64,000 nucleotides of DNA from a virus (taxonomy: Duplodnaviria; Caudoviricetes): IMG/VR virus record IMGVR_UViG_3300015050_000935, positions 5,095-69,094 of that record; one strand, given 5' to 3'. The position numbers and the translations under genes are program-made. This document shows, in pieces, positions 1 to 64,000 of the stretch; positions within the stretch are counted from its first letter, which is position 1, and each line of letters begins with the position of its first letter. The notes below the pieces were generated by a model, which saw only the letters and a program-made list of their open reading frames with translations, did no database searches and was not told the origin of the DNA.

Positions 1-1810
1 CGTCCATGCCGTGGTCGCGCAGGTTGTCAGCGAAATACTCCCGCGCCGACTTATTGCGGCTCGGCAACGTCATCAGCATTTCCCGGTAGTTCTCGCCGCC
101 GGGGAGTTGATATTTCTCATATTTCGTCGGGGACCCGATAGCCTCGGGGTCCATGCCGCTTTCGCGCGCCGCGCGCTGCATATACCGGCGCTGATCTGTC
201 GCGCCCAAGGCATCCCACGATTCCCAACCGTGCTCGCGCGCCAAAGCCTCCGCCTTCGGTTGGAAATCGCTCTGGCCCTTCATCACCTCCTGCAACTCGA
301 CCTTGTTGCCTGCGATGTGGTCCATCACCTCCTGCTTGGTGACTGGCTGGCCCTTCTTGCCTGTGAGGAAGTCCGCCAGACCTGTCCATTGCAGTTCCTC
401 CGGCTTCACGCCGGGCTTATTCGACAGCGTGCCCAGCCACTGGTCGCCGGTCATCTTGGGCTGCTGGATTGCCTCCACCGCGCGTTCAACGCCGGAGAAA
501 AACCGGGGCGCGTGTTCGAGGGCCGCGAGCGGCGCGCCGGGGACTGCCGAGTCCGAACGGAAATTGATAACCGGCACCTCCTTGATGCCCAGTTCTTTCG
601 CCGCGATAGCCCGGTGGCGTCCGTCCTCCTTGCCGCCGGGATACAGTTGCAGCGGGTCAAGCGTCTTACCATCCAGCATGTGCTGCTTGAGAATGTCGAT
701 ATTTTCTCGGGACACCTCGTCAATCTTGAGAGGTCGCGCTTCTGCCAGAAATTCATCCGGCGTCATGGTCCCCATGCGCCCGCCGGTGGTTTCAAAATTA
801 GCTTCACCGTGCCATTCGCTGCGCGGCGCCATGGGGTATTCTTTCGGGGCGGCAGCCCGTCGCACAGGCCCCGCACCCAGCGTCGCCGCTGACGTGTCCA
901 ACGCGCCGAACGACGTGCCGCCCGCCATACCTGCGGTGTCCTGTGCGCGCTCGATCATCGTGTTGCTGGTGTGGAATTCACCGGTGCGCGGATCGCGCTC
1001 CCACTGCGGCACCTCGCCGCTCAGGACGTCACCAGGCAGCGTTGCGCCGCTGCGCGCCACCTTCTCCGGCCATGTCTGGAAACGCTCGCCGAACTGCCCC
1101 GTGAGCCGCTGGAAGGCCGAGCGATCGTCGGCGGGGGCTTCCGGGCGTTCCGGCTGCTGTGGCTTGAATTCGCCCATGATCCGCTGGCCGAGCGATCGAG
1201 GGTCAGCATCGAACTCTGGCAACAGCCGCGCGTTCTCCTCGGCCTCGTTCGTCGGGATGTACACCCGAGGCAGAGCCCCACCGGCATCGTACCCGACACG
1301 TCCGCCGGCAGCGCGTTTGATCGGCTGGGTGGTATCGCCGTCCTTGAGCCACGCGCGGAATTCATCCGGCGTCATCTGCTTGAGGTGGCCGAACCGCTTG
1401 TCCGCCTTCCCGTCAGAGAACGCCTTGCGATATGTCGCGAGTACGTGCTGCGGCGAGTTGAAGCCGAACCAGACCTTGTGTTCATCGAACTCGCCGGTCT
1501 TGGCGTCGTTCTGATCAAGCACGAACACCTTACGGCTGTTCAGGTGCGGCCCGACATAGACGTCCACGTGGTCGCCGTCCGCTCCCTCGGTCTTGCGGAT
1601 ATAACCGTAGTGGGCCGGGAGGCGGCACTGCCACGACTTGCCATCGGCATCGGTGCCACGCCGAATCGAACCATTGGCGTTCTCGATCACGATGGGAAGG
1701 CCGTGCGCCTTCACGCGGCCCTTGAGATAATTCCCGGCGCGCTTCTGGCCCTCGGTCGGATTGCTGTGCGTCCGCTGGGCCTGCTGGTGGAGGTGCTTTG
1801 CGAGGTCCAT
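1..1810 (-). CDS. Large polyvalent (probably injected) protein, 5' part; runs off the left edge. InPase domain, ParB-like domain and a further conserved domain
   Basis: Not in the ORF track because no stop codon lies in the window. Manual translation from ATG 1810: MDLAKHLHQQ...HYGYIRKTEGADGDHVDVYVGP...FDEHKVWFGF (phage InPase motif), EDGRHRAIAAKELG (ParB/Srx-like), FFSGVERAVE...GVKPEELQWTGL...YQLPGGENYREMLMTLP. Frame open to the edge. Confidence 0.8.
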   Translation of the reverse strand, partial: MDLAKHLHQQAQRTHSNPTEGQKRAGNYLKGRVKAHGLPIVIENANGSIRRGTDADGKSWQCRLPAHYGYIRKTEGADGDHVDVYVGPHLNSRKVFVLDQNDAKTGEFDEHKVWFGFNSPQHVLATYRKAFSDGKADKRFGHLKQMTPDEFRAWLKDGDTTQPIKRAAGGRVGYDAGGALPRVYIPTNEAEENARLLPEFDADPRSLGQRIMGEFKPQQPERPEAPADDRSAFQRLTGQFGERFQTWPEKVARSGATLPGDVLSGEVPQWERDPRTGEFHTSNTMIERAQDTAGMAGGTSFGALDTSAATLGAGPVRRAAAPKEYPMAPRSEWHGEANFETTGGRMGTMTPDEFLAEARPLKIDEVSRENIDILKQHMLDGKTLDPLQLYPGGKEDGRHRAIAAKELGIKEVPVINFRSDSAVPGAPLAALEHAPRFFSGVERAVEAIQQPKMTGDQWLGTLSNKPGVKPEELQWTGLADFLTGKKGQPVTKQEVMDHIAGNKVELQEVMKGQSDFQPKAEALAREHGWESWDALGATDQRRYMQRAARESGMDPEAIGSPTKYEKYQLPGGENYREMLMTLPSRNKSAREYFADNLRDHGMD

Positions 1811-1811
1811 A

Positions 1812-4760
1812 TCACTGCGCCACCGGTTGCCAGCCGTTGCCCATCCACTTCGCCGGTCCTTTCGGGGTGTTGTACACCTTGTTCAGTTCGCGCTGCTGCG
1901 GCGGCGGCAGCGCGCCACCACCCTCCGGCTTACTGCCGGGGCGATCCGCCACCGAGTGGTCGCCCGTCTTGGACGATGGATTGTAAATCCCCTCGATGTG
2001 CTTTTTGGCTTCTGGCATCGCCTTTTCTTCCGACACCAGTTCTTTCCGCATCATGTCGAGGACGGCCCGGAACTGCGCAGGCGTCTGCGCCGTGCTCAAC
2101 ATTTCCTCGGCGTGCTGCTTGTCGTGGACCGTCGGACGGCCACCGCTGATCGCGCGCGCGTACTCGTTGATAAGCGAGTTGACCGCCGCGCCGAGCGCGA
2201 CAATCTTCGGGTCGCCCGTCTTGGTGCGGTACGCATTGAGCACTTTGTTGACCGGCTGGAATTCGGTGCGCGGCACAGCGTCCGATGCTTCCTGCGCCAG
2301 ATCGGTCGCGCGGAACGCCGTGCGGCCATAGACCGACAGGTTAGCCATGATGGTGGCCTGACGACGCGAGGCGGTCACGTATCCGGCATTCTGCGCTGCG
2401 TTGCTCAGGATTTTGCGCGCCGCATCGCCCACCGATGTGCCGCCTTCCCGCGCCTTCTCGGCGACGCGCCTCTGCACAGCGGCGATGTTTTCTGCGCCCT
2501 GCGCGCCACGGCCAAACCCGATCAGCGCCCGCTGGTCGCCGGCCATCACCCGCTCGGCGAGGAGGTCTATCGTGTCCTCGTCAATAGACGGGCCAGCGGC
2601 AGGCCCCTTCCTCGCGGCTGCTGCGCGCGCCAGATATTCAGGATCGTTCGGACCTCCCTCGGCGGGGCGCAGTTTGCCGTCCGGCCCCACTTCAAAGCCC
2701 TTCGGCGGTGCGTTCTCGCTGACCTTGTTGTGGCGTTCCACCTCGGTTTGCGTGCGGTTACGGTGCGCGATGTCCGACGCGATCTTTTCAGCGTTCTGCG
2801 CCAGTTTCGCGGCGGTGGTCGCCTGCTCCTGCTCGCCCTTCTTGACGCCTGCGTAGGCACCGAACCCGGCCATACCGCCGTCGCCGATCGCATTGCCGAG
2901 GTTCGAGGATCGAGAGGACAGCATTCCAAGCCCGGCACCGAGCAGCCCGGCACGTTCCGCCGGCGTGAGTTTGAACAGCAGCCCACTGCGCTCCTCCGGC
3001 GCAAATCCCATCGCGGCGCTGCGCGGAGTCTCTGGTGCCACACCGCTCTCAGGTGACAATCCCGCGACCGCCGGACGTGCAGCCGGTGGCAGCGCATCGT
3101 CACCGCCTTCGGCCATCACCGGCGCATCATCAGGACGGGCGCGCGGCAGCGGCACATCACCGGCCAGCATGGCTGGTGAGGCTTTCCCGGTGGTGTAGTT
3201 CACGCCCTGCGGGTCAAACGTACCGTCCGCGATAGCCGTTTCAGCCGGGGCGAATCGCTCGGAGAAGTCCAAACCGCCCTTTGGCGGGGCGTCAGGCGCT
3301 GCAAAGAAATTCGGATTGGCCGGGTCGCCCCACGCCGGGTCGCCGTTCATCACGTCGTCGGGCGCGCCGCCGAGGGCAAAACCGGGGATGCCGCCGCCGC
3401 TCGCCATGAACGTCGGGACCGCATAGTCGCCAGCCGCTCCGATCACCGAAAGCGGCGAGGACACGCCAGGCGATCCCATTTCGGACGAGCCGAACCGGTC
3501 GCTCAGTTTCCCGGCGAGGCCCATGGCCTGGCTGATAATCTTCTGGGGATCGACGGTAGACTGGCCTTGGCTCGGCGCGCTCGGCGACGGGGCCGATGGC
3601 GCGCCGCGGCCTGCGGTGATGTTCATTTTGGGCACCCAGCCCACGCCCTCGGACCATGGCGTGCCGCTGATGTCTCCGCCACCGGCCATATGAGGGACGA
3701 ACCCGCCGCGCGCGCGCGCCGAATCATCCGTCACGCCCTTGAGGTCGATGTATTTCAGACCGCTGACGCCCTCGCCGACGTGCTCGGGGTGGCGCTCCTC
3801 GGCCTCCTGCGCCATCGGGCCGATATGCCAGTCCGGCGAGCCCTTGTAGCGATACCGGTAAATGTTCTGCCCATCGTTCATCTTGCCGATGTGCTGGATG
3901 TCCTCCTTGGCGCGTTCATCCGACAGCATCGCCGCCGCCGACAGGCCAAGGCCGAGATATTGCGCCGTCTGATTCGGGGCGGGAGCCGTGGACGTCCCTG
4001 TGGACGTGCCGCCGAGTTGCGAGCCAACGCCGGTCTGGAGCCCCGCCAGCCACTGCAAGGTCTGGAACGGGTACGCCTGCTGCTGGGTGTACTGGCCATA
4101 ATTGGCCGTGTCCTGCGCCTGCTGTGTCTGCTGCTGGAGCGTGCCAGCGCCCAACTGCGCACCGGCGCCAGAGAGGGCCGCGCTCTGACCGGCCACGCCG
4201 AGATTGCCGAGCGAATATGCCGCGCTCTGCTGCCGCGCCTTGTCGCCCTGCGCCGCCGTGAGAGCCTGCTGGTAGCTGTTACTGTACAGGCCAGCGATGA
4301 CTGGAGCCTGCGAAAGCTGCTGCTGTCCGGCGAGGTTTGCCGACGCCACGCCAGTGCGGTTGCCGCCGAGCGCGCCCTGTGCGATCGCGTTGCTGGTCAG
4401 CCCCTGCTGCGCCTGCTGGTTCTGGTTGTTGAACTGCGCCTGCGTCGCATCCACGACCTGCTGGGTGTACGGGTTTTGATAGGCCGCGATCTGGTCAGGG
4501 GTGACTGTAGACGCCCCCTCGCGCGCGTATCCCGCCGCGTCCTGAATGTACGGCTGCGCAAACCCGGCGTTGGAATTGATATTCCCGATCGCCAGTTGCT
4601 GCTGGGAGTTTATCGGCGCGGTCAGTTCGCCGCTGTACGCCTGATAAGGGGTGTTCGCCACGCCCGACGCGCGGGCAATCAGATCACGATACGCGGCCTC
4701 GGCCTGCGGGTCTGCGGATGACGTGCTGGTGGTGGTGGTCTGCTGCTTACCCTTGCCCAA
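1812..4760 (-). CDS. Internal virion/DNA-ejection protein, 982 aa, Gln-rich N-terminus and internal peptidase S74 (intramolecular chaperone) domain
   Basis: MGK-TTTTTS start, Q/A-rich region, SDERAKEDI...IYRYRYKG...GPMAQE S74 motif; located after the tail genes. Confidence 0.75.
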   Translation of the reverse strand: MGKGKQQTTTTSTSSADPQAEAAYRDLIARASGVANTPYQAYSGELTAPINSQQQLAIGNINSNAGFAQPYIQDAAGYAREGASTVTPDQIAAYQNPYTQQVVDATQAQFNNQNQQAQQGLTSNAIAQGALGGNRTGVASANLAGQQQLSQAPVIAGLYSNSYQQALTAAQGDKARQQSAAYSLGNLGVAGQSAALSGAGAQLGAGTLQQQTQQAQDTANYGQYTQQQAYPFQTLQWLAGLQTGVGSQLGGTSTGTSTAPAPNQTAQYLGLGLSAAAMLSDERAKEDIQHIGKMNDGQNIYRYRYKGSPDWHIGPMAQEAEERHPEHVGEGVSGLKYIDLKGVTDDSARARGGFVPHMAGGGDISGTPWSEGVGWVPKMNITAGRGAPSAPSPSAPSQGQSTVDPQKIISQAMGLAGKLSDRFGSSEMGSPGVSSPLSVIGAAGDYAVPTFMASGGGIPGFALGGAPDDVMNGDPAWGDPANPNFFAAPDAPPKGGLDFSERFAPAETAIADGTFDPQGVNYTTGKASPAMLAGDVPLPRARPDDAPVMAEGGDDALPPAARPAVAGLSPESGVAPETPRSAAMGFAPEERSGLLFKLTPAERAGLLGAGLGMLSSRSSNLGNAIGDGGMAGFGAYAGVKKGEQEQATTAAKLAQNAEKIASDIAHRNRTQTEVERHNKVSENAPPKGFEVGPDGKLRPAEGGPNDPEYLARAAAARKGPAAGPSIDEDTIDLLAERVMAGDQRALIGFGRGAQGAENIAAVQRRVAEKAREGGTSVGDAARKILSNAAQNAGYVTASRRQATIMANLSVYGRTAFRATDLAQEASDAVPRTEFQPVNKVLNAYRTKTGDPKIVALGAAVNSLINEYARAISGGRPTVHDKQHAEEMLSTAQTPAQFRAVLDMMRKELVSEEKAMPEAKKHIEGIYNPSSKTGDHSVADRPGSKPEGGGALPPPQQRELNKVYNTPKGPAKWMGNGWQPVAQ

Positions 4761-4784
4761 ATTCCATTTCCACCTGATCGCGCG

Positions 4785-5258
4785 TCAGGCTGATTGGAGC
4801 CCGGCGCTTGCAGGGCGGTGGATGAAATAGCCCCCGCAGGGGTCGCCGAGTTGTCGGCGGTAGAGTTCGAGCTTCGGTTTGGTGCGTTCATTCGACACCA
4901 CCCCGATCACAAGGGGAATACCTAACTCATTCGAGCATCGCTTGCCAAACGAAATCATGTCCTTGGCGTGGGTGGACCGGCGGAATTCCGGGTGGACATA
5001 GCAGAAAATTTCCTCAAGGCAGTATTCATCGGTGTACCAGAACTGTCCGATGGACATGAGGATAGCGCCCTCGATGCGGTTCTGCCCCACCACCCCGATG
5101 ACCGCGCCGCCACGATTGAACGCGCGGTCCACCATGCTCTCCACCTTGGGCATAGACAGCGCGAACTGGCCGTTCTCGCCGTGGTTCTGACGGCAGATTT
5201 CCAGTATCTCGCCCCGGAGGTCCGGCGTGGCCTTGCGGACTGTCGAGACGGTCAGCAT
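4785..5258 (-). CDS. GNAT-family acetyltransferase-like protein
   Basis: EEIFCYVHPEFRRSTHAKDMI GNAT motif A-like segment; typical position beside ejection genes. Confidence 0.65.
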   Translation of the reverse strand: MLTVSTVRKATPDLRGEILEICRQNHGENGQFALSMPKVESMVDRAFNRGGAVIGVVGQNRIEGAILMSIGQFWYTDEYCLEEIFCYVHPEFRRSTHAKDMISFGKRCSNELGIPLVIGVVSNERTKPKLELYRRQLGDPCGGYFIHRPASAGLQSA

Positions 5259-5521
5259 CAGTTGATTTCCTCGGCCTTCGGCTTGGCGTCTTTCACCTGA
5301 TCGGCGAGGATGCGGCCCAGCGTGTCATAAACCTGCTGCGCGCAAAACAGGTCCATGCGCAGGTTGACAGACACATGATCGTCCACCGCGACAACTGGCG
5401 TCCCATCCGGGCCCGACGTCGGCACATAGCCGTTGGTGGTGAAAGCCACGTTCACGACGCCGTTGGCGAATCCGCTCACGGCCACGGCGTTCACAAAATC
5501 AATCTTGCAGCGATCGTTCAT
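5258..5521 (-). CDS. Hypothetical protein, 87 aa
   Basis: Coupled ORF in the operon. Confidence 0.6.
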   Translation of the reverse strand: MNDRCKIDFVNAVAVSGFANGVVNVAFTTNGYVPTSGPDGTPVVAVDDHVSVNLRMDLFCAQQVYDTLGRILADQVKDAKPKAEEIN

Positions 5522-5533
5522 GGAAGGCGCTCC

Positions 5534-5977
5534 CTATTTCGTTGCAGGCCCCGGCAGCTTGCCGAGGGTTTTGATGTGCTTCTTTCGATTCTCGATCACC
5601 CATTCGTCAAGGATTTTGTGGCCCTTGTCCATATCTCCGCCGCCAATCTCGGCGACGCGCTTTGGGGAAATCACATACTCGCCATCGGCGGCCATGATCG
5701 GTACGCCCTGCGAATCCTCGCCGCCTTCACCGCCCAGCGGCTCTCCGTCGTCGCCAAACATTTCCTCAAGGATTTCGAGGCCGTTGGCGGTGTTGCCCTC
5801 GCCGAGGCTGGACACATGATCCGCAGGCAGCACATACGCGCCCGGCGGCACCTCGATCGGGACGTGATCGGCGCGGCCTCCGGTGGCCCCGGCCAGAGGC
5901 CCGACATGCACGCGGCCTCCGTCGGCGCGGCGCTGGCGCTTCACTTCACGGGCGATTCGCAGGGCTGCGTCTGTCAT
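5534..5977 (-). CDS. Virion-associated protein with RADGG...GGRAD.VP...GAYV and ADGEYVISP motifs
   Basis: Start chosen at 5977 (TGATG overlap with the upstream stop); motifs resemble the xxGG...GEFV module of tape-measure proteins. Confidence 0.65.
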   Translation of the reverse strand: MTDAALRIAREVKRQRRADGGRVHVGPLAGATGGRADHVPIEVPPGAYVLPADHVSSLGEGNTANGLEILEEMFGDDGEPLGGEGGEDSQGVPIMAADGEYVISPKRVAEIGGGDMDKGHKILDEWVIENRKKHIKTLGKLPGPATK

Positions 5978-6237
5978 CAGAATGTACTCAGGCTGGCTCG
6001 AACCCATGTGTTCGTCGCGACGCAAACATAGAAGTGGGTCGCATCATAAGCAACTTGTCCGGAGACGCCGGTGGATGAAGCCGTGGGAGGCACGCCAGAC
6101 CAGTCAGGGAATTTGGCGGCAATCTCTCGCAGGGTCTGGAGCGTCAGGCCGCCGTTCTGCGCCATCTGCTGCAACACGGTGACAAGATCGGTAACCGCGC
6201 CGCCCTGGCCGGGGCCGTTTGGGCCAACATCCGCCAT
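5977..6237 (-). CDS. Small tail-associated protein
   Basis: C-terminal PPTASSTGVSGQVAYDATHFYVCVATNTW, a segment common in phage tail proteins. Confidence 0.65.
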   Translation of the reverse strand: MADVGPNGPGQGGAVTDLVTVLQQMAQNGGLTLQTLREIAAKFPDWSGVPPTASSTGVSGQVAYDATHFYVCVATNTWVRASLSTF

Positions 6238-6240
6238 GTC

Positions 6241-8298
6241 TTATCTCCGCCCTGCGGTTGACCACCGGAAGCGCACGCGACCGAGGCGCCAGAAACTGTT
6301 CAGGTCCGAACTCTGCACCGTGATGCTCATTTGGCGGCCCCGAATACGGGTCGAGATATACTCCGTCGCCTGCGTGACTGTATAGGGGCCGTGGACCGTC
6401 GGCGTGTCGCCGGGGTAGTTCAGGACGTTGAACGACATGGTGAGTTGCGCAGTCTGCGCCGCCCCGTAGAACCCCCATTTCATGTCGGGGATAATCTGGT
6501 CGATGAACGCGAAATCCTCGCCCTCGGCGATGAAAAAATAACCGGTGGTGAAACTGGACACCATCGGCGCGCCGGCGGCGTTGTTCGTCGTCTCATGCTG
6601 GTAAACCACGCCGGTCGGCACCGCGCCGATCGGCGGTCCCAACACGGTCTGGTCGATCCACGCCGAACGCGGGAGCAGCCCGTTGTCCCATGGCGTTCCG
6701 GGCTCCGTCACATTCATCTTGACGTAGGAATCGCACTCGCCGTTGGCGCTGGCGGTCGATGGGTACAGCCAGCCGACCTCGTTGAACGGCGTGTTCGGCA
6801 TCGCCCGGATGTTCTGGATGAAATCCGTATTCAGATTTTGGAAAACGGCATCCCACACCGAACACGGCAGCACCGTGACGCCGCCCGAGTTGTAGACGTA
6901 GAAATTGGAGCGGCCCATCCAGTAGACGCTGCCGCGGAACTGCTGCGCCGCGTGGCTGGAGGCGAGCCCGGCCCCGGCGCCGATCTTGTTGAACCCGTAG
7001 GTGTTCGGATAGCCGACATACGACATGGCCCACAGGTCGAGGTCCGTCCAGATCAGGTTCTGGTTCGCGACAGCCATGCCGCCGACGATCATGGAGCCGA
7101 TCGGGATACGGAAATTTCCGGCCTGCGTGTTGGACAGCGCGCGCCATTCAAAGAAGTTTCCGACGTCGCACCACTGCACCAGCATCGGGTCCTGCTGGAC
7201 GCCGATGCCCTGCCCGCTCGCCGCATAGTCGATCGAGGACCCGTAGGCGACCAGGATTTGCTGCGAGGTGGAGACGAAGATGCCGCGATTGAAGATCGGG
7301 CCAGAGGCCACCAGCGAGGCATTGAAGAACCCGCCGGTCGGGTCCCAGTAATAAATCCCGCCGTCCTCGGGGCACGCCAGCACGATCTGGCCCCAGTTGT
7401 CGCTGGTCCAGTCCGTGGCCGAGATTTCGTCGCCAATCTGATTCGGGTTGACGACACCCGTCCCATAGCCGCCGTCGCCGTAACCGCCGAGGCCATAACC
7501 CGCCCCCGGCGGGGGCGGCCCGAGCGCGATGTAATAGACCAATTCCGCATCGCCGCCATTCATTGAGAACGAACCCGATGCGGTCGCCGTCTGCGCGGTG
7601 CTGATCGTGAACGTGTTGGGGTCCTGCACACTGTTGACGGTGTACGATCCCAATATGGTGACCCCGTTGGCCACGGTTGAAATCCCGAACACCACCGTGT
7701 CCAGTGTGGCGGTCAGGCCATGATCGTTTAGGGCCACCTCCACAATCGAACTGTTGGACGTCGTGGTGAAATCTGGGACGGCTCCGCCGTTGGAGGCGGT
7801 GGCTGTGGCGAGCGTGGCGGCCACAATGGTGTACGTGGTCACACCGGTGATGCTGGCGATCGGGTAGAGCCCGGAGAGGATGATGCCCCCCACCGAAATC
7901 GGCGTGTTGAACAGCACCGAGTCGTAGACTGTGACGTCCGCGATGTTGGGGTCGTCCACCTCCACGATCGCCGAACCGCTGATGGTCGAGAAGTCAGGCG
8001 GGAAGTCAGAAATCAGCGTTTGCGGAGTGATGTCCGTTAGGTTGCCCTCGGCGATCACGGCAAGCTGCGCGGTGGTCCCGACCAGAAGGTGGCTGCGCGC
8101 GTTCAGGTCATCCCATGCGTGCATGTCCCGCGGCACGCCGGCCAGCGACAACGGATAGAACGGCGTCCAGCCGCCATACTTCTGCGCCAGCCGATCCTTG
8201 AACCGGATCAACTGTCCCTGCGCGTAGCCAGCCTCCAGCAACGTCGGGGTGCGTTCGACGTTGATGCCGGGGACGAGTTGGACGCTGCCGAACGGCAT
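6241..8298 (-). CDS. Podovirus tail nozzle/stabilisation protein (tail tubular B-like), 685 aa
   Basis: PGINVERT...IRFKDRLAQKYGGW N-terminus, WRLGRVR C-terminus, size and position. Confidence 0.7.
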   Translation of the reverse strand: MPFGSVQLVPGINVERTPTLLEAGYAQGQLIRFKDRLAQKYGGWTPFYPLSLAGVPRDMHAWDDLNARSHLLVGTTAQLAVIAEGNLTDITPQTLISDFPPDFSTISGSAIVEVDDPNIADVTVYDSVLFNTPISVGGIILSGLYPIASITGVTTYTIVAATLATATASNGGAVPDFTTTSNSSIVEVALNDHGLTATLDTVVFGISTVANGVTILGSYTVNSVQDPNTFTISTAQTATASGSFSMNGGDAELVYYIALGPPPPGAGYGLGGYGDGGYGTGVVNPNQIGDEISATDWTSDNWGQIVLACPEDGGIYYWDPTGGFFNASLVASGPIFNRGIFVSTSQQILVAYGSSIDYAASGQGIGVQQDPMLVQWCDVGNFFEWRALSNTQAGNFRIPIGSMIVGGMAVANQNLIWTDLDLWAMSYVGYPNTYGFNKIGAGAGLASSHAAQQFRGSVYWMGRSNFYVYNSGGVTVLPCSVWDAVFQNLNTDFIQNIRAMPNTPFNEVGWLYPSTASANGECDSYVKMNVTEPGTPWDNGLLPRSAWIDQTVLGPPIGAVPTGVVYQHETTNNAAGAPMVSSFTTGYFFIAEGEDFAFIDQIIPDMKWGFYGAAQTAQLTMSFNVLNYPGDTPTVHGPYTVTQATEYISTRIRGRQMSITVQSSDLNSFWRLGRVRFRWSTAGRR

Positions 8299-8309
8299 CT
8301 GTCTCTTTC

Positions 8310-9311
8310 TTACGTCTTGATAAGCCAGACACCGGCGACGATGGATGGCTGCACATTGGCCGGCAGCGTCTGGGTCACACCACCATTGAGGTTGAGATTC
8401 GCCGTGATGCCGGTGGTTTTTGAACCGGTGTTGGTGTTCGTCTGCGAACTCGCCGACGCAATCGCCGGACCTCCGTTGTCGGATGACGAAAGGTTTGTCA
8501 GCGTATAGGTGTGGAAGTGCCCAGGGTCCACGATGTTAACGGTCACAACCTGATTCGGCAGGTCTGACCGCACCATTGCGGCCATCGTTTGCAGGCCGCC
8601 CGCTGCACCGATCGTCTGGCCATCAATGCCGCAGCCCGCAACAGTGATTCGGGTGCCCGTACCATCGTAGGCCAGAGGGACCCGGCCCTGCATGTCCGGC
8701 ACGCCGAACGTGGTGATGCCGTTGCCACCGAACTTGTTGCCGTACTTTGCGCCGAGCGCCGGATAATCGGCGACCAGATACGTGGCCGTGCCGTCGGCGA
8801 GCAGGTATGGCCGCTTGGTGCAAGCCGCGACCCACGCAGGGAGGCCGGTTTCGCCGCCCTCAAATTCCATCTTTCCAGGACGGCCCTCGATGCCCTCCAC
8901 AAACCGGACATTGGTGCCGTCGCAATAGACGCGCACCCGCGATCCCTGCGGCGTGGAAATCACCTCGCCCGAGCCCACGGCGCGGAAAATGACAAGGAAG
9001 GCGCCGGTGGTGATGTTCTCCAGCACCATATAGCCGGGCGTCGGCAGGGTGACGGTGACGTTGGCCGAGAGCGCGCCGGAAAATTGAATAACCGCGTTCT
9101 GCGATTGGACCGGCCCCGGGCCCGGCGTCGGCGTGAACCCGGCGGGAGCAGTGAGAGTGACGGGGACGTTGGACAGGGCAACATTGGCCACGCCGGCGAA
9201 CATGCCGTCAATTGCGGAAAAGTCCGCGTTGACCGGAGTGTCCCATGTGCCGGGGTTGCTGCCGCGCAGCGGGACTGCAAGCCCTACGTTGACTGTCTGT
9301 GGGTCTGCCAA
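8310..9311 (-). CDS. Tail fibre/tail-collar domain protein
   Basis: YLLADG...YPALGAKYG...GGNGITTFGVPDMQGRVP collar motif; TTG start after AGGAG. Confidence 0.8.
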   Translation of the reverse strand: MADPQTVNVGLAVPLRGSNPGTWDTPVNADFSAIDGMFAGVANVALSNVPVTLTAPAGFTPTPGPGPVQSQNAVIQFSGALSANVTVTLPTPGYMVLENITTGAFLVIFRAVGSGEVISTPQGSRVRVYCDGTNVRFVEGIEGRPGKMEFEGGETGLPAWVAACTKRPYLLADGTATYLVADYPALGAKYGNKFGGNGITTFGVPDMQGRVPLAYDGTGTRITVAGCGIDGQTIGAAGGLQTMAAMVRSDLPNQVVTVNIVDPGHFHTYTLTNLSSSDNGGPAIASASSQTNTNTGSKTTGITANLNLNGGVTQTLPANVQPSIVAGVWLIKT

Positions 9312-9323
9312 GGCACACTCCTA

Positions 9324-10031
9324 TTAAGTTCGCGGCGGCGTCGCCACCGGGTCCGGCTGTTTGCTGCTCCATCCTTCTGATGTGAATTTCTTGCGCAGTT
9401 CTTCGATCGAGGCCGATGGTAGCAGCTTTTGGAAGTGAGACTCCCAAGAAACTGCGGACTGCGGATCGTCGCCCTGTGCGGAAAAGTTCTTCTGATAGCC
9501 GCAGGCGAATACCATGCCCGCAGCAATCACGAGGTCCGGCAGGTTGACGGACAGGAACGTGGTCTGATTAGCCGCCGACATTGGCGCCGGCCGCTGCGTG
9601 CCGACGACTTCAACCTGATAGTTTCCGTCTGGCCATGGCCCGACCACGATGCTGGACTGGGTGATCATCCCGAACAACTGCGGCACCCCGGCCCCAGCCG
9701 AACTCGGATACAGCATGTCAATGACTTCTTTCGTCGCGGGCAGCAGCGGATTCCGCGTCCCCAATTCAGGGTCCGTTGTGCCCGCCGGGGTGATGACATT
9801 GATGTCCTCGATCACCACAAATCCGGTGGGAAGCGAGAAGTTGCGATTGCCTGACGTGAGCGCCGCCGATGAATTGCGCACGATCGTGGCCAGCAAATCG
9901 AGTTCGCGGTAAAGCCGCTGCTCCAGGTCGTCAATGATGTTCGGGAGCGCCAGCACATAGCCGGGGTCATCAACCGGCACCACCATGAGGTTGGCGATCG
10001 ACGTGGTGAATGTGTTGTACGTGAGCGACAT
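9324..10031 (-). CDS. Putative head-tail adaptor/tail tubular protein
   Basis: EQRLYRELDL and IVVGPWPD..Y.VEV motifs; position. Confidence 0.55.
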   Translation of the reverse strand: MSLTYNTFTTSIANLMVVPVDDPGYVLALPNIIDDLEQRLYRELDLLATIVRNSSAALTSGNRNFSLPTGFVVIEDINVITPAGTTDPELGTRNPLLPATKEVIDMLYPSSAGAGVPQLFGMITQSSIVVGPWPDGNYQVEVVGTQRPAPMSAANQTTFLSVNLPDLVIAAGMVFACGYQKNFSAQGDDPQSAVSWESHFQKLLPSASIEELRKKFTSEGWSSKQPDPVATPPRT

Positions 10032-10043
10032 TTACCGGCCCCG

Positions 10044-10730
10044 TTATCCTGCGTCTGCGATAGACGTGACCGCCCTGATTTTCGGCAGATAGCTGCTGTA
10101 TGTGTAATACAGGCCGCTTGATCCGCCCGCAGGGTATAGGCCGCCACCCACCCACGTGGTGCCCGGCGCATTGTTGAACACCGCAGCGTAGCCACTCGCG
10201 CCGAAAATATCACAATCTCGGATTTTGAGCGCGCGAATCCCGACGGGGGATGATGTTTTCAGCGACCCGTCCACCAGTAGACTATTCGTCCACAGATCGG
10301 TGGACGCCGAGAGCAGCAGGCTGTCCAGCAGATGGCGGTCGCTGTTCTGTGTCGCGCTGGCGAGAATGGCCAGCCCAGCGCCGCCGGACGTGCCCGGTGC
10401 CGCCGTCAGGCAGAAGTGCGACAGAACGCACCCGTGCGTTCCCGGCATGATCGTCAGGATGCCTTTGCCGGGGGTGCCGTTGTGATTGCGCAGCAGCACC
10501 GTGCGCGGGTTGCAGTCTCCGAACAGATTGATGGGGGCCGCGATGTCCGGCAGCGGGCTGTCCAACCGGTAGGTGCCGATCGGGATGTAGCCCCGGCGGA
10601 CGGGGCTGGCCATCAGTCGCGTCAGGAAGTCGGCAACGGCTGGCTGGGCATCCGAAAGCCCGTCGTTCGGCGCATCCAAAACGAGACAATCCGCCGCCGC
10701 CGAATTTTCTCCGCCGATAGGAAACAGCAT
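10044..10730 (-). CDS. Pectate-lyase-like beta-helix protein (tailspike-type domain)
   Basis: GYIPIGTYRLDSPL...INLFGD...TVL beta-helix start. Confidence 0.55.
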   Translation of the reverse strand: MLFPIGGENSAAADCLVLDAPNDGLSDAQPAVADFLTRLMASPVRRGYIPIGTYRLDSPLPDIAAPINLFGDCNPRTVLLRNHNGTPGKGILTIMPGTHGCVLSHFCLTAAPGTSGGAGLAILASATQNSDRHLLDSLLLSASTDLWTNSLLVDGSLKTSSPVGIRALKIRDCDIFGASGYAAVFNNAPGTTWVGGGLYPAGGSSGLYYTYSSYLPKIRAVTSIADAG

Positions 10731-11197
10731 CAGATCACCCGGTAGGTGAACGTGAACGGATACCGCTGCGCCACAGCCGATTTCGGCATCATGTACATGG
10801 TCGCGCGATCATTCGTTGGGTCGCCGACCAGAGAGCCGATTTCGGTGGTGTTGCCCGCGATTCCGGCCAGTTCGCTCCCGTTGACGTCAGAAAAATTCGA
10901 CGCGATGGGCAGCGAGATTCCCACCGTCGTGAGGACGTTCGCCGCGACCGGATCAACGTCGATGAACCCGCCTACGTGAACGACGTTGCCCACCCGGAGA
11001 TACTGGCAGAGATAGGCAACCGTCGAGGCCACGTTGGCCCCCGGCGCGATCGTTGGGGTGTACGTGCCGCTGTCGAGTGTGATGGACGGCCCACCGCCAC
11101 CACCCGGTGGATGCGCGAGCAGATAGGCGTCCACGATGGCCTGAATCGCCTCGTCTGGAATTTCGAGCGTGCGGGTTTCCGTGATGGGAATCGTCAT
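10730..11197 (-). CDS. Tail-fibre-related protein
   Basis: Start moved to ATG 11197 after AAAGGA; SGTYTPT...YLRVGNVVHV fibre C-terminal motif. Confidence 0.6.
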   Translation of the reverse strand: MTIPITETRTLEIPDEAIQAIVDAYLLAHPPGGGGGPSITLDSGTYTPTIAPGANVASTVAYLCQYLRVGNVVHVGGFIDVDPVAANVLTTVGISLPIASNFSDVNGSELAGIAGNTTEIGSLVGDPTNDRATMYMMPKSAVAQRYPFTFTYRVI

Positions 11198-11207
11198 GGC
11201 GGTCCTT

Positions 11208-11999
11208 TCAGGGACAGTATGGGTTCGTCGGAACGGAAATCGTGGTGCCGGTCCACCCTCGATCCGTGCCAACGCTGATGCGCCACTCGTCAAGGAAACC
11301 ATTCCACGGCGTGGATGTGTTCTCACCGATGCGTCCGATCGAGAACTTGTTGGCGCTGTTGAATATCGTCCCTGAGAACGCCGCCGTCGCCTCGCGAGTC
11401 CCGTCGATATAGAGATTTACGTTCGAGCCGGTGAAGGACACGGCGTACCAATGCCATCCCGGCGTCGTGATCGCGGTGGTGCCCGTCAGGGATGAATAGT
11501 TTGCCCCTGTCGTAGTCCAGACAAGGCCCATCGTGTTCGCCGCGGTGATCGTGCCGCCGACGGAAAAATTGGCCGAGGCCGCATCGGCCTGACCGAACAT
11601 ATTGCGCTGCGCGCCCGAACCGCCGCTAACGTAGAACCAGCCGTCAATGGCGGCGACTGTCCCAAACGTGAAATTCGCGCTGTCAGGCGTATCGACGTAT
11701 CCGGCACCAGCACCGGTGGAGAGCGAGGTTGGCGAGAACTTGAACTGTGTCGTGCTCGTGACCGCCGCGCCGTTCGCCGTCCACGTCTGCGCCGCGCCGC
11801 CGGCGTTCGTGTCGGTGATCGTTGTGCCGCCGTTCGAGCCAGTGAAGTGCAGCAGCGATTTCGTGAAACTGTCATTGCCGAGTTGGGTGCAGGACGCACC
11901 GAGGCCGGGGCCGGGGAACATAACCGACGGCTGGCCTGCGAGGGCCGCGCCTCCGATCAGGAGCCACAGAAAAGTGGAGAATGCTGCGATGCGCTTCAT
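11208..11999 (-). CDS. LamG/concanavalin-A-like lectin domain protein with signal-peptide-like N-terminus
   Basis: SLLHFTG...IDGWFY...WHWYAV...LYIDG...NGFLDEWRIS; MKRIAAFSTFLWLLIGGAALA-GQ. Confidence 0.75.
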   Translation of the reverse strand: MKRIAAFSTFLWLLIGGAALAGQPSVMFPGPGLGASCTQLGNDSFTKSLLHFTGSNGGTTITDTNAGGAAQTWTANGAAVTSTTQFKFSPTSLSTGAGAGYVDTPDSANFTFGTVAAIDGWFYVSGGSGAQRNMFGQADAASANFSVGGTITAANTMGLVWTTTGANYSSLTGTTAITTPGWHWYAVSFTGSNVNLYIDGTREATAAFSGTIFNSANKFSIGRIGENTSTPWNGFLDEWRISVGTDRGWTGTTISVPTNPYCP

Positions 12000-13759
12000 T
12001 ATCGGACCACCACCCAGTTCAAGGTGATCGCGCCCGGCGTGATCGAGGCCGCAGTGTTATTGCAGACCTTGAAATTCACATTGTTCGCGCTCGGATAGGC
12101 CACGATCGTGAGCATCCCGGTGGTCAGCGGCACATAGCCGGTCACTGCCGTGGGGTCGCCGTTGAACGAGGCGTTCACGGTGTCGGTGGTCGCCACACCG
12201 GTCGCCGCCGTCGTGACCACGGTGGCGCAGGTGGCCGACGAAATCGCGCCGGTGCCCAACGCCGAGGTGCCCTTGGCGATCAGGATGGCCGGAGCGCCTG
12301 CGGAGCCGGTGTTGACGGCCAGAGCAGTCGCGATGCCGGTGCCGAGGCCCGAGATACCCGTGCTGACCGGCAATCCCGTGGCGTTGGAGAGCGTGCCGGA
12401 CGACGGGGTGCCCAGAGCGCCATTGAACGTCACGAACGCGCCAGCGGAGCCGACGTTGATGCCCAGCGCCGTCAGAACGCCGGTGCCGGTGGTGTTCGAG
12501 GCAGGGCAGGCTCCCGCGCCACCGCCAGTCAGGATAGCATTGGATGCCAGCAACGCCGACGATGCCCACGTGCTGGTCGAGGTGAAGCACACCACGCCGC
12601 CCGAGGTGCCCGCCACGGTGAACGCAGGGGTGGTGGTCGGGGTTCCGACCGACACGATGCCACCGGTCCAGCCCACGCTGGTGACAGTTCCGCCGCCCGC
12701 CGAGGCCACCCATGACGTGACGCCGGAGCCGTTGGTTTGCAGAACATAGGTGTTCGTGCCGTTATCCGGGGGCAACTGGAAAATCGTTCCGGTGCCCGCC
12801 GCTGCGCCGACACGTAGGGTCGCGCTGCCGGAGGTCGATCCGTTCAGGGTGAACTGGCCTCCGGTGCCGCCGTTGGCGCCGAGGGTTGGCTGCGCGGTCG
12901 CCGAAATGACGTTCGCGGTGCCTGCGTTCAAGATCGTGCCCGCCGCCGCAGTGCTCGGATAGGTCGCGGTGGACCACGATGGCGCGGCGTTCGCGCCGGA
13001 GCGTGGGATTTGCCCAGCCGTCGCCGTGCCTGCAAGGATCGCGAGAGACGATCCGTTGGAATAAACAAGGCCGCCGTTCGAGGCCGTGAGGCTCGCGCCG
13101 GTGCCGCCGCGCGTCAGACCCAACTGCCCGGTCCAACCCAGCGTCAGGGACGTTGCGCCGAGGAGCGCCGTGTTCGGCGCGCCGCCCAGCGTCAGGGTCA
13201 CGTTCGTGTCGTCAACCTTGGTGAGAGCGGACCCGGTGACGGAAACGACGCCAGCCGCACTGACGTTGATCGGCGGGGTGCCGGTGATCGCACCGCCGCC
13301 GCTCGATGTCACGCAGGTGGGGCAGGTCAGGACGCCGGTGTTCAGATCAAGCGCCAGAGGACCGGTGGCCCCGGCTGCAAACGTGCCGGAGGTGTTGGGG
13401 AGCAGCAGAGTGGGCGTACCGGCGACCGCCTGTGGCCGCACAGTAGCCGTGCCGGAGGTGTTGCCAGCGAATCCCATCGACCCAAGCGTGGTGCCGGGAA
13501 TTCCGAGGATCGGCGTTGGCGTGGCCTGTGGGGCCGCCGTGGCACTGGTCGGATTGCCGATGACCGTGCCGCCCGCGATCGGCGCGAGGATGCCCGGCGT
13601 CGGCGTGATCGGACCCGGCAGTCCGGTGGAGCCCGAGGCGTTGCCGCAAATCTTCCCGGCGCCGAACTGTCCAGAGCACCCGGATTGCGCGAGTGCAGGT
13701 CCTGCCCACAGGAAGGCGGCGACCAGTCCGGCTGCGATGATCTTAGAAAGCCGCGTCAT
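11999..13759 (-). CDS. Gly/Thr/Ala-rich fibre-like protein, 586 aa, with signal-peptide-like N-terminus
   Basis: Composition, fibre-type repeats; MTRLSKIIAAGLVAAFLWAGPALA-QS. Confidence 0.65.
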   Translation of the reverse strand: MTRLSKIIAAGLVAAFLWAGPALAQSGCSGQFGAGKICGNASGSTGLPGPITPTPGILAPIAGGTVIGNPTSATAAPQATPTPILGIPGTTLGSMGFAGNTSGTATVRPQAVAGTPTLLLPNTSGTFAAGATGPLALDLNTGVLTCPTCVTSSGGGAITGTPPINVSAAGVVSVTGSALTKVDDTNVTLTLGGAPNTALLGATSLTLGWTGQLGLTRGGTGASLTASNGGLVYSNGSSLAILAGTATAGQIPRSGANAAPSWSTATYPSTAAAGTILNAGTANVISATAQPTLGANGGTGGQFTLNGSTSGSATLRVGAAAGTGTIFQLPPDNGTNTYVLQTNGSGVTSWVASAGGGTVTSVGWTGGIVSVGTPTTTPAFTVAGTSGGVVCFTSTSTWASSALLASNAILTGGGAGACPASNTTGTGVLTALGINVGSAGAFVTFNGALGTPSSGTLSNATGLPVSTGISGLGTGIATALAVNTGSAGAPAILIAKGTSALGTGAISSATCATVVTTAATGVATTDTVNASFNGDPTAVTGYVPLTTGMLTIVAYPSANNVNFKVCNNTAASITPGAITLNWVVVR

Positions 13760-14234
13760 ACCAGTTTCCTGCTGCGAGGGGATTAAACCAGAAATACCCG
13801 AACGGGTTATTGATGACCACCTGTGTCAGGCCGTCCATCGTGTCGCCACCGGAGAACGTGATCGTGATGGGGTTAGTGTCAGCGTCGCCCTTGAGGTCCT
13901 TGATCAGCACCGGGGCCTGGAACGTGCTGGCCGGGTCAAGCTCGATGTAGGTGGGCGCGCCGATCGTCTTGTTGACCAGCACACGTAGTATTGTCGGGTC
14001 AACCGGGAACGGGTCGCCGATGTCAGCGCCGTCCGTGACGAACGTAGGCGTGGCGATCAGACCGATGATGAACTGCGTGAGAATCAACGCCGTGACCGAA
14101 TAGTTGATGCCGAGCGCGGCGTTGCCCGGCGCCACCACCTCGAACAACTCCGTCCCGTCGAACGGGCCGGGGAACGACGGCAGATCGGTCATCTGGCCGC
14201 CAGTGAAAATGCCGAGTGTGTCCTGCTGCGCCAT
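13743..14234 (-). CDS. Tail-region hypothetical protein
   Basis: ORF in the operon; IKDLKGDADTNPITIT motif seen in fibre-adjacent proteins. Confidence 0.6.
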   Translation of the reverse strand: MAQQDTLGIFTGGQMTDLPSFPGPFDGTELFEVVAPGNAALGINYSVTALILTQFIIGLIATPTFVTDGADIGDPFPVDPTILRVLVNKTIGAPTYIELDPASTFQAPVLIKDLKGDADTNPITITFSGGDTMDGLTQVVINNPFGYFWFNPLAAGNWYDAAF

Positions 14235-14236
14235 CG

Positions 14237-14602
14237 TCAGTCCGTGTTGTAATAGCGATTGGCCTGCAACGAGCGGGAGCAGGTGCTGCGTTCAAGATAC
14301 CGTGGCTGGCCACCTTGGAGCAACCGCGGCCAGATTTCGTCAATCGGGTACGGCTCGGGCCGCGCGTTCATCACCGGCATCGGGTCCGGCGGCAGGATGA
14401 TGGTGCCAAGCTGGCGCTGCAATTCGTCCAGACAGTCGTCGCAAACCAGCAGGTTCGTGTTCTGGATTTGCGTGCCGCGCCATTCGTACTGGAATTGCAG
14501 TTTGTCGTGGTTCGTGACGAACCCGCACCGCTGACACGTCGCCCACGCTCGCGGGCTCTGCGAGTTAGTTTCTGCGCGCCGTGGATGCGGACGATTCGCC
14601 AT
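14237..14602 (-). CDS. Conserved phage protein with two CxxC pairs
   Basis: ATCQRCG...LVCDDCLD..QRQL...PPDP.PV.NARP. Confidence 0.65.
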   Translation of the reverse strand: MANRPHPRRAETNSQSPRAWATCQRCGFVTNHDKLQFQYEWRGTQIQNTNLLVCDDCLDELQRQLGTIILPPDPMPVMNARPEPYPIDEIWPRLLQGGQPRYLERSTCSRSLQANRYYNTD

Positions 14603-14605
14603 GTT

Positions 14606-15301
14606 TCACCGCCGATAGTAAGTGCCGATACCGGGCGCCAGATTGAACGGGACGTTCTCGGTATCCTGGCTCGCCGCCACCTTCCACGCCTCGATCGCGT
14701 CGGCTTTGCGGATCGCCTCCAGATCGCGAGCATACACGCGCGACAGCCGATGCGACATGCCCGCCGCGAACCAGTCCAGCCACCGATACGGCAGGTCAGG
14801 CGTTTCGCCGCCCGCCAGATTGGCGTCCTGCATCTGCACGCACGCGAAATAGTTGAACGTCCGCACCGCGCCGCCATCCGGCACCGGCCACAACGTCACC
14901 GTCGGCGCAATCAGCCGGTCGAACCAGAACGTGGTCGGCGGCCCCTGCGTGCTCTTTTGCGAGAAACTGGCAAATTCGGTACGGCTGATCGGGGTGATGT
15001 AGCGGTCATTCTGTGTGACCTGTCCGGCGTTCACTCTGATCCACGCATCCAGCACCATCACCACGCGCGCCGGGATGCTGTAGGTCGCGGTGCCCTGCAC
15101 AAGGTCGATCGAAAGCTGTTCCACCTTCCACAGGTTGACTTGCTTGTTGGCCGCTTCTGACAGCAGGAAATTCAACTCACGGCGCGCGGTCAGCATGTGC
15201 TCGACGCGCAGCGACGGCGCGCGAATCCCGATGCGCTCAAACGCTGCGAGGACAATTTCGCCGTTGGTGGCCGAGAAATTATAGGTGCCAGACGAGGCCA
15301 T
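14606..15301 (-). CDS. Head-tail connector/tail tubular protein A-like
   Basis: MASSGTYNFS...EIVLAAFERIG...ARRELNFLLSE..NKQVNLW; position after head genes. Confidence 0.65.
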   Translation of the reverse strand: MASSGTYNFSATNGEIVLAAFERIGIRAPSLRVEHMLTARRELNFLLSEAANKQVNLWKVEQLSIDLVQGTATYSIPARVVMVLDAWIRVNAGQVTQNDRYITPISRTEFASFSQKSTQGPPTTFWFDRLIAPTVTLWPVPDGGAVRTFNYFACVQMQDANLAGGETPDLPYRWLDWFAAGMSHRLSRVYARDLEAIRKADAIEAWKVAASQDTENVPFNLAPGIGTYYRR

Positions 15302-15310
15302 GCCGGCTCC

Positions 15311-15640
15311 TCAGTTCGTGGAGAAGCCCTGCAACACGGTCATTTTCAGCGTGCCGCCGGACAGGGCCGCGATGACGACGCGCACGCGGGTTACCGGAGC
15401 GGTGATCTGGCCGTCCTTGGTCGCCGCCGTGGCCGCCGCAAACGTGGTGCTGTCGAACCATGACGCATCATTGTCGGTCTGGGTCGGGGTCAGTTCATCA
15501 TAGGTGTACTGGAGTTTGTACGAGACTGTGCCCGCGCTCAGGACGAACGCCACCGACGCATTGAACGGAACAATGGAAGGGTCCAGATTCCACGACTGCT
15601 TGGTGCCGGTGGTGCTGTACGTCTCGGTGCGGGAGAGCAT
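15311..15640 (-). CDS. Hypothetical structural-region protein, 109 aa
   Basis: ORF with AGGA upstream. Confidence 0.6.
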   Translation of the reverse strand: MLSRTETYSTTGTKQSWNLDPSIVPFNASVAFVLSAGTVSYKLQYTYDELTPTQTDNDASWFDSTTFAAATAATKDGQITAPVTRVRVVIAALSGGTLKMTVLQGFSTN

Positions 15641-15665
15641 GTCGCGATCCTCGTGTAAGGCCGCC

Positions 15666-15866
15666 TTACTCGCCCTTCCCGATGTCGGGGTATTTGCGAT
15701 GCACCGCGGCGCGGACTTTGGCTTTTAGCTCCGGGTATCCGTGCTGACTGACCCGAGACAGCGCGTTCCGTGCATGGTTCATATCGTTGATCGGGTAGGA
15801 CCGATCAGGACCGGCAAAATCGCTGGCGGGCAACGCATCGCGCTGTTTGCCCGTCAGCTTGCTCAT
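15666..15866 (-). CDS. Small conserved phage protein (DUF6582-like)
   Basis: LTGKQRDALPASDFAGPDRSYPINDMNHARNALSRV. Confidence 0.65.
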   Translation of the reverse strand: MSKLTGKQRDALPASDFAGPDRSYPINDMNHARNALSRVSQHGYPELKAKVRAAVHRKYPDIGKGE

Positions 15867-15868
15867 AA

Positions 15869-16129
15869 TCAGTTCGCCTGCTTGCTCGGCGACGTGGTGC
15901 CGTGCGCGCTGGAAAGCGGGGCCTTGTCGGCGCCGACGCGCCCGCCACGCTTGCGGCCAGGACGATCGAGGCGATGTTTCGCCTTGGCTCCGTCGGCCTT
16001 CATGGCCTTCTTTGCCTTGCCGACCTTACCGCCCTTCTTGCGGGCTTCGGCTTCCTTGAACACATCCGGGTTGCCGGACACCTTCATCGGGAGGCCACCG
16101 CCGCCGGCTTTGCAAGTCTTGCCCTTCAT
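15869..16129 (-). CDS. Small basic protein with repeated xxGG motifs (possible core/head protein)
   Basis: K/R-rich; KAGGG, RKKGGKV, RKRGGRV. Confidence 0.65.
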   Translation of the reverse strand: MKGKTCKAGGGGLPMKVSGNPDVFKEAEARKKGGKVGKAKKAMKADGAKAKHRLDRPGRKRGGRVGADKAPLSSAHGTTSPSKQAN

Positions 16130-16143
16130 GGCTCAGTTCCCTT

Positions 16144-16602
16144 TCACTCGAAATCGAGGTTCTGGACGTAGCGGACGGTCACCCGCGTAGAACCGGCGGA
16201 TGTCGCACCGCTGACCGCGACCGTGGCGACCACGCTGGTGTTGTTGTTGATGTCCGCCATCGCCGCCAACTGCGCCGTGGTCGGTGCAATGGCCGCGCGA
16301 GGGTTCGTGTTGGTCTTGACGTCGATGCTGGACACATACTGCGTGCCGAGCGCCGCCGTTCCGATCGTCAGACCTGCGCTGGCTGCCGAATTCCACGCCG
16401 TGGTGGTGTCCGCGAGGAAGTCGAGAATCTGCGAGTTCGGCGGCAGCGTGAACGTCGCGCTGACGTTGTTGGTGCTGTTCTGGTTAAGAACAGCGGTCTG
16501 AGACAGGATTGCCAGCCCGACGTTCGCCGGGCCAGCATTGTCTGCGTACCGGCGCGGGCCGGAGAGAAGCGGCCCATTAAAGGCTGTGCCGGGTGCTGCC
16601 AT
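16144..16602 (-). CDS. Putative head decoration/fibre protein
   Basis: GTAFNGPLLSG start; directly after the capsid gene. Confidence 0.55.
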   Translation of the reverse strand: MAAPGTAFNGPLLSGPRRYADNAGPANVGLAILSQTAVLNQNSTNNVSATFTLPPNSQILDFLADTTTAWNSAASAGLTIGTAALGTQYVSSIDVKTNTNPRAAIAPTTAQLAAMADINNNTSVVATVAVSGATSAGSTRVTVRYVQNLDFE

Positions 16603-16629
16603 CGTTCGATACTCCTGCCTGCCGTCTCG

Positions 16630-17544
16630 TTACGACGTTGGGAATTCGCCCCAAGCGGCGCGCGGGTCATTGTAGCCGAACGAATAACGCTCGTATGCCT
16701 TGACCAGCAGGTTGTCGGTGATGTTGTCCACCCACATGTCGCTTTCGTAGGGAATGCGGAGCATGTGGATAAGTCCCTCGATGTTGGTGGTGAGGAACCA
16801 CGCAAAGTTCGAGGTGAGGAAGTCCATCACGATGAAGCCCTCGGGCAGGCCGCCCGACAGCGTGAGGATGGCGTTGACGTCGTTGTCCGCCGTGCCGGGG
16901 CGCAGTTCCGTCTTGGTGAGGCGGATTGCGACCTGTTCGAGGTTCGGCGGGACGATCAGCCGGCGGGCGCGCGCGAGGATGCGCAGTCCGCGTTCGTTGA
17001 CGAACTGTGTACGCACGTTCGTCATGTTCGCCATCAGCGACGACTCGTTGAGCGACTTCGGCACGGACGAGGTGTTCGCCCACGTGCCAGCGTCATACGG
17101 GTGGTCGGTTGCGAACAGAGCCTTGCCGTCACCGATCTGGGCCGCGTTGTAGACGTTGCCGAGGTTGAGGACGTTGGCGCCCTGAATTTCCTTGAACTGC
17201 GCGAACGCTTCCTGGAGTTTCAGGTTGGTCGGGTTGAACTGCGCCTTGTACAGGTTGTCGTCAATCGCCTTGCGGGTGATCGCGTAACCGAGCGCAACTT
17301 CAATGTGGATGAACGCCCAGGTGAAACGCTCACCTGCGTTGTTGTCGAACTGGGTGGCCGCGCCCTCGTCCTTGAGGAACGGCAGAGCCACGAACGCCAT
17401 CTGCGTCGAACGCTCAACCGCCATCGCGGATTTGTGGGTCTTGAACACCTTGTCCCACTGCCGTGGGATCATGTCATACGAACCACGGACGTCAAACAGG
17501 CCCGGCAGCAGTTCGGAGCGGATATTGGCGAGTGCGACTGGCAT
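16630..17544 (-). CDS. Major capsid protein (Mu gpT-like HK97-fold family)
   Basis: SELLPGL...FIHIEVALGYAIT...LIVPPNLE...WFLTT...YERYSFGYNDPRAAWG; 304 aa; position. Confidence 0.8.
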   Translation of the reverse strand: MPVALANIRSELLPGLFDVRGSYDMIPRQWDKVFKTHKSAMAVERSTQMAFVALPFLKDEGAATQFDNNAGERFTWAFIHIEVALGYAITRKAIDDNLYKAQFNPTNLKLQEAFAQFKEIQGANVLNLGNVYNAAQIGDGKALFATDHPYDAGTWANTSSVPKSLNESSLMANMTNVRTQFVNERGLRILARARRLIVPPNLEQVAIRLTKTELRPGTADNDVNAILTLSGGLPEGFIVMDFLTSNFAWFLTTNIEGLIHMLRIPYESDMWVDNITDNLLVKAYERYSFGYNDPRAAWGEFPTS

Positions 17545-17557
17545 ATCTCAGGCCCCT

Positions 17558-18145
17558 TTATGCGATGCCGACTTGTGAGCGATACGCCTGGTTGTTGAAT
17601 GTGACTTCAACCCAGTTGTATGCGCTGGATGCGTCCGACCCGTTGCCGATGCCCTGATAGAGCCCGACAATCTTGAACGGCGCGGTGGTGGCGGTCGTCA
17701 GCCCGGCCTGGTCGATGGTGGCTCCAGAGAAGCCCCCGCCGATTGCCTGCCCGGTGCCGATGTTCACCGTGATGTTCTCGCCGACGTTTGCGGCGGTGAT
17801 CGCGGTGTTGAGCGCCGCCACGAGGAACTTGGCGTTCGGCGCGTCGATGAAATACGCGGTTGCGGCAACCGCCGCAGCGCCCGGCCACCATGGTGACCAC
17901 TGCGGGATACCAAGGCCACCCACCGGGATGAACTCGCAGCCGACGAACACGCCAGCGATTTGCGTGGTGGTCGCAGCGGCCTGCTCGATGTTGCCGGTGC
18001 TCGCATTGCGGACAACGGGGTCACCGGAGAAAATCTTGGTGGTGTTTGTCGAGAGGATCAGGCCCGATGACTGCTGATAGTCAACGCCTGCTCCCGAGAG
18101 GTAACCGATGTGCCGGAAACCGAACGCGCTTTGGGTGTTGGCCAT
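17558..18145 (-). CDS. Capsid cement/decoration protein
   Basis: MANTQSAFGF...IFSGDPV...GVFVGCEF; start moved to ATG 18145. Confidence 0.7.
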   Translation of the reverse strand: MANTQSAFGFRHIGYLSGAGVDYQQSSGLILSTNTTKIFSGDPVVRNASTGNIEQAAATTTQIAGVFVGCEFIPVGGLGIPQWSPWWPGAAAVAATAYFIDAPNAKFLVAALNTAITAANVGENITVNIGTGQAIGGGFSGATIDQAGLTTATTAPFKIVGLYQGIGNGSDASSAYNWVEVTFNNQAYRSQVGIA

Positions 18146-18317
18146 GGCCAGAACCACTCCTGTTTCAAGGAACGGGCTTTTTCTGGCAGGCATTGCCGGA
18201 AGATTGAGCCGGGAAAAACCACAGCGGCGGCTGCGGGAGAGGTCGGGACACGTGGGCTGTGCGTTATGCCCGGTCCACCGACTGAATTTCTAACCCCGGC
18301 GTGGGGTGTGCCCGGAA

Positions 18318-18347
18318 TCTATACGCAGATTTTTTCGGAACCGTCAA
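18318..18347 (-). promoter_or_regulatory. Putative sigma70-type promoter for the capsid operon
   Basis: TTGACG-N18-TATAGA on the minus strand, just downstream of a terminator. Confidence 0.45.
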
Positions 18348-18355
18348 CAGACATG

Positions 18356-18385
18356 AAAAAACCCGAACCGTTGAAGCGGCTCGGG
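18356..18385 (-). terminator. Intrinsic terminator
   Basis: CCCGAGCCG-CTTCAA-CGGTTCGGG followed by TTTTTT. Confidence 0.75.
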
Positions 18386-18479
18386 CTGGGGAAGTTTAGG
18401 GACGTCGCCAGAGAAACCAGACGAGGTTTCTACAGCCTGCCCATAACGCCACAAGCAGAGCGCGTCCGCAAGCGGATCG

Positions 18480-20006
18480 CTATTCCGCCGCCTGCGACGT
18501 CACTCGGCGCCAGCTATCGTCCGGCCCCATCAGCGGACGCATCCCGACGCCGAGCACCGCCGCCATGTCGCGCGGGAAGGCGATCACGTTCACCGACAGC
18601 ATCGTGCCGGGCCAAATGTCGCGCTTGTTCTTGAGGTAATTGTTCGGGTTGAAATACGGCCCGATCGACCAGAACGCCTCATAGTCAAGGGCCTCCAGTT
18701 CGCCCCACAGGGCCTCCGAATCGTCCCCGTTGTTTTCGATGTAGAGCACCGGGCGGCAGCGGGTGATGGTTTCGCGCGCGCCGCGGATCACCTGCGCCTC
18801 CATGCCTTCCACGTCGATCTTGATAAGACTGCACTTCTCCAAATTCATGGAGTCGATGCAGTCCGATGGCGCGGTATCCTCGCCTCCGCCGACAGCGGGG
18901 ACGGCCCCGAAATTAAACGCGGCAACATCATCAGGAAGTGGCGTCAAGTGAAGGATTCCTGCGTTTCGATCCATCACAATTGCGCGCGATGCCTGCACGT
19001 TCTCCAGCCGGTTCAGCACCACGTTGTCAGTGAGACGCTTGAACAGCCTGGGCTGGGGCTCGAACGCATAGACTTGGCCGTGCTTGCCGACCATATCTGC
19101 GAACGCCACGGTGTGGGTGCCGATATTGGCGCCGACGTCCAGCACCACGCCACGCTCTGGAATGTGCGGCTGCATCGTCTGCAACTCGAAATCGCACCAC
19201 TCGCCGTATTCCAGCAGGCTGCGGCCAATGAACGTGTCGTTCGGGTTCACGATGAACCGCCCGCGCTTACCCTGAACGATGGGTTCGCCGCTAGGCGCGG
19301 TCGCGGCCATCTTGATGATTTCCTCGGCGTAGCAGCCGCTGTAATCGTGCGGGCCGGTGTGGACCATCTTGTGGTGCATCGCGCCCCAGACTTCGCCGCC
19401 GCATTCCCGATACCGCTGACAGAACGACAGGTCCTCGGACGTCTCACCCAGTTCGGGGTGGTCAATCTTGTCGAACGCGCGAATCATCCGCTTGCCGCCG
19501 GCGGCCTTCACGATGCCGCCGATCCCCATGTTGTTCACGCGGGTGTCCACGAGGTGCGGCATCTTCTCCAGCATGGTCGCGATGGCGTCGCGCCGGATCA
19601 GGAAACAGCCCATCCCGAGGCCACCCACCTGCATGAAGCCGCCGCGCGTCTCCGCCGCCCCGCCGTTGCCGATCGCCGATGCCGCCCACTCGATCGGCAG
19701 GCTGCGTTTGGGGTAGATGCCGCCGACCATCGGCTTGTCGAACAGCAGCATGTCCAGCACCAGCGCGGGCTCAAAACCCATGTCCGCGTCCACGAACAGG
19801 AGGTGGCTGAAATCCGGCTGGGTGTCATACCAGAGCGACAGCGCCATGTTGCGCAACTGCTCGATGTCGGGGAACGAGTGCGACGTGAGCCCGACGCCCA
19901 TGCCCTTCCCTTGCAGGGTGAGCATGAGCTTTGCGACGGACTTGAACGTGGTGGCGGTAACCTGCCCGCCAAACGCAGGCACATAGATCAGAACGCTGGC
20001 GGGCAA
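18480..20006 (-). CDS. Glycosyltransferase (GT-A-like) fused to FkbM-family methyltransferase
   Basis: LLFVDADMGF and SEDLSFC GT motifs; VLDVGANIGTHT...YAFEP...IKIDVEG FkbM motifs; TTG start after AGGAG. Confidence 0.8.
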   Translation of the reverse strand: MPASVLIYVPAFGGQVTATTFKSVAKLMLTLQGKGMGVGLTSHSFPDIEQLRNMALSLWYDTQPDFSHLLFVDADMGFEPALVLDMLLFDKPMVGGIYPKRSLPIEWAASAIGNGGAAETRGGFMQVGGLGMGCFLIRRDAIATMLEKMPHLVDTRVNNMGIGGIVKAAGGKRMIRAFDKIDHPELGETSEDLSFCQRYRECGGEVWGAMHHKMVHTGPHDYSGCYAEEIIKMAATAPSGEPIVQGKRGRFIVNPNDTFIGRSLLEYGEWCDFELQTMQPHIPERGVVLDVGANIGTHTVAFADMVGKHGQVYAFEPQPRLFKRLTDNVVLNRLENVQASRAIVMDRNAGILHLTPLPDDVAAFNFGAVPAVGGGEDTAPSDCIDSMNLEKCSLIKIDVEGMEAQVIRGARETITRCRPVLYIENNGDDSEALWGELEALDYEAFWSIGPYFNPNNYLKNKRDIWPGTMLSVNVIAFPRDMAAVLGVGMRPLMGPDDSWRRVTSQAAE

Positions 20007-20011
20007 GTGTC

Positions 20012-20692
20012 TTACTCCTCGATCTGGTGTGCGGGGCGGGGAATGTCCAAAGCCTGGTCGATGCTGATTCGCACCTCGCCGCCGGTGCCTTTGAACTTCC
20101 GGCTGTTGATGGCCATGCCTTCTGGCATCTTCTTGGACAGTTTCAGCACGTCAGTCTGATCGCGAACCTGAGCCTTGGCGTGCGCGACGTCCTCGGCGCG
20201 GGCCTCGTCACCCAATTCGGTGGGGCGCTCCTCCAACCGCAACCCCTTGACGATGATCGCGCCTTTGTACTCAGGCGGGGTCCAGCGGCCAGCGTGGCGC
20301 GAGGCCGGGACGGGACGCCAGCCATTCTGCTGCATCACCATCTGCTCCTCGCGCATTTCCTGCCCGGTCACGGTGACGGTGTTCCACTGATAGTCCCAGC
20401 CGCGGGGGATTTCGTTGGCCGGAACGTGGTGGATGTCGCCTACGGTGGTGCGCCGGCGGGTAAGCTGCTCGCCGTCGCGGCCCTGGACCATCACGGCGCC
20501 GCTGCGCGCGGGCTCGCGGGCAGGATCGCGTGGGGCCTCGCGCGCCGGGCGCGGTGCTGCGCGGCGAGGCGGTGCCTCCGACGACACAGTGTCGGGCTCT
20601 GGCGCCGCCGCCCGAGCGCGAGAGGCGCGGGTGCGGGGTGCTCGGGTGATCTGCGCGGCGTCGTCAGCGGGTGCTGTGGTCTTGCGTGGCAT
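20012..20692 (-). CDS. Conserved head-region protein (paralog 1)
   Basis: YQW...GWRPVPASRHAGRW...GLRLEERP. Confidence 0.65.
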   Translation of the reverse strand: MPRKTTAPADDAAQITRAPRTRASRARAAAPEPDTVSSEAPPRRAAPRPAREAPRDPAREPARSGAVMVQGRDGEQLTRRRTTVGDIHHVPANEIPRGWDYQWNTVTVTGQEMREEQMVMQQNGWRPVPASRHAGRWTPPEYKGAIIVKGLRLEERPTELGDEARAEDVAHAKAQVRDQTDVLKLSKKMPEGMAINSRKFKGTGGEVRISIDQALDIPRPAHQIEE

Positions 20693-21364
20693 TTAAGCCT
20701 CCTGTGATGATGCGAGACGCGCCCGCACGTTTTCGATGGCCTTGGGCATCATAAACGCATGAAGGGTCGGCCACATCGGGTCGTTCGGGTTGGCCTTCAT
20801 GTGCTCGTGGAATTTCTGGCTGATGGCGGCGACCTCCAGCGAGTCCTGAATGTGGGCCTCCCCCAGTCTGTCCCGCTCCGCCATGATCGCCAAGACATGC
20901 GGCTGCATATCCTTCGGGATGCGGATAGTGGTGTCGATGGTCTTGGTGACGGTGTTGGTGTGCGTATTCTCGCCCACCGTCGCCACGGCTCCGATCAGTT
21001 CGTAACCGGCCTCCTTGACGATCCGCTCCATCTTACCCAGCGCGTCCTGCGAGTTTTGGTGCGCCTTGGCGTGGCTGGCGGCCTGCTCGGCCTCAACCTC
21101 GAACGTGGGTTTCTCGAACAGCCCGAGGCCGTTCCATGTGATCTGGCCTTCCGTGCCCCACGGGGCAAAGCGACCAGGATGCCGCTCGTTCGGCACCGGA
21201 GCCCAGCCGCTGCCGATGTGGATTTTGTCGTGTTCGAGGTGCATCCACTGATAGGACCGCGAATAGGGGATTTCCTTGTGCGGAATATCCGTCGGGTCCG
21301 GCAAGCGGCGCGCGATCGTGAAACCGGAGCGCCACAGTTCGTTGATGATTTCCTGCGAAATCAC
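20693..21364 (-). CDS. Head-region protein (paralog 2)
   Basis: YQW...GWAPVPNERHPGRF...GLGLFEKP. Confidence 0.6.
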   Translation of the reverse strand: MISQEIINELWRSGFTIARRLPDPTDIPHKEIPYSRSYQWMHLEHDKIHIGSGWAPVPNERHPGRFAPWGTEGQITWNGLGLFEKPTFEVEAEQAASHAKAHQNSQDALGKMERIVKEAGYELIGAVATVGENTHTNTVTKTIDTTIRIPKDMQPHVLAIMAERDRLGEAHIQDSLEVAAISQKFHEHMKANPNDPMWPTLHAFMMPKAIENVRARLASSQEA

Positions 21365-21366
21365 GT

Positions 21367-22356
21367 TCAGGACTCCGTATAGGTCCGGTCGTACCGGCCT
21401 TCCCGCTCCATCGCCAGTTTGCGGCGCGCGAACTCGGAGTGGCCGATGGGATCGCCCTTCTTGAACTTGTTTTTCCCGCTCGGGTCATCGTAGTTCCAGA
21501 CGATCGTGCCGTCCGTCGCCGCGGTGGCTTCGCTTCTGGTCAGTTTGACTGTGGATGGAGCGCCGTTCCGTCCACCCACATCCGCGCCGGGAGCCGTCGG
21601 CGCGCTGGGGCGCCGCTGCTGTTGCTGGGCCGCGCCCGGCTTGGCCTCGACCTTGAGGCCCAAGAACTTCTCCACGTGGGCGAAGTATTCCGGGGTGTCC
21701 ACGGTCAGACCCTCGCCAACCGCGTCGAAGTGCGCGCCGGTGAGTTTGGCGTTCTTGCGCGCGTCGGTGACGAAATCCGGGTGCGCGCGAATCCATGCTG
21801 CCGTGGTGGGGGTGCGCCCCTTCACATACTCCTCGACCGGATCGGACGATGGCGCGGCGCGGCGCGGCTGTTCCTCGACCTTGCGAGGCGCGGGCTTCGT
21901 CGCCGCCAAATCTTCCTTGGCCTCGGTGAGGCGGCTGATACGGCCTTCCGCCTGCGACATGCGGCGCTGGGCGCGCGCAGCAGCCGCAGCATCACCGTCC
22001 GCGAACGCCCGCTCATAGTCCGCCTGCGCCGCGTCAGCCTCGGCGGTCGCCGCCGTGATTCCCTGCTCCACCGTGGACTTGCGGGTGTCAATCACCTCTG
22101 TTTCGAGGTGCTTGTTGCGTACGCGCTCCTCGTCCAGCAGGCGCTGGGTGCGCTGCGCCTCGGTTTCAGCCGAGGTGATTCGCTGGTTCGCCGTGGTCAG
22201 GTCGCCCTGCATCTTGGTGAACTGATTCTTGAGGTCCAGCGCCGGGTCCTCGTTGGCGCGCCCCTCGATCACCTTCACATCGGCGTCGCCGGTGCCCAGC
22301 GTCTCGTCCAGTTCCGGCTCGATCGTCACAATGATTTCGTCGTCGTCGCCTGCCAT
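21367..22356 (-). CDS. Capsid scaffolding protein
   Basis: Acidic N-terminus, long coiled coil, WIRAHP, P/A-rich linker, C-terminal helix; upstream of the capsid gene. Confidence 0.7.
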   Translation of the reverse strand: MAGDDDEIIVTIEPELDETLGTGDADVKVIEGRANEDPALDLKNQFTKMQGDLTTANQRITSAETEAQRTQRLLDEERVRNKHLETEVIDTRKSTVEQGITAATAEADAAQADYERAFADGDAAAAARAQRRMSQAEGRISRLTEAKEDLAATKPAPRKVEEQPRRAAPSSDPVEEYVKGRTPTTAAWIRAHPDFVTDARKNAKLTGAHFDAVGEGLTVDTPEYFAHVEKFLGLKVEAKPGAAQQQQRRPSAPTAPGADVGGRNGAPSTVKLTRSEATAATDGTIVWNYDDPSGKNKFKKGDPIGHSEFARRKLAMEREGRYDRTYTES

Positions 22357-22365
22357 GTGATGCTC

Positions 22366-22557
22366 CTATTTTCGGTGAATTGCGTGGGCAAGCGGACTGA
22401 CGAGGTGCCATCGCTCTTGCAGCCACACGGCTAATTTGTCGGGCGCCACATCGACGTTCAAGCGCATAAACATTTCGGTGGACAGGCTGTCTGCGGCCCG
22501 CTGGGCGCGGGCCTCACGCTCGACCACCGTTTCCTCTCTAAAGAACGTATTCCCCAT
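22366..22557 (-). CDS. Hypothetical protein, 63 aa
   Basis: ORF in the operon. Confidence 0.45.
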   Translation of the reverse strand: MGNTFFREETVVEREARAQRAADSLSTEMFMRLNVDVAPDKLAVWLQERWHLVSPLAHAIHRK

Positions 22558-22560
22558 GGA

Positions 22561-23007
22561 TCACCAGTATTTCGAGGGGTCTTGAACTCGCATCAGGATA
22601 TTCACATCCTGGAAAAGGCGGCACGGCACCTCGCTGAATTCCATCGCGAGGCCGTCGGACGGACGATACAGCACCCAATCTCCCACCTTCAACTCCACGC
22701 CGTGGAATTGCGCAATCCGGTCATCCTTGAACGCCGCAGGTCCCATCGCGATCACGAGGCCAACGCTGCCTTGGTAAATGTCCTCGTCCCGCGACTTGTC
22801 GGGGATGATGATGCCGCCCTTGCTTTTCGCCGGCTGGATGTAGGTCGCCACCAGCACGCCGTTGTGAAAAACCTCGTCAGGGAATTTAGCCGGGGATTTG
22901 TTGCTCTTGCTGTTCATCGGCAGCATGTCCAGAGCCTCGTAAAGCGCCGTCTTGGCGTCCACGACACGTTCGGAAATCGCAATGATCTTGTTGGACGATC
23001 GGCCCAT
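22561..23007 (-). CDS. groES: GroES/cpn10-like co-chaperonin
   Basis: VLV...KSKGGIIIPD...GLVIAMGP...VGDWVLY. Confidence 0.8.
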   Translation of the reverse strand: MGRSSNKIIAISERVVDAKTALYEALDMLPMNSKSNKSPAKFPDEVFHNGVLVATYIQPAKSKGGIIIPDKSRDEDIYQGSVGLVIAMGPAAFKDDRIAQFHGVELKVGDWVLYRPSDGLAMEFSEVPCRLFQDVNILMRVQDPSKYW

Positions 23008-23399
23008 TATTCACCTTTTGCTGGCTTGTCGGAAATGAGGAAGCGGGAATAGATCATCCACCCCGCCTCGCGTTCTGAGAACGGCGGCCTTGCGGGCGTG
23101 TATGGCTGGAATTGGATTTCGGGCCGCGTCCGCCAATACAGAACCGAGTTCTCGTTGATGCGGAATAACGCGCGGGCGGCCACCAGCCACTGGTCAATGA
23201 CGGCGAAAGCCGTGGGTCCCATGGGCAGCAATTCGCCTTCATCGTAGCGCCCGGCGAGGCTGCACGCCACGAACGGTTCGCCGGTGACGGCGAGGCCGGA
23301 ATCCCCGTCTGGTCCGATCCTTAAACCGCTCTCGAACTCGGAAACTGCCGCGGCCAGCTTCGCCGCGATGTCTGCACTGACCAGCGTGTCAGCGTCCAT
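23007..23399 (-). CDS. Hypothetical protein, 130 aa
   Basis: Coupled ORF. Confidence 0.55.
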   Translation of the reverse strand: MDADTLVSADIAAKLAAAVSEFESGLRIGPDGDSGLAVTGEPFVACSLAGRYDEGELLPMGPTAFAVIDQWLVAARALFRINENSVLYWRTRPEIQFQPYTPARPPFSEREAGWMIYSRFLISDKPAKGE

Positions 23400-23444
23400 G
23401 GGTGCGCCCCTGCGATGTGATTCGCGCCAGCACGGCGCGGTGAA

Positions 23445-23681
23445 CTAGTCCGGGGATAGTTGTTTTTCTACTTCTTGGCAAATGGCGATGGCGTCCGACA
23501 GTCCTTTGACCTCGCCGACGCGGTAGCGGTATTCATCGAACGTCTTGGCCAGACCACCGATCAGGCCGTTTCTTTTGTCCTCCAGCAGCGCCTCCAGTTT
23601 GCGCCGCAGCGTCATCGGCAGGAGCCGGTGTTCCTCGACGTAGAGGGCAACCGGCTCCGCTTGTTCGGACTTGGACGTCAC
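23445..23681 (-). CDS. Conserved small phage protein
   Basis: FDEYRYRVGEVKGL motif common upstream of phage groES. Confidence 0.65.
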   Translation of the reverse strand: MTSKSEQAEPVALYVEEHRLLPMTLRRKLEALLEDKRNGLIGGLAKTFDEYRYRVGEVKGLSDAIAICQEVEKQLSPD

Positions 23682-24124
23682 TGGCGCGATGGCCAGCTAT
23701 AGGTGCCCGGATCGCCTTCGCCGACGTGAGTCGACGTGACCCACAGCGTGTCGTTGCCGTCCAGGAACGCCTGACCATTCACCGCGCTGTCAGCGTTATG
23801 GCCCCACGTCTTGACGATCAGCATGGGCACGGTGTCGCCCTCGGCGGCCTTGTTGCCCACGTGGATGATCGTGCCGTTGGCGGCTGCGGCGTGCATCGAG
23901 CGGTGATTGTCGGAGTGCTCGCGGCGGCGATTGATCGCCTCGGCCTGTTCGGCGGTCAGGTGGTAGTGGACAATGCGTCCGATCGACGGGATGGGATACT
24001 CGCTGCCGACACCGCCGCTCCGTGGGTCCAGCCGCTGCGGGTCCTGCTGGCCGCCCTGCTGCGCGCCGACACCACCCTGCGAATTCCCGGCGACGCTCGC
24101 GCCGGTGTTGTCTTGATCGTCCAT
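23678..24124 (-). CDS. Conserved hypothetical protein
   Basis: PSIGRIVHY...PMLIVKTW...NGQAFLDG..TLWVTS. Confidence 0.65.
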   Translation of the reverse strand: MDDQDNTGASVAGNSQGGVGAQQGGQQDPQRLDPRSGGVGSEYPIPSIGRIVHYHLTAEQAEAINRRREHSDNHRSMHAAAANGTIIHVGNKAAEGDTVPMLIVKTWGHNADSAVNGQAFLDGNDTLWVTSTHVGEGDPGTYSWPSRQ

Positions 24125-24142
24125 GTAGACTCCTCGTGTTAA

Positions 24143-24171
24143 GGCCCCGGTACGAGCATCGCACCGAGGCC
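24143..24171 (-). terminator. Strong hairpin after the 232-aa gene (possible terminator or processing site)
   Basis: 13-bp stem GGCCTCGGTGCGA-TGC-TCGTACCGGGGCC, weak T tract. Confidence 0.4.
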
Positions 24172-24180
24172 GGGGGTAGA

Positions 24181-24879
24181 TTACTTTGCGCGGCGCGCCT
24201 TGGCCAACCGGCCCTCGCCGCCACCGGCACCGCCGGGCAGTTTCGTGGCCGCGGCGACACCCTGCGGAGCTTCAACCCGACCGCCCTTGGCGCGGAATTT
24301 CACCGCCACGCCGCCGCCGGTCTTGAACGTCACCACTCGCCCGCGATTCATGTCCTTGAGGTCGTTCTTGCCCTTGATGTGCTTGATGGGGCGTTCGCCG
24401 GCTTCCTTCATGCTCTTGTTGAACACCTTGGTGCCGTCGTTCACGCGACCGCCGCGCTTGCGCATCATCGGGACCGAGCCCGGCCCCATACCGCCCGGAG
24501 GCGCGCCGGGAGGAGGCATCATCGGCGGTTTCGCCGCGAGGCCCTGTGGACCCATCGGCGGCATCCCCGGAGGAGGACCAGGAGGCAATGGGGCGGCGGG
24601 CGGCTGTGCGCCGCCGGTGATGACGTTAACCACCGTCTTGCCACCCTTCGGTGCTCGACCGCCGCGCTTGCGTCCGGGGCGATCAGCCCGCTGCTTGGCC
24701 TTCGGCGCAGTGTCGCCGTTGACTTCCTTGGTGGGCGCGCTGATGGACTTCTGCTTGCTCAGGACGCCCTTGACGTCGTTCGGATGCTCGATGCGCCCGC
24801 CAGCCGCGCGGTGCGCGATCTTGTGGACGCGGGATTTCTCGACCTTGCCTTGACGAATTCCGGCATATGGATGTGACAC
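24181..24879 (-). CDS. Basic Gly/Pro-rich protein with repeated xxGG motifs
   Basis: RAAGGRI, RKRGGRA, RKRGGRV, FKTGGGV, RAKGGRV; AGGAG upstream of GTG. Confidence 0.7.
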   Translation of the reverse strand: MSHPYAGIRQGKVEKSRVHKIAHRAAGGRIEHPNDVKGVLSKQKSISAPTKEVNGDTAPKAKQRADRPGRKRGGRAPKGGKTVVNVITGGAQPPAAPLPPGPPPGMPPMGPQGLAAKPPMMPPPGAPPGGMGPGSVPMMRKRGGRVNDGTKVFNKSMKEAGERPIKHIKGKNDLKDMNRGRVVTFKTGGGVAVKFRAKGGRVEAPQGVAAATKLPGGAGGGEGRLAKARRAK

Positions 24880-24947
24880 GGGATGCTCCTATGAGAGGTC
24901 GCTGAACGCGCGCAGCATGATGTCATCCCAGCGGGGGAACGGCGCTA

Positions 24948-24976
24948 TGTATGGCACCGTTCGTCATTTTCGGCAA
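24948..24976 (-). promoter_or_regulatory. Possible promoter
   Basis: TTGCCG-N17-CATACA in the intergenic gap. Confidence 0.3.
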
Positions 24977-24980
24977 TGGA

Positions 24981-25172
24981 TCACCACCCGGTGGGCGGAA
25001 TCCAGTGGGACGCGGCGACCAGACCGGCAAGAACGACGCCGGTAAAGAACGGTCCCTTGACGTCATAGCCATGGACGCTCGGCGCAGGCATGTTCGCGTT
25101 CGCCCCGAGTAGGATCATGCAATAGAGCAGGGTCAGTAGGATGATCGAGCCGGAAACGATAAATGCGCCCAT
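24981..25172 (-). CDS. Small membrane protein
   Basis: Start moved to ATG 25172 (ATGA overlap); two hydrophobic segments. Confidence 0.55.
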   Translation of the reverse strand: MGAFIVSGSIILLTLLYCMILLGANANMPAPSVHGYDVKGPFFTGVVLAGLVAASHWIPPTGW

Positions 25173-25327
25173 CACTTCGCTTTCCTGATCGCGTTGCGGC
25201 TCGTCACCATGGTGTAGCCGTCCTCGAACACCACCAGACACGAATTCATCGTGCCGCGCACGGTCACCTTGCACCGCTGGCCGATACGGCCATTCCGCCG
25301 CCAGCGGTAGATGTAGGGGTATTCCAT
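25172..25327 (-). CDS. Small conserved phage protein, 51 aa
   Basis: Manual translation MEYPYIYRWRRNGRIGQRCKVTVRGTMNSCLVVFEDGYTMVTSRNAIRKAK; coupled on both sides. Confidence 0.65.
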   Translation of the reverse strand: MEYPYIYRWRRNGRIGQRCKVTVRGTMNSCLVVFEDGYTMVTSRNAIRKAK

Positions 25328-25593
25328 CACGTCAACCGGGTGTAGCCAGCGAGAAAGGCGTCCCTCGGGCTGATCGACGCATATCCGTCATCGTAGACGA
25401 CATAAAAATCCCGCTGGATCGGATTGTACCGCGCGAACAGCGGGTCGCTCTCGTCAAAGGTCAGCGGTTCATAATCCTTGTCGATAAAGGTCAGCCGAAC
25501 CTTGCCCGGCGTCTCGCGGTTGATGTATCGGATTTCCAGCGCCCATACCTGTTTGTGGCACTGGTATCGGGGCATCATTCTGTCTGCGGGCAT
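25327..25593 (-). CDS. Conserved hypothetical phage protein
   Basis: MPRYQCHKQVWALEI...YVVYDDGYASISPRDAF. Confidence 0.65.
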   Translation of the reverse strand: MPADRMMPRYQCHKQVWALEIRYINRETPGKVRLTFIDKDYEPLTFDESDPLFARYNPIQRDFYVVYDDGYASISPRDAFLAGYTRLT

Positions 25594-25595
25594 GG

Positions 25596-27794
25596 CTATT
25601 TTGCTTTCGGCGGATCGGGCTTCAATGCCTCGTGCGTCTTGATCGCAGCATCGTGCGCGGCCACCCCGATGTCCAGTTTGTGCTTGCTGGTGTCCAGACC
25701 GAACTTGCGGTCATCATTGCGCCGCTGCGCGCCGGTTTTGAGGATGGTCTGCGCCATGTCCACGGATTTCAGCGCGCCCTCGGTGTGGAGCGCCTGAACG
25801 CCAAGTTTCCCCTTCAACTCGATGTCGGCGGCGCGCACCTGATTCGACCCCATCTTGGCCTGCGCGTCCAAAATCTTGCCGTCCGCAGCCTTGTCCTTGG
25901 CCTTGGCCTCGATCACCTTCGGATCGTTCGCCGGATCGGTTGGCGGCGCAGGCGGCATGATAAGCCCCTGGTCGTCCTCTTTCATCGACCGGAGGACGCG
26001 CCTCAACGTCTCCTCCTTGTTCATCATCGAACCGAGGCTAGGGCTGTCGCACAACTGCACCAACGCCACCGCGCGCTGGAGCCGGTGAATGTGGCTCGGG
26101 ATGTTCGGGTCCGACTTCGGCACCAGCGTGTAGAGGCCGAGCGCCTGGAGCAGCTTCTGCTCGTCCCAGTAATCGCGTTGCTTCTTGTTCCAGCGCCAGA
26201 ATGCCTCCGGGTCCTCGCGGAACAGGTCCGCGAGCATCTGCAACTCCTCGGACTGAGCGGTGTGCATCCCTTTGTGCGCCGCCGCCATGACCTTGGTGGC
26301 CTGCTCGATCAGGGACAGCATGGTGCCGACCGGGATGTTGGCCGTGCCCTCTCCCACCGGGATGTCAGGCGAGCCGCCGGCTTCCTTGGCCGCCGCCGTA
26401 ATCTTGTCGATCATCCCCATCAGACCGGGGGTCACGTCCTTGTACGGGAAGCCCATGACGGCATCGCCGATTGGCATTCCGTTCGTTTCGATCGGGATGC
26501 CCTGCGCCGGGCCTGCACGGAAATCGCTGCTGTTCTGGCGCCCGGCCAGTTTGGAAATCAGGAACGCTGGGAACGAGGCGAACATGCCCGCGTCCAGAGC
26601 CTCGCGCCACGCCGCGGTCATCGCCGCCGACGAATTGCCGAGGATGTTCAGCAGTCCGGTGCCATAGAAACCCGGACCCGGCACATACGGATATTTCACA
26701 TACATCCGCTTGCGCTCGCACTCCTCGTCCTCGGGCTTCCAGTCCCGGCGGATCGCGAGGATTTCCTGCGTGTCCTTGTCCATGGTCACGAGATACGGCA
26801 GCGGGATGCCTTTGCCCTTGAACTTCGCAGGGGCGTATTCGGGCAGGTCCAGTTCGCACTGGATTTCCCAGATCGTGTAGGGCTCATCCTCGGGCCGCTC
26901 GTTGTGCGGGTTCGTGCCTTGGATGTTGGCGATCTTCTCGTCCACGACGTCGCTGGTGGCGGTGGGCTGCGTCAGTTCGATGTCGCGATACGCGCCGGCC
27001 AACTGCATCCGCTTGAGCACCGAGGTACGCATGGGGATTTCGTGGGTGATTCGCGCACAGGCGGCGAGGTCCTTGGTGGTGTCGGACACGATCAGGTTCT
27101 GCGCTGAAACGCTGTCGGACACGGGGCGGCGGCGCAGCGGGCACCGAAACACCTTCTTGAACCCGGCTCCCCGGAAATACACGCCCCACAGCAGCATCTG
27201 CGAGGTGTCGGGCACATACTCCTTGGCCACGTCGGTCAGATAGGTGTTCATGCCGAGTTCGAGGGCGTCGGCTAGTTCATCCTTCTGCTGATTCGGCGTG
27301 AGGCCCACATTGTCGATCTTGCACGGCCCCTCGGCGGGCAGCAGTTCGGCCTCCGCGTTCGCCCATCCTTTCAGGCACGCCTCCAGCAGGAGCGGGCTCG
27401 TGACCGTGCTCATGCCGTCCAACGCGGATGACGAATCACCCCCGACGCTGGTGGATGGGTCTTTCAGTTCGATGCCGAGCAGGTCCAGACCGCGGGCGTG
27501 GATGGCGAGGGTGTTGGCGCGGGACCGATCGTCCGCCTGCACCGCCTCGTTCAGTTCATTCCCGATGACGTTGAGGCGTGTTTCGTCAATCTTGAGGGCG
27601 AGGTTTTCGTAGAACTTTTCCGGGTCCACTTCATCGTCGGAGCCGGTTTCGTCCTGCGGGTTGAACTGGACCACCACCCCGCCGTCGCCCTGGTCGATTT
27701 CCAGCGCGCCGGTGACCGGATCGCGCCGAACCGGGTTGTCCTCGTCCTCGATCACGACATGGACGTTATCCGCCGCCAGCCCAGCCTGTGCCAT
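25596..27794 (-). CDS. Portal protein
   Basis: 732 aa downstream of terL; GAGFKKVF, YPYVPGPGFYGTGL, NIPVGTMLSLIEQ...AAHK.MH. Confidence 0.85.
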   Translation of the reverse strand: MAQAGLAADNVHVVIEDEDNPVRRDPVTGALEIDQGDGGVVVQFNPQDETGSDDEVDPEKFYENLALKIDETRLNVIGNELNEAVQADDRSRANTLAIHARGLDLLGIELKDPSTSVGGDSSSALDGMSTVTSPLLLEACLKGWANAEAELLPAEGPCKIDNVGLTPNQQKDELADALELGMNTYLTDVAKEYVPDTSQMLLWGVYFRGAGFKKVFRCPLRRRPVSDSVSAQNLIVSDTTKDLAACARITHEIPMRTSVLKRMQLAGAYRDIELTQPTATSDVVDEKIANIQGTNPHNERPEDEPYTIWEIQCELDLPEYAPAKFKGKGIPLPYLVTMDKDTQEILAIRRDWKPEDEECERKRMYVKYPYVPGPGFYGTGLLNILGNSSAAMTAAWREALDAGMFASFPAFLISKLAGRQNSSDFRAGPAQGIPIETNGMPIGDAVMGFPYKDVTPGLMGMIDKITAAAKEAGGSPDIPVGEGTANIPVGTMLSLIEQATKVMAAAHKGMHTAQSEELQMLADLFREDPEAFWRWNKKQRDYWDEQKLLQALGLYTLVPKSDPNIPSHIHRLQRAVALVQLCDSPSLGSMMNKEETLRRVLRSMKEDDQGLIMPPAPPTDPANDPKVIEAKAKDKAADGKILDAQAKMGSNQVRAADIELKGKLGVQALHTEGALKSVDMAQTILKTGAQRRNDDRKFGLDTSKHKLDIGVAAHDAAIKTHEALKPDPPKAK

Positions 27795-27797
27795 TGC

Positions 27798-27917
27798 TCA
27801 AACCCCGATAAAAACCAACAGGGCCGTCAATACCACAATTCCAGCGATGGCTACAGTCGGCCAGATCGGGCCGCGAGGCGGTGATGGCTTGCGCGGTATC
27901 CCGAAATGCCGAGACAA
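27798..27917 (-). CDS. Possible small membrane peptide
   Basis: C-terminal hydrophobic helix; start uncertain (TTG after GAGG). Confidence 0.3.
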   Translation of the reverse strand: MSRHFGIPRKPSPPRGPIWPTVAIAGIVVLTALLVFIGV

Positions 27918-27918
27918 A

Positions 27919-28179
27919 TCAGCCTCGCAGGATGGATGGCCCGGACTTGCGCGGCGGCGCGACAATCTCCAGCACCGTCCGCTTAAGCACATCGAGGCCC
28001 ATGTTCAGTTTGGCGGCGTCAGGCCCGGCGTGCGCCGATCCGAAATCGTCCGGCCCGATGCACACGACGCCCACGGTGGTGACGCGGCCCGCCTTGGCGT
28101 CGGACAGCACCTGCTCCAGCAATGACACGCACGCCATACCGGCTGCGTCCAGCGTCACGCCCTTTTCGATCTTGACCAT
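27919..28179 (-). CDS. Hypothetical protein
   Basis: ATG 28179 after GAGGAG (MVKIEKG...). Confidence 0.6.
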   Translation of the reverse strand: MVKIEKGVTLDAAGMACVSLLEQVLSDAKAGRVTTVGVVCIGPDDFGSAHAGPDAAKLNMGLDVLKRTVLEIVAPPRKSGPSILRG

Positions 28180-28412
28180 CAGTTTCTCTCCTCGTTGGCC
28201 TTGGTGTCGGTCAAGTGTGGGTTCGGCTTTAGCCCGGCCTTTACATCCCCGAACGAGGATGGCCGGGCGTTGCCAGCGATGGCGCGCAGGCCGGTTATTT
28301 CCTCGACGGCGGCTCGGGCGGTGGTCTGGATGCGATCGGCCCACGAGGGGCTGGATGATATTTGCGACGCCGGCGCATCGGCGATCTCCCGTAACTTCTC
28401 CAGAATGTCCAT
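28179..28412 (-). CDS. Hypothetical protein
   Basis: ATG 28412 (MDILEKLRE...), coupled. Confidence 0.55.
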   Translation of the reverse strand: MDILEKLREIADAPASQISSSPSWADRIQTTARAAVEEITGLRAIAGNARPSSFGDVKAGLKPNPHLTDTKANEERN

Positions 28413-28624
28413 CAGGTCCTCTTTCGCTTTCCATTGTTGCGGTATCGCTTGTCGAAATGCTTGGGCGGGTTCATCCCCACATGCCACAGGCGGCAATGCT
28501 CGCAGCGATATGGCGTGCGGTTCGGTTTCCGCTTCGCAGCCTTATCAGCCCGCGCGCGTCCTGTGAACGCTTCCTTGCCCGCGCACGAACTCAAAAACGC
28601 AGATGTCCCCGTGATCTGGTCCAT
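28412..28624 (-). CDS. Small Zn-ribbon-like protein
   Basis: C.GKEAF...PYRCEHCRLWHVG. Confidence 0.65.
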   Translation of the reverse strand: MDQITGTSAFLSSCAGKEAFTGRARADKAAKRKPNRTPYRCEHCRLWHVGMNPPKHFDKRYRNNGKRKRT

Positions 28625-28663
28625 GGACGCCCCTCGTGATGCACGAGGAACGTAACTGATTCG

Positions 28664-30373
28664 TCAGGTAGCCCTCATCCCCGGGTACAAGGGCTTCATC
28701 TTCTTTTTCGGCTTCACGTTCTCACGCTCCTCGGCAATGGCCTCCTCGTCCGACGACGCCATGCCGATCGCGCGCAGATGCTTGATGGCCTGCGTCGCGG
28801 AGTCCGTCAAATCGTCCCATCGGCCCTTTGGAAAAACGTCCATTTCGTCAATCACGTCCTGAGCCCACTGCCGATCCGGGGCGTAGACCATGCCCTGCGA
28901 GAACGTCGGCTGGACCGCGACCGCGCGCGAAACCTTGTCCTGCGACACCGGCACCAGTTCGATGTCCCAGCCCTCGCGCGCGTGCAGCCGGCGCATTTCG
29001 TTCGCGACGTCGATGCCGCTGGCCTTGGCCTCGATCAGGAGTTTGTCCGCCTGAAACCGGCTGCAACTGTCCGCCGCCCACTCGACCAGGCCCCAGTGCG
29101 GCATCGCCCGGCGCCGATACATCGACACGTGCTCGTTCGGTTTTTTCACCACCTTGGGGCCGTGCAGGATCAAGCGTTTTCGCCATGCGTGGATCAGCAT
29201 GATGCGGCGGTGGCCGCGCTCGTTGCGGAACACGCCCCACATCGTGAAGCCGCTGGGGTCGTTCTGCTTGTCCTTGGTGTATGCCGAGTCCAGCGACGCC
29301 ACGATGTACTCGAACGGCGGGAATTTGCCGTCGCTGTCGTCCCACAGTTGCCAGTATTCCCGCGAAATGATCGAGGTGCCGCGGGACTTCGGTGTCTGCT
29401 GGTACTGGCCAGCCCATGCGTGGGGGCCAACGTCCTTTTTGAGGCGCGCCACTTCCTTTTCATCGAAACGCTCGGGCCACGCCAGTTCGCCGTCGCAATC
29501 ATCGCGCTCGGGTTGCCACCGCGGGTCCACCCATCCGAAACCGTTCGGGATCGCCTCGCCGGTGTCGGGGTCCGTCACCCGGTCCCAGTCGAATTCCATC
29601 GGGATCATCAGGTGGGTGTAATCCATCCCCTCCTCAATGATCGTGCCGGACACGTCCGCCTCGTGGACGCGCTGCATGATGATGACGATGGCGCCGGTTT
29701 TCATGTCGTTCAGGCGGTTCGACATGGCCTCGCGGAACCAACGCACCGTCTCGGGCAGCACCGTCAGCGATTCGCTGTCTTTCACGTTGTGCGGGTCGTC
29801 AAAGATGACCCGATCGCCACGCTCACCGGTGCCGACGCCGCCGACCGAGGAGGCGAACTTGCGGCCATGCTTGGAGTTCGAGACTTCGCCCTGCCCGCGC
29901 TTGCGCAGTTTGACCCGATCACCCCACATCCGCTGGTATTCGGGACTGCCGATCAGAACACCGAACTTGTCGTTGTCGCGCTCGGTGATGCTGGCGGAAT
30001 ACGAGAATGCCACATAGCGGAGGTGGGCGAGGTCCATCGGCCCCCACTCCCACGCAGGCCAGAACACATCGGTGACCAGCGATTTCATGAAACCCGGCGG
30101 GACGTTGACCAGCAACCGGTCAATCTCGCCGAACGTCACCGCCTCAAGGTGCTCGCAGATCGCCTCCAGAGCCCAGCCATCGCGGAAAACCGTGCCCGGC
30201 TCCAGGATGTGCCAATAGTACCGGATGAACGCCAGCAGGCCGCCGACCCATTCGCCGGTTTCCTCGTCGCGATAGCCGCGCTGGGCCATCAGTTTTTTCG
30301 CCTGCCGCCGCTCTCTTTCCGCGACCGCTTGGGCGAACCGCTCCTGCATGGCGCGGGTGTTCTGCTGGTTCAC
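28664..30373 (-). CDS. terL: Terminase large subunit
   Basis: NVPPGFMKS Walker A, IFDDPHN Walker B, IIMQRVH, SLDSAY nuclease, WDDLTDS C-terminus. Confidence 0.92.
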   Translation of the reverse strand: MNQQNTRAMQERFAQAVAERERRQAKKLMAQRGYRDEETGEWVGGLLAFIRYYWHILEPGTVFRDGWALEAICEHLEAVTFGEIDRLLVNVPPGFMKSLVTDVFWPAWEWGPMDLAHLRYVAFSYSASITERDNDKFGVLIGSPEYQRMWGDRVKLRKRGQGEVSNSKHGRKFASSVGGVGTGERGDRVIFDDPHNVKDSESLTVLPETVRWFREAMSNRLNDMKTGAIVIIMQRVHEADVSGTIIEEGMDYTHLMIPMEFDWDRVTDPDTGEAIPNGFGWVDPRWQPERDDCDGELAWPERFDEKEVARLKKDVGPHAWAGQYQQTPKSRGTSIISREYWQLWDDSDGKFPPFEYIVASLDSAYTKDKQNDPSGFTMWGVFRNERGHRRIMLIHAWRKRLILHGPKVVKKPNEHVSMYRRRAMPHWGLVEWAADSCSRFQADKLLIEAKASGIDVANEMRRLHAREGWDIELVPVSQDKVSRAVAVQPTFSQGMVYAPDRQWAQDVIDEMDVFPKGRWDDLTDSATQAIKHLRAIGMASSDEEAIAEERENVKPKKKMKPLYPGMRAT

Positions 30374-30376
30374 TGG

Positions 30377-30796
30377 TTACTCCGCTGCGAGCACCGCAGG
30401 CTTGGGCAGGTACGCGCGCACCTTGGCCTTGTTTTCCTCGTCTAAGTAATAACCGCGGCCCCATGCCGTGAGGATTTCCACATCCCACTTTTTCAGTTTG
30501 CGCCGCAGCTTGCAGATAAACACGTCAACGATCTTGATTTCCACCTCGGAATCCAGAGGCTTGTCCGAATACAGCGCCAGCATCCCGGTTTCCTTGGTCA
30601 CCAGATCGCGCTCCAGCAGGGCACCGAGCACGCGCGCCTCGCTGGCGGTGATGTCGAACATCAGCGGGACCTCGATGTGCATTCCCAGTTCTTTCTCCAA
30701 CTGGAGGATGCGCTCCCGCAGTTCCTCGTTCTCCTCCTCCAGAGCATCGCAGTATGCCTGCTCCTCGGATTTCAGCCCTTGATTCGCGCCAGCCAT
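30377..30796 (-). CDS. Coiled coil plus OmpR/PhoB-type winged helix resembling the CtrA DNA-binding domain; no receiver domain
   Basis: EIKIVDVFICKLRRKL...TAWGRGY; ATG 30796 after GGAGG. Confidence 0.8.
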   Translation of the reverse strand: MAGANQGLKSEEQAYCDALEEENEELRERILQLEKELGMHIEVPLMFDITASEARVLGALLERDLVTKETGMLALYSDKPLDSEVEIKIVDVFICKLRRKLKKWDVEILTAWGRGYYLDEENKAKVRAYLPKPAVLAAE

Positions 30797-31569
30797 TCGT
30801 CCTCCAGCGAACGGTATATCGGGATTCCCGCCTTTTGGGCGCGATGCTTCGCATCCATGAATGCGCCGCTGCTGCGGATGATCCGGGCCAGCCGCTCGGG
30901 CTCCACGTCCGGGCGATGCTTGCACAGGATGTTTTCCACGGCCCTGATTTCATATGGCGTGATCGGCGTGCGTTTGGCCAGCACAAGGGTCTGGAGGACC
31001 TTGCGTGAGTTGATGACCCCGCGCGTCCGCACCAGTCGCTGGATCGTCCCCAGTGCCGCCGTATCGCCCTCGGCGACCACGCAGGTGGGGCTCAGGTGCC
31101 GGATACGCACGCCGGCGCGTTTGCATACGTTGTCCACATCCATCGCGTCCTCGTCCCCGGAGCGAATCAGCGCGCGGTAAATGTCGAACGGCGACACCCG
31201 CACGCGGTCGGTGTTCAGACCGACAAACGCATGGGCCTGGGCGGCCACCTCTTTCGCTTCCACGATCAGAATGGGGATTCTCTTGATGCGCAGGCACGCC
31301 GCCACGATCGCGGTGTGCTGGCCGTCGATCACCAGTTTTTTGCCCTTGGCCTCGACCACGTTGGGCACCTTGATGTGCGCCCAAGCAAACTCCTCGAACA
31401 TTTTTTTCATGAGGGCGGCAGATCGGCGGGACATATCCCGCTGATAGGAGCCGTCCACATAGAGGTCCGTGGGATCGGACCATGCCAACACGGGAACGCC
31501 GCCGAAATCGGAGGCAGGCACCAGATCGGGAGGCATCGGTATCGGCGCGATCCGGCGCAGTTCAGTCAT
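30772..31569 (-). CDS. ParB-like N-terminal domain protein (DUF6551-like)
   Basis: LYVDGSYQR...VIDGQHT; ATGA overlap at 31566-31569. Confidence 0.7.
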   Translation of the reverse strand: MTELRRIAPIPMPPDLVPASDFGGVPVLAWSDPTDLYVDGSYQRDMSRRSAALMKKMFEEFAWAHIKVPNVVEAKGKKLVIDGQHTAIVAACLRIKRIPILIVEAKEVAAQAHAFVGLNTDRVRVSPFDIYRALIRSGDEDAMDVDNVCKRAGVRIRHLSPTCVVAEGDTAALGTIQRLVRTRGVINSRKVLQTLVLAKRTPITPYEIRAVENILCKHRPDVEPERLARIIRSSGAFMDAKHRAQKAGIPIYRSLEDEWLARIKG

Positions 31570-32204
31570 CCCACCCATCCCCGTCCCGCCGCGCCAGTAC
31601 CCCAAAATGTAGAGTTCTGCATTGGTGGCGGGTCAGCCGTGAACGTGTACTCCGCCAGCATGTCGATCGCCTTGGTATGTGATTCGATGTCGGCGACGAC
31701 AGGTTTTAACTGCTCCCTGATCTGGCGCGCCTGCCACTCCAACGCGGGCTTGAGGTGATCGGCCCCGCCCTTCTTGGCCAGTCGTTCGCTGATCTTCTCG
31801 ACCGTGGCCAGATGCTTCTCGCCCATGGCCTGGGTGGCGCGCAGGGTTTCGAGTTTCTGGCGCAGATAGATTTTGCCGTGCGCCACCAGATTGCACTGGG
31901 TCGGGTCCGGGCCATTCCCGGCGATGAACTCCGTCACCACCTGATTGAAAAACGTCATCAGCACGCTCATGGGGCCGGACAGCGGATTTGCAGGATCGTT
32001 CGGTTGCCACTCGCCGGTCCTGTCATAGTGCTCGCGCCGCTTCTTGTCGGTCAGCAGCGCCAGCGACTGGGACAACGCCTCGAACGCATCGGACGTCCCG
32101 CCGGCGTCGGGATGCGCCTTCTTGGCCGCGCGCCGATACGCCCCGCGCACGTCGCTTTCCGTTGCGCCTCGATCGACGCCGAGGGTTTCGTAGGGATCAA
32201 TCAC
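31566..32204 (-). CDS. DnaJ-domain protein
   Basis: DPYETLGV...YRRAAKKAHPDAGG...LTDKKRREHYD, with HPD motif. Confidence 0.85.
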   Translation of the reverse strand: MIDPYETLGVDRGATESDVRGAYRRAAKKAHPDAGGTSDAFEALSQSLALLTDKKRREHYDRTGEWQPNDPANPLSGPMSVLMTFFNQVVTEFIAGNGPDPTQCNLVAHGKIYLRQKLETLRATQAMGEKHLATVEKISERLAKKGGADHLKPALEWQARQIREQLKPVVADIESHTKAIDMLAEYTFTADPPPMQNSTFWGTGAAGRGWVG

Positions 32205-32258
32205 TGGTCAGACCCCACACTTCGCGCAGCCGTGGACCCACTCGTCGCCGATCTTCTT

Positions 32259-32585
32259 TCATGGCTTGCCAGCCTTCCCGCAGTAGCCGTCCCGGCGCCC
32301 GTTGAACCTGATCGCTACGGTTCCGACCTCAAGAAATGGGTCCTCAACCTTGACCCATCCATTACGTTCCCAGTGCTTCAAAACAGATTCGTCTACAGGG
32401 CGGTCACCCCAATCACCGTGCCACCGCCACGCCATGCAGGCCGATCCGATACAGTTCATCGGCGACATCGGCGCGGCGGCGACGGCGTGCATCGTGCTTG
32501 GGAAAGCACCCATCGGGGCCATTGCCTGCGAGCCGAACGACTCCTGACATCGCTTGGCCTCGGCTTCTTCCTCGGTGAGAATCAT
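32259..32585 (-). CDS. Cys-containing hypothetical protein
   Basis: KRC...CIGSACMAWRW...GYCGKAGKP pattern typical of small phage proteins. Confidence 0.6.
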   Translation of the reverse strand: MILTEEEAEAKRCQESFGSQAMAPMGAFPSTMHAVAAAPMSPMNCIGSACMAWRWHGDWGDRPVDESVLKHWERNGWVKVEDPFLEVGTVAIRFNGRRDGYCGKAGKP

Positions 32586-33031
32586 GCGCTTGATCCTTCT
32601 GGCGCGAGTTGACGGTGCTCGGGCGGCTCCCGGTCGCGCAACTGGATGCAGGACAGATACAAGAACACCACTATCAGGATCACGTCCCCGGCCATGCGTG
32701 CCAGATCAAGGGTGATAAGATCGGCCACCAAGAACCCCACGTCTAAAGCCATCGCGGCGAGCCGGAAAGGACTCTCGCGCCAGCCCCGCGCCATCATGTT
32801 GAAGGTCGCCAGCCCGGTGGTCTGGGCAGCCACCAGCAGAAACGAATAAAGCCCGCACATAGCGAGGGCGATGAACGCGCCCCATCCATCGACACCACGG
32901 ATAAGGAACAGCGGGGCCAACAGCAGGAATGTGCAAACTCCCACCTGCATCCCGGTGCGGTCGAATATCCACAGGTAAATCGCCTGCACCCAGTCGATCA
33001 ACCGCTGGTCAATAGCGCGGAGCCGGGTCAT
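32582..33031 (-). CDS. Membrane protein
   Basis: About four hydrophobic segments; coupled. Confidence 0.6.
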   Translation of the reverse strand: MTRLRAIDQRLIDWVQAIYLWIFDRTGMQVGVCTFLLLAPLFLIRGVDGWGAFIALAMCGLYSFLLVAAQTTGLATFNMMARGWRESPFRLAAMALDVGFLVADLITLDLARMAGDVILIVVFLYLSCIQLRDREPPEHRQLAPEGSSA

Positions 33032-33225
33032 GGCCGACAGCCCTTGATCCGGTACTGCTTGCCCGCGCGCGGAACGTAATCATACGGCTTTGGCTTGCGC
33101 TTCGGAGAGGGGCGCGATCTGCGAGGCTCCGGCGTCGGTTGCCGCGCATAATCCATACCCATCATCCCGATGCTCATGGCCGCTGCGGCCCCCGCGACGA
33201 GCCCTGCGATTCCTCGATTTATCAT
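33028..33225 (-). CDS. Small membrane-anchored protein
   Basis: ATG 33225 (MINRGIAGLVAG...), ATGA overlap. Confidence 0.5.
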   Translation of the reverse strand: MINRGIAGLVAGAAAAMSIGMMGMDYARQPTPEPRRSRPSPKRKPKPYDYVPRAGKQYRIKGCRP

Positions 33226-33434
33226 TTTGGTTTGGCCTTCTGCTTTTGCCGCTCTCGATATGCCTTCTGAATCTCGGCGCGGGTGAGCGGCGTTTTCCCG
33301 GCCTTCTTGCGTAACAGGTCCTCGCAGGCGTCGCACACGTACAGAACCAGCTTGTTGCGCGGCTGATCGCGGCGCAACTGCCTGATGGTGGCCATGAGAT
33401 TTGCCCCGGAAAGTGCCGGGCGTAGGTCGCTCAC
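33222..33434 (-). CDS. Hypothetical protein, 70 aa
   Basis: LTRAEIQKAYRERQK tail; coupled. Confidence 0.55.
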   Translation of the reverse strand: MSDLRPALSGANLMATIRQLRRDQPRNKLVLYVCDACEDLLRKKAGKTPLTRAEIQKAYRERQKQKAKPK

Positions 33435-33823
33435 GGCTGCCCGCCAGTCTTTGCCGCGGCAAGGGCGGCGTAGTCTGGCGACGTGGAAGGCTCCTCGGAG
33501 GGCCGCAATTTCCTGCCGTACAGTGTGAGGTATTCATCCTCCGTCATGCGGATTGGCGTCGCCGCGTCCTTGTCCCACCATTTTCCTGTGCCCCAACGAG
33601 TGTGGATTAACAGTCGGCCACCAACGATGGCGACATCCCAATTGTGAGCAGCAAGGTCCGCCGCTTGATGCCGGGCGCGTTGCGGGAAGTCTTTGAGCAG
33701 TTCGGCCCATTCACTCGCTGTTACGGGATCAGCAAAATTTTTCCGATCCTTCCTGTCCTTCACATACACGTTGAGGACGCGCCACGCCCGCCCTGCATCT
33801 GCTGTGTTCTGTGCTGCGGTCAT
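33431..33823 (-). CDS. Accessory protein (cassette A)
   Basis: Coupled ORF; termini MTAAQNTADAGRA and ALAAAKTGG shared with 38954-39202. Confidence 0.6.
   Translation of the reverse strand: MTAAQNTADAGRAWRVLNVYVKDRKDRKNFADPVTASEWAELLKDFPQRARHQAADLAAHNWDVAIVGGRLLIHTRWGTGKWWDKDAATPIRMTEDEYLTLYGRKLRPSEEPSTSPDYAALAAAKTGGQP
33441..33468. repeat. 28-bp repeat, copy A (3' gene boundary)
   Basis: CCGCCAGTCTTTGCCGCGGCAAGGGCGG; 27/28 identical to 38964-38991. Confidence 0.9.
33785..33823. repeat. 39-bp repeat, copy A (5' gene boundary)
   Basis: 37/39 identical to 39164-39202. Confidence 0.9.
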
Positions 33824-34041
33824 GAGGACGACTCCGCGTGGCTATTGTCGCCGAGGGCGACACGATCAAATGGCGCGGTGTGGGTGCCGCCATCGGGGAA
33901 TGTAATATCGACGGTGCCTTTGCCCTTCCGACCAACGCCGGAGCGGGACTTGATGGTGCCGCATCGGCCACGATGGGCGCTATCGTCCCATACCGTGGCC
34001 TTGAGGCCGATGATTCTGGCTTGGAAGGTGCGACCGTGCAT
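33820..34041 (-). CDS. Hypothetical protein, 73 aa (SH3-like beta pattern)
   Basis: Coupled ORF. Confidence 0.5.
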   Translation of the reverse strand: MHGRTFQARIIGLKATVWDDSAHRGRCGTIKSRSGVGRKGKGTVDITFPDGGTHTAPFDRVALGDNSHAESSS

Positions 34042-34053
34042 CGTCCCAGCCCC

Positions 34054-34236
34054 TCACCAGTACACGCCGGGGATCGGGATAAGGCGCTCCTGCAACACAC
34101 CCACACGCGGGTCGTAAACCTGTCCGGGGGTGTGGGTGAGGTAGGTCACCTTGGCGGCGAAGTCAGCGCCCTCGGTGTTCTTGAAACTTGCGCCGTGGCG
34201 GAGGATGCAGACGACTTCATGGCGGGCGGTGGACAT
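34054..34236 (-). CDS. Hypothetical protein, 60 aa
   Basis: ORF with AAAGG upstream. Confidence 0.45.
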   Translation of the reverse strand: MSTARHEVVCILRHGASFKNTEGADFAAKVTYLTHTPGQVYDPRVGVLQERLIPIPGVYW

Positions 34237-34309
34237 GGGCGAGAGCCTTTCTGGTTTGTCGCGTCGATGGTGTTACCATCGCATGTCACGTTACGAACGT
34301 CAAGTAACG

Positions 34310-34843
34310 TCAGTGCTCGGTGGCAGGCCGCTTCGAGCCCTTCGGCGCCACATACCCGAGCGCCGCGGCCATGCGGTCAATCTCGCTGTCCAGCTTCTCG
34401 TCGTCCAGCCGGGCGAAGTCGCCGGGGTCGCCCACCTCGACCTTGTGGACCAGCAGGCCCTTGATCTTGGCCGCCAGTTCCAGGCATCGCGCGGCGGTCG
34501 CGCCGTCGGGGTTGCCGCTGAAATGCCCGGTCTGCTTGCCGTCCTTGTCCAGGATCGGCTTGCCCCGCAGCGACCGCTCGGTGAGGTATTTCAGGCGTTC
34601 GATGATCCACGCCTCGGTCAATCCGGCCTTTTCGATGCCGATTTCGCGGGCCTTGCCCTCGGCAGCATACCGCTGCTCCAGCAGTTCCTTTACGCGCGCG
34701 GCGTTCTCTGGCCGGCGGAAAAACTTGTGAGCACTGGCCGGCGCATAGACATACCCGCCAGCGATATAGGCAGCCTTTTGATCCTTACCCGAGGCAAGGG
34801 CCTGACATGCAAGTTCGGCGCGGGGGCTATTTAGTGCTGGCAT
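34310..34843 (-). CDS. terS: Terminase small subunit
   Basis: ACQALASGKDQKAAYIAGGY HTH, AWIIERL, CLELAAKIKGL oligomerisation segment. Confidence 0.75.
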   Translation of the reverse strand: MPALNSPRAELACQALASGKDQKAAYIAGGYVYAPASAHKFFRRPENAARVKELLEQRYAAEGKAREIGIEKAGLTEAWIIERLKYLTERSLRGKPILDKDGKQTGHFSGNPDGATAARCLELAAKIKGLLVHKVEVGDPGDFARLDDEKLDSEIDRMAAALGYVAPKGSKRPATEH

Positions 34844-34883
34844 CTGGACGGTTTAGCATGGGGTTAGGCCGTGGGATCAAGCC

Positions 34884-35228
34884 CTAATTGGCATCCCTGA
34901 TACTTTTCCATGTCTGCTCACATGCTCTTTCGGCGGCGGTGAACGTGCCCCAAGGACCGCCTTCGATCTTGATGGTGCGGGAACTGTCCTTGTGATCTGC
35001 ACGGCGATACGACGCCGTGTATCCGCTGTGTTTATTGGCATCTTCCTCGGACCATTCTGGGAGGCCGGGTTCAAACTGGATCACCCACGTGTAGCCGCCA
35101 TATACGGCCTGCCATATCCTGATGTTCGCCATCGCCGGGATAGCCACGTTCAGGGGCAACCCGTGGCCCTGCTTTCCGGGGCGGTTGACCATGCCGCCCA
35201 TTCTGCCGGTGACATCATCAAAGCGCAT
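34884..35228 (-). CDS. Hypothetical protein
   Basis: Coupled ORF. Confidence 0.5.
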   Translation of the reverse strand: MRFDDVTGRMGGMVNRPGKQGHGLPLNVAIPAMANIRIWQAVYGGYTWVIQFEPGLPEWSEEDANKHSGYTASYRRADHKDSSRTIKIEGGPWGTFTAAERACEQTWKSIRDAN

Positions 35229-35704
35229 TATTGGCCGGGCTCAATCTTGAGGATGCGGAGGCCGCGTTGCTCGGGTGCCCCGGCTTTCTTGCGCATGTGA
35301 TCGGCGTGGGTGGCGATACCGTTGGCGAGGTAGGAGAGCAGGCGATCCTCCTCGTGATTGGCGACCTCGTGGAGGTGCTGGGCGAGGCGCTGTACCATCA
35401 CCCACGATGGGATTTCGATGGTGGTTTCCTCGATCGCATCAGGGGCGATGCTCGGGTGGGCGGCGGATTGCAACGCCGCACCGTCGCCGGGGGGCATCAT
35501 CATGGCCGCGATTTCCTCGTTGAACCTGCGCTCCCCCTTTAGCTTACGGATGGCGAGGAGCCGATGAATGGTGGCCCGTGGCCATGTGTCTGGATGCTCG
35601 ACACAAAGCCCGAGGTGCGCGGCGACCACCGCTCGTTGGCAGTCCTCAGTTCTGTCGAACAGGGCATCCTCGCCGGTCGATCCGTCGTCATAGGTCAGTT
35701 TCAT
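35228..35704 (-). CDS. Hypothetical protein
   Basis: ATG 35704 after GAGG (MKLTYDDG...). Confidence 0.5.
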   Translation of the reverse strand: MKLTYDDGSTGEDALFDRTEDCQRAVVAAHLGLCVEHPDTWPRATIHRLLAIRKLKGERRFNEEIAAMMMPPGDGAALQSAAHPSIAPDAIEETTIEIPSWVMVQRLAQHLHEVANHEEDRLLSYLANGIATHADHMRKKAGAPEQRGLRILKIEPGQ

Positions 35705-35928
35705 GCGGACCTCTCCGGCGCCAGATCGCTCTCGGTCCAGAACTCGCCGCCTGGTCCGAACTCGGGGTGGCGATCCCACACGCCCATGACTTCCTCGGGC
35801 GTCATCATGCCATCGAACCGGGCCGCGGTGCGTTGCGCCAATTCGTATCGGTCATAAACGATGGTCTTGCGCAGGTGGACCGGGACGGGCGGCCAGATCA
35901 GCGCCCAAATCGTTTTCATCCACTTCAT
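35701..35928 (-). CDS. Hypothetical protein
   Basis: ATG 35928, coupled. Confidence 0.45.
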   Translation of the reverse strand: MKWMKTIWALIWPPVPVHLRKTIVYDRYELAQRTAARFDGMMTPEEVMGVWDRHPEFGPGGEFWTESDLAPERSA

Positions 35929-36164
35929 TTCGCTTTTACCTTTTCCCGCCACGCGCCGATAAATCCCAGATTGCACCCACAGTCCGAGCACACAGCATCG
36001 CACGCTCTGGTTTCGTGAAACCGGGGGTGAGAACATCGCCGCTGGCGCAGCCAAGAAGGTCCAAGGGTCACCAACAGGATCACCAGGATGACCGCAATTC
36101 CCACGGCTAAATCAGCAAGCGCCCAACCGACGCGGGCGAGAAATCCATTTACCAGCCACTCCAT
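35925..36164 (-). CDS. Small membrane protein with C-terminal Cys cluster
   Basis: TM helix then CSH...C.AVCSDCG. Confidence 0.55.
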   Translation of the reverse strand: MEWLVNGFLARVGWALADLAVGIAVILVILLVTLGPSWLRQRRCSHPRFHETRACDAVCSDCGCNLGFIGAWREKVKAK

Positions 36165-36174
36165 TCTGGAATCC

Positions 36175-36714
36175 TCAGAGGTTGTGTTCAATTTTTGCTT
36201 TGTTAAGCGCGGCGATGCACGCCTTGCGGGCCTTGCTGGCGTCGGCGTTTTTCACAGACAGGAAAATGGTGGTCTTGGTGCGGTTGCGCGCCGGCGGGGC
36301 CTCGGCGCCCAATTCCTCGATCGGCGGGAGTTCGATATTGTCCAGCCCGAACGCGGAAATGTCGAAATCCATATCCGTCAGCCGCTCCAGTTCGGCCTGC
36401 AAGATTTCGGGATTCCATGTCCCGCGCAGCGGCACCGAGTTATCCGCGATCCGCAGGGCCATGATCTGCGGCTCGGTGAGGTGCTTCAACTGGATCACCG
36501 GCACGGTTTCCATTTTCAGGGACTGCGCCGCGAGGAGGCGACCGTGGCCGGCAATAATCTCCCCGGCCCCGTCCACGAGGATCGGCTGAACGAATCCAAC
36601 CTGTTTGATGATGGCGACCAGTTCTGCCACCTGCTCGGGCGGATGGTCCTTGGCGTTGTTCGGGTACGGCGTCAGCCGGTCAATCGCCCAGTATTCGGTT
36701 TTGATCTTGGCCAT
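36175..36714 (-). CDS. ParB/Srx-like domain protein
   Basis: LTPYPNNAKDH...GFVQPILVD...IIAGHGRLLAA. Confidence 0.85.
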   Translation of the reverse strand: MAKIKTEYWAIDRLTPYPNNAKDHPPEQVAELVAIIKQVGFVQPILVDGAGEIIAGHGRLLAAQSLKMETVPVIQLKHLTEPQIMALRIADNSVPLRGTWNPEILQAELERLTDMDFDISAFGLDNIELPPIEELGAEAPPARNRTKTTIFLSVKNADASKARKACIAALNKAKIEHNL

Positions 36715-36974
36715 TATCGAATCCGCTTAACCGTGGGTGCGCCTGCGCGGCGCATCCGCTCGATGATGCCGATGACGTGCTCCCCGCTCAACGGGGCGCC
36801 GTGAACGCCGCGGCCAAAAAACTGATCGGCGCTGATCGTCTCCGATCGCACCAGGACCTTGCCGTTCGGCGCTGGCCATTTGACACTGATCTTGACCTCC
36901 GTGGGCCACGAATCATCGGGTTCGCTGGCCTGTGCGCGAGACAGATCGGATTGCGGGATGGAGGGCTTTGCCAC
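36714..36974 (-). CDS. Hypothetical protein
   Basis: Coupled ORF. Confidence 0.55.
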   Translation of the reverse strand: MAKPSIPQSDLSRAQASEPDDSWPTEVKISVKWPAPNGKVLVRSETISADQFFGRGVHGAPLSGEHVIGIIERMRRAGAPTVKRIR

Positions 36975-37011
36975 GGGATTCTCCTTTCCGGCAGAGTGCC
37001 ATATCCGGTGG

Positions 37012-37464
37012 CTACTCGTCCACTCCGCAGGCCCTTAAACCCGCAGCAATACCGTCGCTCAATTTGCCGGTCTTGGCGTCCACGAGTTTCTGGAGCCTGT
37101 CCACTTCTAGCGTCAATTCAGTGGCCCGGTTCATTTCGGCGGCGTAGAGCGATTTGTAGTCTGGCCCCTCACTAAGAGCGGAGAGAATGGCGTCCTTGAG
37201 GGCGGCGTGGAGTTTTGCGGCTGTTCTGCCATGAGCGGTGACCGTAATGTCACAGGCGACATTGCGGGCGATGTAAATATAGCCAAGTTTCTCGGCCTTC
37301 TCGATCAGCCCGGCATCCTGATAAGCCTGCTCCCAAGGCTCCAACCGGAGGCCATTCGTTTCGCCCTGTCTTATAAAATCGAAAACATAAGACTCGGGAG
37401 TTAGCGCCAACGCCTCTCTCACCCCCTGTTGGTTGTCGGGGGAATTGTCCATTTTCGCGGTCAC
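37012..37464 (-). CDS. Hypothetical protein
   Basis: Coupled ORF, coiled-coil C-terminus. Confidence 0.55.
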   Translation of the reverse strand: MTAKMDNSPDNQQGVREALALTPESYVFDFIRQGETNGLRLEPWEQAYQDAGLIEKAEKLGYIYIARNVACDITVTAHGRTAAKLHAALKDAILSALSEGPDYKSLYAAEMNRATELTLEVDRLQKLVDAKTGKLSDGIAAGLRACGVDE

Positions 37465-37691
37465 GACTGAATCCCTTCCTGCTTAAAAACATACCCCACG
37501 TCGCGGATGGTTTCGATCCTGCACCCTGCGGGGAGAACATCGCGCAGACGCCGCACAGCATGGGCGGCATCTTTTAGCCCCGTGCGCGTGGCCGGACACG
37601 CGCCCACGAATATGGCGACCTGTTTCGTGGTCACCACCCTACCGTCGGAAATCTTGAATAGGTCCAGCAGTTCCTGGTCGGCGCGGCGCAC
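37461..37691 (-). CDS. Stand-alone OmpR/PhoB-type winged-helix protein
   Basis: GRVVT...AVRRLRDVL...IETIRDVGYVF. Confidence 0.7.
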   Translation of the reverse strand: MRRADQELLDLFKISDGRVVTTKQVAIFVGACPATRTGLKDAAHAVRRLRDVLPAGCRIETIRDVGYVFKQEGIQS

Positions 37692-37694
37692 GGT

Positions 37695-37937
37695 TTACTC
37701 CGCTGGCTTGGCGGGTTCAGCCGGCGCTGCCGGTGGCTTAGGCTGGTTCTGGGCGATGACCTGCGCCTCAAGACGTTGGTACAGGTCCCTGACCTCGGCG
37801 AGGGGCCGCGCGCCCAGCGCGTTGCCGATCACCTGCACATCCTGCGGCGTTACGGTCAGTGTGTACTGCGTCGGCTGCTGGCCGAACGCCGCAGTTGAGA
37901 TAAGAAACAGGGTAATGCAGGATAGGGTCTTGAGCAT
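37695..37937 (-). CDS. Small exported protein
   Basis: Signal peptide MLKTLSCITLFLISTAAFG-QQ. Confidence 0.6.
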   Translation of the reverse strand: MLKTLSCITLFLISTAAFGQQPTQYTLTVTPQDVQVIGNALGARPLAEVRDLYQRLEAQVIAQNQPKPPAAPAEPAKPAE

Positions 37938-38033
37938 TTTCGGTCCTTTTTGGATAGAGGAAATAAAAACCCAGCATCGTAACGGCGATCTGGACGAGCA
38001 GGATACAAAAGGTCCCCTTTAACACCAGAAGCA

Positions 38034-38276
38034 TCAGCAACCCTCCGGCCATTTCGGGATGCGGTCGCGGTCCAGTTCGATCGCCGTGTTGGCGTAGAAG
38101 CATGACAGCAGGAACACCAGCCGGGCCAATAGAGGTGGCACGCGGTCGCTCATTTCGTACCGCTTCATGGTTTTGTAGATATTTCCAGGGTCCCCGCTGT
38201 AGCCGAGGGCGTGGGCGAACGTGACGCGCTCCATCCCCATCCGCTCACGGATTTCCTGCAATTCGGAGCCCTTCAT
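38034..38276 (-). CDS. XRE/Cro-like HTH protein
   Basis: MKGSELQEIRERMGM.RVTFAHALG...MKRYE...VP. Confidence 0.7.
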   Translation of the reverse strand: MKGSELQEIRERMGMERVTFAHALGYSGDPGNIYKTMKRYEMSDRVPPLLARLVFLLSCFYANTAIELDRDRIPKWPEGC

Positions 38277-38461
38277 GCTGCGCGCCCCTCGGCCTTTTCA
38301 ACGATCCGATCGACCATCCGCATGGACTGAGCGAAATTAGCGGCCAGAAACTTGATGACGTCCGGGGTGTCCGGTGCCTTCACCACGAGATAATGCCCGG
38401 CTGGGCGCTCGACCACATGCGCGGTCCACGATCCGATGGTTTCGCGCCTCACGATCTGCAT
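38273..38461 (-). CDS. Hypothetical protein
   Basis: ATG 38461 after GGAGG. Confidence 0.55.
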   Translation of the reverse strand: MQIVRRETIGSWTAHVVERPAGHYLVVKAPDTPDVIKFLAANFAQSMRMVDRIVEKAEGRAA

Positions 38462-38582
38462 GACAGTTCCTCCAGATACCGCGCGATGGCGGACGGGCGC
38501 ACGTTTGGGTTTGCTGCCATGAACGACAGGACCGCGCGACCCTCGTCGCCCTTGTGGATTTTCAGCCAGTGCTGGAGGTCGA

Positions 38583-38957
38583 TCATCGGACCGCTCCGGT
38601 GATAAAATCTTCCTCGGATTCGTAGTGAGGCGCCGACCAGTCCATGTGTGCCTCCAGTTTCTCCGCCAAATCCTCGTCATTGTAGATGCCCGGCCAGCCG
38701 CACTCGTGGCCATCACGCAGAAACATCATGATCGCGCCGGCGCAATGCTGGGTATTGCCGCCGAACATGAACCCGGTGGATTCCCCGTCCGGCAATTCGT
38801 GGTTTACTGCGGACAAATGGCACGGGAATCCGCGACGATATGCGGATTCGGAAATCTCCTCGGCGCGCTCCTTGCAACTGAACGTGATGCGCGTTTCCAG
38901 CGGCGAGAATGGGCAGTTCTTGCACGGCTTCTTGAGCATGTACCCCGGTTCGCTCAC
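38583..38957 (-). CDS. Cys-rich conserved phage protein
   Basis: KPCKNCPF...FPCH...HCAGA. Confidence 0.7.
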   Translation of the reverse strand: MSEPGYMLKKPCKNCPFSPLETRITFSCKERAEEISESAYRRGFPCHLSAVNHELPDGESTGFMFGGNTQHCAGAIMMFLRDGHECGWPGIYNDEDLAEKLEAHMDWSAPHYESEEDFITGAVR

Positions 38958-39202
38958 TTCGCACCGCCAGTCTTTGCAGCGGCAAGGGCGGTGCGTTTGG
39001 CGTCAAGTTCTGCGGGCGTGAAACGCGCCCTCATTTGCGCGACGGCTTCACGTTCCTTTTTGTAGCAATCCGGTCCCACGGTCATGGTGCGATCAGGGCG
39101 CATGAAAACCGAAATCTGGAACCGTCGCGATTTTAGCGGCTTCCCGCACATGTCGCATTTCAGCGCCCGCCCTGCATCTGCTGTGGTCTGTGCTGGGGTC
39201 AT
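38954..39202 (-). CDS. Accessory protein with CxxC...GPDC Zn-finger-like motif (cassette B)
   Basis: ATG 39202 (TGATG overlap); KCDMCGKPL...VGPDC. Confidence 0.65.
   Translation of the reverse strand: MTPAQTTADAGRALKCDMCGKPLKSRRFQISVFMRPDRTMTVGPDCYKKEREAVAQMRARFTPAELDAKRTALAAAKTGGAK
38964..38991. repeat. 28-bp repeat, copy B
   Basis: CCGCCAGTCTTTGCAGCGGCAAGGGCGG. Confidence 0.9.
39164..39202. repeat. 39-bp repeat, copy B
   Basis: CGCCCGCCCTGCATCTGCTGTGGTCTGTGCTGGGGTCAT. Confidence 0.9.
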
Positions 39203-39441
39203 CACGCCTTCTCCGGGCTGGAGCGAAACTGCATATTGCACGAGTCCCATAAATCGGTTTCGCCGGTCACAACGATATGTTGAGTATCGCGGGATATGTA
39301 GACGTGCCGCTTTGCGGCGTCCCAGCCGGTAACCACGAATTCCTCTTTCCCGTTACGCTTGAAGGCATGGCCCCGACTAACCACCCAGAAATCACCCGCC
39401 TGCGTCGCCGCGAAATAAAACAGTTTCTTTCCCTTGGCCAT
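39202..39441 (-). CDS. Hypothetical protein
   Basis: Coupled ORF. Confidence 0.55.
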   Translation of the reverse strand: MAKGKKLFYFAATQAGDFWVVSRGHAFKRNGKEEFVVTGWDAAKRHVYISRDTQHIVVTGETDLWDSCNMQFRSSPEKA

Positions 39442-39854
39442 CAGTCCGCTCCATACTGTTCAAGGCCATCGGCCAGCATGTCCGACATGGGCGTGTAAGT
39501 CTGCAAATCCGGCAAGCCCAACTCCGCGCGACGGCGGTGGTGCATCATCTGTGCCGTGTCCATGTAAAACTTGATGGAGTCGCGCAGGTACGAGGGCGGA
39601 TAATTGGCCGAACCGAATTCCCGCATGGCCCGGATGGCCGCGATCTTGCGCACCGCGATCATGTCGATGTCGCCGGTTTCCTGATTAACGAGGTGGTGCG
39701 GGCCGTAGGAAATCAAGTCACCGACCGGCAGATGGCACACCTCGCCAGCCGCGTTGCGCACGGTGGTGACGGAGCCGTTGCATTCGATCACGTCGAACGC
39801 CTCGCCGCCGTACTTGAGGAAAACATTTTGCTGCGGGTAGAATTTGTTGGCCAT
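39441..39854 (-). CDS. Hypothetical early protein
   Basis: GGAGA RBS; first gene after promoter module 3. Confidence 0.65.
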   Translation of the reverse strand: MANKFYPQQNVFLKYGGEAFDVIECNGSVTTVRNAAGEVCHLPVGDLISYGPHHLVNQETGDIDMIAVRKIAAIRAMREFGSANYPPSYLRDSIKFYMDTAQMMHHRRRAELGLPDLQTYTPMSDMLADGLEQYGAD

Positions 39855-39905
39855 TTCAGTCTCCGGGTTCGGGTGGGGCTCAGTGCCCCGTTGGCTTCGA
39901 TTTTC

Positions 39906-39945
39906 ACAATACAGCCCAGGATATGGGTGTCAAACGGTATTTGAC
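39906..39945 (-). promoter_or_regulatory. Early promoter/operator module, copy 3
   Basis: Operator GTCAAAC-GGT-ATTTGAC (39929-39945) over TTGACA-N16-TATTGT; leader hairpin GGGGC-ACTGA-GCCCC-ACCC. Confidence 0.75.
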
Positions 39946-41219
39946 GCTATTTCCTTTTCCGCGTCGAGGATCGCCCCGAGGACTTCCGCGGCAAGCTGCG
40001 GAACGATTGAATTGCCCGCAAGGCGCCAAAGATCAATTCTTCCGGCCATCCCATTAACGAGCATGCGAATACCGGGTTCGGCGCGCCGCGCTTTTCCGTC
40101 GTGACACTTGATCCATTGCCACCCGCTCCAATACGTCCCGTTGCGACCATTTGGCGTGGTAACTGGTCGATGCGCTGGCGGTGCTTCTCCAGCCCCGGAA
40201 TCGCGATCTGGTCCCCGTCCACCTGCTCGCCCTCGGTCGCCATCCCCTCCGAATCCTTGTAGTCCCGCGCCGACGGGGCCACCCACATCGAAGTCTCCGC
40301 GCCACGCAGTTGCGTCCCCAGCCCGTCCCCGGCTTTCTCCGAAATCCCCGCCCGGTTGTTGTTCCCGTGGACCGTCGGCGTCGCCCAAAAAATCCTGTCC
40401 GCGTTCGCGTAAATCTGGGCTGGCAGCGGCTCCCCGCCGCCCGAGAATTCCTGTTTCGGTGCGCCCTTCTCTCCGTCGCTCGCCCGAGGCGTGGACCACT
40501 GCGCCTTGCGAATCAGAGAGCCCATCAGCGGCTCGTCCTTGCGGTCCCCGCTCCGCGAAGTCTCCCCGGCTGCGCTCGCCTTCACCGCCGGCCAGTAGAC
40601 CGTCCCCGCCATGACCGTTTGCAGCGATGGCCCCGTGTCGCTCCGCTCCAGTTTGGCGAAGTCCGGCCCCGCCGCCGACGATTTCGGCGCTGGCCACACC
40701 GCCTCCGATCGCAGCCCACCAGAGTCGGTTCCGTTGCTGTGGAGAGTCGACGGCGCAAGCCGCGACGTCAACTGTCCGAGCGGGGATGCCTTCTCGCGCC
40801 AGATCAGTGCGGACTCCGTCGAACCAATGGTAGCCAGCCGACTGCGCAACTTGCTCTCCCACAAGCACAGGAATTCGCTGTCCTGCTGCGCGGGCGGTAC
40901 GGATGATCCGATATAAGTCCGGCCACAGATGCCTTGGATCATCGGCACCTCCTTGTTTCCCCGCGCCCGACCACGGCTGGCAGGGGCAACTGGCTGTCCA
41001 AATAGGTCGGGTGTCGGGCCAGCCTGCCATTCGGGCTGCGATGCTCCAGAGGCCAGCCCCGGCGAACCAGTGGCATTGCGTGTACCCTTTGACGTCATCG
41101 GCGGTCACTTCCTTGATGGAACGCGAATCAACATGGCCGGGGGCAATTACGCCCTCGGCTATCATGGCCCGCAGCACGGCTGCGGCGACTGGATCAAATT
41201 CGCTATAATAGGCGGTCAA
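39930..41219 (-). CDS. C5-cytosine DNA methyltransferase, catalytic (alpha) chain
   Basis: FAGAG (motif I), SCPCQPWS (IV), EQV (VI), PQQRNRLW (VIII), AGNSIVPQLA (X). Confidence 0.85.
   Translation of the reverse strand: MTAYYSEFDPVAAAVLRAMIAEGVIAPGHVDSRSIKEVTADDVKGYTQCHWFAGAGLWSIAARMAGWPDTRPIWTASCPCQPWSGAGKQGGADDPRHLWPDLYRIIRTARAAGQRIPVLVGEQVAQSAGYHWFDGVRTDLAREGIPARTVDVAACAVDSPQQRNRLWWAAIGGGVASAEIVGGGAGLRQTGAERHGAIAANGHGGDGLLAGGEGERSRGDFAERGPQGRAADGLSDSQGAVVHASGERRREGRTETGILGRRGAAASPDLRERGQDFLGDADGPREQQPGGDFGESRGRAGDATAWRGDFDVGGPVGAGLQGFGGDGDRGRAGGRGPDRDSGAGEAPPAHRPVTTPNGRNGTYWSGWQWIKCHDGKARRAEPGIRMLVNGMAGRIDLWRLAGNSIVPQLAAEVLGAILDAEKEIASNTV
39947..40942 (-). CDS. Nested alternative-frame methyltransferase partner (beta chain carrying a motif IX-like segment)
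   Basis: AAGGAGGT 4 nt before ATG 40942 inside the alpha gene; five W-x-[A/T]-[P/V] units; PNPVFACSLMGWPEE. Confidence 0.65.
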   Translation of the reverse strand: MIQGICGRTYIGSSVPPAQQDSEFLCLWESKLRSRLATIGSTESALIWREKASPLGQLTSRLAPSTLHSNGTDSGGLRSEAVWPAPKSSAAGPDFAKLERSDTGPSLQTVMAGTVYWPAVKASAAGETSRSGDRKDEPLMGSLIRKAQWSTPRASDGEKGAPKQEFSGGGEPLPAQIYANADRIFWATPTVHGNNNRAGISEKAGDGLGTQLRGAETSMWVAPSARDYKDSEGMATEGEQVDGDQIAIPGLEKHRQRIDQLPRQMVATGRIGAGGNGSSVTTEKRGAPNPVFACSLMGWPEELIFGALRAIQSFRSLPRKSSGRSSTRKRK

Positions 41220-41404
41220 GCCGTACCCCAGTAAAATTCGGCGAGGGCCAACATGGCCTCTTTGCTGTCCACCAGCAACCGATAGCGAGAATTGCCGCCA
41301 GCAGGGCCAAACGGCTCAAGGCCCTGCACCTCAATCTGCTGTTGGCACAGCATTTCATTGAAATTCCCCACGTTCTCGTGGGGCATATCGACCGTGACCA
41401 GCAT
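41216..41404 (-). CDS. Hypothetical protein
   Basis: AGGAG RBS, coupled. Confidence 0.55.
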   Translation of the reverse strand: MLVTVDMPHENVGNFNEMLCQQQIEVQGLEPFGPAGGNSRYRLLVDSKEAMLALAEFYWGTA

Positions 41405-41758
41405 CTACTCCTCCGCCGTCGCTTCTGCGAACGCCACAAGGTATCCTTGGCACAGGTCGCGCAATTCGGAATCTGTCATCGACGGGCTGTCCGCCTGCGG
41501 GCGATAGCCCACCGTTTCCTCGTACCAATCGTTCATGGCGTCGGCGGAGACGTCGGCGAACGAAACCCGGTCCTCGGCCATCTTGGCCAGACATTCCGCA
41601 TGGGACCGTCGCGCACACGATTCGTCATCAATGCGTCGCCAGCCATCAGCGTACACCGGACGCCACACGTCGTTGATCTTCTGGCGGGTAATCACGATCC
41701 ACTCCTGACCGTCGGCGAACTTCACCGTCTGCCCAGTCGCGCTCATGGAGGCGTTCAT
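41405..41758 (-). CDS. Hypothetical protein
   Basis: Start 41758 or 41746; WYEETVGYRP motif. Confidence 0.55.
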   Translation of the reverse strand: MNASMSATGQTVKFADGQEWIVITRQKINDVWRPVYADGWRRIDDESCARRSHAECLAKMAEDRVSFADVSADAMNDWYEETVGYRPQADSPSMTDSELRDLCQGYLVAFAEATAEE

Positions 41759-41925
41759 GGCTTCACCGTCGGCGCTAGGGTGTAACTGTCGCCTTCGCGC
41801 AGTGGACGTATGACGGCGTGAATTTTCTCGAAAATCGGCATCGCCAGCGGGTTCTCGTTGCACTCATGCTCGGTTTCGAGCAGGCGCGCGAGATATAACA
41901 ATTCCTCATTGTTGAACGTGCTCAT
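41755..41925 (-). CDS. Hypothetical protein, 56 aa
   Basis: Manual translation MSTFNNEELLYLARLLE...; ATGA overlaps at both ends. Confidence 0.5.
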   Translation of the reverse strand: MSTFNNEELLYLARLLETEHECNENPLAMPIFEKIHAVIRPLREGDSYTLAPTVKP

Positions 41926-42233
41926 GACCCCACCGCCGCGCTGCGCTCGAACCTGCGCTTTTCGATGAAGGCCAGCACCTCGTTCCAGTCGTCGGTGTCG
42001 AAACCTTCCATGCCGACCTCTACGCCAGCCTCCTGATTCGAGACGGTGAACCGCTTGGTGTCGGGGAATTCCCGGCTCTCGGTGTCGGTGTAGTCGATGA
42101 AGATTTGCAGCCCGAGCGCATCACTAACGATGCAGGGGCAGGCGTCGTTCCGCCAAGACACATCCTCGAAACCGTCGGGGATGGCAGGGAAATCAGCGGC
42201 GGGGAAATCTGGGAATTCGGTCTGGAATGTCAT
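41922..42233 (-). CDS. Conserved small phage protein
   Basis: FPDF...GFEDVSWRNDACP. Confidence 0.65.
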   Translation of the reverse strand: MTFQTEFPDFPAADFPAIPDGFEDVSWRNDACPCIVSDALGLQIFIDYTDTESREFPDTKRFTVSNQEAGVEVGMEGFDTDDWNEVLAFIEKRRFERSAAVGS

Positions 42234-42236
42234 GGC

Positions 42237-42692
42237 TCACACCTCCTCGGTCTTGAGCCAATGATGCAACTGGCGCACACGCTGGTCCGTGGTGGCCGCG
42301 CTCCAGTCGAACCCGCTGAACACCATGGACGCCACGCCGCCATCGCTGACGTTGGCGATGTTCATGAGCGGCAACAGGGCTGCGTCCAGATCATCCACGA
42401 GCGCAGCGGCTTCCACGTCGCTGTCTTTGACGCAGGCCACGTTCACATCGCAGTAGCCCTCAGAGCAGGCAAACTCGTAAAGGCCACGCTCCAGCGATTC
42501 CAGATCATCGCTAACCGTTTCTTCCCGGCCAACGAGAAGGCTGTAAAACCCGGGCTTCTGCGTGAAGTCCATCAGAAATAGCACGCCGAGGTATGTCAGG
42601 CCGCTGACGCCCTGCATGGATTCGTCCGAGGTCGGGACGCCGAGGTCGGCGCACACGGTCTTGGTGGCTTGGAACTGCTGGAAATTCATCAT
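42237..42692 (-). CDS. Hypothetical early protein
   Basis: ATG 42692 after GGGAGA; first gene after promoter module 2. Confidence 0.65.
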   Translation of the reverse strand: MMNFQQFQATKTVCADLGVPTSDESMQGVSGLTYLGVLFLMDFTQKPGFYSLLVGREETVSDDLESLERGLYEFACSEGYCDVNVACVKDSDVEAAALVDDLDAALLPLMNIANVSDGGVASMVFSGFDWSAATTDQRVRQLHHWLKTEEV

Positions 42693-42739
42693 GTCGTTCT
42701 CCCGTTGGGGTGGGGCGCTGTGCCCCGGTTGACGCCCCG

Positions 42740-42780
42740 TATATGGCACGGCCCTGCCGATGTGTCAAACGCTGTTTTAC
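42740..42780 (-). promoter_or_regulatory. Early promoter/operator module, copy 2
   Basis: Operator GTCAAAC-GCT-GTTTTAC (42764-42780) over TTGACA-N17-CATATA; leader GGGGC-ACAGC-GCCCC-ACCC. Confidence 0.75.
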
Positions 42781-42781
42781 A

Positions 42782-43300
42782 CTACAGCAGATCGGGCGGG
42801 ACCAGACAGCCGCGCATTCCAGGTGCCGGGCCGTGCTCCGGCTTCCACTGGTGCGTCCGCTTATAGGCCCGCATGATCGCCTCCCATGTCGCGTGATCGA
42901 ACGCAGCAGGCCCCACAGTGGGCTTGGGGCCGTCCGTGGGAGGCAGCGGGGTGCGCCCCAGCCGTTTCGCCGTCCTGATGATCCAATTACGCCAGGTGGC
43001 CTCCCAGTCCAGTTTAACGGCGCTCTGGGAGGAGTTCGCCAGCCAGTAGTTCTTGAACTGCTCGGCCTCGCTGCGCACCTCGGCCTCACGCAGGCCCTGC
43101 TGGAGGCCATATTGGCCCCAAGTGCTCGGCAGCACCCAGTTCGGCGCCAACCGGGTCCCGCGCACCGCGCGATCCGCCGAATCGCCCTTCTTGGGCGGCT
43201 TCACCTTGGCCTCCTCGATTATCTCCAGCACCTTGTCGAAAATATCGTCCGTCAAATTCAGCGCGCGCAGCTTTCTGATGGTCGCCGTCGTCAAAGTCAT
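42782..43300 (-). CDS. Replication initiator/helicase-loader-like protein
   Basis: EAEQFKNYW...KLDWEATWRNWI motif; directly after dnaB. Confidence 0.65.
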   Translation of the reverse strand: MTLTTATIRKLRALNLTDDIFDKVLEIIEEAKVKPPKKGDSADRAVRGTRLAPNWVLPSTWGQYGLQQGLREAEVRSEAEQFKNYWLANSSQSAVKLDWEATWRNWIIRTAKRLGRTPLPPTDGPKPTVGPAAFDHATWEAIMRAYKRTHQWKPEHGPAPGMRGCLVPPDLL

Positions 43301-44676
43301 ACGAAATCTCCTCTCCAGTTTCTGATCGCGTTACAGCCGATGTCGCACAGCAGTTTAACCGATGCGGTGGGACCGGAACGCTGCTTGGCAATTTCCGCAT
43401 CCAGCCGATATGCGCAGTCCTCCATTTCCTTTTCCCAGATCAGGAATTCCGCGCTGCCCGCCGGCGGCTCCTTGCGCGCGAGGTAGTACGACTCGCGGTA
43501 CAGCAGGATCACGGTGTCGGCGTCCTGCTCGATGTCGCCGGAGTTGCGCAGGTCCGACAGTGCCGGGCGCTTGTCCTCGCGCGCATCGACGCCGCGGACG
43601 ATCTGGGCGAGCGCGAATATCGGGATGTCCAGTTCCTTGGCGAGGGCCTTGAGGCCGCCGGTGATTTCGCCCGTCTCGTTGACCTTGTTGCCTGCATACC
43701 GGCCTGACGCCTTCATGAGGCCGATGTGGTCCACGAACAGCGCGTCCAACCCGCCTCGGGACTTCATCTGCCGCGCACGGGTGCCAAGCTGGGCCAACGT
43801 CAACTGCGGCTGCTGCTCGATGCGGATGGGGAGGGTCGCGAGATATTCCCCGGCATCCCTGATTCGCTCGAATTCCTTTTCGCGGAATCGTCCCGACCGC
43901 AGGAGCGAATAGAACATCCGGCCCTCGTCATACATTTGGTCGGTTATCATCCGCTGGGTCAGTTCAACGTCCACCATTTCGGCGCTGTAAAACAGCACCT
44001 TGTGGCCAGCAATCCCGAGGTTGCGCGCGATGCAGACCGCGAGCGCGGTTTTCCCCATTCCAGGGCGACCGGCCAGCACGATCAGATTGCCGCGCTGCGC
44101 GCCGAGGGTTTTCTGGTCGATTTCGGACAGGCCATAAGACAGGCCGACCATCTTCCCCTCGTTTTGGTAGGCCGACGCCGCCGCGTCGATGGCGCCGATG
44201 ACGGACTGCGCCATGGTCACCGCGCGCCAGCCGTGGCTCACGTTCGCAGCGATCACCTCGTCCATCCGCTCGACCACGAACGCGGCCAGTTCGGCGGCGC
44301 TCCCCTCGGGCCTCGGGGCCATTTCCAACGCCGTCTCGCCGATGATTCGCTTGTCATACAGTTCGCGCACGATCTTGGCGAAGTGCGGGGCCTGCGTGAT
44401 CGACACCGAGGCCGCCGCCAGCCGCGCGATGTACTCGCGCAACTTAACGCCGCCCAAGTCGATGTCCTCGGGGATGAACGGCTTGATGGTCTGCGGCGTG
44501 GCGAGTTTCCCCAAGGTGATAAGGTCCACGCAGGTCTGCCAGATCACCTTGTGGATGGGCTCATAGAAATGGTCCGTGTTCACGATTTCGGATACCACCC
44601 CGAACACGGCGTTCTGCATCAATACCGCGCCGAGCAACGCCTGCTCGGTTTCAATGTCATGAGGGTGCCACGTCAT
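43297..44676 (-). CDS. dnaB: DnaB-like replicative helicase
   Basis: IETEQALLGA, LAGRPGMGKT, FVDHIGL, ALAQIVR, RPALSDLRNSGDIEQDAD, AKQRSGP. Confidence 0.95.
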   Translation of the reverse strand: MTWHPHDIETEQALLGAVLMQNAVFGVVSEIVNTDHFYEPIHKVIWQTCVDLITLGKLATPQTIKPFIPEDIDLGGVKLREYIARLAAASVSITQAPHFAKIVRELYDKRIIGETALEMAPRPEGSAAELAAFVVERMDEVIAANVSHGWRAVTMAQSVIGAIDAAASAYQNEGKMVGLSYGLSEIDQKTLGAQRGNLIVLAGRPGMGKTALAVCIARNLGIAGHKVLFYSAEMVDVELTQRMITDQMYDEGRMFYSLLRSGRFREKEFERIRDAGEYLATLPIRIEQQPQLTLAQLGTRARQMKSRGGLDALFVDHIGLMKASGRYAGNKVNETGEITGGLKALAKELDIPIFALAQIVRGVDAREDKRPALSDLRNSGDIEQDADTVILLYRESYYLARKEPPAGSAEFLIWEKEMEDCAYRLDAEIAKQRSGPTASVKLLCDIGCNAIRNWRGDFV

Positions 44677-45392
44677 ACCGGGAACTGCCTCACCATCAGT
44701 TCAGACGGCACAGGCTTTTTCCCGGCCATTTGCTTCATGAAGAACGCCACGGCTGCGTCGTCGCACTGCTCCATGATGTTCTCGGCCCACGCCTGTGGCA
44801 TGTCGCGATGTCCGGTGCCGGATTCGCCGCCGCAGATCAGCCAGTCCGGTGTGCTTTTGAACCCGAGGATGGAAAGCGGCCCCAACGCCGGTTCATAACT
44901 GACGAACCTCACACGCGCGGGAATTGTCGCCAGCACAGCCCACCGGCGGTCATAGTGCTGCTGATCCTCGCAGGTGGTGCCGAGCCAGACGTGCCCCGGT
45001 AATTTCCAGCCCGCAATCATCTTGATGATATTTTCCGGGCGCTTCGTCAGCAGCAACCAGTCCAGTTCTGGTGTCGCGTCGATCAACGCGAAAAGGTCCG
45101 CCCGCGCCCCGTCCGGGGCTTGGTTGTCAAACACGTCGGCCAGCGACGCACAGAACACGCGAGGACGGATGCCAGTCTCACGGGCTTCGCGAGCCCATTT
45201 GAGCGGCTGTTTCCAGTATGCCGGCGAGGTCCGCTTGCGCGGCGCGTGCGGCCCCCACCCCCCACCGTTCCATTTCCAGTGATTGTTCTGCGTCTCCGCA
45301 TAGCAGTGATCGCATCCCGGCGAGACTTTCTGGCACCCGATCCACGGATTGAACGTGTGCGTGGTCCACTCGATCAGAGATTTTTCACCCAT
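44673..45392 (-). CDS. DUF5131 (phage Gp37/Gp68) radical-SAM-like protein
   Basis: IEWTTHTFNPWIGCQKVSPGCDHCYA...LLTKRP...ICGGESG...FFMKQ. Confidence 0.9.
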   Translation of the reverse strand: MGEKSLIEWTTHTFNPWIGCQKVSPGCDHCYAETQNNHWKWNGGGWGPHAPRKRTSPAYWKQPLKWAREARETGIRPRVFCASLADVFDNQAPDGARADLFALIDATPELDWLLLTKRPENIIKMIAGWKLPGHVWLGTTCEDQQHYDRRWAVLATIPARVRFVSYEPALGPLSILGFKSTPDWLICGGESGTGHRDMPQAWAENIMEQCDDAAVAFFMKQMAGKKPVPSELMVRQFPV

Positions 45393-45631
45393 TATCGTTT
45401 TACCTTCATGATCTTCCCACCACGTCGTTCCAGCCCAAGCCCGAACCGCAGGGCGAGGTCATTCTGCATTTCAAGGTCGTTCGACAGTTTTGCGATGTTG
45501 CCACCTCGCCGCGCGGTGCTTTTCTGGAGCATTTCGGACTCCAGAGCGGCCAGAAAATAATTGACTCGGAGAGCGAGTGCGCGCAGATGATTTCGCAACT
45601 CACGTTCCGCCTTTGTTGATTTTTCAGCCAC
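45392..45631 (-). CDS. Hypothetical protein
   Basis: GTG 45631 after GGAGG. Confidence 0.55.
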   Translation of the reverse strand: MAEKSTKAERELRNHLRALALRVNYFLAALESEMLQKSTARRGGNIAKLSNDLEMQNDLALRFGLGLERRGGKIMKVKR

Positions 45632-46229
45632 GATACAACCCTCCATGGCCCAACTGGCGCGGGCCTTTTTTCGATTCCAGCATTTTCGTCTCGATCGCCT
45701 CAAAGTCGATCGACGTCATCGCATCCTCAACCGGCGCGAGGCTTTCCAGGAACATTTTGGCGTCCGGCGTCATCAAGCCGAGCGAAACCACCTGCGTCCG
45801 CAAATCAAGACTTTGCCGTTCGATCTTCGTGAGCGCCGCAGCCTTCATCGCCTCGATTTCAGCTTTTGCCGCCAAACGCAGTTCGTTCCTACGTTGCGCC
45901 ATTTTCATCTGGCCGCGGCCTTCCCATGACAGCAACAGGCGCGGGGACAGGTCTTTCGGAATCCCCATTTTCACGCATCGCGCCTCGATCTTCTCTTGCG
46001 CCTTGGCTACCTCCGCCATCGCCAACTCCGTCGCTTCTTTCCACACCTCGTCCTGATCGTAGGCGTAGATCGTGGAAACTTTTTTCTCGAAATCCGCGAG
46101 ACACTTTTTTGCCTGTTCGTCAGCGTGTGCTTTCAGCACCTTGGTGCGTTCCTTGATAATCATGCCTAGGTCGTGCGCTTCCTGACGGCTCAACTTTCGC
46201 GCCGGTTCTTCTGTCGGTGATCGTGGCAT
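45624..46229 (-). CDS. Helical hypothetical protein
   Basis: About 200-aa ORF in the replication block. Confidence 0.6.
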   Translation of the reverse strand: MPRSPTEEPARKLSRQEAHDLGMIIKERTKVLKAHADEQAKKCLADFEKKVSTIYAYDQDEVWKEATELAMAEVAKAQEKIEARCVKMGIPKDLSPRLLLSWEGRGQMKMAQRRNELRLAAKAEIEAMKAAALTKIERQSLDLRTQVVSLGLMTPDAKMFLESLAPVEDAMTSIDFEAIETKMLESKKGPRQLGHGGLYRG

Positions 46230-46679
46230 TGCCAAGCCCTTTCTATAAAAACTTCCGAATCATACCGCCCGCGGCTCAAAACAGCGGATTTTTGTGTCGC
46301 AACCTTTTCAGGAAACCGGGCCGTGAGGTTTCGGTTTTACGCGCCGCCACGGCGCAGAGGCGCGCCAGCACCCCGGCACGCTTTTGAGGGTATGTTAGCC
46401 CTCCGCTATTCGGGAATTGAGCCGTCCACTGGCAAGCTAACCACGGCCCGGAAATCACCGGAGAATCCCCGGCAATAATCGGAAACTGTCGCTGCCCTGC
46501 GACGATTGCACCCACGGTCATGCCCATGGAGTCGGTCCCAACGGGGGACTGGCTATGTGCGATCCGCGGCTATTTTGGGGAACAATATCGAGGTGGGGTT
46601 CTTGAACCCGACAAAAGACGCAAGTATATTGCGCCAACACCTCGATCCAGTCGCCCTGCAAAAGCTTGGATCGAAACTT

Positions 46680-46708
46680 AAAAGCCCGCCCGAGTGGTGG
46701 GCTTTTTT
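46680..46708. terminator. Bidirectional intrinsic terminator
   Basis: AAAA-GCCCGCC-CGAGT-GGTGGGC-TTTTTT. Confidence 0.75.
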
Positions 46709-46757
46709 GTTGCCTAATTCTTACGTGTGAGTCCGCCGAGTCCACAAGCCGCAAAAT

Positions 46758-47381
46758 CTAGCGTGGCTTGAGCACTGCGGCCCTACCGGTTGAGAATTTA
46801 TGCGATTCGTCGCCGCGCACCGTCCAGCCCTCGCGCTGCTGCCGCCCGAAAAGTTCGAGATACGGCCCGGCGCCGTACTGCTCGGCATTCAAGAAAAACG
46901 CATCTGGCTTTTGGCTGTGCTCGCGCAGCGGGGCGGTGATGATCTGGTGAACTGATTTCGACAGCCGCTTGGGATTGCCGCGGCGCCCGAGGATCACGAA
47001 TTCGGCATTCTGTCGGGTGGTGAAGCCGAGCCCCATTTTCCATATGTTTTTCTCGTTCAGCCGCACGAACCTGCCATAGGCACCCAGCGTCGGCTTGATC
47101 CACACGGCCCACATCGCCGTCGGCTCGAACCCCCACGATCGCATAATCGGGATATGGCGACCGACAACCAGGCGCGGCCCCGTCTCCCAGTACAGCAGGT
47201 GCGAGTCATCCGCCGCGTGCGCCCCGACGTCCATGCGGCGCAGATCATCGTCGGACATGGTTTTGTAGTGCCGCTCCGGGCTGCGGCCCTCGCCCTTCTT
47301 GGAGCGGAGCCGAAAATTCGTTGCACAGTCCGACGCGATCAACCCAAAATGCCGATACGGCAAACCCTCAAGCATCCTCAC
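46758..47381 (-). CDS. MT-A70-family methyltransferase with a degenerate catalytic motif
   Basis: HYKTM, LLYW, SWGF, GLGFTTRQNAEF, EHSQKPD, YLELFGR...GW; DCAT where DPPW is expected. Confidence 0.8.
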   Translation of the reverse strand: MRMLEGLPYRHFGLIASDCATNFRLRSKKGEGRSPERHYKTMSDDDLRRMDVGAHAADDSHLLYWETGPRLVVGRHIPIMRSWGFEPTAMWAVWIKPTLGAYGRFVRLNEKNIWKMGLGFTTRQNAEFVILGRRGNPKRLSKSVHQIITAPLREHSQKPDAFFLNAEQYGAGPYLELFGRQQREGWTVRGDESHKFSTGRAAVLKPR

Positions 47382-47872
47382 ACAAAATCCCCGATCAGTG
47401 GCCGCTGTTCTGGGTCAGCCGGCACGTCCTCGAACCATTTCCAGATTGTCACGCGAATCATCGGCTCCGCCGCCCACGATTTCTGGACCTGTCCCATCAC
47501 CACCCGGCTGTCATCGTCCCAGACGATGCCCTTGAAAGCGTCGCATACCGACTTGGCGACGTTATCCCAGTCCGGCTTGGACAGGTGCGCCATGCGCCCG
47601 GCGAGAGCGTCCGCAACGCCGCGCTTGCTCCAGCTTTTCGGCGGGACGAAATGCGCCTCGATCGCGATGGACACCGCCTCGCCGCGCAGCAGTGGCAACC
47701 CCATCACCGCGATCCGCGCATATTTCGCAATCGCGGCCTCGTGCGCCACCATCTTTGGGTCCGGGTAGTGCATCACGAACGGTTTTCCGTTCTTGAAAAC
47801 GACGCGGCTGTTGTGTGCCCGCTTGCCCTCGGCCTCGATCGGCATGGTGATGGTCACGTAAGGCTCGGCCAT
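47378..47872 (-). CDS. rusA: RusA-family Holliday junction resolvase
   Basis: KPDWDNVAKSVCDAFKGIVWDDDSRV. Confidence 0.9.
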   Translation of the reverse strand: MAEPYVTITMPIEAEGKRAHNSRVVFKNGKPFVMHYPDPKMVAHEAAIAKYARIAVMGLPLLRGEAVSIAIEAHFVPPKSWSKRGVADALAGRMAHLSKPDWDNVAKSVCDAFKGIVWDDDSRVVMGQVQKSWAAEPMIRVTIWKWFEDVPADPEQRPLIGDFV

Positions 47873-47883
47873 TAGGTCCCTCT

Positions 47884-47919
47884 AAAAATAGCAAAATGGC
47901 CCCGGTTTCCCGAGGCCAT
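47884..47919 (-). terminator. Intrinsic terminator
   Basis: ATGGCCTCGG-GAAA-CCGGGGCCAT then TTTGCTATTTTT. Confidence 0.65.
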
Positions 47920-47947
47920 GATAATTTTTGCAACCAGATTTGAGGCG

Positions 47948-48712
47948 TCAGTTGATCGAACCGAAATCACCGCCGCCGGGCTTGAAATACTTATCCGCCG
48001 TCGCCTTCGCAGCCGCCTGCGTGTCCTTGTCCGCTCTGGACTGCTCCTTGTGGGTCAGGCCCTTGGAAATCTGCGGCTTGGCCGGGGGCGGTCCCGCGTC
48101 TTTTTTCGAGGCCGCAGCGGCGTCCTTTTCCGATTTCTTAATCAGTTTCGCCCCCGGCTCGCTTTCGTCCAGCGGCTTGATGCCGGCCTTGAGTTGGCGG
48201 CCCTGCTCCTCGTGGTAGGAGTCCATATACGCCTTGTATTGCGGCGTGGACGGGTCGTATTTCGGTTTCGCCGGCTTGTTGGTCTGGGCGTCAACCGCGC
48301 CCTCCGTGGCCGCGCGTTCGGTGGCCGGCACGCGGGACGGCTCGATGAACAGCGACAACTGCGTGCCGATGTCGGCGCCGACGTAGGCCGCCGCGAGGAG
48401 GTCGTTGGCGATCCGGCTCTGCAACGCGGCCTCGCCCTCGGGGGTGCTGCATTCCACACCGACCTTGATCTGGGACAACGTGAAGCCGTCGCCCTTGATG
48501 GTTTTCTCGTGCGATCGTCGTTGCGCGACCGCCTTCTGGACAGCCTGGTTCAGGCGCTCCCACTTCTCGCGGTTGACGTTGAATAGCGCCTGCTTTTCAG
48601 GGTCAATAAAATTGAGCACCGCTTTTGCGGCTCTCGGCTTCGCTGCGGGCTTGTCGGCCTTTGGCTTTGCCACACGTGGTTTAGCGGCCTTCTTTGCTGC
48701 CTTCTTTGCCAT
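47948..48712 (-). CDS. GapR/DUF2312-like DNA-binding protein with a Lys/Ala-rich N-terminal tail
   Basis: ATG 48712 MAKKAAKKAAKPR...; KTIKGDGFTLSQIK resembles the GapR AKGxGF segment. Confidence 0.5.
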   Translation of the reverse strand: MAKKAAKKAAKPRVAKPKADKPAAKPRAAKAVLNFIDPEKQALFNVNREKWERLNQAVQKAVAQRRSHEKTIKGDGFTLSQIKVGVECSTPEGEAALQSRIANDLLAAAYVGADIGTQLSLFIEPSRVPATERAATEGAVDAQTNKPAKPKYDPSTPQYKAYMDSYHEEQGRQLKAGIKPLDESEPGAKLIKKSEKDAAAASKKDAGPPPAKPQISKGLTHKEQSRADKDTQAAAKATADKYFKPGGGDFGSIN

Positions 48713-48720
48713 GTTCTCTC

Positions 48721-48939
48721 TCAGTAGGGTTGAGGTTTGATGTGCTCTTTTGGGTATCCCGTGGCGGTGGAAATAGCATCCAGCCGATCGTTCGGGATGC
48801 CATGGGATTCCCAACGGTGAACGATTTGCCGGGTGCAGTCCAGAGCCCGCGCCCATGCAGTTTTGTTGCCCTCGAAATAGGCCAGCACCAGTGCGTAGCC
48901 CTCGGCGTTCGTCTTGGGGATTGTGTATTTTTTCACCAT
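48721..48939 (-). CDS. Cro/YdaS-like HTH repressor
   Basis: GNKTAWARALDCTRQIVHRW...GIP; sits at the divergence point. Confidence 0.75.
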   Translation of the reverse strand: MVKKYTIPKTNAEGYALVLAYFEGNKTAWARALDCTRQIVHRWESHGIPNDRLDAISTATGYPKEHIKPQPY

Positions 48940-48953
48940 GATCCGGGGATACC

Positions 48954-48994
48954 GTAAAACAGTGTTTGACACTAGCCGCGTGTCCCCATATATC
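48954..48994 (+). promoter_or_regulatory. Early promoter/operator module, copy 1
   Basis: Operator GTAAAAC-AGT-GTTTGAC (48954-48970) over TTGACA-N17-TATATC; leader GGGGC-AGCAA-GCCCC-ACCC (49010-49028). Confidence 0.8.
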
Positions 48995-49041
48995 AAGATC
49001 ACTCAGGCCGGGGCAGCAAGCCCCACCCAGAATGGAGACTG

Positions 49042-49236
49042 ATGATGGCAATTATCCGAAAAGTGAAATTGACCGGCGAGCGGTCCATCCAGAGTAAATT
49101 GCAGCGCCTCGCATTCGAGTTGGAGGCCGACGCCAACCGCATCAAGGCCGACCATCCCGAGCAGGACAGCCTGTCAAACGGCGTCCGCGCGATCAGCAGC
49201 ACCCTCGGCAAGATGGCGCGGGGGATGGATTCATGA
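49042..49236 (+). CDS. Hypothetical early protein
   Basis: GGAGA RBS. Confidence 0.65.
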   Translation: MMAIIRKVKLTGERSIQSKLQRLAFELEADANRIKADHPEQDSLSNGVRAISSTLGKMARGMDS

Positions 49237-49412
49237 CCCAACGCACCGTCGAATCCTACGTCCAGCGGGACTGGTTCCAGATCATCACGGATTTCGTGTT
49301 CTACGTGGTTCAGGCCGCTGGCCTGATTGCTTTCATCGGCATGTGCATCGCGCTCTGGATCGTCACCCCGGAGTGGCCGCTGCCGACCCAGTGGTGGGAG
49401 TTTTTGAAATGA
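49233..49412 (+). CDS. Small membrane protein, 59 aa
   Basis: Manual translation MTQRTVESYVQRDWFQIITDFVFYVVQAAGLIAFIGMCIALW...; ATGA overlaps. Confidence 0.6.
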   Translation: MTQRTVESYVQRDWFQIITDFVFYVVQAAGLIAFIGMCIALWIVTPEWPLPTQWWEFLK

Positions 49413-49651
49413 GCAAGGAAAACATAGCCACGGTGCAGGCTTTCCAGACCGAGGACGGCAAGCTGCACAAAACGATGGAATGGGCGGTTTACCACCTCGC
49501 GGAGAAGGCGATGGAAGAACTGCTCGCGCAGGGCGAATCCGCCGACCCCATCAACATCATGAACCGCATGAGCGGGACCCATAATCGCCGCATCGTTCGC
49601 AACTGGCTCAACGCCACCGACGCCCTCGAAAAATCGGTGATGGGCCAGTGA
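49409..49651 (+). CDS. Hypothetical protein
   Basis: ATG 49409 (MSKENIATVQAFQTEDGKL). Confidence 0.6.
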   Translation: MSKENIATVQAFQTEDGKLHKTMEWAVYHLAEKAMEELLAQGESADPINIMNRMSGTHNRRIVRNWLNATDALEKSVMGQ

Positions 49652-50082
49652 GCCAACGCGATCCCCGCCTGCACGACGACCGCTATCTGCGCTGGCTGCG
49701 CCGCCAGCCGTGCTGCATCTGCGGGGCACGCGCGCCGAACGAGGCCGCGCACATCCGCGCCGGGAGCGTGCGCCACAATAAACGCCCCTGCGGTATGCAG
49801 GAAAAACCCCACGACCGATGGGCTGTTCCGATGTGCCCCGGCGACCATCGGCTGGGCCGGAACAGCCAGCACGCGAACAATGAATTGAGGTGGTGGGGCA
49901 TCCACGGCAAGGACCCGTTCGACACCGCTGCGGCCTACTATGCCGAGTTCGGCGGAGGCGGCGGCCAGCCGAAAAAGCCCCGCAAACCCGCCGCGCGCAA
50001 GCCCCGAGGGCAACGCGCCAAGGTCGGTCCATCCCGAGGATTCGCCGCAGGGCGGAAAATGCAGAACCGAGGATTTCAATGA
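49648..50082 (+). CDS. DUF968-like Zn/HNH-type nuclease
   Basis: YLRWLRRQPCCICG...AAHIR...KPHDRWAVPMCPGDH...QH. Confidence 0.75.
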   Translation: MSQRDPRLHDDRYLRWLRRQPCCICGARAPNEAAHIRAGSVRHNKRPCGMQEKPHDRWAVPMCPGDHRLGRNSQHANNELRWWGIHGKDPFDTAAAYYAEFGGGGGQPKKPRKPAARKPRGQRAKVGPSRGFAAGRKMQNRGFQ

Positions 50083-51056
50083 ACGATTTCACATGGCACA
50101 CCAATGCCCTCAAGGGCGTGCGCGGTCCGATCAACGCCGACGATCCAGAGCCGGGGTTCTACGAAAACCGGTGGAAGGATAGGCAAACCGGCGACGTGAC
50201 GCGCCAACCGGTTGCCTACTGGTACGACACAAACAACGGCGAGTTGCGGTGCCACAAGAACGGGCGCGACGTCGAGGAACTGAGGGCGCGGGAAATGTGG
50301 CCCCACGCCAGCAAACGCCCGATCACGCGAGAAGGGTACGATTCTGCCCTCAAGGGCATCTGGCTGGATGACGCCAAGGGCGTGTCCGACGCCGCCGCGC
50401 TCGCGAACGACGAGGACCTGACGCCGGCGCAAAAGATCATCAAGGAAATCGAGGAGGCCAAAAAGGACCTGCCGAACTACCTCAAGATCGATTCGGACGA
50501 CGTGGCCGCCAAGGGGCAGTCCCTGCGGTCCCTGTTCACCACGCTGGCGGGTAAATTGGACAAGGAGCGCGAGGCACTGGTGCGCCCGCATCTGGACGCA
50601 CAGCGGGACATCAACGCCCAGTACAATCCCGCCATCAACGCCGCCAAGGCCGATGCTAACACCATCAAGAAGGCTCTAGAACAGCACGAGACGGATAAGC
50701 GGGTCGCCCAGCGGGCTGCGGAGGCCCGTCAGGCCGAACTGGACGCCGAGGCGGCGCGCAATGCGGACTGGCAGGCCGCGGCACCCGTGGGGTCCGTGCC
50801 GGAGCCTGTCGCGGCTCCCGTGCGCGTGGTTTCCAACGCGCCTCCGCCGTCCACGCAGATCAAGGGCGGCTCCGGGCGCGCCGCCAGCGTTTCGACCTAC
50901 CAGCACGTCCTGTCCATCGACATCGACAAGGTGTTTGAGCAGTTCAAGGGCGACGCCCATCTGATGGCGACCCTGATGGAGTTGGCGCAGAAAGCTATCA
51001 ATGCAGGCATCCCGGTTCCGGGGGCCACCACCGAGGAAAGGGCAAAAGTCCGATGA
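50079..51056 (+). CDS. Recombination-module protein with coiled coil
   Basis: ATG 50079; LDKEREALVRPHLDAQRDINAQY coiled-coil motif; precedes recT. Confidence 0.65.
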   Translation: MNDFTWHTNALKGVRGPINADDPEPGFYENRWKDRQTGDVTRQPVAYWYDTNNGELRCHKNGRDVEELRAREMWPHASKRPITREGYDSALKGIWLDDAKGVSDAAALANDEDLTPAQKIIKEIEEAKKDLPNYLKIDSDDVAAKGQSLRSLFTTLAGKLDKEREALVRPHLDAQRDINAQYNPAINAAKADANTIKKALEQHETDKRVAQRAAEARQAELDAEAARNADWQAAAPVGSVPEPVAAPVRVVSNAPPPSTQIKGGSGRAASVSTYQHVLSIDIDKVFEQFKGDAHLMATLMELAQKAINAGIPVPGATTEERAKVR

Positions 51057-52435
51057 ACCAGGCTCCTACCCAATTGGAAGTGTACCGCGGCGAAGTCTTG
51101 CCGCCCGAGAAGGCCAGCGAACTCTGGCAGGCGCTGCCGTCGCACATCAAGCCCGCCGTGTTCGAGCGGAATCTGATGAACGCCTTGATGGCGAACCCGG
51201 ACCTGATGCAACACGATCCCCGGCTGGTCTATCGCGAGGTGGCGAAGGCTGCGGGCCTCGGGCTGCTGCTGGACCCATTGCTGGGCGAGGGCTATCTGGT
51301 TGTCGCCTATAACTACAAAACCAAAAACAAAGAGCCGCAGTTGCGCGTCGGCTACAAAGGCATGTGCAAACTCGCCCGGCAGACTGGCGAGGTGGGGAAT
51401 ATCTATGCCCACGAGGTCCATGAAAAGGACCACGTGGAGGTGGACCTTGGATTCCCTAAGATATTCCACCACAAGCCCGTCCTGTTCGGCGATCGCGGCC
51501 CCATCATCGGGTACGTCGCCCTGATCACGTTCGATGACGGCACGTTTGATTTCGAGCCCATGTCGGTGCAGCAGTGCCACGATATTCGGGACCGCTCCGA
51601 CGCCTGGAAAGCGTTCTCGGAGGGCAAGATCAAGAGCACCCCGTGGAGCACGGACGACAGCGAAATGTCGAAAAAGACCGTCCTGCGGCGCCTGCTCAAG
51701 CGTCAGCAGCAGTCCCCTGAAATGGTGGCCGCGCAGCGGATCGAGGATGACGCCGAATTCCCGAACATGGCTCGCGCCATCGCCCCGTCCACGCCGAGGG
51801 ACGCGGGGCCTCCGCGGGCGCAGGCCATCACAGAGCAGCCCGGCCCGGCGACCATCGACGGAGAGATTGTCGAGGACGAGCCCGAGCAGCAGCGGACCGA
51901 GGAAGAACAGGGCGCGCAGACTTTCGACCAGAAGCCCGAAACCGCAGCCAAGGCCATAGAGCCCTATATGCTGCCGGTGGAACGCGAGACATTCGCGTCC
52001 CTCGCAGCCAAATACATCAAGGCCGTGGAAACCAGTCTGACCCCCGGCGACGTGTTCAAATGGGCGGAGAAAAACTACAAGGCGTTGGACCAGATCGCGC
52101 AGGGCGCGCCGGCGGAATCTGCCAAGATCAAGAAGGCGTCGGAGGAGCAGTTGCGGCGTCTGCAAGGGACGCAGCAACCAGCGCCGGACAAGACGAAACC
52201 CGCCACCCCGAAACGGGAGCGAAAGGCCAAGGCACCCAAGGACGCGCCGAAAGACGGGCCGGAGGCCATGCTGGCCACGATCGAGGCCGAACTGGCGGCG
52301 GTGGAAAGCGCCGACGGATTGGAGAAGGTCTGGCATGATGTGTGCCTGCCGCTGCTCAAGGACGCCATGCCGCCGGATCAAGACGAGGCGCAGGCCATCT
52401 ATCAGCGCCACGAAAAGCGGCTCGGCGGGGACTGA
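51053..52435 (+). CDS. recT: RecT-family single-strand annealing protein with long C-terminal extension
   Basis: AAGLGLLLDPLLGEGYLV.Y...QLRVGYKG, W.TD..EMSKKTVLRRLLK. Confidence 0.9.
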   Translation: MNQAPTQLEVYRGEVLPPEKASELWQALPSHIKPAVFERNLMNALMANPDLMQHDPRLVYREVAKAAGLGLLLDPLLGEGYLVVAYNYKTKNKEPQLRVGYKGMCKLARQTGEVGNIYAHEVHEKDHVEVDLGFPKIFHHKPVLFGDRGPIIGYVALITFDDGTFDFEPMSVQQCHDIRDRSDAWKAFSEGKIKSTPWSTDDSEMSKKTVLRRLLKRQQQSPEMVAAQRIEDDAEFPNMARAIAPSTPRDAGPPRAQAITEQPGPATIDGEIVEDEPEQQRTEEEQGAQTFDQKPETAAKAIEPYMLPVERETFASLAAKYIKAVETSLTPGDVFKWAEKNYKALDQIAQGAPAESAKIKKASEEQLRRLQGTQQPAPDKTKPATPKRERKAKAPKDAPKDGPEAMLATIEAELAAVESADGLEKVWHDVCLPLLKDAMPPDQDEAQAIYQRHEKRLGGD

Positions 52436-52438
52436 GCC

Positions 52439-52912
52439 ATGACCGACCTCGTGATGACAAAGCGCGCAGGCCGTCAGGGCGAGGTCGGTCTGTTCATTGA
52501 CTCGGAAATCTGGGAGGAGGGTTTCCAGGCCATCACGATGGGCGGCGAGGTGACCGTAAAGGCCACCATGCCGCGCAACCTGAAACAGCACAAATTCGCG
52601 TGGGCGCTCGCCACCAAACTCGCCGAACTGTGTTCCTCGGGCGACGAACGCCTGACCAAAGAGGACATGATGGACCACCTGCTGGTGGAGGCCCGTCACT
52701 ATCGCAAGGTCTGGGACCCGCTGCGGAAAAAGGTCGAACTGAAACCAAAGCCGACGAATTTCGGCGCAATGGATGGCGTTGCGTACACGCGCCTGCTGAA
52801 CCGCATCAAGTACGTTGCCGTGACCCACCTCATTCCCGGCCTTGATCCCTCCGAACTGAAACGAGAGGTCGAGGCCATGCTGGCTCCAGCCCACCATCAG
52901 GATTTCCGATGA
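52439..52912 (+). CDS. NinB/DUF1367-like recombination accessory protein
   Basis: PRNLKQHKFAWAL...PKPTNFGAMD. Confidence 0.65.
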   Translation: MTDLVMTKRAGRQGEVGLFIDSEIWEEGFQAITMGGEVTVKATMPRNLKQHKFAWALATKLAELCSSGDERLTKEDMMDHLLVEARHYRKVWDPLRKKVELKPKPTNFGAMDGVAYTRLLNRIKYVAVTHLIPGLDPSELKREVEAMLAPAHHQDFR

Positions 52913-53268
52913 CCATTGAAACGAAAAACGCCGTTATCAAATCAGCCACGATCAGCAACGACGATCACGGGCTGCTCACCTCATTTTTGCATCTGGACTA
53001 TGGCGGCACGTGTCAGGGGTTCGGCGGCTACGCCCTATATCTCCCGCGCGATTTCTCTCACTCCGAGCAGTCCAAGCAACGCAATTATGCTGGCCATTTC
53101 ATCTGGCGCTGCATGGAGGTCGCGGGCGTCGGGGAGTGGTCGAAATTGCCGGGGAAAACCATCCGGGTGCGGTGCGAACACTCCAAGGTCCACGCCATCG
53201 GCCACATCGTGAAAGACGACTGGTTCAACCCGACTGATGATTTCAAGGCCATGGGAGGCGACCAGTGA
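52909..53268 (+). CDS. Conserved phage protein
   Basis: LDYGGTCQGFGGY...VAGVGEWSKLPGK.IRV...AIGHIVKD.WF. Confidence 0.7.
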   Translation: MTIETKNAVIKSATISNDDHGLLTSFLHLDYGGTCQGFGGYALYLPRDFSHSEQSKQRNYAGHFIWRCMEVAGVGEWSKLPGKTIRVRCEHSKVHAIGHIVKDDWFNPTDDFKAMGGDQ

Positions 53269-55001
53269 GCAAGAATCTTATCCCGCCCGGCGCGCTTGAT
53301 CGTCACATCGCGTTCCTCGGCGCCACTGGCTCCGGCAAAACCAGCGGGGCAAAACGCGCCGTGGTCGAGCCGGCGTTGATCGCCAAAGAGCGTGTCCACA
53401 TCATCGATCCGGCCGGCGCATGGTGGGGTTTGCGCATGAACTCCGATGGCGTCCGCAAAGGCTTCCCGATTTTCATTTTCGGCGGCGACCATGGGGACTA
53501 TCCACTGCGCGCCAAGGACGCCGAAATGCTCGCCGACGCCTTCGGGACGTCCAGCGATTCCGCAATCTTCGACACGTCCCTGATGAACGTATCGGAGCGC
53601 ACGGCATTTTTCACCGAGTTCGCCGAGGCGATCCGCCGCAAGAACCGTGGCCCGTTGAAATTCATCATTGACGAGGCGCATCTGTTCATGCCGCAGGCTG
53701 GTGCCCAGTTCGGCGGCGCGACGCCAGCGATGCTGCACGCGGGCAACAATCTGGTCAGCCTTGGCCGGTCCAAGGGGCTGCGCATTACGCTGATTTCCCA
53801 ACGCCCGGCCAAACTGCACAAGGACAGTCTCACGCAGGTGCAGTCCATGGTCGCCATGCGCTTGATGGCCCCGCAGGACCGCAAGGCCATCGCCGAGTGG
53901 ATCGCCGACCAGGCCGACCCGGAGCGTGGCAAGGAAATCATCGCATCCCTGCCGACCCTCAAGCCCGGAGAGGCTTGGGTATGGGCGCCGCAGGACGGCG
54001 TTCTTGATCGCGTGAAATTCCCGCTGCCCAAGTCCTTCGACTCAAGCAAGGCCCCCACCTCCGCCGGCGACGGGCCGCAGCTTCCACCGATCGATTTGGA
54101 CAAACTCACCGGTCGGCTCAAAGCCGTGGAAACCGAACGCAAGGCCAATGACCCCAAAGCCCTGCGCGCCGAGATTGTTAAATTGACATCCGAAATGGCG
54201 CGGATGCGCAACGAACCGCGCATTGATGACGGGGCTATACAGGCAGCGGAACAGCGCGGATATTTGGCGGGCCACGATCAGGGCCTGCGCGCGGCTGAAA
54301 AATCCCATATGGAATTGAACGACAAAGTGCGCGAGGCTCTGGCCGATTTTAACAAAACTGTCGCGCGCGTCCTGAGCGACACCATCGTGGTCGCGGTGCC
54401 ACAGGAACAGCGATCCCTCCCTCTCCCGAAATCGGCCTCGCCAGCGGCTCCTAAAGCAAAGGCCGTGGACACGCCGATTAAACGCCCGGCACCCGCCGCG
54501 CGCGTACCATCACCGGCGGCGAGCGGTGATGGGTCTTTGACTGGGCCACAGGCCGCGCTTCTCCAGGCGCTCGCATGGTGGAAACGGATGGGGCACGACG
54601 CCCCAACGCGGATTCAGTGCGCGGCTATCGCCGGCTGGAAAACTACTGGCTCCAATATCAAAAACCGGCTTTCAGAACTCTCCCAGATGGGAATGGTCAC
54701 CTACCCGGCGACCGGTAAAGTAAGCCTGACCGCCTCCGGCCTCGCCCATGCGCCGGAGCCGGATATGTCCGCGACGCTGGTGGATAGCGTGCGGAAAATC
54801 CTCACCGGCCCGCAAACGACAGCGTTTAACATCCTGCTGAAACAGGGGGAGGAAATGACCCGATCCGACCTCGCCTCGGCGTGCGGCTGGGAGGAGGGCG
54901 GGAGCAACATCAAGAATCGGCTCTCCGAGTTAAGCCGTCTCGAAATCGTCACCTATCCCGGCACGGGGCGCGTGCAACTCCAAGATTGGATCACCTCCTG
55001 A
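53265..55001 (+). CDS. HerA/FtsK-type (DUF87) ATPase with tandem C-terminal winged-helix repeats
   Basis: GATGSGKT, IIDEAH, ISQRPA; two GW...SNIKNRLSELS...VTYP repeats. Confidence 0.85.
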   Translation: MSKNLIPPGALDRHIAFLGATGSGKTSGAKRAVVEPALIAKERVHIIDPAGAWWGLRMNSDGVRKGFPIFIFGGDHGDYPLRAKDAEMLADAFGTSSDSAIFDTSLMNVSERTAFFTEFAEAIRRKNRGPLKFIIDEAHLFMPQAGAQFGGATPAMLHAGNNLVSLGRSKGLRITLISQRPAKLHKDSLTQVQSMVAMRLMAPQDRKAIAEWIADQADPERGKEIIASLPTLKPGEAWVWAPQDGVLDRVKFPLPKSFDSSKAPTSAGDGPQLPPIDLDKLTGRLKAVETERKANDPKALRAEIVKLTSEMARMRNEPRIDDGAIQAAEQRGYLAGHDQGLRAAEKSHMELNDKVREALADFNKTVARVLSDTIVVAVPQEQRSLPLPKSASPAAPKAKAVDTPIKRPAPAARVPSPAASGDGSLTGPQAALLQALAWWKRMGHDAPTRIQCAAIAGWKTTGSNIKNRLSELSQMGMVTYPATGKVSLTASGLAHAPEPDMSATLVDSVRKILTGPQTTAFNILLKQGEEMTRSDLASACGWEEGGSNIKNRLSELSRLEIVTYPGTGRVQLQDWITS

Positions 55002-55012
55002 AAGGACGGACC

Positions 55013-55636
55013 ATGTACATCGTTTGCGATACCGAGGGCACTGGCATTTTCGATTACAAGGCCGCCGCCGATGCCGACGGCCAGCCGCGCATGGCTGAAC
55101 TGAGCCTTGTTTTTGCGAACGAGGATTTGGAAGTGGAGCGGGAATACACCGCGATCATCAAGCCGGACGGCTGGATCATGCCGCCGGAGGTGGCGGAGAT
55201 TCACGGCCTCACACAGGAAATCCTGATGGAGCAGGGCCTGCCGGTGCGCGAGGCGTTGGACGTGTATCTGGGCGCGATCGGCGAGGGTCGCGTGATGGCG
55301 GCGCATAATGCGCAGCACGATGCCAAGCAAATCAGGGGGGAGTTGCGCCGCGCCGGGCTGCCGGATGAATTCGAGAGCGCGCCGAACCTCTGCACCATGC
55401 GGTCCCTGATAAAGGTGATCGGGCTCAAACAGGAGGGCTCCAACCGCGCCAAATGGCCGACCCTGCAAGAGGCGTGTGACTTCTTCGGCATCGAACGCCA
55501 CGGCGCCCACACGGGCCGCGGCGACGCCATGGACGTGCTGATGGTGATGCGCCGCATGAAGGCGATCGGGATACTGCCCGAGGCCAAGGTCCACTACGCC
55601 AAAAATCCGCCGGCAAGAAAGGAAGTCACGCCGTGA
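55013..55636 (+). CDS. DEDDh 3'-5' exonuclease (DnaQ-like)
   Basis: DTEGTG, HNAQHD, HTGRGDA; ATG 55013 after AAAGGA. Confidence 0.85.
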   Translation: MYIVCDTEGTGIFDYKAAADADGQPRMAELSLVFANEDLEVEREYTAIIKPDGWIMPPEVAEIHGLTQEILMEQGLPVREALDVYLGAIGEGRVMAAHNAQHDAKQIRGELRRAGLPDEFESAPNLCTMRSLIKVIGLKQEGSNRAKWPTLQEACDFFGIERHGAHTGRGDAMDVLMVMRRMKAIGILPEAKVHYAKNPPARKEVTP

Positions 55637-55998
55637 GCACAAAGCCTCCAAAGGGCGAAAAGCCCGCCGACACCATCCGCTTTCAGGCCGCGCAGTTGGA
55701 CATGCTGTATAAACGATGCGACGACTTGTCAGCCGCCCGAGGGAAGGCCGAGGCCGATCGGCAGAATGCCGAAAAAGAAAAGCGTGAAATAAGCGCGAGC
55801 CGGGACAGATATGTTGAGCAGCGTAATTCATACAAGCTGCGCGCGGAGAGACTTGAGGTAGAGGTGGCGCGCCTCCAAGGCTATATCAACCGCGTGCGCG
55901 AGGCGGAAGGCGGGCCTCCGGCGCACACAGATCGCGGGCCATCCATCGGCGACCTTGATTTTACCGGGCCAGCTAACGGTCCAGATCGGCTCCGGTGA
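55633..55998 (+). CDS. Coiled-coil hypothetical protein
   Basis: Coupled ORF. Confidence 0.55.
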   Translation: MSTKPPKGEKPADTIRFQAAQLDMLYKRCDDLSAARGKAEADRQNAEKEKREISASRDRYVEQRNSYKLRAERLEVEVARLQGYINRVREAEGGPPAHTDRGPSIGDLDFTGPANGPDRLR

Positions 55999-56261
55999 GA
56001 ATCGATCACACCGAGATTGACGAACGCATTGCGGCCCGCGCCGACGAATTCCGCGCGGGCCAGATCACCGAGACGGTATTCCGGGCCGCAGTGTTCGCGC
56101 TCGGGAAGCGGGGCCAGGAACTGGACCTGATCGTCCGGCATCACCAGCAGTTAAAATACGAGGCATCACATGCGCCTGACCGGGCATCAGATCATGATGG
56201 CGGTGTGCCATCACATGAAAATCCACCCTGCGGAACTGCAAGGGAAAAGCCGCGACCCTAA
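55995..56261 (+). CDS. Hypothetical protein
   Basis: Coupled start; 3' end overlaps the next gene. Confidence 0.45.
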   Translation: MRIDHTEIDERIAARADEFRAGQITETVFRAAVFALGKRGQELDLIVRHHQQLKYEASHAPDRASDHDGGVPSHENPPCGTAREKPRP

Positions 56262-56481
56262 AATGGTCCGCGCCCGGCGCATCATCGCCCAGCGGATGAA
56301 GGCGCAGGACTACAAAATATCGATCATCGCGAAGCGCCTGAACCGGGATCACACCACGATCTATTCCTACCTGTTCCCGAATTTTCGCGCCGACAAGCAG
56401 CGCCGCTATTTGGAGAAAAAACGTGAAAAACTTGAAGCCCGAGCATTACAAGAACAGCAACATTCGGCCCATCCGGGCTGA
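56170..56481 (+). CDS. Stand-alone DnaA domain-IV-like HTH protein
   Basis: ELQGKSR...VRARR...ISIIAKRLNRDHTTIY (DnaA signature RDHTT). Confidence 0.8.
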   Translation: MRLTGHQIMMAVCHHMKIHPAELQGKSRDPKMVRARRIIAQRMKAQDYKISIIAKRLNRDHTTIYSYLFPNFRADKQRRYLEKKREKLEARALQEQQHSAHPG

Positions 56482-56605
56482 TGACGGCTCTACCGCGCGC
56501 GGGCTCATGATCGCCCTCGCCTCGATCGCCAAGGGACAGGCCAGCAAATCGCAGCAGATCGCGCCGCTGGAAAAATTCCCGCCACACCCCACGGAGGAAC
56601 GATGA
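56423..56605 (+). CDS. Possible small protein
   Basis: Fills the gap before the 56607 ORF. Confidence 0.35.
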   Translation: MKNLKPEHYKNSNIRPIRADDGSTARGLMIALASIAKGQASKSQQIAPLEKFPPHPTEER

Positions 56606-56606
56606 A

Positions 56607-57095
56607 ATGTCTGACGATTCCAACACTGCTGATCGCCTGCCTGTTGCTCCTGAGTTCGTGCAGCGAGCGGTACAGCGAGCGGATGAATCCGCAGCCGCCT
56701 CTGTGCCGGGCCGCGAACCAACGATGCTAGAGCAGATGACGGCTCGCACGCGGTTGCCGACCGGCGAGGAGCGCACCCCGATCGAGCGCGCGCGCGACGA
56801 CTACAACCAGTTGCGCACCGACAATATGATCCTGATTGACGAGGTGCGCGCGTTGACGATCGAGCGCGATGTGCTACAGGCGCAGTTGACCGAGGAGCGC
56901 AAGGACAAGCACCGAATCCAGGTCAAATACGAGGAATGCGCCAAGCGCCTCGGCTCGATCATGCAGAACATGCGGACAGCCGGCGACAGTATCTTGCAGG
57001 TGATTCGGGCCTCGCAGGAGGCGGTCAGCGACGAACCGGGCCTGACGGATTTTGCCCCATCGGGCCTCACGGCAGGAAAAATCCAGACCCGCTGA
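56607..57095 (+). CDS. Coiled-coil hypothetical protein
   Basis: GGAGGA RBS; last gene before the terminator. Confidence 0.6.
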   Translation: MSDDSNTADRLPVAPEFVQRAVQRADESAAASVPGREPTMLEQMTARTRLPTGEERTPIERARDDYNQLRTDNMILIDEVRALTIERDVLQAQLTEERKDKHRIQVKYEECAKRLGSIMQNMRTAGDSILQVIRASQEAVSDEPGLTDFAPSGLTAGKIQTR

Positions 57096-57111
57096 TGTTT
57101 CACGTGAAACG

Positions 57112-57146
57112 AAAAACCCGCCGCGGATTTCTCCGGGCGGGTTTTC
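57112..57146. terminator. Bidirectional terminator between the early operon and the tRNA array
   Basis: AAAAACCCGCC...GGCGGGTTTT inverted repeat. Confidence 0.8.
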
Positions 57147-57150
57147 TATT

Positions 57151-57224
57151 TGGCAGGAGTGGAAGGAATCAAACCCTCGCGAGCGGAGTTGGAGGCCGCC
57201 ATGCTGTCATTACATCACACTCCC
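57151..57224 (-). tRNA. tRNA-Trp(CCA)
   Basis: Cloverleaf, loop CTCCAAC, G73, CCA; C31xU39; T-loop TTTGATT. Confidence 0.85.
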
Positions 57225-57228
57225 AAAT

Positions 57229-57305
57229 TGGTACTGACGGACTGATTCGAACAGTCTGCTCCCGGTTCACAGCCGGACCGCCCGTTGCCATCGAGCATCG
57301 TCAGC
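57229..57305 (-). tRNA. tRNA-His(GTG), A73, no G-1
   Basis: Loop CTGTGAA; T-arm GACTG/TTCGAAT/CAGTC. Confidence 0.85.
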
Positions 57306-57306
57306 A

Positions 57307-57377
57307 TGGTCGCGCACCCCGGTTTCGATCCGGGCTGATGGCCTTATGAGAGCCACGTCCTCGCCAGAGGGAGCGCG
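57307..57377 (-). tRNA. tRNA(CAT), mini-D-arm class (Met or Ile2 unresolved)
   Basis: CGCGCTC/CCTC-TGGC-GAGG/GTGGCT-CTCATAA-GGCCAT/CAG/T-arm; 71 nt. Confidence 0.75.
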
Positions 57378-57380
57378 GGT

Positions 57381-57452
57381 TGGCTGGGGTGGTCGGTGTC
57401 GAGCCGACCGCATCAGGCTTCAAAGGCCCAACTCCGCGCCGGCGGCACCCCG
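57381..57452 (-). tRNA. tRNA-Gln(TTG), mini-D-arm class
   Basis: Loop CTTTGAA, C1xA72, G73. Confidence 0.8.
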
Positions 57453-57458
57453 TTGAAT

Positions 57459-57533
57459 TGGCACTCCCTGCGGGTATCGATCCCGCTTCTACGGTGTGAA
57501 AAACCGCAATCCTAGCCAGTAGACGAAGGGAGC
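57459..57533 (-). tRNA. tRNA-Glu(TTC)
   Basis: Loop TTTTCAC, Glu-type D-stem GTCT. Confidence 0.85.
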
Positions 57534-57537
57534 ATGA

Positions 57538-57611
57538 TGGTGCGGGCTGCGAGGCTCGAACTCGCGTCTCTTGGTTGGAAGCCAAGGGTCCTACCTCTGA
57601 ACGAAGCACGC
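57538..57611 (-). tRNA. tRNA-Gly(TCC), A73
   Basis: CTTGG-CTTCCAA-CCAAG. Confidence 0.85.
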
Positions 57612-57639
57612 ATTTTTATGTCAAAAAATCGCATTAAAA

Positions 57640-57727
57640 TGGCGGAAGGCCGGAGACACGATCACCACACCGTCGCCGGTGCCATGCCCTTAGCAGGGGC
57701 CGCCAGCGCCTTGCTGGTTGACCTTCC
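57640..57727 (-). tRNA. tRNA-Ser(GCT)
   Basis: Loop CTGCTAA, long variable arm, G73; weak T-arm. Confidence 0.8.
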
Positions 57728-57728
57728 A

Positions 57729-57805
57729 TGGTGCTCGCGGGAGGGATCGAACCTCCATCGTCCAATTACGGTGTCCCGCTTAGGAGGCGGGGCCGGTACG
57801 CGAGC
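57729..57805 (-). tRNA. tRNA-Arg(CCT), D-armless with D-loop-like variable arm
   Basis: GCTCGCG-TACCGGC-CCCGC-CTCCTAA-GCGGG-ACACCGTAATTGGACGAT-GGAGG-TTCGATC-CCTCC-CGCGAGC-ACCA. Confidence 0.75.
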
Positions 57806-57809
57806 ATGT

Positions 57810-57884
57810 TGGCCGTCCCGCGAGGACTCGAACCCCGATTACCCGCTTAGAAGGCAGGCGCCTGTCCAGTTGGCCGACGGGACG
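57810..57884 (-). tRNA. tRNA-Arg(TCT)
   Basis: Canonical; D-loop AACTGGAC (A20). Confidence 0.9.
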
Positions 57885-57885
57885 A

Positions 57886-57959
57886 TGGAGTCGCCAGCAG
57901 GATTTCAACCTGCCTGTCCGGGGTTGCAATCCGGCGCGTAGTCACTCCGCCATGGCGAC
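57886..57959 (-). tRNA. tRNA-Cys(GCA)
   Basis: Loop TTGCAAC, U73. Confidence 0.85.
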
Positions 57960-57964
57960 AGAAT

Positions 57965-58034
57965 TGGCTGCGGACGAAAGACTTGAACTTTCATCACCCG
58001 GTTCAGAGCCGGGCTTACTCCCTGAGTATCCGCA
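57965..58034 (-). tRNA. tRNA-Gln(CTG), mini-D-arm class
   Basis: TGCGGAT/ACTC-AGG-GAGT/CCCGG-CTCTGAA-CCGGG; U1-A72, G73; 70 nt. Confidence 0.8.
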
Positions 58035-58037
58035 ATT

Positions 58038-58118
58038 TGGCCTGCACGGCAGGATTCGAACCCGCATCTTCCTCCAGTTAGCTTACTCCCGGTTCGTAGC
58101 CGGGGGGCTTACGTGCAG
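58038..58118 (-). tRNA. tRNA-Arg(ACG), D-armless with D-loop-like variable arm
   Basis: CTGCACG-TAAGCCC-CCCGG-CTACGAA-CCGGG-AGTAAGCTAACTGGAGGAAGAT-GCGGG-TTCGAAT-CCTGC-CGTGCAG-GCCA. Confidence 0.75.
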
Positions 58119-58122
58119 ATAT

Positions 58123-58197
58123 TGGCACTGCTGGCGGGTACTGACCCCGCGCCTGCCGGGTGAGAACCGACGATCCTGACCATTAGACGACAGCAGT
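58123..58197 (-). tRNA. tRNA-Glu(CTC)
   Basis: Loop TTCTCAC; T-loop GTCAGTA. Confidence 0.85.
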
Positions 58198-58201
58198 ATG
58201 T

Positions 58202-58280
58202 TGGCTCCGGTCGGCGGGATCGAACCGCCCTAATCACCGCTTAACAGGCGGGTCCATGCACCAAGCTCGGCTTGACCGGA
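58202..58280 (-). tRNA. tRNA-Asn(GTT)
   Basis: TCCGGTC/GACCGGA, loop CTGTTAA, G73. Confidence 0.85.
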
Positions 58281-58287
58281 ATAAAAA

Positions 58288-58359
58288 TGGTGGACCGACG
58301 GGGTAACGCTCCCCGCGCGACAATCTTGCAAGGATCGTCTGCACCCTTGTGCTCGGCCC
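58288..58359 (-). tRNA. tRNA-Ala(TGC), mini-D-arm class
   Basis: G3:U70, A73, 7-bp anticodon stem GACGATC/GATTGTC, T-loop AGCGTTA. Confidence 0.8.
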
Positions 58360-58432
58360 GTATTGGCCCCGGTGCGCAGCAATAGCACCGGTGGTCGCTA
58401 TAGGTCCCCTTTTCCACGGCGACCTCCTGAAA

Positions 58433-58508
58433 TGGTGCCCAGTCGTGGTTCCTCCCCACGCTCTCCGAGGCTTCAACTCGGCGCTTTCAATAGATTAGCT
58501 TACTGGGC
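58433..58508 (-). tRNA. tRNA-Phe(GAA)
   Basis: CCGAG-TTGAAGC-CTCGG; T-loop GGAGGAA; D-loop lacks GG. Confidence 0.8.
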
Positions 58509-58513
58509 TTGAT

Positions 58514-58587
58514 TGGTGCGGACACGGGGAGTCGAACCCCGGCTGAGAGTGTGGCACACTCCCCGACTTCCGTAATCTTTTGTCCGC
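58514..58587 (-). tRNA. tRNA-Gly(GCC), A73
   Basis: Loop GTGCCAC; reduced D-loop. Confidence 0.75.
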
Positions 58588-58681
58588 GTGTTGCTGGCCG
58601 CTGGCGCGCCCGTGGGCGTCTCGGCGTCGAGGCTGGAAGGGTGGCCAACCCATCCGCAGCGCACTCTCCAGCGGCGCATTC

Positions 58682-58769
58682 TGGTCCCCCGCCGTGGTAA
58701 CGATCCACGCCAGCCCGGAGGCGTCGGTTTTACAGACCGTGCCGCGTCCTTAGCGGCCTACCGAGGGGA
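58682..58769 (-). tRNA. tRNA-Tyr(GTA)
   Basis: Loop CTGTAAA, long variable arm, T-loop ATCGTTA. Confidence 0.85.
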
Positions 58770-58772
58770 ATT

Positions 58773-58848
58773 TGGTTGCGCAGGGAGGATTTGAACCCCC
58801 GACCTCCAAGTTATGAGCCTGGCGAGCTAACCGCTGCTCTACCGCGCA
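58773..58848 (-). tRNA. tRNA-Met(CAT), initiator-like
   Basis: GAGC/GCTC D-stem, CCAGG-CTCATAA, ends CGCAACCA as in alphaproteobacterial fMet. Confidence 0.85.
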
Positions 58849-59013
58849 ATAAACGGTGCCGGGCTATCAACTCCCGAGCGATGGTCCGCAGTTCATCCGT
58901 GCGGTCATGACAGCATCCGGCGATCAACCCGGATGGCCCCCCTTACGAGAGGTCTTGAGCGCCGCCTTTCGACGGACAAAAAGGGTTACCCCGATTTTCC
59001 GTCTTAGGCAACA

Positions 59014-59101
59014 TGGCGGACAGCCGAGGAATCGAACCCCCATCGCTTGCGCGAGCCACGGTTTTCAAGACCGCTGCCAGACCATTCCGGCTGGACTGTC
59101 C
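59014..59101 (-). tRNA. tRNA-Ser(TGA)
   Basis: Loop CTTGAAA, long variable arm, G73. Confidence 0.9.
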
Positions 59102-59106
59102 ATTGG

Positions 59107-59183
59107 TGGTCGTCACGGGATGACTCGAACACCCGGCCTCGGCCTTCGGAGGGCCGCGCTCTATCCAGTTGAGCTACGTGACG
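59107..59183 (-). tRNA. tRNA-Arg(CCG)
   Basis: Canonical; followed by a second encoded CCA (59104-59106). Confidence 0.9.
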
Positions 59184-59528
59184 TCATTTCTTTTTCGGCG
59201 CCGGGAAAAACTTCCGGGTCCGCTGATCTATAATCAGACTGTCATCCCGAACGATGCCCGGCTTTGTCAGCGTCGTGTGATCCATCGCCTGCTCCAACGC
59301 CAGATAGGCGTTGCCAAGGTCGGGAGTTGACGGGTTCACAAACAGCACGTCGAGAGCAATCGGGTGGTCGATCACTTCGGTGATGCCAATTTTGGCGAGC
59401 GCCTGGCGGATGAACACCCGGTACTGCTGGATGGTCCGCAGGTGCATCCGGCGATGCGGCGCGTCGTGAATCCAAAGCGACAGTTTCGGGATGTCCCGAT
59501 CGTCGTCGTACTCGGCAATGACGCGCAT
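59184..59528 (-). CDS. RusA-fold-like protein inside the tRNA array, catalytic residues degenerate
   Basis: ATG 59528 after GGAGG; PDLGNAYLALEQAMD...GIVRDDSLI versus the RusA consensus PDxDNxxKxxxD...DD. Confidence 0.65.
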   Translation of the reverse strand: MRVIAEYDDDRDIPKLSLWIHDAPHRRMHLRTIQQYRVFIRQALAKIGITEVIDHPIALDVLFVNPSTPDLGNAYLALEQAMDHTTLTKPGIVRDDSLIIDQRTRKFFPAPKKK

Positions 59529-59539
59529 GGCGTCCTCCA

Positions 59540-59616
59540 TGGTGGGCGGCCCCGGATTCGAACCGGGGTCGGACCTGTTATGAGCAGGTGGCACTGGGCC
59601 GCTGTGCTAACCGCCC
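59540..59616 (-). tRNA. tRNA(CAT), probably Ile2 (lysidine)
   Basis: GGGCGGT/GCCGCCC acceptor, A73, loop CTCATAA. Confidence 0.8.
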
Positions 59617-59727
59617 GATAGCAGCCCTGCTCCCGGCGCGACCGGGTTCGAGCCCGCCGACAGGCGTAGCGCCATGGTGCGCGTTGCCGACGGGCTCAGG
59701 AGGCGTCCACGACGCGCAGGGCAAAAT

Positions 59728-59806
59728 TGGTCTGCGTGGCAAGATTCGAACTTGCGATCCCCTGATTCCAAGTCAGGTAGGGACGACCAGACTCCCCTAC
59801 ACGCAG
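59728..59806 (-). tRNA. tRNA-Pro(TGG)
   Basis: C1-G72, A73, loop CTTGGAA. Confidence 0.9.
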
Positions 59807-59813
59807 ATGAAAA

Positions 59814-59888
59814 TGGCGCGACTTGCGGGTGCTGACCCCGCGACCTTCCCCGTGACAGGGGGATGCTCCGCCGTTGAGCTAAAGCCGC
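59814..59888 (-). tRNA. tRNA-Asp(GTC)
   Basis: Loop CTGTCAC, G73; T-loop GTCAGCA. Confidence 0.9.
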
Positions 59889-59894
59889 ATGAAA

Positions 59895-59981
59895 TGGTGC
59901 GCGTCGGGTGAATTGAACACCCACGGGATTGCTCCCACAGCCGTCTCAGGACTGCCTGTCTACCGGTTCCAGCAGACGCGC
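59895..59981 (-). tRNA. tRNA-Leu(GAG)
   Basis: Loop CTGAGAC, long variable arm, A73. Confidence 0.9.
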
Positions 59982-59984
59982 AAA

Positions 59985-60058
59985 TGGTGGACCACCACGG
60001 TACTGACCCGTGTTCACGGGGTTAAGAGGCCCGTGCATCACCTTAATGCTTGTGGTCC
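59985..60058 (-). tRNA. tRNA-Lys(CTT)
   Basis: Loop CTCTTAA; C31xC39; T-loop GTCAGTA. Confidence 0.85.
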
Positions 60059-60062
60059 GCGA

Positions 60063-60137
60063 TGGTGAACCCGCTCGGTACTGCCCCGAGTTCGCATGGG
60101 TTAAAAGGCCAGCGTGCTACTTTCCTACTCCGGGTCC
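60063..60137 (-). tRNA. tRNA-Lys(TTT)
   Basis: Loop CTTTTAA; C31xC39; T-loop GGCAGTA. Confidence 0.8.
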
Positions 60138-60139
60138 GA

Positions 60140-60265
60140 TTAGGACCGGGGTTTGTGGCGCGCGGCGAGCACCGCCATGCGCTCCTGCACGCGGCGCAGC
60201 GTCTCCTGGCACGCTTCGGAAAGCGTGTGCGTGCCCGTCACCGGGTCGGTGGTGGTGCCCTTCAT
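60140..60265 (-). CDS. Small ORF (41 aa) inside the tRNA array
   Basis: AGGAG RBS; MKGTTTDPVTGTHTLSEACQETLRRVQERMAVLAARHKPRS. Confidence 0.55.
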   Translation of the reverse strand: MKGTTTDPVTGTHTLSEACQETLRRVQERMAVLAARHKPRS

Positions 60266-60278
60266 GTCGCTCTCCTGT

Positions 60279-60352
60279 TGGTAGTCCTAGCCGGTTACGA
60301 TCCGACGTCTGCCGGTTATCAGCCGGCTGCACTGCCATTGTGCTATAGGACC
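60279..60352 (-). tRNA. tRNA-Ile(GAT)
   Basis: GCCGG-CTGATAA-CCGGC; T-loop ATCGTAA. Confidence 0.9.
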
Positions 60353-60356
60353 ATGA

Positions 60357-60431
60357 TGGTGCGCCTTGCAGGTGCTGCCCCTGCGGCCTCCTGCATGTCA
60401 CGCAGGCGATCTGCTGCTGATCTAAAGGCGC
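60357..60431 (-). tRNA. tRNA-Val(GAC)
   Basis: Loop GTGACAT; T-loop GGCAGCA. Confidence 0.85.
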
Positions 60432-60551
60432 CCGAAATTCGATCGGCAGTCTGGGAGCAACCCCTATGCCGGTCCCGCTGCCGTCCGCAGCCAGTTTTTG
60501 GACCGGAAGCAACCCCGATCTTACTGGCCAGCCGTGACCTTGCAGCGATGC

Positions 60552-60626
60552 TGGTACACCGTGAGGATGTCGAAACCCCGGCCTCCCCCGTGTGAAAGGG
60601 GCGCTCTGCCTCTGAGCTAACGGTGC
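60552..60626 (-). tRNA. tRNA-Val(CAC)
   Basis: Loop TTCACAC, A73. Confidence 0.85.
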
Positions 60627-60632
60627 GTGAAG

Positions 60633-60721
60633 TGGTGCCCGGCGCAGGAGTCGAACCCGCACGGTCCGCGAGGACCAGATCGCTTTTGAGGCGTCGGCGT
60701 CTACCGTTCCGCCAGCCGGGC
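60633..60721 (-). tRNA. tRNA-Leu(CAA)
   Basis: Loop CTCAAAA, long variable arm. Confidence 0.9.
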
Positions 60722-60726
60722 ATGAT

Positions 60727-60812
60727 TGGTGTCGGCGGGGAGACTCGAACTCCCAAAGCTACGCGGTCTGAACGCGCACGGTATGCCAAATTCCCGATGA
60801 AGCCACGCCGAC
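60727..60812 (-). tRNA. tRNA-Leu(CAG), enlarged D region and short variable arm
   Basis: GCGCG-TTCAGAC-CGCGT; variable region only AGCTTT. Confidence 0.8.
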
Positions 60813-60815
60813 AAA

Positions 60816-60890
60816 TGGTGCCCGGTGCAGGTTACGATCCTGCGCCTGTTCCTTACCAAAGAACCGGTCTGCCATTGATCCTAACCGGGC
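60816..60890 (-). tRNA. tRNA-Thr(GGT)
   Basis: Loop TTGGTAA; T-loop ATCGTAA. Confidence 0.9.
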
Positions 60891-60926
60891 GCGTATCTCG
60901 GCGTTGTAGGCGCGCATTGGCGCCTC

Positions 60927-61038
60927 GTTCGTTCCCGTAGTGCAAAGGGGTATCCTACCAACTAGACGAACCCGCAGGTTTCCCCGCAAGTGCAGGGCTC
61001 GAACCTGCGTCTCCCCAACCCTACGGCTCTCGCCGAAC
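60927..61038 (-). ncRNA. Circularly permuted tRNA mimic, YrlA-type Y RNA candidate
   Basis: Order: long stem 5' strand, GGGG, AGAC, T-arm GCAGG-TTCGAGC-CCTGC, acceptor capped by GAAA, D-arm GTCT-AGTTGGTA-GGAT, CCCC, long stem 3' strand. Confidence 0.7.
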
Positions 61039-61112
61039 TGGTGCCCCAGCCGGTAATCGAAACCGGCTCTGCCGCTTACGAGGCGGCTGCATCGCCTCAA
61101 TGCTTCAAGGGC
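61039..61112 (-). tRNA. tRNA-Thr(CGT)
   Basis: GCCGC-CTCGTAA-GCGGC. Confidence 0.9.
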
Positions 61113-61123
61113 AAATCTGTTCT

Positions 61124-61198
61124 TGGTGCTGGCTCGGTGAATCGAACACCGGTCATTCGCTGTACAAAGGCGACGGTCTGCCACTGGCCTAAGCCAGC
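61124..61198 (-). tRNA. tRNA-Thr(TGT)
   Basis: Loop TTTGTAC; first tRNA of the array. Confidence 0.85.
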
Positions 61199-61592
61199 AC
61201 GAAAAACAGTTTTTCGGTGAGCGTGAAACCAGTCCACCGGCATCGCCGGGTCCTACACGTCGCACCTAGCTGTCGGGACGCGCGTGCGCGGCGACGATCA
61301 GCGGCTGTTCGCTTAGGCGGAGAGGGTGCAACTGGATTCCGAGTGGGGAGTGTTGCGGGTCGTTTCTCTCTGCCTTTCGGCAGAGGGCGAGCCCGCTGCC
61401 GTTTAACCTAGTATCCTGCGCCCTTTGGGCTGCATCGGGTGTTCCAAGCCCGCAAACGCGCATACGCCGTCCAGCCGATTGCTCGACCAGATGGAGGTAC
61501 GCGTGTATGTGGCGGCTTGTAACATCGTCGTTCCTAGCGGGGCGGCAGGCCCCGTGTGTGGGCGAAGCGTGTACGCCCCATTCCGAATCACG

Positions 61593-61994
61593 TCAACCGG
61601 GATTTAACGGTCGGCGCCGATTTTTGTTCGATCGTCCGCGAATTAGTTTGGCGAGCCCGTTCATTTCGCCGCGCATGGCGCTCATTTCGCCGCTGATGTG
61701 GCCCAACGCCCGCTCGATCCCATCCACGTCGCGTTGGATTTCCTGCGCCTGCACTCCGATCGTGGTGAGGCCGGTAAGGATGGTCACGATCCACAGGCTG
61801 TCCGGTGCGATTTCAGTCGGTGCCGATACCTGCGCCGGCGCAGGGGCCGCGCGAAACATTTTGATTCCCGCGCTCAGTATCGGGAGGGCCAGTGCGAGGA
61901 CGATGAAAAACGCGACTAGGTTCTGCGAGGGCGGGAGCGTGCTGATAGTCGCTATTGCCCAGTCACCAAGTTTTTCCGCTATTTTTTCCCACAT
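61593..61994 (-). CDS. Membrane protein with C-terminal coiled coil (lysis-cassette associated)
   Basis: Two hydrophobic segments and a heptad tail. Confidence 0.55.
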   Translation of the reverse strand: MWEKIAEKLGDWAIATISTLPPSQNLVAFFIVLALALPILSAGIKMFRAAPAPAQVSAPTEIAPDSLWIVTILTGLTTIGVQAQEIQRDVDGIERALGHISGEMSAMRGEMNGLAKLIRGRSNKNRRRPLNPG

Positions 61995-62466
61995 AGCCCC
62001 TCGCCAGCGCCCGGTACATCGAAATCAGTTCAAAAAACGCGAGGACACTGTAGACGGGTATCCCGACTGACGGCGGCGTGCCGTTCACCTCGAAAAGCAG
62101 AACCAGCGCGGCGGCCATTTGTGCCCAGACTACAGCGCCGACAAGGGCACCAGCCGCGCGGATGACCGGCCCGTAGAATTTCCAGTGACCGTTCGCGATC
62201 AACGCCGCAATTCTGGCCACCCCGATTGTCACGTAAACCCCGACGATGGTTTCGGCTGACACCACCGTCAGGAGATACCTGAAAGCGCCGGCCTCGATCG
62301 ACCGCGGCCACAGCACCACGAACAGCCCGATGCCCAGCATCATGATGGTGGTGGCCAACTCGAATAGACGGCTCTCGAAATGCCGAATGAGGGCCTTTAC
62401 AGGCCACTCAACCGCATATTCGACGTTGGACAGCAGCCGCATGGTCTGGGCCTGCATGATGGTCAC
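61963..62466 (-). CDS. Multi-pass membrane protein (holin-like candidate)
   Basis: About four TM helices; lysis cassette. Confidence 0.6.
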   Translation of the reverse strand: MTIMQAQTMRLLSNVEYAVEWPVKALIRHFESRLFELATTIMMLGIGLFVVLWPRSIEAGAFRYLLTVVSAETIVGVYVTIGVARIAALIANGHWKFYGPVIRAAGALVGAVVWAQMAAALVLLFEVNGTPPSVGIPVYSVLAFFELISMYRALARGYVGKNSGKTW

Positions 62467-62702
62467 ACGTCTTGATCGGTTTGCGGGGGCAGCGGCTTGT
62501 TCAGCCGGGCCTCCAACGCCGCGATGCTGGCTTTCAACTGCTCGGCCTGCTCCGGCGTCACATCCGCGCCGCCGAACAGGTCGTTGTAGATCGCCTCGGC
62601 AAACGGCGCGGCGTCCTCCACGGTCTGGATGATCTTCGGGGTGAGGTCCACGGCGGTTTTCACCACGGCGGCGATCAGGCTGACGATTGCTGCTGTGTCC
62701 AT
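62463..62702 (-). CDS. Small lysis-cassette protein
   Basis: ATG 62702 (MDTAAIVSLIAAVV...). Confidence 0.6.
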   Translation of the reverse strand: MDTAAIVSLIAAVVKTAVDLTPKIIQTVEDAAPFAEAIYNDLFGGADVTPEQAEQLKASIAALEARLNKPLPPQTDQDV

Positions 62703-62703
62703 G

Positions 62704-63144
62704 TCAGGAAATCCCGTTGCTTGATTTCGTGTTGAGGAAAACATTGAACGCTCGTTGCGCCGCGTTGATGTACGACGCCGCGTTCAATGTCGGGTTTGCC
62801 CGGATGAACTCATACGCCTGATCCAGTGCGAACCGGACCTTTTGCTGGGCGTCCATCAGTTTCACGGTCACCGACCGTTTGGCGCAAATGTTCGATGCGC
62901 TGAACGGGCGCGTCTTTGTGCAGGGGTTCGTGTCGTACAGTTCGCGGTAGGCGACCGCGCCGACGAGCGCGAGCCCATAGGCGTTCTCGATGTCGCTGAT
63001 GTTCCCGGTGGTGACGGGATTCTGGATCGGCGCGGCACCCACGCCGATGCCGAGTTTGGCGAGGTCCTTGGAACAGCCGCCCGATGACAACGCCAGCACG
63101 GCGATGACTGAAAGGGCGGCGAGTCGGCTGACGATGCTGCGCAT
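62704..63144 (-). CDS. Lipoprotein (spanin-like candidate)
   Basis: ATG 63144 after GGAG; signal peptide ending LSSGG-C. Confidence 0.65.
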   Translation of the reverse strand: MRSIVSRLAALSVIAVLALSSGGCSKDLAKLGIGVGAAPIQNPVTTGNISDIENAYGLALVGAVAYRELYDTNPCTKTRPFSASNICAKRSVTVKLMDAQQKVRFALDQAYEFIRANPTLNAASYINAAQRAFNVFLNTKSSNGIS

Positions 63145-63157
63145 GGTGTTCTCCGGG

Positions 63158-63505
63158 TTAGGCCGCATTGGCGGTGGCGGCAACTTTAGCCTCCGCCGCC
63201 AAGGTTGGGACGATCTTGTTCTGCGTCGGGTCCATCGCCAGCGTGGCGAGGGTTTTATTGGCGTAGCCATTGACCGCGATCCCTTCCACGCCGGGCATGT
63301 TTTTCACATCGAGCACGGTGTTGCCCTGGCTCGTGAGCACGGCCATCACGGACTGGATCATCAGGTTGCCGAGGCCGGCGACCGAAACGATAGACTTGGC
63401 CACACCCGTCCCGAACAGGTCGGTGAGTTGTGTGGTGGAAATCATCAGCACGCTCAGGATGGCGCCGACGATCGAGAAAATCTGTTTTCCGTTGAGGTTG
63501 CCCAT
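63158..63505 (-). CDS. Holin-like two-TM protein
   Basis: Two TM helices; lysis cassette. Confidence 0.6.
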   Translation of the reverse strand: MGNLNGKQIFSIVGAILSVLMISTTQLTDLFGTGVAKSIVSVAGLGNLMIQSVMAVLTSQGNTVLDVKNMPGVEGIAVNGYANKTLATLAMDPTQNKIVPTLAAEAKVAATANAA

Positions 63506-63553
63506 GATCGGCCCCTAATTTTGAGAACAGCGGCGCCCATGGTATTGACCCCC

Positions 63554-64000
63554 ATGGACAAGAAACATCACAACGCAACGCATGGGATGGAGAAATCCCC
63601 GGAATACCGCATCTGGATAGATATGCGGCGCAGGTGCCACCAACCCCAACGTCCTGACTATCACAGATACGGCGGTCGCGGCATTACCGTATGCGATAGA
63701 TGGCGATTCGCGGGAAGTGGTGGGTTCGCCAATTTCTACGCCGACATGGGTTCTCGCCCGCTGGGCCACACTATAGAGCGACGTGACAATGATGGCCCAT
63801 ACAGCCCGGAGAATTGCTACTGGGCGACCAAGAAGGCGCAAGCAGCCAACACTCGCACCAACCGGATGATAGAATTTCGCGGCCAGCACATGACCGTCAC
63901 AGCGGCGTGCGACTTGGCCGGGATATTCTCGGGCGTAGTGTTCCAACGGCTGAACCGTGGATGGGGCGCCGAACGCGCGCTTACCACTCCAGCATTGAAG
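63554..64000 (+). CDS. HNH homing endonuclease (partial, runs off the right edge)
   Basis: Not in the ORF track. Manual translation THGMEKSPEYRIW.DMRRRC...YGGRGITVCDRW...DMGSRP...TIERRDNDGPYSPENCYWAT. Confidence 0.85.
   Translation, partial: MDKKHHNATHGMEKSPEYRIWIDMRRRCHQPQRPDYHRYGGRGITVCDRWRFAGSGGFANFYADMGSRPLGHTIERRDNDGPYSPENCYWATKKAQAANTRTNRMIEFRGQHMTVTAACDLAGIFSGVVFQRLNRGWGAERALTTPALK

Follow-up and report, generated by a model that had tools for sequence, protein, structure and literature searches.

A 35-gene phage tRNA array as a probable copy of a mobile cassette with a nearly complete decoding set

The window analysed here, a 64,000-nt stretch of a phage genome, carries 35 tRNA-like genes on its minus strand between positions 57151 and 61198. 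We consider it probable (roughly 0.6) that this locus is a copy of a mobile "L-array"-type cassette, carried mainly by alphaproteobacterial phages, which provides a nearly complete decoding set of its own. Transcription of the array would yield a single precursor or a small number of them, to be processed by host RNase P and 3' nucleases, and the array's tRNAs would be charged by host synthetases. They would thus supply the phage with a nearly complete set suited to GC-rich codons, sustaining late translation once host tRNAs are depleted or cleaved by tRNA-targeting defences, an event that we assume; phage tRNAs have been reported to counteract such defences (PMC10264068, PMC11555353, PMC11464382). 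A RusA-like protein encoded within the array, and perhaps a nearby HNH endonuclease as well, may promote spread of the cassette by recombination. Horizontally mobile long tRNA arrays are already described for bacteria and phages and the present locus is one such array; its greatest novelty is the absence of a D hairpin in tRNA-Arg(ACG) and tRNA-Arg(CCT).

Extent and gene content of the array

An earlier note on this DNA had described a 35-tRNA array and proposed ARAGORN with manual review as a check. Combining ARAGORN, Rfam, our own cloverleaf scan and orthologue comparison, we reached the same 35 genes, with the coordinates exact and the strand minus throughout. As the note had claimed, all 35 encode CCA, all 20 amino acids are served, there is no Leu(TAG), Leu(TAA) or Val(TAC), and Ala and Pro have single U34 species. 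The UCN Ser box likewise has one U34 species. Every gene forms 6-7 of the 7 acceptor pairs and 4-5 of the 5 T-stem pairs, and has a 7-nt anticodon loop with T33 and, at position 37, a purine.

ARAGORN with default settings found 21 of the genes. From the 5' end, these are (Rfam scores in brackets) tRNA-Thr(TGT) at 61124..61198 (53 bits), Thr(CGT) at 61039..61112 (44 bits), Thr(GGT) at 60816..60890 (47 bits; T loop ATCGTAA), Leu(CAA) at 60633..60721 (38 bits; long variable arm), Val(CAC) at 60552..60626 (49 bits), Ile(GAT) at 60279..60352 (60 bits), Leu(GAG) at 59895..59981 (long variable arm), Asp(GTC) at 59814..59888 (52 bits), Pro(TGG) at 59728..59806 (58 bits; C1-G72) and an elongator-like tRNA(CAT), Met-a, at 59540..59616 (49 bits). 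They continue with Arg(CCG) at 59107..59183 (62 bits), Ser(TGA) at 59014..59101 (long variable arm), and a second tRNA(CAT), Met-b, at 58773..58848 (63 bits), whose T1-A72 pair, A73 and T loop TTCAAAT make it the initiator-like member that the note had listed, one of three CAT genes. Then follow Gly(GCC) at 58514..58587 (39.5 bits), Asn(GTT) at 58202..58280, Gln(CTG) at 57965..58034 (32 bits; U1-A72, mini D arm), Cys(GCA) at 57886..57959 (48 bits), Arg(TCT) at 57810..57884 (42.5 bits), Gly(TCC) at 57538..57611 (56 bits), Glu(TTC) at 57459..57533 (46 bits) and His(GTG) at 57229..57305.

Matches to Rfam RF00005 at or above the gathering score raised the count to 26 by adding Val(GAC) at 60357..60431 (46 bits; T loop GGCAGCA), also found by our scan; Trp(CCA) at 57151..57224 (44.5 bits), Glu(CTC) at 58123..58197 (43.5 bits; T loop GTCAGTA) and Lys(CTT) at 59985..60058 (34 bits; C31xC39), all three also called by relaxed ARAGORN; and Arg(ACG) at 58038..58118 (30 bits). 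The D-arm motif of tRNA-Lys(CTT), GCATTAAGGTGATGC, is present in 17 viral contigs. Standard detectors thus recover 26 of the 35, and the remaining nine are of unusual structure. Relaxed ARAGORN brought the total to 32 with the third tRNA(CAT), Met-c, at 57307..57377 (71 nt long and either Met or Ile2, with a mini D arm), which is kept in genomes G001, G002 and G011; Gln(TTG) at 57381..57452 (C1xA72, mini D arm); Ser(GCT) at 57640..57727 (long variable arm), with close counterparts in G002 and locus L123 (alignment score 0.95); Ala(TGC) at 58288..58359, with a mini D arm of 4 bp and 4 nt and without the 8-9 spacer; Tyr(GTA) at 58682..58767 (long variable arm), matched by a Tyr gene at the equivalent position in relatives; and a tRNA(CAG) at 60727..60812, miscalled as Thr but Leu by its anticodon. 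The latter is atypical, with a D region of 28 nt and a variable loop of 6 nt; its layout recurs in L119, and relatives carry Leu(CAG/TAG) at the equivalent position.

The cloverleaf scan and orthologue comparison completed the 35. Phe(GAA) at 58433..58508 (T loop GGAGGAA), found by the scan, has a near-identical gene in G002 and Phe genes at the equivalent position in relatives. Lys(TTT) at 60063..60137, parsed as a cloverleaf with an Rfam score of only 15 bits, has a 3-bp anticodon stem and a poor D arm; its core recurs in nine other arrays with compensated acceptor and T stems. Arg(CCT) at 57729..57805 gave a weak match to the Rfam tRNA-Sec model (26.6 bits). About nine of the 35 genes are non-canonical, and these may function poorly.

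The genes had been described as tightly packed on one strand. The single strand stands, but packing is not uniform: two protein genes (118 aa at 59184-59540; 41 aa at 60140-60265) and six gaps measuring 73-165 nt interrupt the array, several gaps holding tRNA-like remnants. The 41-aa minus-strand ORF has a Shine-Dalgarno site and shares its C-terminus (...KPRS) with G001; family searches with it gave no match. The 3' end of the array is followed by a strong intrinsic terminator, a hairpin with a U run, at 57105..57146 on the minus strand (dG -26.5 kcal/mol, z -5.1), which also faces convergent plus-strand genes. At the other end, adjoining the first tRNA gene, a minus-strand motif TGGTTTC-N13-15-ACTGTTYTTCGT (61199..61245) is kept in G001 and G002 and is a candidate promoter or processing site; a search for a sigma-70 consensus gave no hit, and no promoter was recognised. 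The position downstream of lysis genes given in the earlier note was not borne out: no lysis genes were recognised beside the array, and the upstream genes encode unassigned membrane proteins and an HNH endonuclease. The HNH ORF (62990..64000, plus strand; PHROG phrog_3377, E 1e-48) sits 1.8 kb upstream and continues past the record end.

Decoding capacity and codon usage

Judged by anticodon content, a near-complete decoding set is supported. Under strict wobble rules the set reads 90.6% of phage codons and leaves 9.4% unread, including the very frequent GCC (43.8 per 1000 codons), for which there is no G34 tRNA. Should the sole U34 tRNA of each of the Ala, Pro and UCN Ser boxes read its full box, 58 of the 61 sense codons are covered, leaving only CTA, TTA and GTA, the phage's rarest codons (0.39% of codons). 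Because of the 9.4% unread under strict wobble, independence from host tRNAs rests on an assumed U34 modification. In 33 of the 35 genes the discriminator base agrees with bacterial identity rules. U73 in Cys, G73 in Asp, Asn, Gln, Glu, Ser and Trp, G3·U70 in Ala and the G1·U72/A73 form of His, typical of alphaproteobacteria, all fit charging by host synthetases. It is plausible, from the sequences, that the array acts as a "replacement set".

The tRNAs might instead only top up codons commoner in the phage than in its host, the large set simply reflecting a broad difference in codon preference. We regard this as unlikely, although it is the strongest of the rivals. The wobble base does follow GC content across cassette copies: Leu(CAG) turned up only in copies of 59-65% GC, Leu(TAG) occurs mostly in copies of 54-56% GC plus two chromosomal copies of 62% GC, and Leu(TAA) in copies at 56% GC. 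The codons left unread under full-box reading, being the rarest, also agree with it. The earlier note's contrast between a near-complete set, for which the anticodon content speaks, and codon tuning is consequently overly sharp. Compensation does not account for service to all 20 amino acids, including Trp and Met, which offer no synonymous choice, nor for an initiator-like tRNA or the missing G34 tRNA for so heavily used a codon as GCC. Furthermore, the same cassette lies on a Bradyrhizobium chromosome contig of similar local GC (~61-62%), and 0-2 tRNAs suffice for most phage relatives.

Distribution and mobility of the cassette

The phage genome is complete (69,094 bp, direct terminal repeats). 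Its description as a small podophage holds for size; as to morphology, comparison of 20 long ORFs with PHROGs revealed neither a tape-measure gene nor a sheath gene, which fits a podovirus but is no proof of one. In a published survey of viral tRNA clusters, carrier genomes span 72-617 kb, so the present one lies just under the smallest, and its 35 genes are near the surveyed maximum of 37 and above the podovirus maximum of 23 (PMC6409571). At 8.6 tRNA genes per kb, the array falls within that survey's cluster definition (Morgado and Vicente 2019; at least 15 genes, at least 2 per kb) and has 20 of 20 isotypes, as do 8 of its 228 clusters; like most carriers there, the phage is probably virulent (PMC6409571). 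That arrays of this size are a feature of much larger phages is true of isolates but not of metagenomic phages, in which complete genomes of 68-85 kb hold 20 to more than 30 tRNAs.

The cassette, about 4 kb long, is common to unrelated phages and a few bacteria. Its gene order, with the RusA-like ORF, is found in 70-76 kb relatives and is common to G001 and G002 (TerL 59% identical) and to G011 and G028 (TerL 50%), and the order also occurs in ~104-kb contigs. An unrelated 84.7-kb phage (G026), which has only 5 of 70 genes in common with the present phage and no TerL match, carries the same cassette; the two arrays align colinearly along 1070 nt, with 73.5% identity. Two alphaproteobacterial chromosomes, of Bradyrhizobium sp. 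BR13661 and of a metagenome-assembled genome, carry it with an RtcB gene in or beside the array. Meanwhile, 14 of 20 TerL relatives have zero tRNA genes, and, cassette carriers aside, most relatives of the phage have 0-2. This recurrence in unrelated phages and bacteria, against 0-2 tRNAs in most relatives, indicates that the array is horizontally mobile.

The RusA-like ORF (59184..59540, minus strand) occupies the equivalent place in all 7 of the 7 viral loci and in four genome loci. In the viral loci it lies after tRNA-Met and before Arg(CCG/TCG), although in L123 and L124 the neighbouring tRNA-Met went undetected. The final A of Met-a doubles as the A of the ORF's ATG. Its family comprises 187 protein clusters; of 401 genomes sampled within the order to which the Bradyrhizobium carrier belongs, one contained the ORF. 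The AF2 model (pLDDT 93) has E. coli RusA as its best structural matches. Since Gly occupies the position of the second catalytic Asp and Pfam gave no match, nuclease activity is uncertain.

Such a distribution could also arise from a selfish cassette, spread by nuclease-assisted recombination between co-infecting phages at little benefit to the carrier, with the tRNAs acting mainly as homology and cargo. Patchy occurrence within the phage family, transfer to G026, the embedded RusA-like ORF with an HNH gene nearby and the tRNA remnants in the gaps all agree with this, as do mosaic arrays in which single genes are identical or near-identical amid otherwise ~72% identity (Thr(TGT) with G027; Lys(TTT) and Phe(GAA) with G002). 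We nonetheless find it improbable, since pervasive compensatory stem changes with identity elements kept point to selection on tRNA function, and every full copy holds a nearly complete anticodon set.

The preferred reading, a mobile decoding cassette, places the locus beside the L-arrays, which spread by horizontal transfer with linked nucleases and often an adjacent rtcB (2021, PMC8421152). The likeness extends to supernumerary tRNA genes, dozens of them on a single strand, nuclease genes linked or embedded, and rtcB in or beside the present chromosomal copies (PMC8421152). Unlike these arrays, the present cassette is mainly phage-borne and includes D-armless tRNAs (PMC8421152), and unlike cyanobacterial L-arrays, with their upstream HNH gene, it has a RusA-like ORF and its own conserved order. 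A nuclease gene within the cluster is also seen in the tRNA regions of T4 and T5 (PMC2330249, PMC10264068, PMC13096335); in T4, the nuclease SegB promotes inheritance of the region (PMC2330249). Those regions also encode tRNAs able to evade anticodon nucleases, and a role in shielding translation from tRNA-targeting defences is proposed there too (PMC10264068, PMC13096335). The nuclease family differs (predicted RusA-like here, GIY-YIG there), and the present set, known from sequence, is nearly complete compared with about 8 tRNAs in T4 and about 24 in T5.

Unusual tRNAs and selection on structure

tRNA-His carries G1·U72 and A73 and lacks G-1, the alphaproteobacterial form (PMC3064791), which points to alphaproteobacterial hosts. 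In 11 orthologues G1·U72 and A73 are invariant, and 13 of 20 pairs covary by double changes. Both tRNA-Arg(ACG) and tRNA-Arg(CCT) lack a D hairpin and the usual D arm. For Arg(ACG), an alignment of 57 distinct phage sequences had 96% of cells paired and double changes in 17 of 21 pairs, which 0 of 500 shuffles equalled, lending strong covariation support to the D-armless form. Together with the covariation around fixed positions in tRNA-His, this is selection made visible in the alignments. The D-armless layout of Arg(CCT) also occurs in L119, L120 and L123, and eight other arrays have a canonical form.

The anticodon loop is the target of colicin-D-like and PrrC-like enzymes in tRNAs for Arg and Lys. 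The D-armless Arg tRNAs, Lys(TTT) and the mini-D-arm tRNAs might accordingly be decoys that soak up host tRNA-cleaving or -modifying enzymes rather than decode on the ribosome, as their altered bodies with canonical, highly conserved anticodon loops and the match to these enzymes' targets would allow. This is the least likely of the explanations that we weighed, because the D-armless Arg(ACG) is the array's sole reader of CGC, CGT and CGA (42 per 1000 codons) and stands at the equivalent position in other copies in place of canonical Arg(ACG). Moreover, the acceptor stem has been retained, as have the discriminator base and CCA.

Like the D-armless mitochondrial tRNAs of animals, such as tRNA-Ser(AGY), these tRNAs have three arms, no D hairpin and a longer anticodon helix (PMC4013460, PMC9427863). 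In contrast to animal mitochondrial tRNAs, they occur in a bacterial-phage setting with a fully canonical T arm and encoded CCA, and have a GG-bearing D-loop-like segment (AACYGGA) 3' of the anticodon arm.

Gene content and layout of the array

The array holds 35 tRNA genes within 4,048 bp (57151-61198, minus strand), or 8.6 genes per kb, and counts as a virus tRNA gene cluster by the published definition, which asks for 15 or more tRNA genes packed at 2 per kb or denser (PMC6409571). ARAGORN at default settings returned 21 of these genes, matches to the Rfam tRNA model that reached the gathering score brought the number to 26 (five added) and relaxed ARAGORN thresholds to 32 (six added), while Phe(GAA), Lys(TTT) and Arg(CCT) were recovered by our own cloverleaf scan and checked against orthologues. 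The ARAGORN run with manual review that the earlier note had proposed recovered 21 genes by default, with the other 14 coming from Rfam, relaxed settings and our own scan, and the combined total and both array ends are exactly those of that note. A quarter of the array genes escape standard tRNA finders, among them a widespread D-armless tRNA-Arg. In every one of the 35 candidates, six or seven of the seven acceptor pairs and four or five of the five T-stem pairs can form, the anticodon loop is 7 nt long with T33 (U33) and a purine at position 37 (R37), and CCA is encoded. By anticodon, the set serves all 20 amino acids. Three genes have a CAT anticodon, and one of these, Met-b, is like a bacterial initiator tRNA at the acceptor end (T1-A72, A73) as well as in the D arm and the T loop. 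Universal CCA, full amino acid coverage and the presence of an initiator-like Met had all been claimed before and hold.

The array had also been described as tightly packed on one strand. All genes do lie on the minus strand, but two ORFs and six gaps interrupt them. The first ORF, of 118 aa (59184-59540, minus strand), begins with an ATG whose A is the last A of the preceding tRNA-Met CCA; the second, of 41 aa (60140-60265, minus strand), has a Shine-Dalgarno site. The six further gaps measure 73-165 nt each. Acceptor-like and T-arm-like pieces with neither a full cloverleaf nor CCA occur at 60891-61038, 60432-60551, 59617-59727, 58849-59013 and 58588-58681. One of them, near 59620-59670, combines a GGCGCTA...TCGCGCC unit and a T arm. 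Such fragments are probably decayed tRNA genes. A short ORF (58360-58459, minus strand; MEKGTYSDHRCYCCAP...) starts in the gap between Phe and Ala and extends into tRNA-Ala; it has an AGGAGG Shine-Dalgarno-like site, and its codons 1-17 are conserved in the related array-bearing genome G002.

The 3' end of the array is marked by a strong hairpin followed by a U run (dG -26.5 kcal/mol, z -5.1), which also faces convergent plus-strand genes. These form a recombination module of exonuclease, RecT, NinB and DnaQ-like exonuclease. The array had been placed downstream of lysis genes; no lysis gene was recognised adjoining it. The genes upstream on the array strand encode membrane proteins without assignment. 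A motif adjoining the first tRNA is kept in two relatives, and the conserved stretch 61255-61300 corresponds to the C-terminal end of an ORF of 65 aa. Searches for a sigma-70-type promoter for the array, for a codon-matched small ORF that could act as a leader-peptide attenuator before it, and for terminator-like sites, either ahead of the first tRNA or on the minus strand that bears the array, found none. Rfam matches with E ≤ 1 across 56000-62500 were of tRNA type, apart from three at chance level, with no ribozyme families.

The genome itself is 69,094 bp long with direct terminal repeats (DTR) and an IMG/VR completeness of 100%; the window covers its bases 5095-69094. Terminase, portal, tail and large ejection proteins were identified, together with a weak match for the major head protein; no tape-measure or sheath gene was matched among 20 long ORFs scanned against PHROGs, and most genes are unassigned. 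The earlier description as a small podophage refers to this complete genome, and a podovirus morphotype fits the gene content, short of proof. An N4-like phage, suspected from the roughly 70-kb DTR genome and a giant ORF, was rejected because the large ORFs match ejection or virion proteins with a lytic domain and not a virion RNA polymerase. Two virion genes are very large (window 1-4760, minus strand, and on upstream of it in the genome; genome positions 1049-9854), encoding 1951 aa with a lytic transglycosylase or endolysin-like segment and 982 aa with a DNA ejection protein match. Published virus tRNA clusters come from genomes of 72-617 kb and contain 15-37 genes, with all 20 isotypes present in 8 of 228 clusters and a podovirus maximum of 23 tRNAs (PMC6409571). 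Compared with these, the present phage occupies the corner of small genome and high count, where its array-bearing metagenomic relatives keep it company.

Spread of the array as a cassette

The large terminase (TerL) has a large group of relatives in IMG/VR with genomes of 60-71 kb. Of 20 inspected for tRNA content, 14 lacked tRNAs altogether and three had one or two; arrays were present only in the closest two, G001 and G002 (TerL 59% identical), and in G011. The window and these three genomes have a common gene order, T T T L L V V I K K L D P M, then the 118-aa ORF, then R S M Y G F A N E R (P) Q C R R S G E Q M H W. The order of the window is found again in G028 (76 kb, DTR, TerL 50% identical), in the fragment G027 and in G026 (84.7 kb, DTR). 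This last genome shares 5 of 70 genes with our phage, one of them the intra-array ORF at 62% identity; it gave no terminase match at E ≤ 0.001 and, with the gene set used in this analysis, none for portal, head or any other core virion protein, the sole structural match being one of 53 residues to a tail-like protein. Its array is nevertheless colinear with that of the window over 1070 nt at 73.5% identity, which exceeds the value for the related G028. For orthologue assignment, plain similarity was too noisy and anticodon-anchored extraction was used instead. Although the arrays are about 72% identical overall, Thr(TGT) is identical or nearly so to that of G027, and Lys(TTT) and Phe(GAA) to those of G002, which suggests that arrays have recombined with one another. 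A search of 50,697 isolate phage records gave no near match to the array, only distant matches to single tRNAs.

The cassette also resides in bacterial chromosomes. A genome scan with one representative per species located the array ORF in four places, two of which are long chromosomal contigs, from Bradyrhizobium sp. BR13661 (NZ_JARXWB010000006.1, 200094-210435) and an alphaproteobacterial MAG. Both carry a syntenic array with an RtcB RNA-ligase gene inside it or immediately after it, and both have ordinary metabolic genes as neighbours (PdxA, Fe-ADH, luciferase-like oxygenases). Of 401 genomes sampled within the order of the Bradyrhizobium carrier, only that strain has the ORF, and the RtcB gene is absent from our phage as well as from G001, G002, G026 and G028. 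Since the order is common to two chromosomes and to a phage with so few shared genes, and most TerL relatives have no tRNA at all, the array has spread horizontally rather than accreting locally. A near-complete tRNA set can thus be passed on whole, as a 4-kb module, among phages that are unrelated and to the chromosomes of bacteria, and tRNA content is therefore a poor indicator of phage ancestry or genome size.

Long tRNA arrays known as L-arrays are transferred horizontally between bacteria, plasmids and phages; nuclease genes accompany them, and they are associated with rtcB (PMC8421152). The cassette resembles them in its horizontal copies, in its linked putative nuclease genes and in the rtcB accompanying its chromosomal copies. 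The two putative nuclease genes, assigned from sequence comparison and modelling, are a RusA-like one, the embedded 118-aa ORF, and an HNH endonuclease ORF (62990-64000, plus strand; PHROG E 1e-48) 1.8 kb upstream of the array, a position in which an HNH gene is likewise found in cyanobacterial L-arrays. The HNH ORF extends to the record end and overlaps minus-strand ORFs chosen by GC3. The array is a new family of long mobile tRNA arrays, a kind already known; the surprises are its wide distribution as a single unit and the D-armless arginine tRNAs, which have covariation support.

The embedded ORF has 187 relatives at 59-79% identity in a clustered protein collection, and their genomic contexts were taken from IMG/VR and GTDB loci. 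Its slot is constant in all seven retrieved viral loci, upstream of tRNA-Arg(CCG/TCG), with tRNA-Met detected directly before it in five; the viral contigs reach 104 kb and span a GC content of 0.44-0.62. No tblastn match was found in the 50,697 isolate phage records, no Pfam (E ≤ 0.01) or PHROG match, and nothing in a profile search against PDB sequences; PF05866 was matched by one of 46 family members (E 0.0097), not by the window protein. A first AlphaFold (AF2) model, built from a 26-sequence alignment, had a pLDDT of 59.6 and its fold matches were meaningless. The model with a pLDDT of 93 gave E. coli RusA (2h8c, 1q8r) as the best Foldseek matches (probability 0.92-0.98, TM 0.50-0.57, E 0.02-0.05) and 1q8r_A as the best VIA-align match (Z 6.8, rmsd 2.8 Å over 91 residues; runner-up Z 4.7). 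The consensus of the wider family contains a RusA-type PDLDN...DD motif. In the array-linked subgroup PDLGN is invariant, with Gly replacing the second Asp, and the DD motif is retained, so that the RusA catalytic acidic motif, taken as D-x-D-N plus a downstream Asp with correspondence to the E. coli residues inferred from the motif, is incomplete there and catalysis is uncertain.

A further feature recurs beyond this gene order. Lys(CTT) (59985-60058, minus strand) has an unusual D arm (GCATTAAGGTGATGC), and a search with this motif returned 17 viral contigs, all of them tRNA-rich, with G026, G027 and G028 among them. The D arm is repeated exactly in these loci (L084-L100), which include arrays of quite different order, range in GC content from 0.34 to 0.61 and reach sizes of 184 kb, and this suggests a phage-specific tRNA-Lys lineage.

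Decoding capacity and host identity

Codon usage was counted over 15,347 phage codons, with genes called by third-position GC. Strict wobble allows the set to read 90.6% of these codons, leaving GCC/GCT, CCC/CCT, TCC/TCT and the rare CTA, TTA and GTA unread. In enterobacteria, modified U34 reads whole boxes for Pro, Ala and Val. If the single U34 tRNAs of the array read whole boxes, CTA, TTA and GTA alone would be left, at 0.39% of codons. The wobble base tracks GC content across cassette copies: Leu(CAG) was detected only in copies of 59-65% GC and Leu(TAA) once, at 56% GC, while Leu(TAG) occurs mostly at 54-56% GC but also in both chromosomal copies (62% GC); Val(TAC) and Lys(TTT) follow no clear GC trend. 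With near-full codon coverage and a GC-tracking wobble base, the set is nearly complete and tuned to composition alike. The earlier reading of a replacement set rather than codon tuning is thus partly supported: near-completeness is borne out and replacement is plausible, but the contrast with tuning is drawn too sharply. The idea that host tRNAs attacked by defence systems are replaced or outlived by those of the phage is already in the literature (PMC10264068, PMC11555353, PMC11464382, PMC13096335).

In 11 tRNA-His orthologues (the window gene and ten others), double compensatory changes occur at 13 of 20 pairs, whereas G1·U72 and A73 are present in all 11 and G-1 in none, the upstream base being T or C. 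Absence of G-1 together with G1-U72 and A73 is the rare tRNA-His set of an alphaproteobacterial subgroup with a HisRS that is orthogonal to the usual one (PMC3064791), so that no other hosts would be able to charge the cassette tRNA-His. The chromosomal copies agree with this, as do the terminase's distant relatives in phages of Roseobacter, Paracoccus and Rhizobium. The His rule links the whole cassette family to a defined host group and provides a host-prediction handle for many uncultured phages. Judged by established identity rules, the other tRNAs carry G3·U70 (Ala), U73 (Cys), a weak or mismatched 1-72 pair (Gln), C1-G72 (Pro) and G73 (Asp, Asn, Gln, Glu, Ser and Trp). The covariation and the conserved identity elements suggest, indirectly, that the array tRNAs may be expressed and aminoacylated.

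Reshaped tRNA bodies and the D-armless arginine tRNAs

Roughly nine of the genes deviate from the standard cloverleaf, with the D arm atypical or absent in about eight (Arg(ACG), Arg(CCT), Ala, Met-c, two Gln, Lys(TTT) and Leu(CAG)) and an atypical T loop, GGAGGAA, in Phe(GAA). Ala (58288-58359), Met-c, the third CAT gene (57307-57377), and the two Gln genes (57381-57452 and 57965-58034), all on the minus strand, have a mini D arm with a 4-bp stem, a 4-nt loop and little or no 8-9 spacer. Non-standard T loops also occur across several array tRNAs (GTCAGTA, GGCAGCA, ATCGTAA, GGAGGAA). Lys(TTT) has an anticodon stem of 3 bp; its core was found in nine other arrays, with compensating changes in the acceptor and T stems. 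The CAG tRNA in the fourth slot of the gene order (60727-60812, minus strand) combines an oversized D region with a short variable loop, as does that of locus L119. In most arrays (compared at L081, L082, L123, L124, L229 and L230) the fourth-slot CAG/TAG tRNA has a short variable loop and a class I shape of about 77 nt, and going by its anticodon it would be a Leu tRNA.

The most extreme departures are Arg(ACG) (58038-58118) and Arg(CCT) (57729-57805), both on the minus strand, in which only 7 nt separate the acceptor from the anticodon stem, the D hairpin is absent, and a segment of 18-22 nt containing AAYTGGA follows the anticodon arm. In other cassette copies the equivalent slots are filled by a canonical Arg(ACG) or Arg(CCT). 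The D-armless Arg(ACG) pattern was found in 107 viral stretches, which collapse to 57 distinct sequences, all ending in CCA. On their alignment we tested a three-armed model consisting of a 7-bp acceptor stem, a TA dinucleotide, a short helix in which 10-12 pair with 37-39, an anticodon stem of 6 bp containing a bulged A, and a normal T arm. Across the 57 sequences 96% of cells are paired and double changes occur at 17 of 21 pairs; none of 500 shuffles equalled the model, and sliding the register abolishes the signal. Pair 11-38, which the search pattern had left free, is C-G in 52 sequences and G-C in five.

In the three-armed fold, the helix between positions 10-12 and the three bases past the anticodon arm would lengthen the anticodon helix, and the GG/A20-like bases of the D loop may have been relocated to the connector before the T arm. 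It is tempting to speculate that phages keep this form because it would evade host enzymes recognising the normal tRNA-Arg body while retaining charging by ArgRS. The joint reading, in which both D-armless Arg tRNAs are three-armed, working decoders that escape such enzymes and are charged by ArgRS, is tentative, and we give it a probability of roughly one in three. If three-armed tRNAs do decode, bacterial ribosomes and synthetases would accept a wider range of tRNAs than known, and these would be natural cases of tRNA bodies reshaped under tRNA-targeting immunity.

The D-armless Arg(ACG) lies in tRNA arrays at 104 IMG/VR loci with a GC content of 0.26-0.61. A further copy, which the record does not annotate, lies directly after the annotated tRNA-Asp of an isolate, Mesorhizobium phage Cp1R7A-A1 (131 kb; MT188704.1, 37605-37681), and as this phage is cultured, a laboratory system for the D-armless form exists.

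Follow-up and report, generated by a model that had tools for sequence, protein, structure and literature searches.

Compact-core tRNA genes in a phage tRNA array belong to a class that recurs in phage and mobile arrays

Introduction

Two tRNA types with compact cores come closest to the genes described here. The first is tRNA-Pyl, which is translationally active despite its compact core, reads UAG with a CUA anticodon and has PylRS as its partner. In Methanomethylophilus alvus, the acceptor and D stems of tRNA-Pyl adjoin directly and the D loop measures 4 nt, and a 6-bp anticodon stem with a 3-nt variable arm is found both in M. barkeri tRNA-Pyl and in the second type, mitochondrial tRNA-Ser(UCN) (mt-tRNA-Ser(UCN)) (PMC7609411). 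The latter keeps G18G19 and T-Psi-C, while tRNA-Pyl is without these motifs (PMC7609411). Large tRNA arrays, in which many tRNA genes lie close together, have been described in bacteria and phages (PMC4758250; PMC8421152; PMC6409571), and one of these papers sets the tRNA array unit at 20 or more tRNA genes at a density of at least 2 per kb (PMC4758250). A compact-core class is not described in the searched text of PMC4758250, PMC8421152 and PMC6409571, and neither 'D-loop' nor 'D-arm' occurs in the searched text of PMC8421152. The literature on compact or short-D-arm tRNAs in phages and arrays leaves the class undescribed as well, within a limited coverage that is no proof of absence. Here we describe four compact tRNA genes in a window of 64 kb, the whole stretch of DNA that was analysed, from a 69-kb phage genome.

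Results

Every tRNA of this genome lies in one array, which contains the four compact genes (covariance model R2 was trained solely on sequences from other phages):

57151..61198, minus strand: tRNA array, 30 tRNAs by ARAGORN -ps90, to which Rfam or R2 add a few more
57307..57377, minus strand: compact tRNA with anticodon CAU, 71 nt with CCA (ARAGORN -ps90)
57381..57452, minus strand: compact tRNA-Gln(UUG), 72 nt with CCA (ARAGORN -ps90)
57965..58034, minus strand: compact tRNA-Gln(CUG), 70 nt with CCA (ARAGORN default)
58288..58359, minus strand: compact tRNA-Ala(UGC), 72 nt with CCA (ARAGORN -ps90)

ARAGORN -ps90 places all four exactly at the coordinates given in an earlier note on this DNA, and all on the minus strand. 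With 30 tRNAs in 4.05 kb by the same program (at least 30 in 4 kb overall), the locus is a dense array like those described in bacteria and phages and is a tRNA array unit by the published definition. Beyond the compact genes, ARAGORN -ps90, R2 and a genome search found no Ala or Gln tRNA in the 69-kb genome. Further non-canonical tRNA-like genes lie in the same array, for example at 57729-57805 and 58038-58118.

In the earlier note these genes measured 70-72 nt in all, their acceptor and D stems abutting with no nucleotides in between and the 4-bp D stem closed by a loop of 3-4 nt; the sequence and model alignments bear out all of this. In each of the four, a 7-bp acceptor stem is followed by no linker nucleotides at positions 8/9, a 4-bp D stem with a GG-containing loop of 3-4 nt, and a single A leading into the anticodon stem; the 3' half comprises an anticodon stem of 6-7 bp, a variable loop of 2-3 nt and an ordinary T arm, and CCA is encoded. 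The plan thus stands, refined by the conserved A between the D and anticodon stems. The anticodon stem of 6-7 bp also stands, and the variable loop, put at 3 nt in the note, reads as 2-3 nt; together the two are better described as a standard 5-bp stem to which pairs are added at the 26:44 level and at the level after it. Outside the core the genes look canonical, with a 5-bp T stem, a 7-nt T loop, 3' NCCA and a standard 7-nt anticodon loop with U33 and with a purine at position 37. All four T loops have C56, and three of them have UC at 55-56.

Individual genes vary on this plan. The acceptor stem of the CAU tRNA has 6/7 pairs (U6xU67 mismatch), with C1-G72 and A73; its D stem CCUC/GAGG encloses UGGC and is followed by the A, a 6-bp anticodon stem with CxC outside it, a variable AG following the CxC position and the T loop AUCGAAA. 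Because of the C1-G72 pair it is not of the bacterial initiator type, and its sequence suggests an elongator Met or Ile2 type; the array contains two further CAU tRNAs. Gln UUG has a mismatched C1xA72 and G73, the D stem CCGC/GCGG with loop CGGC and the A, a 7-bp anticodon stem including three wobble pairs, variable GCG and the T loop CUCGACA. Gln CUG combines U1-A72 and G73 with the D stem ACUC/GAGU, a 3-nt D loop (AGG), the A, a 6-bp anticodon stem and the T loop UUCAAGU. Ala UGC carries G3:U70 and A73, the D stem GCAC/GUGC with loop AAGG and the A, a 7-bp anticodon stem, variable GCG and the T loop AGCGUUA, which is without U54 and U55. The claim that identity elements are kept was correct, for G3:U70 with A73 in Ala as for G73 with a weak or mismatched 1:72 pair in both Gln tRNAs. 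The minimum free energy (MFE) fold is the compact cloverleaf for the CAU, Gln CUG and Ala genes, and the MFE structure of the very GC-rich Gln UUG does not reproduce it; MFE z-scores across the four are modest (-0.5 to -3.1, Ala having -3.1).

The proposed likeness to tRNA-Pyl and mt-tRNA-Ser(UCN) holds, in features that match the review (PMC7609411). With tRNA-Pyl of the Methanomethylophilus alvus type the phage genes share the absent connector, the 4-nt D loop, the long anticodon stem and the 3-nt variable loop. They differ from it in their anticodons (CAU, UUG, CUG and UGC), their Ala and Gln identity elements, the GG of the D loop, C56, the frequent presence of seven anticodon-stem pairs and their setting in phage or bacterial tRNA arrays. 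Their geometry also fits the ranges given for the tRNA-Pyl family at large, with a connector of 0-1 nt and a D loop of 4-5 nt (PMC7609411). Mammalian mt-tRNA-Ser(UCN) of 'type I' is likewise L-shaped, with GG in a small D loop, T-loop motifs, 6 bp in the anticodon stem and a variable region of 3 nt (PMC7609411), and the phage four largely keep GG and T-Psi-C as it does; it has one connector nucleotide where they have none, its other geometric features matching, and it is organellar and confined to Ser identity, whereas the phage class covers 12 identities or more. Canonical bacterial tRNAs (RF00005) have the same acceptor, T arm, anticodon loop with U33, discriminator, CCA and class-specific identity elements, but they possess the 8/9 linker and a D loop of 7-11 nt, compared with no linker and 3-4 nt here.

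Standard tools largely overlook the class. ARAGORN with default settings calls Gln(CUG) alone of the four, and -ps90 calls all. The Rfam tRNA model (RF00005) gives Gln(CUG) 32.0 bits, just above the gathering score of 29, and reports neither the CAU, the Gln(UUG) nor the Ala gene at E<=1 or in a whole-genome search. R2 ranks the compact genes as the top four in the window (Ala 72.0, CAU 63.4, Gln UUG 61.3 and Gln CUG 50.3 bits), compared with a best score of 45.1 bits for the window's canonical tRNAs, and its matches to the four run end to end, that to the CAU tRNA among them. We also scanned for a strict geometry: an acceptor with at least 6/7 pairs, a linker of 0-1 nt, a D stem of 4/4 pairs with a 3-5-nt loop, 1 nt, at least 5/6 inner anticodon-stem pairs, a variable loop of 2-4 nt and a T stem of 5/5. 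Exactly the four genes pass in the 64-kb window. In 2.22 Mb of fetched loci, 136 distinct examples pass, and three shuffles of the same 2.22 Mb contain none.

The compact drawing could in principle be a misreading of ordinary tRNAs with canonical arm lengths, given that ARAGORN can draw all four with a 1-2-nt linker and that the sixth and seventh anticodon-stem pairs can be renamed as 26:44 plus a variable-loop contact. The genes leave little room for such a layout. Their body measures only 67-68 nt, and the anticodon starts at position 29-30, compared with 33 in the shortest canonical layout and at least 33 in the array's other 26 tRNAs (ARAGORN -ps90). When the standard 8/9 linker is forced in ARAGORN, the D stems reach only 1-3 pairs. 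Covariation, moreover, supports the stem that adjoins the acceptor, since sliding it by one column lowers pairing to 43-48%. We regard the chance that canonical arm lengths are correct as negligible.

All four helices covary, including the D stem next to the acceptor. When 31 sequences are aligned with MAFFT, pairing holds in 90.2% of cells, compared with 41-48% when the partners are slid, and none of 500 shuffles reaches this value; every one of the 4 D-stem and 7 anticodon-stem pairs shows changes on both sides. Among 140 distinct sequences from other phages the corresponding figures are 92.5% and 41-48%. Alignment A1 (MAFFT, all 75 Ala), in which the 5' ends of members with a 5-nt D loop are shifted, was excluded from the pair counts. 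Features that function requires are retained across the 136 strict examples: 124 have GG in the D loop, 133 have C56, every one has a purine at 57, and 57 of the 65 non-Ala genes encode CCA. A D loop of AAGG or AAGA accompanies a G55 T loop in 10/10 cases, a covariation that points to a direct elbow contact. Identity elements follow the anticodon as well: 8/9 compact Gln genes have G73 and a weak or mismatched 1:72 pair, and G3:U70 with A73 accompanies the UGC anticodon.

More than 100 further phage and mobile arrays of tRNA genes contain the compact design. In IMG/VR, a pattern scan yielded 74 distinct well-formed compact tRNA-Ala genes, mostly within large arrays (median 16 tRNAs per locus), and in at least 53 of the 74 other loci ARAGORN detects no Ala tRNA other than the compact one in the fetched part. 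The search of other phage arrays suggested in the earlier note was thus strongly positive, with these 74 Ala genes and the 136 strict examples, which carry Ala, CAU, Gln, Trp, Arg, Glu, Thr, Asp, His, Pro, Gly and Ile identities; 24 of the 136 have a 1-nt linker. The note had not recognised that the class is widespread and covarying and takes in many amino-acid identities. A compact-Gln pattern scan (TGGG...CCCAGCCA) returned 22 stretches, two of them well formed (L083, L139) and the rest attributable to chance. Each of our four genes has relatives. For the CAU tRNA, those in loci L066, L023 and L040 have the same acceptor start and the same U6xU67 mismatch; for Gln UUG, those in L083 and L247 have the D loop CGGC and the T loop AUCGACA. 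The Gln CUG relative in L066 has an identical 5' acceptor strand, and the Ala relative in L066 identical D and anticodon arms, with compensated acceptor and T stems. Compact relatives are also present in tRNA arrays of Bradyrhizobium and other genomes, and the gene order of our array matches a Propylenella MAG (L247) and Bradyrhizobium L179 and L266. In other metagenomes, pieces 85-99% similar cover the Asn-Ala pair, Gln CUG and Gln UUG, and are too short and few for compensation counts. BLAST of the CAU and Gln UUG genes against GenBank phages gave a weak partial match only.

These data bear on whether the four genes are decaying pseudo-tRNAs, that is, canonical genes that lost D-loop bases and fell out of use. 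The failure of the Rfam tRNA model on three of them, the mismatches at 6:67 (CAU) and 1:72 (Gln UUG) and the tRNA-Pseudo label of a compact Thr gene in GenBank might be taken as signs of decay. A D-loop deletion, however, would spare the 8/9 linker, and here all four genes are without the linker and start a perfect 4-bp stem at position 8. Every helix shows compensatory changes across the 140 sequences, at least 136 distinct genes follow the same plan compared with none in shuffles, and the U6xU67 mismatch is common to the relatives in L066, L023 and L040. Decay is therefore very improbable and strongly disfavoured. Recurrence in IMG/VR, helix covariation and the R2 ranking identify the compact core as a design and not as a product of chance or decay.

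Two cultured phages carry the class, in genes that are unannotated or marked tRNA-Pseudo. Roseobacter phage DSS3P8 (KT870145) has a compact Ala (68.6 bits by R2) together with compact Arg(ACG) and Arg(CCG). Caulobacter phage CcrColossus (JX100810) has a linker-less Ala of 73 nt, with a 3-bp D stem and a longer loop than ours, and the compact Thr that GenBank lists as tRNA-Pseudo. The plan is the same as in our phage, but the sequences differ, and in both cultured phages a canonical tRNA-Ala(UGC), absent here, stands beside the compact one. Replacement alone therefore does not account for the compact form, which may have a separate role.

A separate role could mean that these are tRNA-shaped RNAs selected for a non-decoding job, for instance as decoys or spares that host anticodon nucleases or other tRNA-targeting defences fail to recognise or deplete, or as substrates for aminoacyl-tRNA users other than the ribosome; evading or attracting a specific protein would then be the purpose of the compact core. 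Such a job would fit a core that is the sole rebuilt part, a compact Ala that is redundant for decoding next to the canonical gene in both cultured phages, and an array with other non-canonical tRNA-like genes (57729-57805, 58038-58118). Against it, the anticodon loops are of the standard 7 nt and the anticodons agree with the acceptor identity elements, no other Ala or Gln tRNA accompanies the genes in this phage's array, which otherwise resembles a full decoding set, and the CCA and the EF-Tu/RNase P face are intact. We consider a non-decoding job unlikely.

The surroundings are those of a phage. In 30 of the larger ORFs, Pfam and PHROG detected only phage replication, recombination, packaging and tail functions, a result that also bears on a possible PylRS partner (pylS), and no relative was found for an ORF within the array. 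The HerA-like gene has two relatives (49% identity) with one tRNA apiece, so the array is not common to the phage's nearest protein relatives. One further feature lies at the array's edge:

57112..57149, no strand assigned: GC-rich hairpin 57117-57142 between an A run and a T run, read from the sequence

This hairpin probably acts as a terminator in both directions, at which the array transcript would stop just past tRNA-Trp; a terminator consensus scan did not list it, and a sigma-70 promoter scan found no promoter. No RNA run was listed among the sequencing runs, whose best coverage was at most 0.15 of the sampled words.

Discussion

The compact fold exists and is under selection in many lineages. 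It is likely, judging from sequence evidence, that selection maintains the four as functional tRNA genes and that they belong to a compact-core class of phage and mobile arrays, and their transcription, processing, charging and use by the ribosome are probable.

The acceptor/T minihelix is the part of a tRNA read by RNase P, EF-Tu and AlaRS and at the CCA end. In the four genes this minihelix (7+5 bp, discriminator and encoded CCA) is left fully canonical, and the core alone is rebuilt. The 8/9 linker is dispensed with, the 4-bp D stem adjoins the acceptor, and the variable loop is reduced to 2-3 nt. The D loop, shrunk to 3-4 nt, retains the GG that would dock on the T loop, where C56 is kept, and one purine bridges from the D stem to an anticodon stem that has grown to 6-7 bp. 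This longer stem probably compensates for the lost core layers, so that the distance from anticodon to elbow would be roughly kept, by the same compensation logic that is known from tRNA-Pyl and mt-tRNA-Ser(UCN).

The compact genes would be transcribed within the array, and their products probably receive their amino acids from host enzymes that recognise the acceptor stem and the anticodon. Ala could be charged by AlaRS through G3:U70 and A73, and Gln either by GlnRS or by a non-discriminating GluRS with GatCAB, through the weak 1:72 pair, G73 and the YUG anticodon. The CAU tRNA might be served by MetRS, or by TilS and IleRS. Once charged, the four tRNAs would serve the phage in reading GCN, CAA/CAG and AUG (or AUA) codons. 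E. coli GlnRS uses G10 as an identity element, and the first D-stem base of the compact Gln tRNAs is C or A; charging by a GlnRS of the E. coli type may therefore be poor.

It is also conceivable, though somewhat unlikely, that the compact core is a dedicated adaptation of phages and mobile elements and not a neutral variant, with the acceptor/T face and the anticodon left intact. Under such an adaptation only synthetases that ignore the core would tolerate the design, which would explain the dominance of Ala, Gln, Met, Trp and Arg, and the phage translation set would still work once host tRNAs are cleaved or depleted.

If the compact tRNAs function in translation, phage tRNA inventories have been systematically undercounted; our phage, for example, would appear to be without Ala and without one of its two Gln tRNAs. 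The class would make it possible to ask, in a natural setting, which synthetases and which contacts with EF-Tu and the ribosome accept a rebuilt core. It would also supply many natural scaffolds for the engineering of orthogonal tRNAs, and it would raise the question of why mobile arrays favour the compact design. The cultured pairs Caulobacter/CcrColossus and Ruegeria pomeroyi/DSS3P8 make all these points directly testable. Bacteria and phages would, if the genes are functional, naturally use tRNA-Pyl-like cores for ordinary amino acids.

Results

Four compact genes in the phage tRNA array

The record is a complete virus genome of 69,094 bp with direct terminal repeats and about 62% GC; the window covers its bases 5095-69094. 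Its source is a tailed phage, with genes for a large terminase, an SU10-type portal, a DnaB-like helicase, RecT, an exonuclease, RusA, ParB-like proteins and methyltransferases. One minus-strand array (57151-61198) holds every tRNA gene of the phage; it is absent from the nearest protein relatives, and its end appears to be a GC-rich hairpin between A and T runs (57117-57142) that is not among the terminators from a consensus scan. By default, ARAGORN finds 21 tRNAs in the array and, of the four genes that the earlier note had described as compact, only Gln(CTG); at -ps90 it finds 30, with all four exactly where the note had placed them.

Compact tRNA genes of the window
57307-57377, minus strand: CAT; D stem CCUC/GAGG, D loop UGGC, C1-G72, U6xU67
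57381-57452, minus strand: Gln(UUG); D stem CCGC/GCGG, D loop CGGC, C1xA72, G73
57965-58034, minus strand: Gln(CUG); D stem ACUC/GAGU, D loop AGG, U1-A72, G73
58288-58359, minus strand: Ala(UGC); D stem GCAC/GUGC, D loop AAGG, G3:U70, A73, T loop AGCGUUA

Read from the sequence, each gene has a 7-bp acceptor stem directly abutted by a perfect 4-bp D stem, a D loop of 3-4 nt with GG in all four, one A between the D and anticodon stems, an anticodon stem of 6 or 7 bp with a standard 7-nt loop, and a variable region of 2-3 nt. The T arm has a 5-bp stem and a 7-nt loop, and the 3' end carries the discriminator and a CCA that is encoded in the gene. The anticodon starts at position 29-30, compared with position 33 or later in all other array tRNAs (ARAGORN -ps90); 33 is the minimum in the canonical layout. 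Canonical arm lengths, raised in the earlier note as the alternative, fit poorly: an 8/9 linker imposed by ARAGORN leaves D stems of just 1-3 pairs, and in free-energy folding CAT, Gln(CUG) and Ala adopt the compact cloverleaf. For Gln(UUG), at 72% GC, another fold is preferred. Of the four, the Rfam tRNA model picks up just Gln(CUG) (32.0 bits); at E<=1 it still gives no match to the rest. The earlier description (no linker, a 4-bp D stem with a 3-4-nt loop, a 6-7-bp anticodon stem, and retained identity elements in the Ala gene and both Gln genes) was therefore accurate; we refine it in that a conserved purine separates the D stem from the anticodon stem.

With C1-G72 as its 1:72 pair, the CAU gene falls outside the bacterial initiator type. 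Its acceptor start and U6xU67 mismatch recur in some of its relatives, the mismatch being found in the compact CAU genes of four arrays (window 57307-57377 and, at other compared loci designated by L-numbers, L066:6884-6955, L023:2825-2895 and L040:5325-5395). Compact CAU relatives in Bradyrhizobium and Propylenella have a mismatch at 7:66 instead.

Other members of the array are also unusual. Two minus-strand genes with the Arg anticodons CCU and ACG (57729-57805 and 58038-58118) have good acceptor and T arms, an unrecognisable D arm and extra sequence in the variable region; their Rfam scores are weak, one at 30 bits (tRNA) and the other at 26.6 bits (tRNA-Sec). Even at -ps80, ARAGORN does not find Val(GAC) (60357-60431) and Lys(UUU) (60063-60137), both on the minus strand; their T loops are GGCAGCA and GGCAGUA, a type also seen in arrays L070 and L088, in compact Trp and CAU genes. 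Between Arg(CCG) and a CAU tRNA lies a 136-aa ORF with gene-like GC3 (59184-59594, minus strand), which has no PHROG match and no IMG/VR relative by pattern search.

A widespread class under selection for the fold

IMG/VR was scanned with an Ala signature (GGGG, a 21-24-nt gap, a UGC loop, a 29-32-nt gap, and a 3' end with U70, A73 and CCA) that places the anticodon loop nearer the 5' end than any canonical tRNA permits. At least 120 stretches matched, and at least 74 distinct sequences paired fully in the acceptor (7/7) and at 4/5 or more positions of the T stem; in almost all of these the D stem abuts the acceptor, and its sequence is highly varied. Among the matches listed, most Ala genes belong to large arrays of tRNAs, and the median locus stretch has 16 tRNAs.

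When the four genes are aligned with 27 others by MAFFT, 90.2% of cells are paired under the compact structure; sliding the partners by 1-3 columns reduces this to 41-48%, and none of 500 shuffles reached 90.2%. Each of the four D-stem pairs and each of the seven anticodon-stem pairs shows changes on both sides. For 140 distinct sequences from 100 other loci, aligned with a model, the paired share is 92.5%, versus 41-48% when slid. The covariance model R2, trained on those other phages' sequences alone, returns the four genes as its top matches in the window (72.0, 63.4, 61.3 and 50.3 bits) and aligns them end to end; the best canonical tRNA there scores 45.1 bits. A strict geometric scan passes exactly these four in the window. 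The compared loci, 2.22 Mb in all, contain 136 distinct genes that pass it, and three shuffles of these loci contain none. The same plan, which the earlier note had proposed seeking in other phage arrays, is therefore present there in abundance. The four genes are almost certainly under selection for the compact fold, and decay to pseudo-tRNAs or a misdrawing of the genes is effectively excluded.

The search behind the 136 genes was seeded on Ala, and by identity they comprise Ala 71, CAU 18, Arg 13, Gln 11, Trp 8, Glu 5, Thr 4, Asp 2, and one each of Pro, Gly, His and Ile. The linker is 0 nt in 112 and 1 nt in 24; GG is kept in the D loop of 124 and C56 in 133; all 136 have a purine at 57, and in 113 a purine joins the D stem to the anticodon stem. 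CCA is encoded in 57 of the 65 non-Ala genes, and a weak or mismatched 1:72 with G73 is common to 8 of 9 compact Gln genes. Positions 54 and 58 covary (U-A 81, A-U 27, A-A 11, G-G 11). Within the Ala family, D loop AAGG/AAGA occurs solely with G55 T loops (AGCGUUA or GGCGGUA; 10/10 among the matches listed), AUGGG goes with AUCGUUA (in 10 of the 13 listed matches that have this T loop), and UGGG(G) accompanies UUCGAUU. Such co-occurrence is what direct D-loop to T-loop contact at the elbow predicts, and the window Ala gene, with AAGG and AGCGUUA, obeys the rule.

Two further forms were seen. The first consists of tRNA-Ile(UAU) genes of 87-92 nt in L016, L020, L039, L063, L066 (for example 10655-10744, minus strand), L072, L119 and L125. 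Their D arm is compact, with a 1-nt linker and a 4-nt loop on a 4-bp stem, and their anticodon stem has 6 bp, yet the variable arm is long, at about 21-26 nt, and in most of them contains a CCAGAU-like motif; a class-II-style Ile tRNA is unusual. Some compact CAU genes (L031, L086, L114, L073) have a 1:72 mismatch (C1xA72 or similar) and a CGCGG-type acceptor, and because these acceptors are initiator-like, initiator tRNAs may exist in compact form.

Discussion

The compact plan leaves one half of the tRNA untouched, namely the 12-bp acceptor/T helix, discriminator and CCA, which is the part recognised by RNase P, EF-Tu, AlaRS and CCA metabolism. The other half is rebuilt: the connector is 0-1 nt, the D loop is tiny, the anticodon stem is lengthened and the variable loop is short. 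This style of rebuilt core is already known from tRNA-Pyl and mitochondrial tRNA-Ser(UCN) (PMC7609411), and the likeness to both suggested in the earlier note holds for the core geometry, apart from the connector, which is 1 nt in mitochondrial tRNA-Ser(UCN) and 0 nt in the four genes. GG and C56, both retained here in contrast to tRNA-Pyl, mean that the elbow probably forms in the usual way, which makes mitochondrial tRNA-Ser(UCN) the closer counterpart.

Host charging and use in translation is the most economical reading, because the compact genes are the sole Ala and Gln tRNAs of the phage and the identity elements in their acceptors match their anticodons. Judged from these sequence features, host enzymes would quite probably charge the four for translation, and use on the ribosome is likely. 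Against this stand the absence in the Gln genes of G10, an element for E. coli GlnRS, the non-standard Ala T loop, and the acceptor-stem mismatches in CAU and Gln(UUG). The main alternative, that compact tRNAs serve a non-decoding or defence-related role, is hinted at by two cultured phages in which canonical and compact Ala genes lie side by side; we consider it improbable.

Compact tRNA genes in cultured phages
DSS3P8 (L267, KT870145), 7992-8065: Ala(UGC), unannotated
DSS3P8, 10020-10092: Arg(ACG), unannotated
DSS3P8, 11663-11735: Arg(CCG), unannotated
CcrColossus (L268, JX100810), about 3060-3132: Ala, linker-less, 73 nt, unannotated
CcrColossus, about 2322-2391: Thr(CGU), 70 nt, annotated tRNA-Pseudo / tRNA-OTHER

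In DSS3P8, a Roseobacter phage of Ruegeria pomeroyi DSS-3, the compact Ala gene (R2, 68.6 bits) directly follows an annotated canonical tRNA-Ala(UGC); CcrColossus is a Caulobacter phage. Literature searches aimed at the class found no published description of it. The D loop and D arm go unmentioned in PMC8421152, on long tRNA arrays, and according to a 2024 abstract every known bacterial tRNA is canonical. The earlier interpretation is supported, and the four genes belong to a compact-core class that is widespread and, as far as could be found, undescribed: a variation on known tRNA architecture, itself new.

Among the closest relatives is the viral contig L066, whose compact Ala gene has D and anticodon arms identical to those of the window gene, with compensated acceptor and T stems; a compact Gln(CUG) on this contig has the same 5' acceptor strand as its window counterpart. 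In a survey that took a single genome for each prokaryotic species, 20 of 144 pattern matches were well-formed compact Ala genes, 19 of them inside tRNA clusters of 5-35 genes; carriers include Bradyrhizobium, Propylenella, Taklimakanibacter, Agrobacterium, Xanthobacteraceae, Acetobacteraceae, Pseudonocardia and Amycolatopsis. An array in a Propylenella MAG (L247) has the window gene order, reversed: Trp, His, compact CAU, compact Gln(UUG), Glu, Gly, Ser, Arg, Arg, Cys, Gln(CUG), then Asn and compact Ala. Bradyrhizobium arrays L179 and L266 also have this order in common with L247 and the window, compact members included. The match in gene order with L247 suggests that the array may be a mobile unit and that the phage host may belong to the Hyphomicrobiales. 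The order common to the window, L247, L179 and L266 points to the exchange of whole tRNA arrays between phages and Hyphomicrobiales genomes.
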